Source: Candidatus Hydrogenedentota bacterium (lineage in GTDB: Bacteria; Hydrogenedentota; Hydrogenedentia; Hydrogenedentales; GCA-2746185). From it: DNA of 18,202 bases. Position numbers and translations under genes: made by a program. Location of the stretch: NCBI GenBank assembly GCA_046583315.1, contig JAYGCN010000162.1, forward strand, positions 1-18,202, given 5' to 3'. The notes under the pieces are model-generated. The model ran no database searches, was not told the DNA's origin, and saw only the letters and a list, made by a program, of their open reading frames with translations. Shown piece after piece: positions 1-18,202 of the stretch (positions within the stretch are counted from its first letter, which is position 1; the number at the start of each line of letters is the position of its first letter).

Positions 1-23
1 TGCCCGTTTACGCTTCACCGGGC

Positions 24-302
24 TCAGAAGTTTCCCGAGGCGGCCTCCCGAAGGATGTCGTTATCCAGAGCCATGTCTGCCACTAGCTTCTTAAGGCGGG
101 CATTTTCCTTCTCCAGCACGCGTAGTTTCTTTGCCTGATCGGCTTTCAAGCCACCATACTCCTTGCGCCAACGGTAATAGGTCTGCTCGGTGACCCCAAT
201 TTGCTTGCACACCAGAGGAACGGCCTTACCCTTGGCCAAAGCCACTTCCGCTTCACGGAGCTTCCCAATAATCTGTTCAGAGGTAAATCGTTTTCTAGGC
301 AT
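24..302 (-). CDS. IS3-family transposase OrfA (HTH + leucine zipper)
   Basis: MPRKRFTSEQIIGKLREAE...GVTEQTYYRWRKEYGG...LEKENARLKKLVAD is a typical IS3 OrfA. The ATG at 302 is preceded by AAGGAGGG (314-307), so it is preferred over the 332 start in the ORF track. Confidence 0.93.
   Translation of the reverse strand: MPRKRFTSEQIIGKLREAEVALAKGKAVPLVCKQIGVTEQTYYRWRKEYGGLKADQAKKLRVLEKENARLKKLVADMALDNDILREAASGNF
30..36 (-). other. Programmed -1 ribosomal frameshift site G_GGA_AAC (OrfA to OrfB)
   Basis: The minus strand reads TCG GGA AAC TTC TGA, containing an X_XXY_YYZ heptamer. The -1 frame reads KLLSPVKRKRA and is open to the window edge, as expected for the start of OrfB. Confidence 0.75.
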
Positions 303-396
303 CTTGCCCTCCTTGTCTGAACCCAATTTCACGACCTTTTACAATAGCAAATATTGGACTCGTTTAGAGGGGCGGGACCAGGCGGCTGTATAGGAT

Positions 397-425
397 TTGA
401 CAACGATACGGTTTTGCGAGACAAT
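397..425 (+). promoter_or_regulatory. Putative sigma70 promoter of the G8 protein gene
   Basis: TTGACA (397-402), a 17-bp spacer, then GACAAT (420-425). The implied transcription start near 432 favours the ATG at 461. Confidence 0.6.
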
Positions 426-460
426 ACTTCATGTATCGGTTCAACGAGTATGGAGAAACT

Positions 461-3400
461 ATGCATTATTCAGACGCACGTGCTCTCTCTCTAGTTTGTC
501 GACAAGTGTTTCTATACGGTTTGGCGTTATTCGTAACACTTATTCAAGTCGGCGCCCATGCAGCCACAGCCACGCAGTCTGGCGATTGGAGTAATGGCGC
601 GACGTGGGGCGGTTCGGTTCCCACAGGTACGGAGGAAGATATAGTTATTCCATCGGGAATCGACCTCCTTCTCGATCAGAATGTGGAGTGTGGCGAGCTG
701 AAAGTCATGGGGACGTTGACAGTGGACGCGGCTGACCTCTCACTGACGTGTGACTCGTTGATTGTGATGGGAGCGACAGCGGAATTCACGGCCGGTACAG
801 ATGTGTCACGATTTACAAATCGATTCGTTCTCACGCTAAAAGGCGAGTCATCAGAGAACTTTGAGCACACGATGGGGTCGGATACACATGACATGGGTGC
901 GCGCGCGTTGGTTGCGTTGATGGGTGGGACTATTAATATTCACGGTGAGGACCGCAATTATGAGTGGACGCATCTGGACGCGACGGTGTCTGCTGGAGCG
1001 ACACAGCTTACCTTGAGCGATGCTGTGGACTGGGAAGCTGGAGATGTCATCGTCATCACCGCATCGACATCGGACTGGACCGAAGTCGAGACGGTGACGA
1101 TTTCCTCGGTCGCCAACGGAGGCCTCACCGTAAATATTTCGTCACCTCTGGCAAACGATCACCTCGGAGTAATTTACCAATATACGCGTCCGAGTGACAG
1201 TAAGGATTGGTACGCCGACATACGTGCAGAAGTGGGCCTGCTTTCGCGGAACGTTACCATCCAAGGTGCGGCGGACAGCACGACCGATGGCTTCGGTGCA
1301 CACGTGATGATTCACGGTCCCATGGTGGATGGCGAAACGACGCATCCCTCGGGTGAAGGGTATATCAAAGGTGTCGAAATTTATCGCGGCGGACAGAAGA
1401 GTCTACTCGCGCGGTACCCCTTCCACTGGCACCTGCTTCAGGATTCGGGATCAGGTCAATACTTCAGTGACAATGCCGTACATGAATCCTTCAATCGCGG
1501 CATCACGATTCATGGCACGGACTATACCACGGTCGAAAACAATATTTTCTACAATCACATCGGTCACGGAGTGTTTTTGGAGGACGGCTCCGAATTCTAC
1601 AACACCATTCGCTACAACCTCGTCGCGCTGACCAAACGTCCCGCTCAAGGCGAGGAGGTCACCCCATCAGACAACTCCCATGACGAAGCACAGAACCGCA
1701 CTCCCGCGAGCTACTGGATCACCAACCCCAACAATACGTTCGAATACAACGTCGCTGCAGGATCCGAAGGTACCGGGTACTGGTTCATCTTCCCAACCCA
1801 GGTAATAGGGCTCGCCGCCGGTCTCACCTACTACACGGATAGAATAGCCGATGAACAGCCGCTGGGAAGCTTTCTCGGTAACACAGCACACAGCAACATG
1901 AATGGCTTCGACATATTTGATAGGCTTGGGTCGGACCACTCCATCATCAAGAATTCCGGATGGATTGAATACTCCGATCACGTATTCGACCAGAATACTT
2001 GGTACGCGAACGACACCGCGCTCTACGCCGGCGACGGCGGGCAATTCCAGGGTAATCCGACGCAAAATATCATCCATCGCGATAGTGTATTCATCGACAA
2101 TCATCACACCTTCATGCTCGCTTCGAGTAATGTGATTGAAGAATCACTCATCGTCGCCGATTCGAGTGAAAACCTCGCCGATTACCCCCGCTACTTCTGG
2201 CGAGTCTACGATGGCGCGCCCTCCCTCGTTGACAGCTATCTCGTCGGATGGGATGCGTCGGATACGAATTTCGTGGAATCCATCGGTGCGGCACACAAAC
2301 GCGTCAACTGGCGGCACTCAGGAATTGAGACCGATCATGTTGGCGTAGTCCGAATGGAATTGGAAGACTACGACATCGCGCCTACGGCCTATGCGTTCAA
2401 AAGAGACCACCCCCAGTTCTTCGGAAATATTCTCCGTGATGTGGACGGGACTTTGACAGGTACCGCCAACACGTCGGTTGTTGCGAACCATCCGTGGTTG
2501 CTGGTCGGTGACGAAACACTGCTTCCCAATGCCACGAACGTCTATCATTCTCCGCACAAGTTCGCCCGAATCACCGATTGGAAAGAGAATTATCCAGATG
2601 TATTCTTCACCCGGACAAACCCAGGAACGAAGACAGAGTATTTGTATGCGAGTAACGGGGAAGACAAGAAACATCAGATTGCCGCCATTGTTAATGAAGA
2701 CTTTCTCTATACTGTAAACTACACAGCTTTACCTGCGACCTCACCAGTAACCTGGTATCTTCGGGAAGCCGAGGAGGACGACGTAGCGCTAATTCGCATA
2801 CCCAACACAGGAGGCTTGACGGGCCTTTCTGTAAGCGGCACCACGTACACTTCCGTTGCCGAAATCTATTCCGCCTCGTCCACAACGACCGGCTACTTCC
2901 TGGACGGTGACGGTACCTTGTGGATTCGGTTTGTGGCAGATTCTGACGGACGCGCATCTGTCTCGATTTCGGGTACTGGCGGATCGATGGCCTATGTCTA
3001 CAATGGGGCGGATGATTCCGATAAAGACGGAATGTCCAACGACACGGAAGGCGGCCCGAGTCTTGATACAGACGGCGATGGTGTGCCGGATTATCTCGAT
3101 GCCAATTCCGACGGGGATGGACTATCGGACGAGGACGAAGTTTATTATGGACTTGACCCGCACTCGGCAGCAGACCTGCGGTACGAATTCGGTTCGCTTG
3201 GAACCGGCGGGTGGCAGGAGGGCGGAACAGCCGACAGCATGGACGTGGATGTTGCCGGGGCTATGGAAGTCGTGAACGGAAACGGAAACGATCCGCATAT
3301 CGCGCTTGCCTACGAAGACATCATAGGCTTCCCCGGAAATGATGTCTCGACCCTACGCGTTCGATACAAGGCAAACGCCAGCGGAACGTTGAACTTGTTC

Positions 3401-3868
3401 TGGGCCAATACACTGGGTGGATTCAGTGCGTTGCGCAGACTTTCTGCGACAACCAGTTACACCGCGAACAGCGGATATCAGGAAGCGGTATTTAACGTTG
3501 GCTTACATTCCGAATGGGCGAATAAGCAGATAACTGGAATGCGACTTGACACATTGGACAGTGCTCCGAACTCAACGGTCTATGTCGATTGGATTCGCGC
3601 GGGAACGCAGACTGAATTATCAAGTAGCGGCCCAACCTATATCGTCTACGTCGACTTTGGCCACGGCGGACTGGAAGACGGCTCCTCAAGTTATCCTTGG
3701 AACCTTCTTGAGGAAGCACTCGATGTCGTCGATACAGACGGTCTAATCAACATCACCAAAGGCTCTGGCCACAACGAATCCGCAGAAACCTTCTCTGGTG
3801 GCGGCACCATCAGTCAGCAGGTGACTATCGATGCCATCGGCGGACTTGTACGTATCGGAGCGCCATAA
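461..3868 (+). CDS. Secreted G8-domain / parallel beta-helix protein (CEMIP/TMEM2/fibrocystin-like) with TSP3-like Ca-binding repeats and a CBM-like domain
   Basis: GGAG RBS just before ATG 461 (alternative start 431). Signal peptide ending AHA|A. G8-type start SGDWSNGATW. CEMIP/TMEM2-like motifs RAEVGLLSRNVTIQG, RYPFHWH, NRGITIHGT, GHGVFLEDGSE, SYWITNPNN and FLGNTAHSN. DxDxDG repeats at ~3011-3175. Confidence 0.85.
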   Translation: MHYSDARALSLVCRQVFLYGLALFVTLIQVGAHAATATQSGDWSNGATWGGSVPTGTEEDIVIPSGIDLLLDQNVECGELKVMGTLTVDAADLSLTCDSLIVMGATAEFTAGTDVSRFTNRFVLTLKGESSENFEHTMGSDTHDMGARALVALMGGTINIHGEDRNYEWTHLDATVSAGATQLTLSDAVDWEAGDVIVITASTSDWTEVETVTISSVANGGLTVNISSPLANDHLGVIYQYTRPSDSKDWYADIRAEVGLLSRNVTIQGAADSTTDGFGAHVMIHGPMVDGETTHPSGEGYIKGVEIYRGGQKSLLARYPFHWHLLQDSGSGQYFSDNAVHESFNRGITIHGTDYTTVENNIFYNHIGHGVFLEDGSEFYNTIRYNLVALTKRPAQGEEVTPSDNSHDEAQNRTPASYWITNPNNTFEYNVAAGSEGTGYWFIFPTQVIGLAAGLTYYTDRIADEQPLGSFLGNTAHSNMNGFDIFDRLGSDHSIIKNSGWIEYSDHVFDQNTWYANDTALYAGDGGQFQGNPTQNIIHRDSVFIDNHHTFMLASSNVIEESLIVADSSENLADYPRYFWRVYDGAPSLVDSYLVGWDASDTNFVESIGAAHKRVNWRHSGIETDHVGVVRMELEDYDIAPTAYAFKRDHPQFFGNILRDVDGTLTGTANTSVVANHPWLLVGDETLLPNATNVYHSPHKFARITDWKENYPDVFFTRTNPGTKTEYLYASNGEDKKHQIAAIVNEDFLYTVNYTALPATSPVTWYLREAEEDDVALIRIPNTGGLTGLSVSGTTYTSVAEIYSASSTTTGYFLDGDGTLWIRFVADSDGRASVSISGTGGSMAYVYNGADDSDKDGMSNDTEGGPSLDTDGDGVPDYLDANSDGDGLSDEDEVYYGLDPHSAADLRYEFGSLGTGGWQEGGTADSMDVDVAGAMEVVNGNGNDPHIALAYEDIIGFPGNDVSTLRVRYKANASGTLNLFWANTLGGFSALRRLSATTSYTANSGYQEAVFNVGLHSEWANKQITGMRLDTLDSAPNSTVYVDWIRAGTQTELSSSGPTYIVYVDFGHGGLEDGSSSYPWNLLEEALDVVDTDGLINITKGSGHNESAETFSGGGTISQQVTIDAIGGLVRIGAP
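3011..3175 (+). repeat. Thrombospondin type-3-like Asp-rich Ca-binding repeats within the G8 protein
   Basis: DSDKDGMSND, DTDGDGVPDYLD and NSDGDGLSDEDEVYYGLDP. Confidence 0.75.
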
Positions 3869-3877
3869 TCGGTCCAT

Positions 3878-3910
3878 CCGCATTTCGATGAAAAGAAAAT
3901 GGCGGTGTTT
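3878..3910 (+). terminator. Possible weak intrinsic terminator after the G8 gene
   Basis: Imperfect stem CCGCATTTC...GAAAATGGCGG followed by TGTTT, about 10 nt after the stop codon. Confidence 0.25.
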
Positions 3911-3946
3911 ATATACGCGACGAACTGATTCTCACCTGAAGTAGAA

Positions 3947-3998
3947 TGGCGGAGGATGAAGGACTCGAATCCACAAGACCGAAGTCGCCGGCTCTCGA
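3947..3998 (-). pseudogene. Degenerate 3' half of a class II tRNA, most likely tRNA-Ser(CGA); candidate att-site remnant
   Basis: Minus strand TCGAGAGCCGG-C-GACTTCGGTC-TT-GTGGA-TTCGAGT-CCTTC-ATCCTCC-GCCA: part of an anticodon loop, a variable-arm hairpin with UUCG loop, a T-loop, the acceptor strand, discriminator G and CCA. The 5' half is absent and the T-stem is mismatched. Confidence 0.7.
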
Positions 3999-4015
3999 TC
4001 TATTGTTTAAAAATC

Positions 4016-4201
4016 CTATTCCATCAATAGTTTGGATAGCATGTCATGCGCGTGTTTTGCAGTCGTGTAATTTCGATTCATGCGGACGACGCCTTTTTTG
4101 TCGATAATGAAAGTCCAAGGGAATATCGTCGGAGTGTTCTGGCCTTTGTTTATGGGTCTTTTCAGAATTTTCGGGAGTCTGTTGTTTTCGCTATGAATCA
4201 T
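4016..4201 (-). pseudogene. Probable C-terminal remnant of a TlpA/thioredoxin-like protein
   Basis: FPWTFIIDKKGVVR resembles the cis-Pro 'P-T-T-F-I-I-D-x-x-G-x-V-R' motif of TlpA/redoxin folds. There is no CxxC, and an in-frame TAG lies at 4214-4216. Confidence 0.4.
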
Positions 4202-4223
4202 GGGATTTATCCTCTATTTACCC

Positions 4224-4342
4224 CGTATGGTCAAAAAAACTCGGCCTACCACTCTGTACCCTGTAAATTAAGGAGTATATAGGTTTTTGGGCAGGAAATC
4301 TCGGCCTCTTGATTTCCTCGTAGGGTCAAAAAACTTAGCCTA
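4224..4342. repeat. Degenerate direct repeats in the AT-rich spacer
   Basis: CGTATGGTCAAAAAAACTCGGCCTA (4224-4248) and CGTAGGGTCAAAAAACTTAGCCTA (4319-4342), plus a weaker copy GGGCAGGAAATCTCGGCCT (4289-4307). Confidence 0.5.
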
Positions 4343-4600
4343 ACGTTGAAAACGCGCTACGAATTGATTTTCGAGATGAATTCAGCTATGTTATCGGCAA
4401 AACTATAGTTTGGGCACAATTCGAAAATGGCCTGTCAATATTGACCAAAAATTGCCGGCTATAATAAAAACACCCTCACCATCACTGAAGCAGTAGATTT
4501 TCTTCTCGATCACACTAGCAGTAACTGAACTTTAGTTTCGCCAGGTGTCGCCTGATAGTTTCGCTCCGTACACCGTCACATAAGTCTTAAGAAATATCAT

Positions 4601-6604
4601 CTATTTGGCAGGAGAGACAGGCTTGTCTCTGGATACCCTTTTCTTTCGTTTCGTGTTCTTCGTGCCGGGGATAGTGTGAACATATTCACCTCTGAAGCGC
4701 TTATTGGCGTCCTGGCGCCTACGTTCGTGGGCTTCGGGTGGCGGCGTATCCGATATGAGGCAATCGCATCCTTTGCCGATGAGATCGCTTCGCTTGGCAT
4801 CTATCAGCGCTTTACGAACCTCGAAGTAGTTTTCCGGTTTGAAGAACTGCATGAGCGCACGTTGGAGTTTTCGGTCGCGCAGTTTTCTGGCGATATGAAC
4901 GGGTTTTTTCGTGAATGGATCAAGTCCCGTATAGTACATTGTCGTGGCCACGTCCAACGGCGCAGGAATGAAATCCTGCACTTGGTCGGGACGATAGCCG
5001 GTCCTCTTGAGCATCACAGCCAGATGAATCATGGAGTCGAGATCGCTGCCGGGATGACTAGCGATAAAGTATGGGATAATTTGCTGTCTTTTACCCATTT
5101 TTTCCGATTCCTCGTGAAATACTTCAGTGAAATATTCGAAATCGTCGCCGGAGGGTTTACGCATCATATTTAAGACTTCGGGATCGGTATGCTCGGGAGC
5201 TACTTTCAATCGTCCGCCGACATGGTGCCGAGTCAGCTCCCGAATATATTCGGGTGATTTGCGAGCGAGATCCATTCGAACGCCGCTTGCTACCTTGACC
5301 ATCTTAATGCCCTTTACATTACGGGCCTCTTTCATGAGTTCTATAACCGGGCCATGATCGGTTCCCAGCAACTTGCAAATTTTCGGATGTACGCACGATT
5401 GCCGACGGCAGATCGCTTCAACCTCGGGCTTGGAGCATTTCATTTCGTACATGTTTGCGGTAGGCCCACCGATATCGCTGACGACCCCCTTGAACTTAGG
5501 ATCCTCCGTCATCGTTTCCAACTCATTGAGGATCGAGTCCTTACTTCGTGATTGGATAATTCGGCCCTGGTGCGCGGTGATCGAACAAAACGTACAGCCA
5601 CCGAAACATCCGCGCATGATGGTGACTGAATCCTTAATCATCGTGCTGGCGGGAATAGTTTCTGTGTACTCGGGATGAGGTTTTCGCGTGTATGGCAAAC
5701 CGTAGATACTGTCCATAGCCGCTTGGCTAATGGGATAACGTGGAGGATTACAGACAATCGTCCGTTGACCATGAAATTGTATTAATCGACGCGCATTAAA
5801 TGGATTCGTTTCGTTATGAATGTGCTTGGTGGCTTCGGCAAATTGCACCTTATCGGCCACGACCTCGTCGTAGCTGGGAAGCGTAATCGCATCTTCAGGG
5901 GGTGTCTCGGAGGCGCCCGTCGCATACGCAATACCGCGCAAATCTCGGAGTGACTGTAATGAATCTCCCTCGTTAAGTCGATTGGCAATTTCCAAGATGA
6001 TGTCTTCGCCCATCCCAAAGACGAGAAGATCCGCTTTCGAATCGAGCAAAATCGATCGACGGACTTTGTCTGACCAGTAATCATAATGGGCCAGACGACG
6101 AAGCGATGCTTCGACACCGCCAGCAATTACGGGAACGCCTTTGTACGCTTCGCGCGCTCGTTGACAATAGGCCAGAGTAGCCCGATCAGGCCGCAAGCCT
6201 ATTTTTCCACCGGGCGAATAGGCATCATCGTTTCTCACTTTTCTATTTGCCGTGTAGTGGTTGATCATCGAATCCATGTTGCCGGCGCTAACTGCGTAAA
6301 AAAGTCGTGGACGACCGAAGCGTTGCCAGTCGTCTGCATTATCCCAATTCGGTTGTGAAACGATTCCAACGCGAAAGCCCCCTGCCTCCAATACCCGACC
6401 CAAAATAGCCATCGCGAAACTCGGGTGGTCTATGTATGCGTCACCTGTGACGAAGACGATGTCGATTTCGTCCCAGCCACGCTGATCCATTTCTTCCTTA
6501 GACATGGGTAACGCAGTGCGCTCCAATAGAGGCACGTTCTGCTTGGGCAACTGAGCGAGTAGAGTACTGGAAGAAAAAGCTTCGTTGAGCCTTTGGGATG
6601 GCAT
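4601..6604 (-). CDS. ygiQ: YgiQ (UPF0313) family radical SAM protein
   Basis: VTGDAYIDHPSF, AGNMDSMINHYT, GGVEASLRRLAHYDYW, CxxxCxxC (CFGGCTFC), DIGGPTANMY, VAPEH, PYFIASHPG and QVQDFIPAP. The ATG at 6604 has GGAG 8 nt upstream; the alternative start is TTG at 6637. Confidence 0.93.
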   Translation of the reverse strand: MPSQRLNEAFSSSTLLAQLPKQNVPLLERTALPMSKEEMDQRGWDEIDIVFVTGDAYIDHPSFAMAILGRVLEAGGFRVGIVSQPNWDNADDWQRFGRPRLFYAVSAGNMDSMINHYTANRKVRNDDAYSPGGKIGLRPDRATLAYCQRAREAYKGVPVIAGGVEASLRRLAHYDYWSDKVRRSILLDSKADLLVFGMGEDIILEIANRLNEGDSLQSLRDLRGIAYATGASETPPEDAITLPSYDEVVADKVQFAEATKHIHNETNPFNARRLIQFHGQRTIVCNPPRYPISQAAMDSIYGLPYTRKPHPEYTETIPASTMIKDSVTIMRGCFGGCTFCSITAHQGRIIQSRSKDSILNELETMTEDPKFKGVVSDIGGPTANMYEMKCSKPEVEAICRRQSCVHPKICKLLGTDHGPVIELMKEARNVKGIKMVKVASGVRMDLARKSPEYIRELTRHHVGGRLKVAPEHTDPEVLNMMRKPSGDDFEYFTEVFHEESEKMGKRQQIIPYFIASHPGSDLDSMIHLAVMLKRTGYRPDQVQDFIPAPLDVATTMYYTGLDPFTKKPVHIARKLRDRKLQRALMQFFKPENYFEVRKALIDAKRSDLIGKGCDCLISDTPPPEAHERRRQDANKRFRGEYVHTIPGTKNTKRKKRVSRDKPVSPAK

Positions 6605-6641
6605 GATTGGTGCTCCGGCGATCACGGTAGTGGACAAAACA

Positions 6642-6671
6642 ATTATACGCGTAGTAGCCGATCTCCTACAA
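6642..6671 (-). promoter_or_regulatory. Putative sigma70 promoter of ygiQ
   Basis: Perfect -10 TATAAT (6647-6642) and a weak -35 TTGTAG (6671-6666), with an 18-bp spacer. Confidence 0.45.
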
Positions 6672-6691
6672 ATAATCTTCGATACCGGCGC

Positions 6692-6716
6692 TGGCGGAGG
6701 CGGCGGGAGTCGAACC
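6692..6716 (-). other. Isolated 3' fragment of tmRNA (ssrA) or tRNA-Ser; candidate att scar of an integrated element
   Basis: Minus strand GG-TTCGACT-CCCGC-CGCCTCC-GCCA: T-loop, 3' T-stem, acceptor strand and CCA. Similarity stops just 5' of the T-loop. It differs by one base (the discriminator) from the common tmRNA end GGTTCGACTCCCGCCGCCTCCACCA. Confidence 0.7.
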
Positions 6717-6898
6717 TGAAGCCTTGTAAATTGTTTAGCATGGTTAAGTGGTAAACGTGAAAGGGGTTAGTCGGGGTGTTTCCCCGTCCAAGGGTCTCCG
6801 TACAGCTTGTGTGCAGCAGATTCGTTGGCTCGGAATGGGGAATAACTTTGTTCATGTGCGTAGGATTCGCGGTGGTTGCCTGATGCTGTGCGAGTTCC

Positions 6899-7636
6899 TC
6901 ACATTGCGGCTCCCCGGCTTGCGTGTAAGGCTGATTCTATGTGTTTTATAATCTCGGGGACACCTTGGTTGTCTTTTGCGTTACTGAACAGAAAAGGGCC
7001 ATCGCCACGCATTTTTCGGGTGTCCCTGTCCATGACCCCCAAGTCTGCGCCGACGGCTACGGCCAGATCCTTTTTGTTGATGACAAAAAGGTCTGATTGT
7101 GTGATACCGGGTCCGCCCTTGCGAGGAATCTTGTCCCCGCCGGACACATCGATGATGTAGATAATGTAATCGGCGAGTTCCCGGCTGAAGTTGGCTGCAA
7201 GATTGTCCCCGCCACTCTCAACAAAAAGTAATTCTATTTTTCCACCTGATTTTTTTGTGAGGCTGTCGAGTGCACGCAGATTGAGTGATATGTCTTCACG
7301 TATGGCAGCGTGCGGACAACCACCCGTTTCGACCGCTTCAATCCTGTCGGCCTCAAGCGCGTTGTGTCGAGTAAGAAACTGGGCATCTTCGCGCGTGAAG
7401 ATATCGTTTGTGACTACCCCGATTTCGTAGGTATCCCGAAGTGCCTCGCACAATCGCAAGAGAAGTGCAGTTTTGCCCGACCCGACGGGCCCGCCGATGC
7501 CGACTGTAAACGGACGTTTGGAAAAGTCTCGGATTTCATTGGCCAGGCTGCGCATGTGATACTCCCCCGGCCCGCTGAGTCTCTCGTGCGTGTGTCCGTG
7601 GTCGTGACTATGATCGTGGGTATGTTGATTGCACAT
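6899..7636 (-). CDS. ureG: Urease accessory GTPase UreG with a His-rich N-terminal extension
   Basis: P-loop [44 protein letters not shown] and NKKD. The ATG at 7636 has AAGGAG at 7650-7645. Confidence 0.97.
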
Positions 7637-7683
7637 GTGTATTTCTCCTTCATGAACGTATTTGGTCTCTTTATGCGAGTGTC

Positions 7684-8376
7684 CTAATTTTGAAACAGTT
7701 TTGAGTACATATATTGATGACTGGCCTGGGCCATCTCGATCATGGGCTGTGAACGCGCCGCCCGATCGTAGGTGACGTCGGCGTATTGAATCCGAAGGGA
7801 TTCGCATTCGGGTGCCACGAGCACATAGAGTGCCTGCGCTCGGAGCGGCCCGATTAGGCCAAGCCGTATGGCCGCGCTGAATTGATCGCGCAGTGCCATA
7901 TGTAAAGCCAGTCGCTGTATGGCGCTACGTTCGAATCCAATTCGACGTAGCAAGAGCGGAAGGACAATTTGAAAATACATGGGCAAGGAATTAGCTCTAA
8001 ACCGTTGTTCGAGTTCTTCGACACCTTCCGGATTGTAGGCACTTTTAATTAGAGAAAACCAGTTTTCTCCCAATATTCCACTTGCTTTTCGGATAGAATA
8101 GATTGTGTTGAGTCCTTCCCATTCTTCGGTCAACTCAGTGAGTGCAACTTGATGGAAGTCGTCATCCAGAGCATACGAGGAGTTGATGAAGGGTAGTTCG
8201 AACTCGCTGACCGTTTTCAATTGGGAAATAAGGTATTCGCGAAAGTCCTCCTCGGATCTCAAATGGCCTGACTTGCCCATCGATTCGAGCCCTTGCGAAA
8301 ACGCGAAACCACCCGTGGGAAACGCGGTGTCCGCAAGATGCATGAGCGTGTATGGTTCGAGAGCGAAATTTTGCAT
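7684..8376 (-). CDS. ureF: Urease accessory protein UreF
   Basis: [29 protein letters not shown] and C-terminal [11 protein letters not shown]; lies between ureC and ureG. Confidence 0.95.
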
Positions 8377-8384
8377 TGGGCAAC

Positions 8385-10100
8385 CTAAAACAGATTGAAC
8401 AGTCGTGCCAAGGGCAACGTCGTCGCGGGTTCGCAGGTCAGCAGCTCACCATCGGCGTGCACCTGATAGGTTTCGGGGTCAATTTTCATTTCGGGGAGAG
8501 CATCGTTGAGGCGCATGTCCTTCTTGGTCAATCCTCTGCATGCGTGCACTGCCTCGACCGATTTACTGAGTCCGTAATTGGCTTTGACGTGATCGAGCGA
8601 AGCTTTTGAGACGAATGCGAGTGAATTGAGTCCAACCGCAACGCCGTGCGCGCCAAACATGGGTCTTGAAAAATAGGGTTGCGGCGTTGGAATTGACGCG
8701 TTCGGATCTCCCATCTGGGATTGAACGATAATGCCACTTTTCAGAATCATCTCGGGTTTCGAACCGAAAAAGCCAGGTTTCCACAACACCAAGTCGGCCA
8801 ATTTTCCCACTTCAACAGATCCGACATGGTCTGAAATTCCGTGGGCGACTGCCGGGTTAATTGTGTATTTGGCGATGTAGCGCTTGACTCGAAGGTTGTC
8901 ACTGTCGCTGCCCATATCCTCGGGCAATAGGCCACGCTGCACTTTCATTTTATGCGCGGTCTGCCAGGTACGGCAAATGACTTCGCCTACGCGCCCCATG
9001 GCCTGTGAATCGGAGGCGATGATGGAGATGGCTCCAAGATCGTGCAGAATATCCTCTGCGGCGATCGTTTCCCCGCGAATTCGGCTTTCGGCGAAGGCCA
9101 CATCTTCAGGAATGTTTTTGTCCAGGTGATGACACACCATGAGCATGTCGAGATGCTCGTCAATCGTGTTCACAGTGAAGGGACGCGTCGGGTTGGTTGA
9201 CGACGGCAGCACGTTGAGCTCGCCGCATACCTTCATGATATCCGGCGCATGCCCGCCTCCGGCACCTTCCGTGTGGTAGGTATGAATCGTCCGCCCTTCG
9301 AAAGCGGCGATGGTCTGCTCGACGAAGCCAGACTCGTTTAGCGTGTCCGTATGGATTGCAACCTGGATGTCGTAGTTCTCAGCCACGGAAAGGCAGCTTC
9401 GGATGGATGCCGGTGTGGTGCCCCAGTCTTCGTGAAGCTTAAGCCCGAGTGCGCCCCCTTCGACCTGTTCGACCAAGCCCTGCGGCAAAGAGGAATTTCC
9501 TTTGCCGAGAAAGCCGAAGTTTAACGGATAGGAGTCTGTCGCGGCGAGCATCATTTCAATATGGTTCGCGCCGGGCGTGCACGTGGTTGCTTTGGTACCT
9601 GTTGCAGGCCCCGTGCCCCCGCCGATCATCGTGGTCACGCCCGAGGCCAACGCTTCGTCGATTTGCTGAGGACAGATGAAGTGGATGTGCGCATCAATAC
9701 CGCCTGCGGTGAGAATGAGTCCTTCACAGGCGATGACTTCCGTGGTCACGCCTACGCGCATTGTCGGGTCTACGTCGGGCATGATGTGGGGATTGCCCGC
9801 TTTGCCGATACCCACGATACGACCGTCTTTGATACCGACGTCCGCCTTGATGATCCCCGTATAATCAACGATCAGCGCGTTGGTGATCAACAGATCCAAT
9901 GCTTCCGCCTGCGGGAGCCCTGCTGACTGACCCATGCCGTCGCGTAGCGTTTTGCCGCCTCCGAATTTGCATTCTTCGCCGTATGTTGTGCGATCTTCTT
10001 CGACCCGTATCAGGAGCTCTGTATCACCCAATCGCACACAGTCCCCGGTTGTGGGGCCATAGATGTCCGCGTAGGCTCTTCGATCCATTTCGTAGCTCAT
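8385..10100 (-). CDS. ureC: Urease alpha (catalytic) subunit
   Basis: [39 protein letters not shown] (carbamylated Lys), [21 protein letters not shown], flap MVCHHL and [11 protein letters not shown]. All Ni ligands are present. GGAG RBS. Confidence 0.99.
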
Positions 10101-10143
10101 GCTTTTTCTCCAATGCTGCGTTCAGGTTCTGTGTGATTGTTGC

Positions 10144-10899
10144 TTACTCTTTGGATGCCTGGTCAAAATTCTTCATCGCCGTCGCGCAATTCTCAGGAGA
10201 TACGTTGCCCGAAATGAATCCGTTGCCTCCGTAGATCACTTGTTCGCCCGCGATTTTCACAAGTGAGACGTTTTTTGATTCGCCCGGTTCGAAGCGAACG
10301 GCCGTGCCCGAGGGGATATCCAGCCGATACCCGAAGGCGCGTTCACGGTCGAAATTCAGTTGAGAATTGGTTTCGAAGAAGGGGTAGTGTGATCCCACTT
10401 GAATTGGGCGGTCCCCGCTATTTGTGACTTCGAGATCCCGGGTTTTCCTGTCGTTGTTGAGCACGATGGCCTCATCCAACAGCACGTATTCTCCGGGTGA
10501 GCAGCGTTCTGCGGAATCGGTATCGCCCAACTCACTGTTCCATTGCCCCATCTTTAGGCCGGATCCGTACAGGGCCAATTCACGGTCACCATGCTCCGCA
10601 CAGATGGGTACATGCACCGTCACCAGTTTCGTTCCATCGGGAAACGTACCTTCCACTTGAACTTCGTGTAGGAGCTCGGCAACACCGGGCAGCACGTCTG
10701 AGAAGCCAAGAATTGTTTTGCCGGTATCCATGAGCGTGGCGACATCCTGACCATCCCGGATCAATTCCAGAATTTGCGTTGCGAGCAGCGCCATTGATTC
10801 GGGGTAATTTAGACGAAGGCCACGCCACAACCGTTTTTGCGCAATAAACCCCGCGTTGTGCAAGGTGATCTTTTCCATTTCCTTTGGTGACAACCGCAT
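10144..10899 (-). CDS. ureAB: Fused urease gamma/beta subunit
   Basis: Gamma domain (RGLRLNYPE, VQVEGTFPDGTKLVTVH) is in frame with the beta domain (NSGDRPIQVGSHYPFFE, GYRLDIPSGTAVRFEPGE). AAGGAG RBS. Confidence 0.97.
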   Translation of the reverse strand: MRLSPKEMEKITLHNAGFIAQKRLWRGLRLNYPESMALLATQILELIRDGQDVATLMDTGKTILGFSDVLPGVAELLHEVQVEGTFPDGTKLVTVHVPICAEHGDRELALYGSGLKMGQWNSELGDTDSAERCSPGEYVLLDEAIVLNNDRKTRDLEVTNSGDRPIQVGSHYPFFETNSQLNFDRERAFGYRLDIPSGTAVRFEPGESKNVSLVKIAGEQVIYGGNGFISGNVSPENCATAMKNFDQASKE

Positions 10900-10971
10900 A
10901 CGTCTTTCTCCTTCTGCTCACTTTGTCATTGCGATTCGCTCTTCGAACCGCATAATGAAACACTTATAGAT

Positions 10972-11871
10972 TTAGAACTTTCGCTTGCATGGATTGAAGC
11001 CCAAAATTTCCGGTGAAGCCACTGCCTTCCCAAGCGCTTTCACGTAGGCCGATAAGGATTCCTTTTTTGTGCTCATTGCTCGAACGATCAACGCATCTTC
11101 GCCGACGGGATTCGCGACAACCCACAATCGGGCATCGTTTGTGGGTCCGTCCGTGCCCGAGGCACCGCTAGACTTGAAAATGTCCAGTCCTTCTAGCGCC
11201 CGCACGAGCTTCCGACCGACGATGTATACGCTAAGCAGACTTCGATAGGGACCGAAAGCGCCTGCACCGTAGGGGTTGTCTTTCGCTGGTTCGATACGCA
11301 GGCGGTCGATGATACGTTTTTTCCCGTCGATATGAATACGAACTTCCGAACTTAAGTAATCGTAGTCAAAGCATTCGCCGTATGCCGTTCGTCCAGAGTG
11401 AAGCCAGTCGACCAGCATCACATTTGCAGATGCGTCCAGATGCCATTCCTGCAATTGTTCGAGCCGACTGCCCGCGAAGGGAATGAGCGCGTCCGGCAGA
11501 ATCACTGCTAACGCACCGCTGGCCAATTTCCCGCGTACATGTTGTCGAGCCGGTTTGCCATCAAACGACTTGTATACTTTGGTATCCGCCTGGGTACCCA
11601 GAAAAAATTTGGAATCGTGCTCACAGTCAATCTCGAGTTGGATGTTGTCTCCTGCGACCAGCCCGCCTCCGTAACTTGAGAGGTATACTTGGCTACTTTC
11701 GGACAGGTTACGTGGGTTGAGAATCTTGAGCGGTTGCACATTTTTGCAGGAGACGATTCGTGAAGTGCCCTTCCAGGATGCCACGCGGATTCGGCTCCAC
11801 TGTGCCTCTGAGGAGTGCAAGTGTTGCGCATTTTGGTCGCGGGCGATAACGCCCAAGGCGGCTTCAGACAC
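10972..11871 (-). CDS. ureD: Urease accessory protein UreD
   Basis: SYGGGLVAGD, TQADTKVYKS, LPDALIPFAGS and DWLHSGR. The GTG start overlaps the urtE stop by 8 nt. Confidence 0.93.
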   Translation of the reverse strand: MSEAALGVIARDQNAQHLHSSEAQWSRIRVASWKGTSRIVSCKNVQPLKILNPRNLSESSQVYLSSYGGGLVAGDNIQLEIDCEHDSKFFLGTQADTKVYKSFDGKPARQHVRGKLASGALAVILPDALIPFAGSRLEQLQEWHLDASANVMLVDWLHSGRTAYGECFDYDYLSSEVRIHIDGKKRIIDRLRIEPAKDNPYGAGAFGPYRSLLSVYIVGRKLVRALEGLDIFKSSGASGTDGPTNDARLWVVANPVGEDALIVRAMSTKKESLSAYVKALGKAVASPEILGFNPCKRKF

Positions 11872-12559
11872 TCAGATACTCCTTCACGATTTCTTCGCTC
11901 AGATTTTCGGTTGTCCCGTCGGCCACGGTTTCGCCACGATTCATCACGTAGAATCGGTGGCAATACTTGCGAACAAAATCCAGGTACTGTTCAATAATGA
12001 GAACGGTTATGCCTTCTTCTTCGACAAGACGGCGCAAGACTTCGCCGATCTGCGTAATGATATTGGGCTGTATGCCTTCAGTGGGTTCATCGAGCACCAG
12101 TAGCTTGGGTTGCGTGACAAGTGCGCGACCAATGGCCAACTGCTGCTGCTGACCGCCTGAGAGATCGCCGCCCATGCGTCCGGACATTTCGCTGAGTATC
12201 GGAAAATACTCGTAGATGCTCTCGGGAATGCCACGCTTCCTGTCGCCCACCGCTGCGAGCGCGACACGCAGATTTTCTTCTACGCTGAGTTTTGGAAAGA
12301 TCATCCGCCCCTGAGGGACGTAACCCATCCCTTTGCTTGCCCGGTAGTGAGCTGGACGCGAAGAAAGATCCTCATCTTCGAATGACACGGTCCCGGCTGA
12401 GGCGCGCTCCAATCCAAGGATGTTACGCACCAAGGTGGTTTTACCGACGCCGTTTCGTCCGATAACGCTTACCATTTCTCCACGATTTAAGGATAGATTT
12501 ACCCCATTGAGCGTTTGGACCTCTCCGTAAGAAAAGGATAGATTGTTGACTCTAAGCAT
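11864..12559 (-). CDS. urtE: Urea ABC transporter ATP-binding subunit UrtE
   Basis: GRNGVGKT, YVPQGRMIFPKL, GGDLSGGQQQQLAIGRAL and LDEPTEGIQP. Confidence 0.95.
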   Translation of the reverse strand: MLRVNNLSFSYGEVQTLNGVNLSLNRGEMVSVIGRNGVGKTTLVRNILGLERASAGTVSFEDEDLSSRPAHYRASKGMGYVPQGRMIFPKLSVEENLRVALAAVGDRKRGIPESIYEYFPILSEMSGRMGGDLSGGQQQQLAIGRALVTQPKLLVLDEPTEGIQPNIITQIGEVLRRLVEEEGITVLIIEQYLDFVRKYCHRFYVMNRGETVADGTTENLSEEIVKEYLSV

Positions 12560-12573
12560 TTTGATTGTCTTCC

Positions 12574-13395
12574 CTACCTTCCCAGGTACGCCTCGATTAC
12601 TTCAGCGTTGGACTGAATTTCATCCAATGATCCTTCCGCCATCACCATGCCTTCGTTTAGTACGGAAATGTAGGAATCCAGATTGCGCACGAAATCCATG
12701 TCGTGTTCTATCACCACAATCGTGTGGTCTTCCTTTAATTCCAATAAAAGTTCCGCGGTCAGCATGGTCTCCGCATCGGAGAGTCCCGCAGCCGGTTCAT
12801 CGATGAGCAGTAGCTTTGGGTCCGAGAGGATTAATGTAGAAATGGATAGCCATTGACGCTGCCCATGACTAAGCTGACTTGCCGGGGTATCGATTTCGGC
12901 GCCCAAGCCCACGCGCTCAAGGATGGCGCGAATTTGCTCTCGATCGCGTGGTTTTAGCGAACCCAGGAGATTACGCCACATGCCCTGGTTTTTAGGGAGG
13001 GCCAATTGCATGTTTTCAATCGTTGTAAGACTGTCAAACACGGTTGGCGTTTGAAATTTTCGACGAATACCTCGTAAGGCAATGTCCATTTCGGTCTTAT
13101 TAGATATGTTTTCTCCGTCAAAAAATACTTCTCCCGTAGCCGGGGTTGTCTTGCCGCTCACCACGTCGCACAACGTGGTCTTGCCCGCGCCGTTGGGCCC
13201 GATGATAACCCGAAGCTCGTTGTGTTCGACCCCAAAGGCCTCGATGTCTAATGCTTTGAATCCATCAAATTCAACTTTAATGCCTTCGATGAACAAAATG
13301 TATTTTTCATCCCAGCGGCGACTTTGTCCCGGATGTTCATTGACGTAACGAGCAAGCGGGTTACTGCTCGTTTTCGTGATTATTTTCCGTGTCAT
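12574..13395 (-). CDS. urtD: Urea ABC transporter ATP-binding subunit UrtD
   Basis: FDGFKAL, ELRVIIGPNGAGKTT, RKFQTPTVF, LSHGQRQWL, DEPAAG and IEHDMDFV. ATGA overlap with urtC. Confidence 0.95.
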   Translation of the reverse strand: MTRKIITKTSSNPLARYVNEHPGQSRRWDEKYILFIEGIKVEFDGFKALDIEAFGVEHNELRVIIGPNGAGKTTLCDVVSGKTTPATGEVFFDGENISNKTEMDIALRGIRRKFQTPTVFDSLTTIENMQLALPKNQGMWRNLLGSLKPRDREQIRAILERVGLGAEIDTPASQLSHGQRQWLSISTLILSDPKLLLIDEPAAGLSDAETMLTAELLLELKEDHTIVVIEHDMDFVRNLDSYISVLNEGMVMAEGSLDEIQSNAEVIEAYLGR

Positions 13396-14567
13396 CGTGA
13401 TCCCTCTTCTGCCACGAAAGGTTCTGCATTTTTTGTTCGTGTTTTTCTGCCGGGCAAGAGGCTGGCCAAGCCTTCATTAAAATACACCGCCACTGATACA
13501 AAGAGTACGCCGAGGACGAACTGCCAGTATTCCGCCTTCCAAGTGAAAAACACCATATCTCTTTCAGACGTAAGGTAGTTGTAAAGAATATTCACGAATA
13601 ACGCTCCAATAATCGGCCCTGTGAGTGTTCCGCGACCACCAACGGCAACCCAGACCACGACCAGTATCGATGCGCTGGCCTCCATGTTGTGTGGCGTGAA
13701 GATTCCCATCTGGGGGGTGTAGAGCATCCCGGCGAGTCCGGTGATGGTTCCTGCAACGACATAGGCAAACATCTTGTAGGTGTGCGGCGCGTACCCGTAG
13801 AATCGAAGGGCACTTTCATTGTCCCGTACAGCAACGAGAATTCGGCCCAATGGTGAATTGACGATATATCGGCATAGCGCATAGGAGCCAATCAACGCCA
13901 CCAACGTGCACAGATAGAGCGTCAGCTTAACATTGGGATCGGAGAGATGAAATGAACCGGCAATGTATTCGAATCGGGTCAGGCCGTTGGTCCCACCCAG
14001 TTTCATGTTGTTCATGGAGAAGAAGTTGACCGCCGCTACGGTAATGGCCTGAGTCAGGATGGCAAAATACACACCTCGCACACGGCTTCGGAAGCCGAAG
14101 AATCCGATCAATCCTGCAACAATGGCGGGAAGTAACATCCCGAAAAAGAGAGTACCCGGCAGCGTCCAGAATGGTTTCCAGAACCAGGGGGTGAGTGCAT
14201 CGGCCGGTGCCTCACCGATTTTGTAGGGGTATACAACGTATAAACATGCCGGAATTTTCCAACCGTTTGTATCGATAATTCCTTCAGGACCGCCGTGGTG
14301 GGCCAGATACATGCCCATTGCGTAGCCTCCGAGCGAGAAGAAAAAGGCTTGGCACAAACTCAAGATACCCGTGTATCCCCAGATGAGATCGAGGGCTACG
14401 GCCATCATGGCAAAAGTCAGATATCGACCGAGCATGTTCACCATTTCAATACTGATCACGCCGGAAAAATAAAGTGCCGGAATGCCGATGAGACCAAAGG
14501 CGAAAAGGCCGTACAGCAGTCGAACGTCGAGCGAACTGCGGTCGCCGTGTGTGAGTTTTTTAATCAT
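13392..14567 (-). CDS. urtC: Urea ABC transporter permease UrtC
   Basis: ALDLIWGYTGILSL, GGYAMGMYL, FRSRVRGVYFAILTQA and WVAVGGRGTL. The ATG at 14567 overlaps the urtB stop (ATGATTAA). Confidence 0.95.
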   Translation of the reverse strand: MIKKLTHGDRSSLDVRLLYGLFAFGLIGIPALYFSGVISIEMVNMLGRYLTFAMMAVALDLIWGYTGILSLCQAFFFSLGGYAMGMYLAHHGGPEGIIDTNGWKIPACLYVVYPYKIGEAPADALTPWFWKPFWTLPGTLFFGMLLPAIVAGLIGFFGFRSRVRGVYFAILTQAITVAAVNFFSMNNMKLGGTNGLTRFEYIAGSFHLSDPNVKLTLYLCTLVALIGSYALCRYIVNSPLGRILVAVRDNESALRFYGYAPHTYKMFAYVVAGTITGLAGMLYTPQMGIFTPHNMEASASILVVVWVAVGGRGTLTGPIIGALFVNILYNYLTSERDMVFFTWKAEYWQFVLGVLFVSVAVYFNEGLASLLPGRKTRTKNAEPFVAEEGSR

Positions 14568-16401
14568 CGGCGAGCCTGCCTTTCGGAGCAAAGAGACCGG
14601 ACGGCCTGAACTGCATAAAGGCCACGATTAAGACCAGCAGTATGATTTTCGCCCATATTGTTCCCGTACCCGGCTCGATAATCTTGGTGAGCACGCCGAT
14701 TCCCAGCCCCGAACAGATGACACCGATGATTTTTCCTACACCACCGGTCACGACCACGAGAAATGAATCGACAATGTATACTTGTTGGCCCATGTCAGGC
14801 GTCACACCGCCAATGAGCGTCACGGCGTATCCCGCGACGCCCGCGAGTCCGGAGCCGAAGGCGAAAGTGAGGGCATCAATGCGTTTTGTGTTTACCCCGA
14901 GACTTGACGCCATATCGCGATTTTGCATCGTCGCACGCATTTGGAGTCCTATACGTGTAAAGTTCATCAGCCCATATACTGCAGCAACACTTAGAGCCGT
15001 TAGGCCTAGAATGAACAATCGGCTCCACGGAAGATTAAAGTCCTGAACCACTTCCCAGCTACCGCGTGCCCACTCAGGTGCGGCAACCCCGATATTGTCG
15101 CCATAGCGAATACGTACGCATTGAATGAGGATAAGGCCAACGCCCCACGTTGCCAACAGAGACTCCAGTGGCTTGCGGTAGAGGTGTCTAATCACTATGA
15201 GCTCCATTAGAAAACCAACAAACGCGGCGGACAGAAAGGCAACCGGGAGTGCGAGAGCGTAGTAGTATCCGAATGCCGCTTCAGGCAGCTTGCCTTGTTC
15301 AATAAGGTTCGCAAAGAGTGATTGCACTTCATAGGTTGCGTATGCACCGATCATCAGGAGTTCGCCGTGCGCCATATTGATGACGCCCATCAGGCCGAAG
15401 GTGATTGCGAGGCCCAGCGCCATCAGAATCAGAATCGAACCAAGTGAAAAACCGCGAAACATGTTTTCCGCCATGCTCACATTTCGTTGATGTGCAGCGA
15501 TTGCCGAGATGGAGCGTCTGTACAGGTTTTCCTTCTCGACGAACTCCGAATCGTCTACCGGTTTCGCCTGAGGGTCGCTGGACTCAGCTGTCTTCGCATC
15601 TTGTGTTTTCCTAAGGGCGCGTAGCCGATCCTCGAGCCTGGGTAATGCGCGCAGACTTTTTAGCGTCGCAAGACTCTCAACGGCGGCCATCTGAATCCCG
15701 TCTCTCTCGTCATCGAGTTGAATGAGTAGAATACTCTCTTGTGCTACACGCCGAATCTTGGCATTGGGATCGTTTTCGGCCAGTTCTGTTAGGCGATCCA
15801 GGGCCTCAAACAAAAGCGGGGGATCACCGCACTTTTTGGCTCCGGATAAGCGAAGGTCGGCGAGCGGAGATGAAAGGCGGGATAAATACTTGGCGCTCGT
15901 GGCCCAGCGGCGTTCTTTTTTTCCAGCGTCGAGTTCTTCCAGGTCCTCCAGTGCTACGAGCATTTGATCTGGATTTAGCTCGACGCCTTCAATCTCGACA
16001 GAGTGCATGTCGCTCGGAATCACCGCATACGATCCATCCAAATAGGTGAGGGGGTCGAACAAGGGGGAAAATTCGTCGAAGTCCTCATTTTCCACGGTAT
16101 CTTCAGACAAAACCACCATGCGAACCGCGTTAGCATCTTCCCAGATGTAGAGACTACCTTGTCGGTAGAACTCCATCAACGCTTCGATTCGAGGGTCCCC
16201 GGTATTGGCAAGAGCGGTGATGGTGGCACGAACGACCTCTGAATCATCGTTCCCAAGATCAAGCAACAATTCCCGAATGGTTTCGGTGGCAGCTGGATCC
16301 CGGGTGTCCGATTGCTGCACTTCGTCGCTTGAACAGCCGTTGAAGAAAAGCATACTCAACAATGCAAACGTGCACAGTGGGAACATGTAAAATTGTTTCA
16401 T
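14560..16401 (-). CDS. urtB: Urea ABC transporter permease UrtB with a long N-terminal extracytoplasmic HEAT-like domain
   Basis: SLGSILILMALGLAITFGLMGVINMAHGE, RHLYRKPLESLLATWG, TFAFGSGLAGVAG and VDSFLVVVTGGVG. The N-terminal ~310 aa are helical/HEAT-like and follow a signal peptide. Confidence 0.93.
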   Translation of the reverse strand: MKQFYMFPLCTFALLSMLFFNGCSSDEVQQSDTRDPAATETIRELLLDLGNDDSEVVRATITALANTGDPRIEALMEFYRQGSLYIWEDANAVRMVVLSEDTVENEDFDEFSPLFDPLTYLDGSYAVIPSDMHSVEIEGVELNPDQMLVALEDLEELDAGKKERRWATSAKYLSRLSSPLADLRLSGAKKCGDPPLLFEALDRLTELAENDPNAKIRRVAQESILLIQLDDERDGIQMAAVESLATLKSLRALPRLEDRLRALRKTQDAKTAESSDPQAKPVDDSEFVEKENLYRRSISAIAAHQRNVSMAENMFRGFSLGSILILMALGLAITFGLMGVINMAHGELLMIGAYATYEVQSLFANLIEQGKLPEAAFGYYYALALPVAFLSAAFVGFLMELIVIRHLYRKPLESLLATWGVGLILIQCVRIRYGDNIGVAAPEWARGSWEVVQDFNLPWSRLFILGLTALSVAAVYGLMNFTRIGLQMRATMQNRDMASSLGVNTKRIDALTFAFGSGLAGVAGYAVTLIGGVTPDMGQQVYIVDSFLVVVTGGVGKIIGVICSGLGIGVLTKIIEPGTGTIWAKIILLVLIVAFMQFRPSGLFAPKGRLADD

Positions 16402-16503
16402 GAATCACTCTGATTCGACCAAGACACACAATAGTCGGTCGGTTTGATAATGCAACCATTCGCGTATTGAATGGTCAAGTTACCGCTGCGTAAGTTGCCT
16501 CCG

Positions 16504-16550
16504 CGTAGTGCTTTCGCACAGTGTCAGAATGCTGTGCGAAAGCGACTACG
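16504..16550. repeat. Strong inverted repeat (GTAG-type REP-like hairpin) between urtA and urtB
   Basis: CGTAGT-GCTTTCGCACAG (16504-16521) pairs with CTGTGCGAAAGC-G-ACTACG (16532-16550): an 18-bp stem with one bulge, CGTAG at both ends and no U-tail. Confidence 0.7.
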
Positions 16551-16580
16551 ATTGTTTCGCGGCACAGATCAGATGTCAGA

Positions 16581-17852
16581 TTACGAATCCGATTTTGGTC
16601 CTCCTGTTGGTGCAGGAAAGTTCCCATCGGGATGCAGGTAGGTGCTGTATGAATCCGGTGAAACCAGACCATCCGACTGGTGAATGATCTTGAACTGCCC
16701 GTTCTTTTTGATTTCGCCAATATAGACCGGTTTCAAAGTGTGCTGATTTGTGGGGTGCATTTTCTTTGCGCCACCGGGCGCATCAAATTCGAGGCCGTAT
16801 ACGGCTTCACGCACTTTGTCTACATCGAATGAACCCGCCTTTTCGACTGCGGCCTTCCACACATACACGCCAAAGTAGGCCGCTTCGATGGGATCGTCAG
16901 TCACACGCTCTGATCCGCCGGGGAGATTGTTCTCCTTGCAGTACGTTTTGAAATTCTTCACGAACTGCTTGTTGCCAGAAGACTTGATGGTCTGAAAATA
17001 GTTCCAGGCCGCGAGATGACCCACCAGCGGTGGAACGTCCATCGCGCGAAGCTCATCTTCGGCTACGGAGAAGGCCATGATGGGGCAATCTTCCGCTGTC
17101 AGACCCTGATTGGCGAATTCACGGTAAAACGGCACATTACTGTCGCCATTAATGGTGGATAGAACGCAGGCGTCACCGCCCGCTGCAAACTTCCTGATTT
17201 TACCTACGATGGTCTGATAATCCTGGTGATGAAACGGCGTGTACTCTTCGATGATATTTTCATCAGCAACGCCTACACTTTTCAGGTAGGCCTTAAGGAC
17301 TTTGTTTGCTGTACGTGGAAAAACGTAGTCGGTTCCAAGAAGATAAAATTTCTTGCTCTCGTACTCGCTCATCATGTACGCAGCAGCCGGGACAAGTTGC
17401 TGGTTGGGCGAAGCGCCAGTGTAAAAGACGTTCAACGATTGTTCTTCACCCTCATACTGAACAGGGTAGAAGAGCAACGCATTGTACTCTTCGAATACGG
17501 GCAAGCACGATTTGCGGCTCACCGAAGTCCAGCAACCAAAGGTGACGGCAACTTCTTTTTCGGCGATGAGTTCCTTGGCTTTTTCAGCGAACAAGGGCCA
17601 GTTCGATGCGGGATCGACTACGACGGGCTCAATTTGCTTGCCGAGCACGCCGCCGCTGGCATTGATTTCTCCGACCGCCATCAATACGACATCACGTAGC
17701 GAGGTCTCAGAGATGGCCATGGTTCCAGAGAGAGAGTGGAGTACACCAATCTTTACGGTGTCTTCTTGGGCCGATGCGGTACCCTGTCCAAAACCTGCAA
17801 CAAGAGTAAGCGCAAGAGCGGCAACTTTTAGTTTTAATCGTTTGACTTTCAT
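16581..17852 (-). CDS. urtA: Urea ABC transporter substrate-binding protein UrtA
   Basis: Signal peptide ending ASA|Q; KIGVLHSLSGTMAISE, DPASNWPLFAEKA, FGCWTSVSRKS, FYPVQYEGEE, GTDYVFPRTAN and GHLAAWNYFQ. Confidence 0.97.
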   Translation of the reverse strand: MKVKRLKLKVAALALTLVAGFGQGTASAQEDTVKIGVLHSLSGTMAISETSLRDVVLMAVGEINASGGVLGKQIEPVVVDPASNWPLFAEKAKELIAEKEVAVTFGCWTSVSRKSCLPVFEEYNALLFYPVQYEGEEQSLNVFYTGASPNQQLVPAAAYMMSEYESKKFYLLGTDYVFPRTANKVLKAYLKSVGVADENIIEEYTPFHHQDYQTIVGKIRKFAAGGDACVLSTINGDSNVPFYREFANQGLTAEDCPIMAFSVAEDELRAMDVPPLVGHLAAWNYFQTIKSSGNKQFVKNFKTYCKENNLPGGSERVTDDPIEAAYFGVYVWKAAVEKAGSFDVDKVREAVYGLEFDAPGGAKKMHPTNQHTLKPVYIGEIKKNGQFKIIHQSDGLVSPDSYSTYLHPDGNFPAPTGGPKSDS

Positions 17853-17888
17853 TGGGACTGTCCTTTCATAAGTAGTGTAGGGATTTGC

Positions 17889-18202
17889 TTAGAATTGAAA
17901 CTGTGTTCCGAGAACGATTTGACTGGAGTCGGAAGTACCATCATCTTTAATGAGCGAGTACACCAGTGATACACGCGCATTGTGGCCGTTGATCACGTAG
18001 TTCACACCAAGATCGTACTGTGAATCATCTTCAAACTCTTGATATCGAACATGCGGCTGGAATTTGCCATAACCCACTTCCTTTGGGATGAGGTATCCAG
18101 CCAAGCCGATCAATGCATCTCCATCGCGAAGGTCTGGGTCCGGCTCGTCGTTGAGATCATAACGGTACGCTGCCCCTTCAAGGGTAACTACGCCTTTGTT
18201 TG
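17889..18202 (-). CDS. Outer-membrane porin, FmdC-like short-chain amide/urea porin (C-terminal part; 5' end outside the window)
   Basis: The frame is open to the window edge: NKGVVTLEGAAYRYD...AGYLIPKEVGYGKFQPHVRYQEF...LGVNYVINGHNARVSL...LGTQFQF. Amphipathic beta-strands, terminal Phe (BAM signal), and position directly upstream of urtA. Confidence 0.75.
   Translation of the reverse strand, partial: NKGVVTLEGAAYRYDLNDEPDPDLRDGDALIGLAGYLIPKEVGYGKFQPHVRYQEFEDDSQYDLGVNYVINGHNARVSLVYSLIKDDGTSDSSQIVLGTQFQF

Follow-up and report, generated by a model that had tools for sequence, protein, structure and literature searches.

A UreE-free two-chain urease operon in a Hydrogenedentota genome and its predicted relationship to the eukaryotic urease kit

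Bacterial urease operons of the Klebsiella type have the gene order ureDABCEFG. Helicobacter has a two-chain urease (UreA, gamma-beta; UreB, alpha) and also has UreE. Eukaryotic urease, represented by jack bean (PDB 3LA4), pigeon pea (4G7E), and the Cryptococcus proteins Ure1, Ure4, Ure6, and Ure7, is one chain accompanied by UreD, UreF, and UreG without UreE. A 2018 review (PMC6077230) describes the reason for this lack as unknown, and holds that the Helicobacter two-chain urease is not an intermediate to the eukaryotic single-chain ones. On its own, a missing ureE is nothing unusual among bacteria (PMC12342949), and UreE-less operons with three separate chains are found in most Nitrospirales, Streptomyces, and Paenibacillus cellulosilyticus. 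These also have only UreD, UreF, and UreG, some of them with His-rich UreG ends.

Here, we analyzed a window of 18,202 nucleotides (contig JAYGCN010000162.1) from a Candidatus Hydrogenedentota bacterium. It encodes the accessory set of eukaryotes, and its gamma-beta linker and His-bearing UreG extension are homologous to the eukaryotic ones, with eukaryotic ureases as the best PDB matches. Unlike eukaryotic urease, the enzyme is predicted to have two chains without a beta-alpha linker, and its genes lie in an operon behind urtABCDE. The order of Klebsiella-type operons is identical after removal of ureE, and the catalytic motifs and GTPase core are common to both, whereas here gamma and beta are fused, ureE is lacking, and UreG has a 45-residue extension. 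Helicobacter shares the two-chain architecture but H. pylori urease, compared by PDB matches and outside the trees, has no plant-type linker. The UreE-less three-chain operons differ from this one in their separate gamma and beta and in having no PGxF..RxFT extension.

Organization of the urt-ure operon

The earlier note had described a five-gene module with 8 nt between ureC and ureF and without ureE, and all five ORFs were confirmed by Pfam/NCBIfam. The ORF calls in the window give the minus-strand order urtABCDE-ureD-ureAB-ureC-(8 nt)-ureF-ureG, with these features:

urtA-urtB-urtC-urtD-urtE, 11864..17852, minus strand: urea ABC importer; TIGR03407-TIGR03411 all above cut-offs
ureD, 10972..11871, minus strand: scaffold accessory protein, 299 aa, GTG start; PF01774 E 3e-44
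ureAB, 10144..10899, minus strand: gamma-beta fusion, 251 aa; PF00547 and PF00699, NF009671 above cut-off
ureC, 8385..10100, minus strand: catalytic alpha subunit, 571 aa; TIGR01792 942 bits
spacer, 8377..8384, minus strand: 8 nt, site of ureE in Klebsiella-type operons
ureF, 7684..8376, minus strand: 230 aa; PF01730 E 2e-16
ureG, 6899..7636, minus strand: GTPase, 245 aa; TIGR00101 above cut-off

The first 8 nt of ureD overlap the end of urtE, which places the five-gene module directly behind a complete urtABCDE, and the urt genes and ure module are likely co-transcribed. A promoter and terminator scan gave a result at chance level. The intergenic gaps from ureD to ureG are 72, 43, 8, and 47 nt. 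The exact 8-nt gap between ureC and ureF leaves no space for ureE, and the ureC-ureE-ureF arrangement was found in other operons compared. For ureG, the longest ORF runs from 7807, but the ATG at 7636 is preceded by a GAAGGAG ribosome-binding site.

UreC has H138, H140, K221, H250, H276, and D364 at the motif positions, which we take to be those of the dinickel ligands, and C323-H324-H325, presumably the flap with its Cys-His pair (C323-H325). UreD, UreF, and UreG are all encoded, and the GTPase motifs of UreG are intact (P-loop 49-56, CPH 107-109, NKKD 187-190). The window thus encodes a predicted nickel urease (EC 3.5.1.5) system with gamma, beta, and alpha domains and accessory set. A stop codon and the 43-nt gap separate ureAB from ureC; they are two ORFs and not a single gamma-beta-alpha chain.

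The best PDB matches of UreC were plant ureases (873/868 bits), followed by Klebsiella (818) and Helicobacter (810). UreAB has a plant-type gamma-beta linker of ~30 residues (about 100-134, ...ELALYGSGL...) and aligns as one stretch (1-243) to pigeon pea and jack bean urease. Against H. pylori, with residue 102 the last of gamma and 105 the first of beta, the alignment falls into two stretches; the ~30 extra residues, which align to plants, set UreAB apart from the minimal Helicobacter-type junction. The predicted structure of UreAB (pLDDT 82, pTM 0.49) ranked jack bean urease at the top, but was excluded as evidence because the rmsd was about 15 A and the lead over Helicobacter slight. A UreG model made without alignment reached pLDDT 36.

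The linker variant here is GSGL. Among the best 120 of 1876 matches, G[ST]FL occurs in 111/120 long ureases and G at the variant site in 8/120 single-chain ureases. We rejected GSFL versus GSGL as evidence for joining Myxococcota and eukaryotes, with exceptions both ways: locus L257 has GSFL yet weakly groups with the type of the Hydrogenedentota operon, and L325 has GSGL yet groups with GSFL loci.

UreE absence and nickel delivery

The earlier note had proposed a genome-wide HMM search for UreE, which we ran and which found no ureE. Pfam UreE_C gave 0 matches in the genome at E<=10, and UreE_N gave 3 matches, all below cut-off (best E 0.57). A UreE profile from 36 sequences, which recovered every held-out UreE at E<=6e-19, reached a best E of 1.2 against the 64,694 six-frame ORFs of the genome. 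With genome completeness at 96.66% and contamination at 5.38%, the absence of UreE is likely, not proven. Misbinning of the contig is unlikely: its GC is 0.517 versus 0.532 for the genome, its tetranucleotide correlation with the genome is 0.96 (rank 95/134, median 0.972), and a sister operon in another genome of the same family counts against it. The "plant/fungal-type parts list" of the earlier note holds for the missing ureE, a lack that is by itself ordinary in bacteria. HypA and HypB were considered as replacements for UreE, and neither was found in the genome. No nickel importer was identified there; the sole NicO match resembles an efflux pump.

The N-terminal extension of UreG has 45 residues with 8 His. 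Its motif is present in 77/79, 45/45, and 40/40 (named eukaryotes) UreG sequences versus 1/46 others, the sole exception being a frameshifted copy of the long-linker two-chain type. A fungal study (PMC3663189) reports that changing His to Ala at Ure7 residues 80-82 abolishes urease activity. Judged by P-loop spacing, this site probably corresponds to the H-T-H kept at residues 15-17 of UreG.

We assign a probability of about 0.75 to the reading of the locus as an operon for urea import and hydrolysis that lacks ureE, likely uses the His-bearing UreG extension to deliver nickel, and belongs to a two-chain group likely ancestral to the eukaryotic kit. UrtABCDE would import urea, and UreD and UreF would dock on apo-(UreAB-UreC). 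UreG would bind nickel via its CPH site and the N-terminal H-T-H site, like fungal Ure7, and release it upon GTP hydrolysis. Fungal Ure7 is reported to take up about 2 Ni per monomer, and Klebsiella UreG 1. The loaded urease would then supply ammonia as a nitrogen source.

The history could also be as proposed while nickel reaches UreG otherwise, from an unrecognised chaperone or a free pool, with the His extension acting as a store. Such a route would fit the His count of the extension, which ranges from 2 to 18 among members with only 2-3 left in Cytophagales, and the HupE/UreJ- or NicO-like gene and unclassified ORF inside the Hymenobacter cluster. The 2018 review likewise singles out UreE as the only Klebsiella accessory protein without a crucial role in activation (PMC6077230). 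We consider this route unlikely, as the H-x-H before PGxF/Y is kept in 77/79, 44/45, and 40/40 UreG sequences, the matching fungal site is reported as essential (PMC3663189), and HypA and HypB were not found.

Relationship to eukaryotic ureases

The linker and the UreG extension were kept out of the trees, and both agree with the result. One branch joins the type of the Hydrogenedentota operon, the Myxococcota type, and the eukaryotes. Its support is 100/100 for the urease domains without linker, SH-aLRT 99 in a quick urease tree under C20, 100 in a urease FastTree of 121 rows, 99/100 in the UreG core tree, and 100/100 in the combined matrix under both LG and C20. It is shorter and weaker (94-96) in UreC-only trees. 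The UreF tree gives 99/97 with three named fungal sequences as its sole eukaryotes (of the 51 UreF matches, 3 came from named eukaryotes). AU tests rejected placement with proteobacterial-type, UreE-containing operons (urease p=0.0004, UreG p=0.0008), with UreE-less three-chain operons of Streptomyces, Rubrobacter, and Paenibacillus (p=3e-7; those of Nitrospirales lay outside this test), and with Streptomyces alone (p=9e-5).

These trees bear out the earlier proposal that gamma, alpha, and UreG are closer to eukaryotic sequences, extend it to beta and, on the three fungal sequences, to UreF, and argue against nesting inside UreE-containing clades. Urease, UreG, and UreF thus appear from their sequences to share ancestry with eukaryotes to the exclusion of the other sampled bacteria. 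UreD was compared among bacteria only, as an Atlas look-up for eukaryotic UreD gave bacterial clusters alone; its identity is 35-40% to same-type loci (187-242 bits), 31-36% to the Myxococcota type (118-123 bits), and 22-29% to ordinary types (36-72 bits).

The long-linker two-chain type is widespread among bacteria and not special to the Hydrogenedentota genome, with carriers in Cytophagales, Fibrobacterota, Myxococcota, Verrucomicrobiota, and others. We found ureE within 0/132 distinct long-linker loci (L211 assigned by hand) versus 54/70 other loci. A genome-wide search with UreE_N, which recovered 4/4 positives, matched 1/43 and 0/44 carriers (1/87 in total), and the one UreE-bearing genome also has a second, ordinary urease cluster. 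The distribution is patchy (urease in 2/135, 3/121, and 4/251 genomes of the phyla counted). A literature search, which did not cover the urease phylogeny of Ligabue-Braun et al. 2013, found no description of this type.

Within the branch, the best trees mostly put Myxococcota nearest the eukaryotes (70/80, 99/97, 93/92, 90/94, 93/98). AU did not reject a topology in which the bacterial members form one clade with eukaryotes as its sister group (p 0.29, 0.46, 0.14), nor one with the Hydrogenedentota type as immediate sister of the eukaryotes (p 0.41, 0.39, 0.11). As the branch order is not fixed by AU, the direction of transfer is proposed rather than demonstrated. A bacterial origin is favored because the operon is intact in Klebsiella order minus ureE, and because the eukaryotes form one clade nested next to Myxococcota. 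The bootstrap of this clade is 71-77 with the long-branched Rhodosorus row, which shifts between analyses, and 97/96 without it.

In the reverse direction, an early eukaryote would have supplied the genes to bacteria, in which the single chain was divided into AB and C and the operon assembled. This would suit the single bacterial clade that AU keeps, the patchy bacterial distribution, and the weak eukaryote monophyly in some trees; the C20 analysis put Rhodosorus with Myxococcota (81/46). It would, however, require four unlinked eukaryotic genes to move jointly and reassemble as the D-AB-C-F-G of ordinary bacterial operons, and stands against the eukaryotic clade found without Rhodosorus. No single-chain bacterial urease was present in 247 loci or among the 80 metagenome loci listed (a candidate group of 872-882 aa lies outside these 80). 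We therefore regard reverse transfer as improbable.

The joint branch could also be an artefact of thin outgroup sampling and of convergence, with ureE lost, gamma fused to beta, and UreG ends enriched in His more than once. UreE-less operons with His-rich UreG ends do lie outside the branch (Paenibacillus, Streptomyces, L181), and other gamma-beta fusions occur in Deinococcus, Methylobacterium, some Fibrobacterota, and Helicobacter. The sampling has gaps: the trees contain no named Cyanobacteria, Nitrospirota, Planctomycetota, Acidobacteriota, Chloroflexota, Helicobacter, ammonia-oxidising archaea, or Asgard archaea. Outgroups came from plasmid records because the "Janthinobacterium" MAG phylum, the intended proteobacterial sample, had urease in only 3/121 genomes, and the eukaryotic ureases are a biased draw (the best 120 of 1876 matches to the UreAB query). 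When 76 unnamed cluster representatives and the 80 metagenome loci listed were added, no separate-subunit or short-fusion locus fell inside; the branch did take in 13 of the representatives, whose gene layout is not known. The metagenome loci, unselected for type, placed 8/8 long-linker and 0/72 others inside. With three separate gene sets giving the branch, a linker and extension alignable as homologous sequence beyond His richness or length, and a node without long branches, convergence is very improbable.

History and significance of the two-chain type

Urease chemistry itself is ordinary, and the Hydrogenedentota genome is one carrier among many. Three steps, namely fusion of gamma to beta with the long linker, disappearance of ureE, and acquisition of the UreG extension, may have occurred a single time, in bacteria, and the operon would then have spread sideways among phyla, including into the family of this genome. 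Early eukaryotes would have received the kit from one of these carriers, probably one of the Myxococcota branch, and a further beta-to-alpha fusion within them would have produced the single chain. The chain path would be 3-to-2-to-1, with a two-chain step distinct from that of Helicobacter.

Sequence comparison thus suggests that eukaryotes likely inherited their UreE-free kit from a widespread two-chain bacterial type. The earlier suggestion of a sister lineage of, or donor for, the eukaryotic apparatus stands for the kinship of the type, and falls for this lineage as donor: with urease in 2/135 genomes of its phylum, it is likely a recipient, and most best trees put Myxococcota next to eukaryotes. 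The source branch was probably myxobacterial. It is a tentative proposal, slightly short of even odds, that all eukaryotic ureases derive from one UreE-less two-chain operon, acquired as a unit prior to LECA from a myxobacterial relative, with living carriers preserving the two-chain step and UreE-free nickel loading.

The two-chain group offers a testable answer to both points of the 2018 review, why eukaryotes lack UreE and what, if not the Helicobacter form, preceded the single chain, as UreE loss and gamma-beta fusion would predate them, in bacteria; a pre-LECA myxobacterial transfer, if true, would explain this lack. Recent eukaryogenesis studies trace a set of metabolic genes to Myxococcota without naming urease in their main texts (PMC13468126; bioRxiv 10.64898/2026.05.08.723234); urease would be added to this set if the Myxococcota placement holds. 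The cultured environmental carriers Hymenobacter, Pontibacter, and Archangium would provide a compact five-gene operon for studies, within a bacterial host, of plant/fungal-type nickel loading.

The urease operon and its surroundings

We found all five reading frames of the ureD-ureAB-ureC-ureF-ureG module claimed in the earlier note, with the exact 8-nt spacing between ureC and ureF. The window is one entire contig, and its urea/urease cluster is arranged as follows.

Genes of the urea/urease cluster
urtA-B-C-D-E, minus strand, first block of the cluster, before ureD
10972-11871, minus strand, ureD
10144-10899, minus strand, ureAB, fused
8385-10100, minus strand, ureC
7684-8376, minus strand, ureF
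6899-7636, minus strand, ureG

Checked motif positions showed that the metal-ligand and flap motifs are retained in UreC and the P-loop, CPH and NKxD motifs in UreG. The sequence predicts, with little room for doubt, an active urease. The absence of ureE noticed in the operon probably holds genome-wide: in the 96.66%-complete host assembly, no match exceeded the cut-off with two Pfam models, nor was UreE found with a 36-sequence profile (best genome match E 1.2), which recovered every held-out member at E<=6e-19. Neither HypA nor a second UreG/HypB-like match was found in the host genome, the single NicO match resembles a nickel/cobalt efflux pump, and the HupE/UreJ match is marginal.

UrtB (14560-16401, minus strand) has 613 aa, with a HEAT-like N-terminal region preceding the permease domain. 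The cut-off reading frame upstream of urtA (17889-18200, minus strand) has no Pfam or NCBIfam match and ends in Phe, an ending frequent in outer-membrane barrels; it is possibly a urea porin. A YgiQ-family radical SAM gene (4601-6637, minus strand) lies downstream of ureG. Also present are an IS3-type transposase orfA with Pfam HTH_Tnp_1 at the contig end (24-332, minus strand) and a likely secreted 1145-aa protein (431-3868, plus strand), which combines a hydrophobic stretch at its N-terminus with a G8 domain, a CEMIP beta-helix domain and a TSP3 repeat.

Distribution of the long-linker, UreE-less type

A UreAB scan confirmed 170 stretches. The best 80 of 170 belong to Cytophagales, Fibrobacterota, Lentisphaeria, Kiritimatiellae, other Verrucomicrobia, Archangium, Latescibacterota and Sumerlaeota, and among them ureC is followed by ureF, without ureE, in each locus reaching that far. 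The fused long-linker type occurs in 42/46 urease-positive genomes of Archangium's phylum (201 sampled), 12/21 of the phylum containing Fibrobacteria (151 sampled) and 4/35 of Verrucomicrobiota (251 sampled). Among 206 distinct loci, four of which could not be classed, ureE was present in none of the 132 long-linker loci (128 extending to ureF) versus 54 of the 70 others; locus L211, whose linker is unrelated, was therefore reassigned manually. UreE_N exceeded the cut-off in 1/43 and 0/44 long-linker-type genomes, and in 4/4 ordinary-type controls. The single positive is the Pontibacter genome G076, which carries two clusters (L037 and L186), one of the UreE-less type and a second, ordinary three-chain one with two ureE copies.

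Some bacteria were already reported to have gamma/beta fusions (passages of Strope et al., PMC3073912), and UreE absence is an already known trait, since most Nitrospirales genomes lack it according to sections of PMC12342949. The two-chain UreE-less urease is a widespread bacterial type, and more than a missing gene.

In Hymenobacter loci (L252:2022-3985; L007-L084), ureD is inverted and ureAB and ureC lie up to 2.2 kb apart; in L252 this gap holds a 182-aa reading frame that could not be classed, and a weak NicO/HupE-like gene lies upstream. Two MAG titles are likely wrong: one titled Janthinobacterium (L021) has a Hymenobacter-like layout, and one titled Bifidobacteriales (L018) has a Fibrobacterota-like tree placement.

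Kinship with eukaryotic urease

Like plant urease, the window UreAB has a homologous gamma-beta linker, and the two align in one continuous stretch, linker included. In contrast, the H. pylori two-chain urease lacks the plant-type linker and aligns in two stretches, because gamma residue 102 is followed almost directly by beta residue 105; according to a 2018 review, the two-chain ureases of Helicobacter do not represent intermediates (PMC6077230). The linker core …GDLxLAL[YH]GS[FG]L… is common to the window's type, the kindred Myxococcota type and eukaryotes, and was not found in the Deinococcus, Methylobacterium and K. michiganensis fusions. It occurs in all 120 long ureases compared (111 F, 1 Y, 8 G), which were the best 120 of 1876 matches.

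An alignable UreG extension, HGHTHE…PGxF/Y…RDFxxRxFT, lies ahead of the P-loop in 77/79 loci of the window's type (both misses deviate at one motif position), 45/45 of the Myxococcota type and 40/40 named eukaryotes. It was found in 0/9 short fusions and 1/37 separate-subunit loci, where the one exception, L221, belongs to the window's type and carries a frameshift.

Excluding linker and extension from all trees, we recovered the window's type, the Myxococcota type and eukaryotes as one branch. For the urease domains (773 columns), support was 100 in FastTree (121 rows), SH-aLRT 99 in a quick C20 search (66 rows) and 100/100 with 44 rows. The UreG core gave 99/100 (56 rows), UreF 99/97 (56 rows, the eukaryotes being three named fungi), and a combined matrix 100/100 under both LG and C20 (36 rows, in which six eukaryote rows combine sequences of different species). 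The closeness of gamma, alpha and UreG to eukaryotes proposed earlier was borne out, and UreF agrees. Nesting with proteobacterial-type UreE operons was rejected by AU tests (p=0.0004, urease; 0.0008, UreG), as was a common placement with three-chain operons that lack UreE (3e-7; 9e-5 for Streptomyces by itself).

UreC-only FastTree analyses kept the branch with 76 of 150 cluster representatives added (support 94, 13 inside) and with 80 metagenome loci (support 96), where 8/8 long-linker and 0/72 other loci fell inside and Rhodosorus outside. Of the 40 'eukaryote' urease rows, 14 are unnamed proteins that owe their label to a single-chain architecture, and another three have an EukProt id only; eukaryote rows of the smaller trees are mostly named. 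Single-chain ureases of 872-882 aa with a GSGL-like linker (P0039, P0043, P0067 and clusters), which occur on many short assembled contigs, were placed within the eukaryote clade. Overall, we put the probability of kinship with the eukaryotic urease system at about 90%.

Possible donor, proposed nickel delivery and meaning

The best tree in most analyses joins eukaryotes and the Myxococcota type, with the window's type outside (urease domains 70/80; UreG core 99/97; UreF 93/92; combined matrix 90/94 under LG and 93/98 under C20; further analysis 91/78). AU tests rejected neither the window's type with eukaryotes (p 0.41, 0.39, 0.11) nor with the Myxococcota type (0.29, 0.46, 0.14). Rhodosorus was unstable between analyses; its removal made eukaryotes a single clade (97/96).

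The earlier note had proposed a sister or donor lineage. The kinship stands, but the host lineage is probably not the donor: urease occurs in 2/135 genomes of its phylum (same family, same layout), the window groups first with G005, a genome of that family, and then with Fibrobacterota (98/91), and the window UrtA resembles those of Lentisphaeria and Kiritimatiellae most (85-86%), which together suggest that the cassette was gained sideways. Transfer probably ran from bacteria to eukaryotes, and a donor on the Myxococcota side is slightly favoured. In recent studies, Myxococcota figure as a major source of genes for early eukaryotes (PMC13468126; bioRxiv 10.64898/2026.05.08.723234). The word 'urease' is absent from the main texts of both and from those supplements of PMC13468126 and PMC12872458 that are searchable; gene-level tables of the bioRxiv study may already record the sisterhood.

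Why eukaryotes lack UreE was called unknown in a passage of the 2018 review (PMC6077230). In Cryptococcus Ure7, whose P-loop spans residues 115-122, His changes at residues 80-82 abolished urease activity (sections of PMC3663189). A related yeast sequence (P0224) has the same His-to-P-loop spacing and points to H-T-H, so the Ure7 site may correspond to residues 15-17 of the window UreG. By this analogy, the extension probably stands in for UreE. Parts, motifs and UreE absence are observed; following the Klebsiella/Helicobacter maturation model (PMC6077230) and fungal data, Urt would import urea, UreD/UreF would dock onto the apo-enzyme, UreG would load nickel at its CPH and N-terminal His sites and unload it upon GTP hydrolysis, and the ammonia produced would serve as nitrogen source.

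In two UreE-less three-chain loci (L196, L181), the final 25 residues of UreG include 11 and 10 His, a His-rich C-terminus that is a separate solution to UreE loss. Among three database proteins (P0272, P0281, P0169), UreC is fused to UreF, UreF is fused to UreG and the UreG domain is doubled; these are either real fusions or assembly errors.

Passages of PMC4009401, PMC7547064 and bioRxiv 10.1101/2024.05.16.594469 contain nothing on origin. A literature search, with a urease phylogeny from 2013 and a review from 2009 outside its scope, found no description of the group; the group is probably, though not certainly, new in print. Its chemistry is ordinary, and its evolutionary and mechanistic implications are testable.
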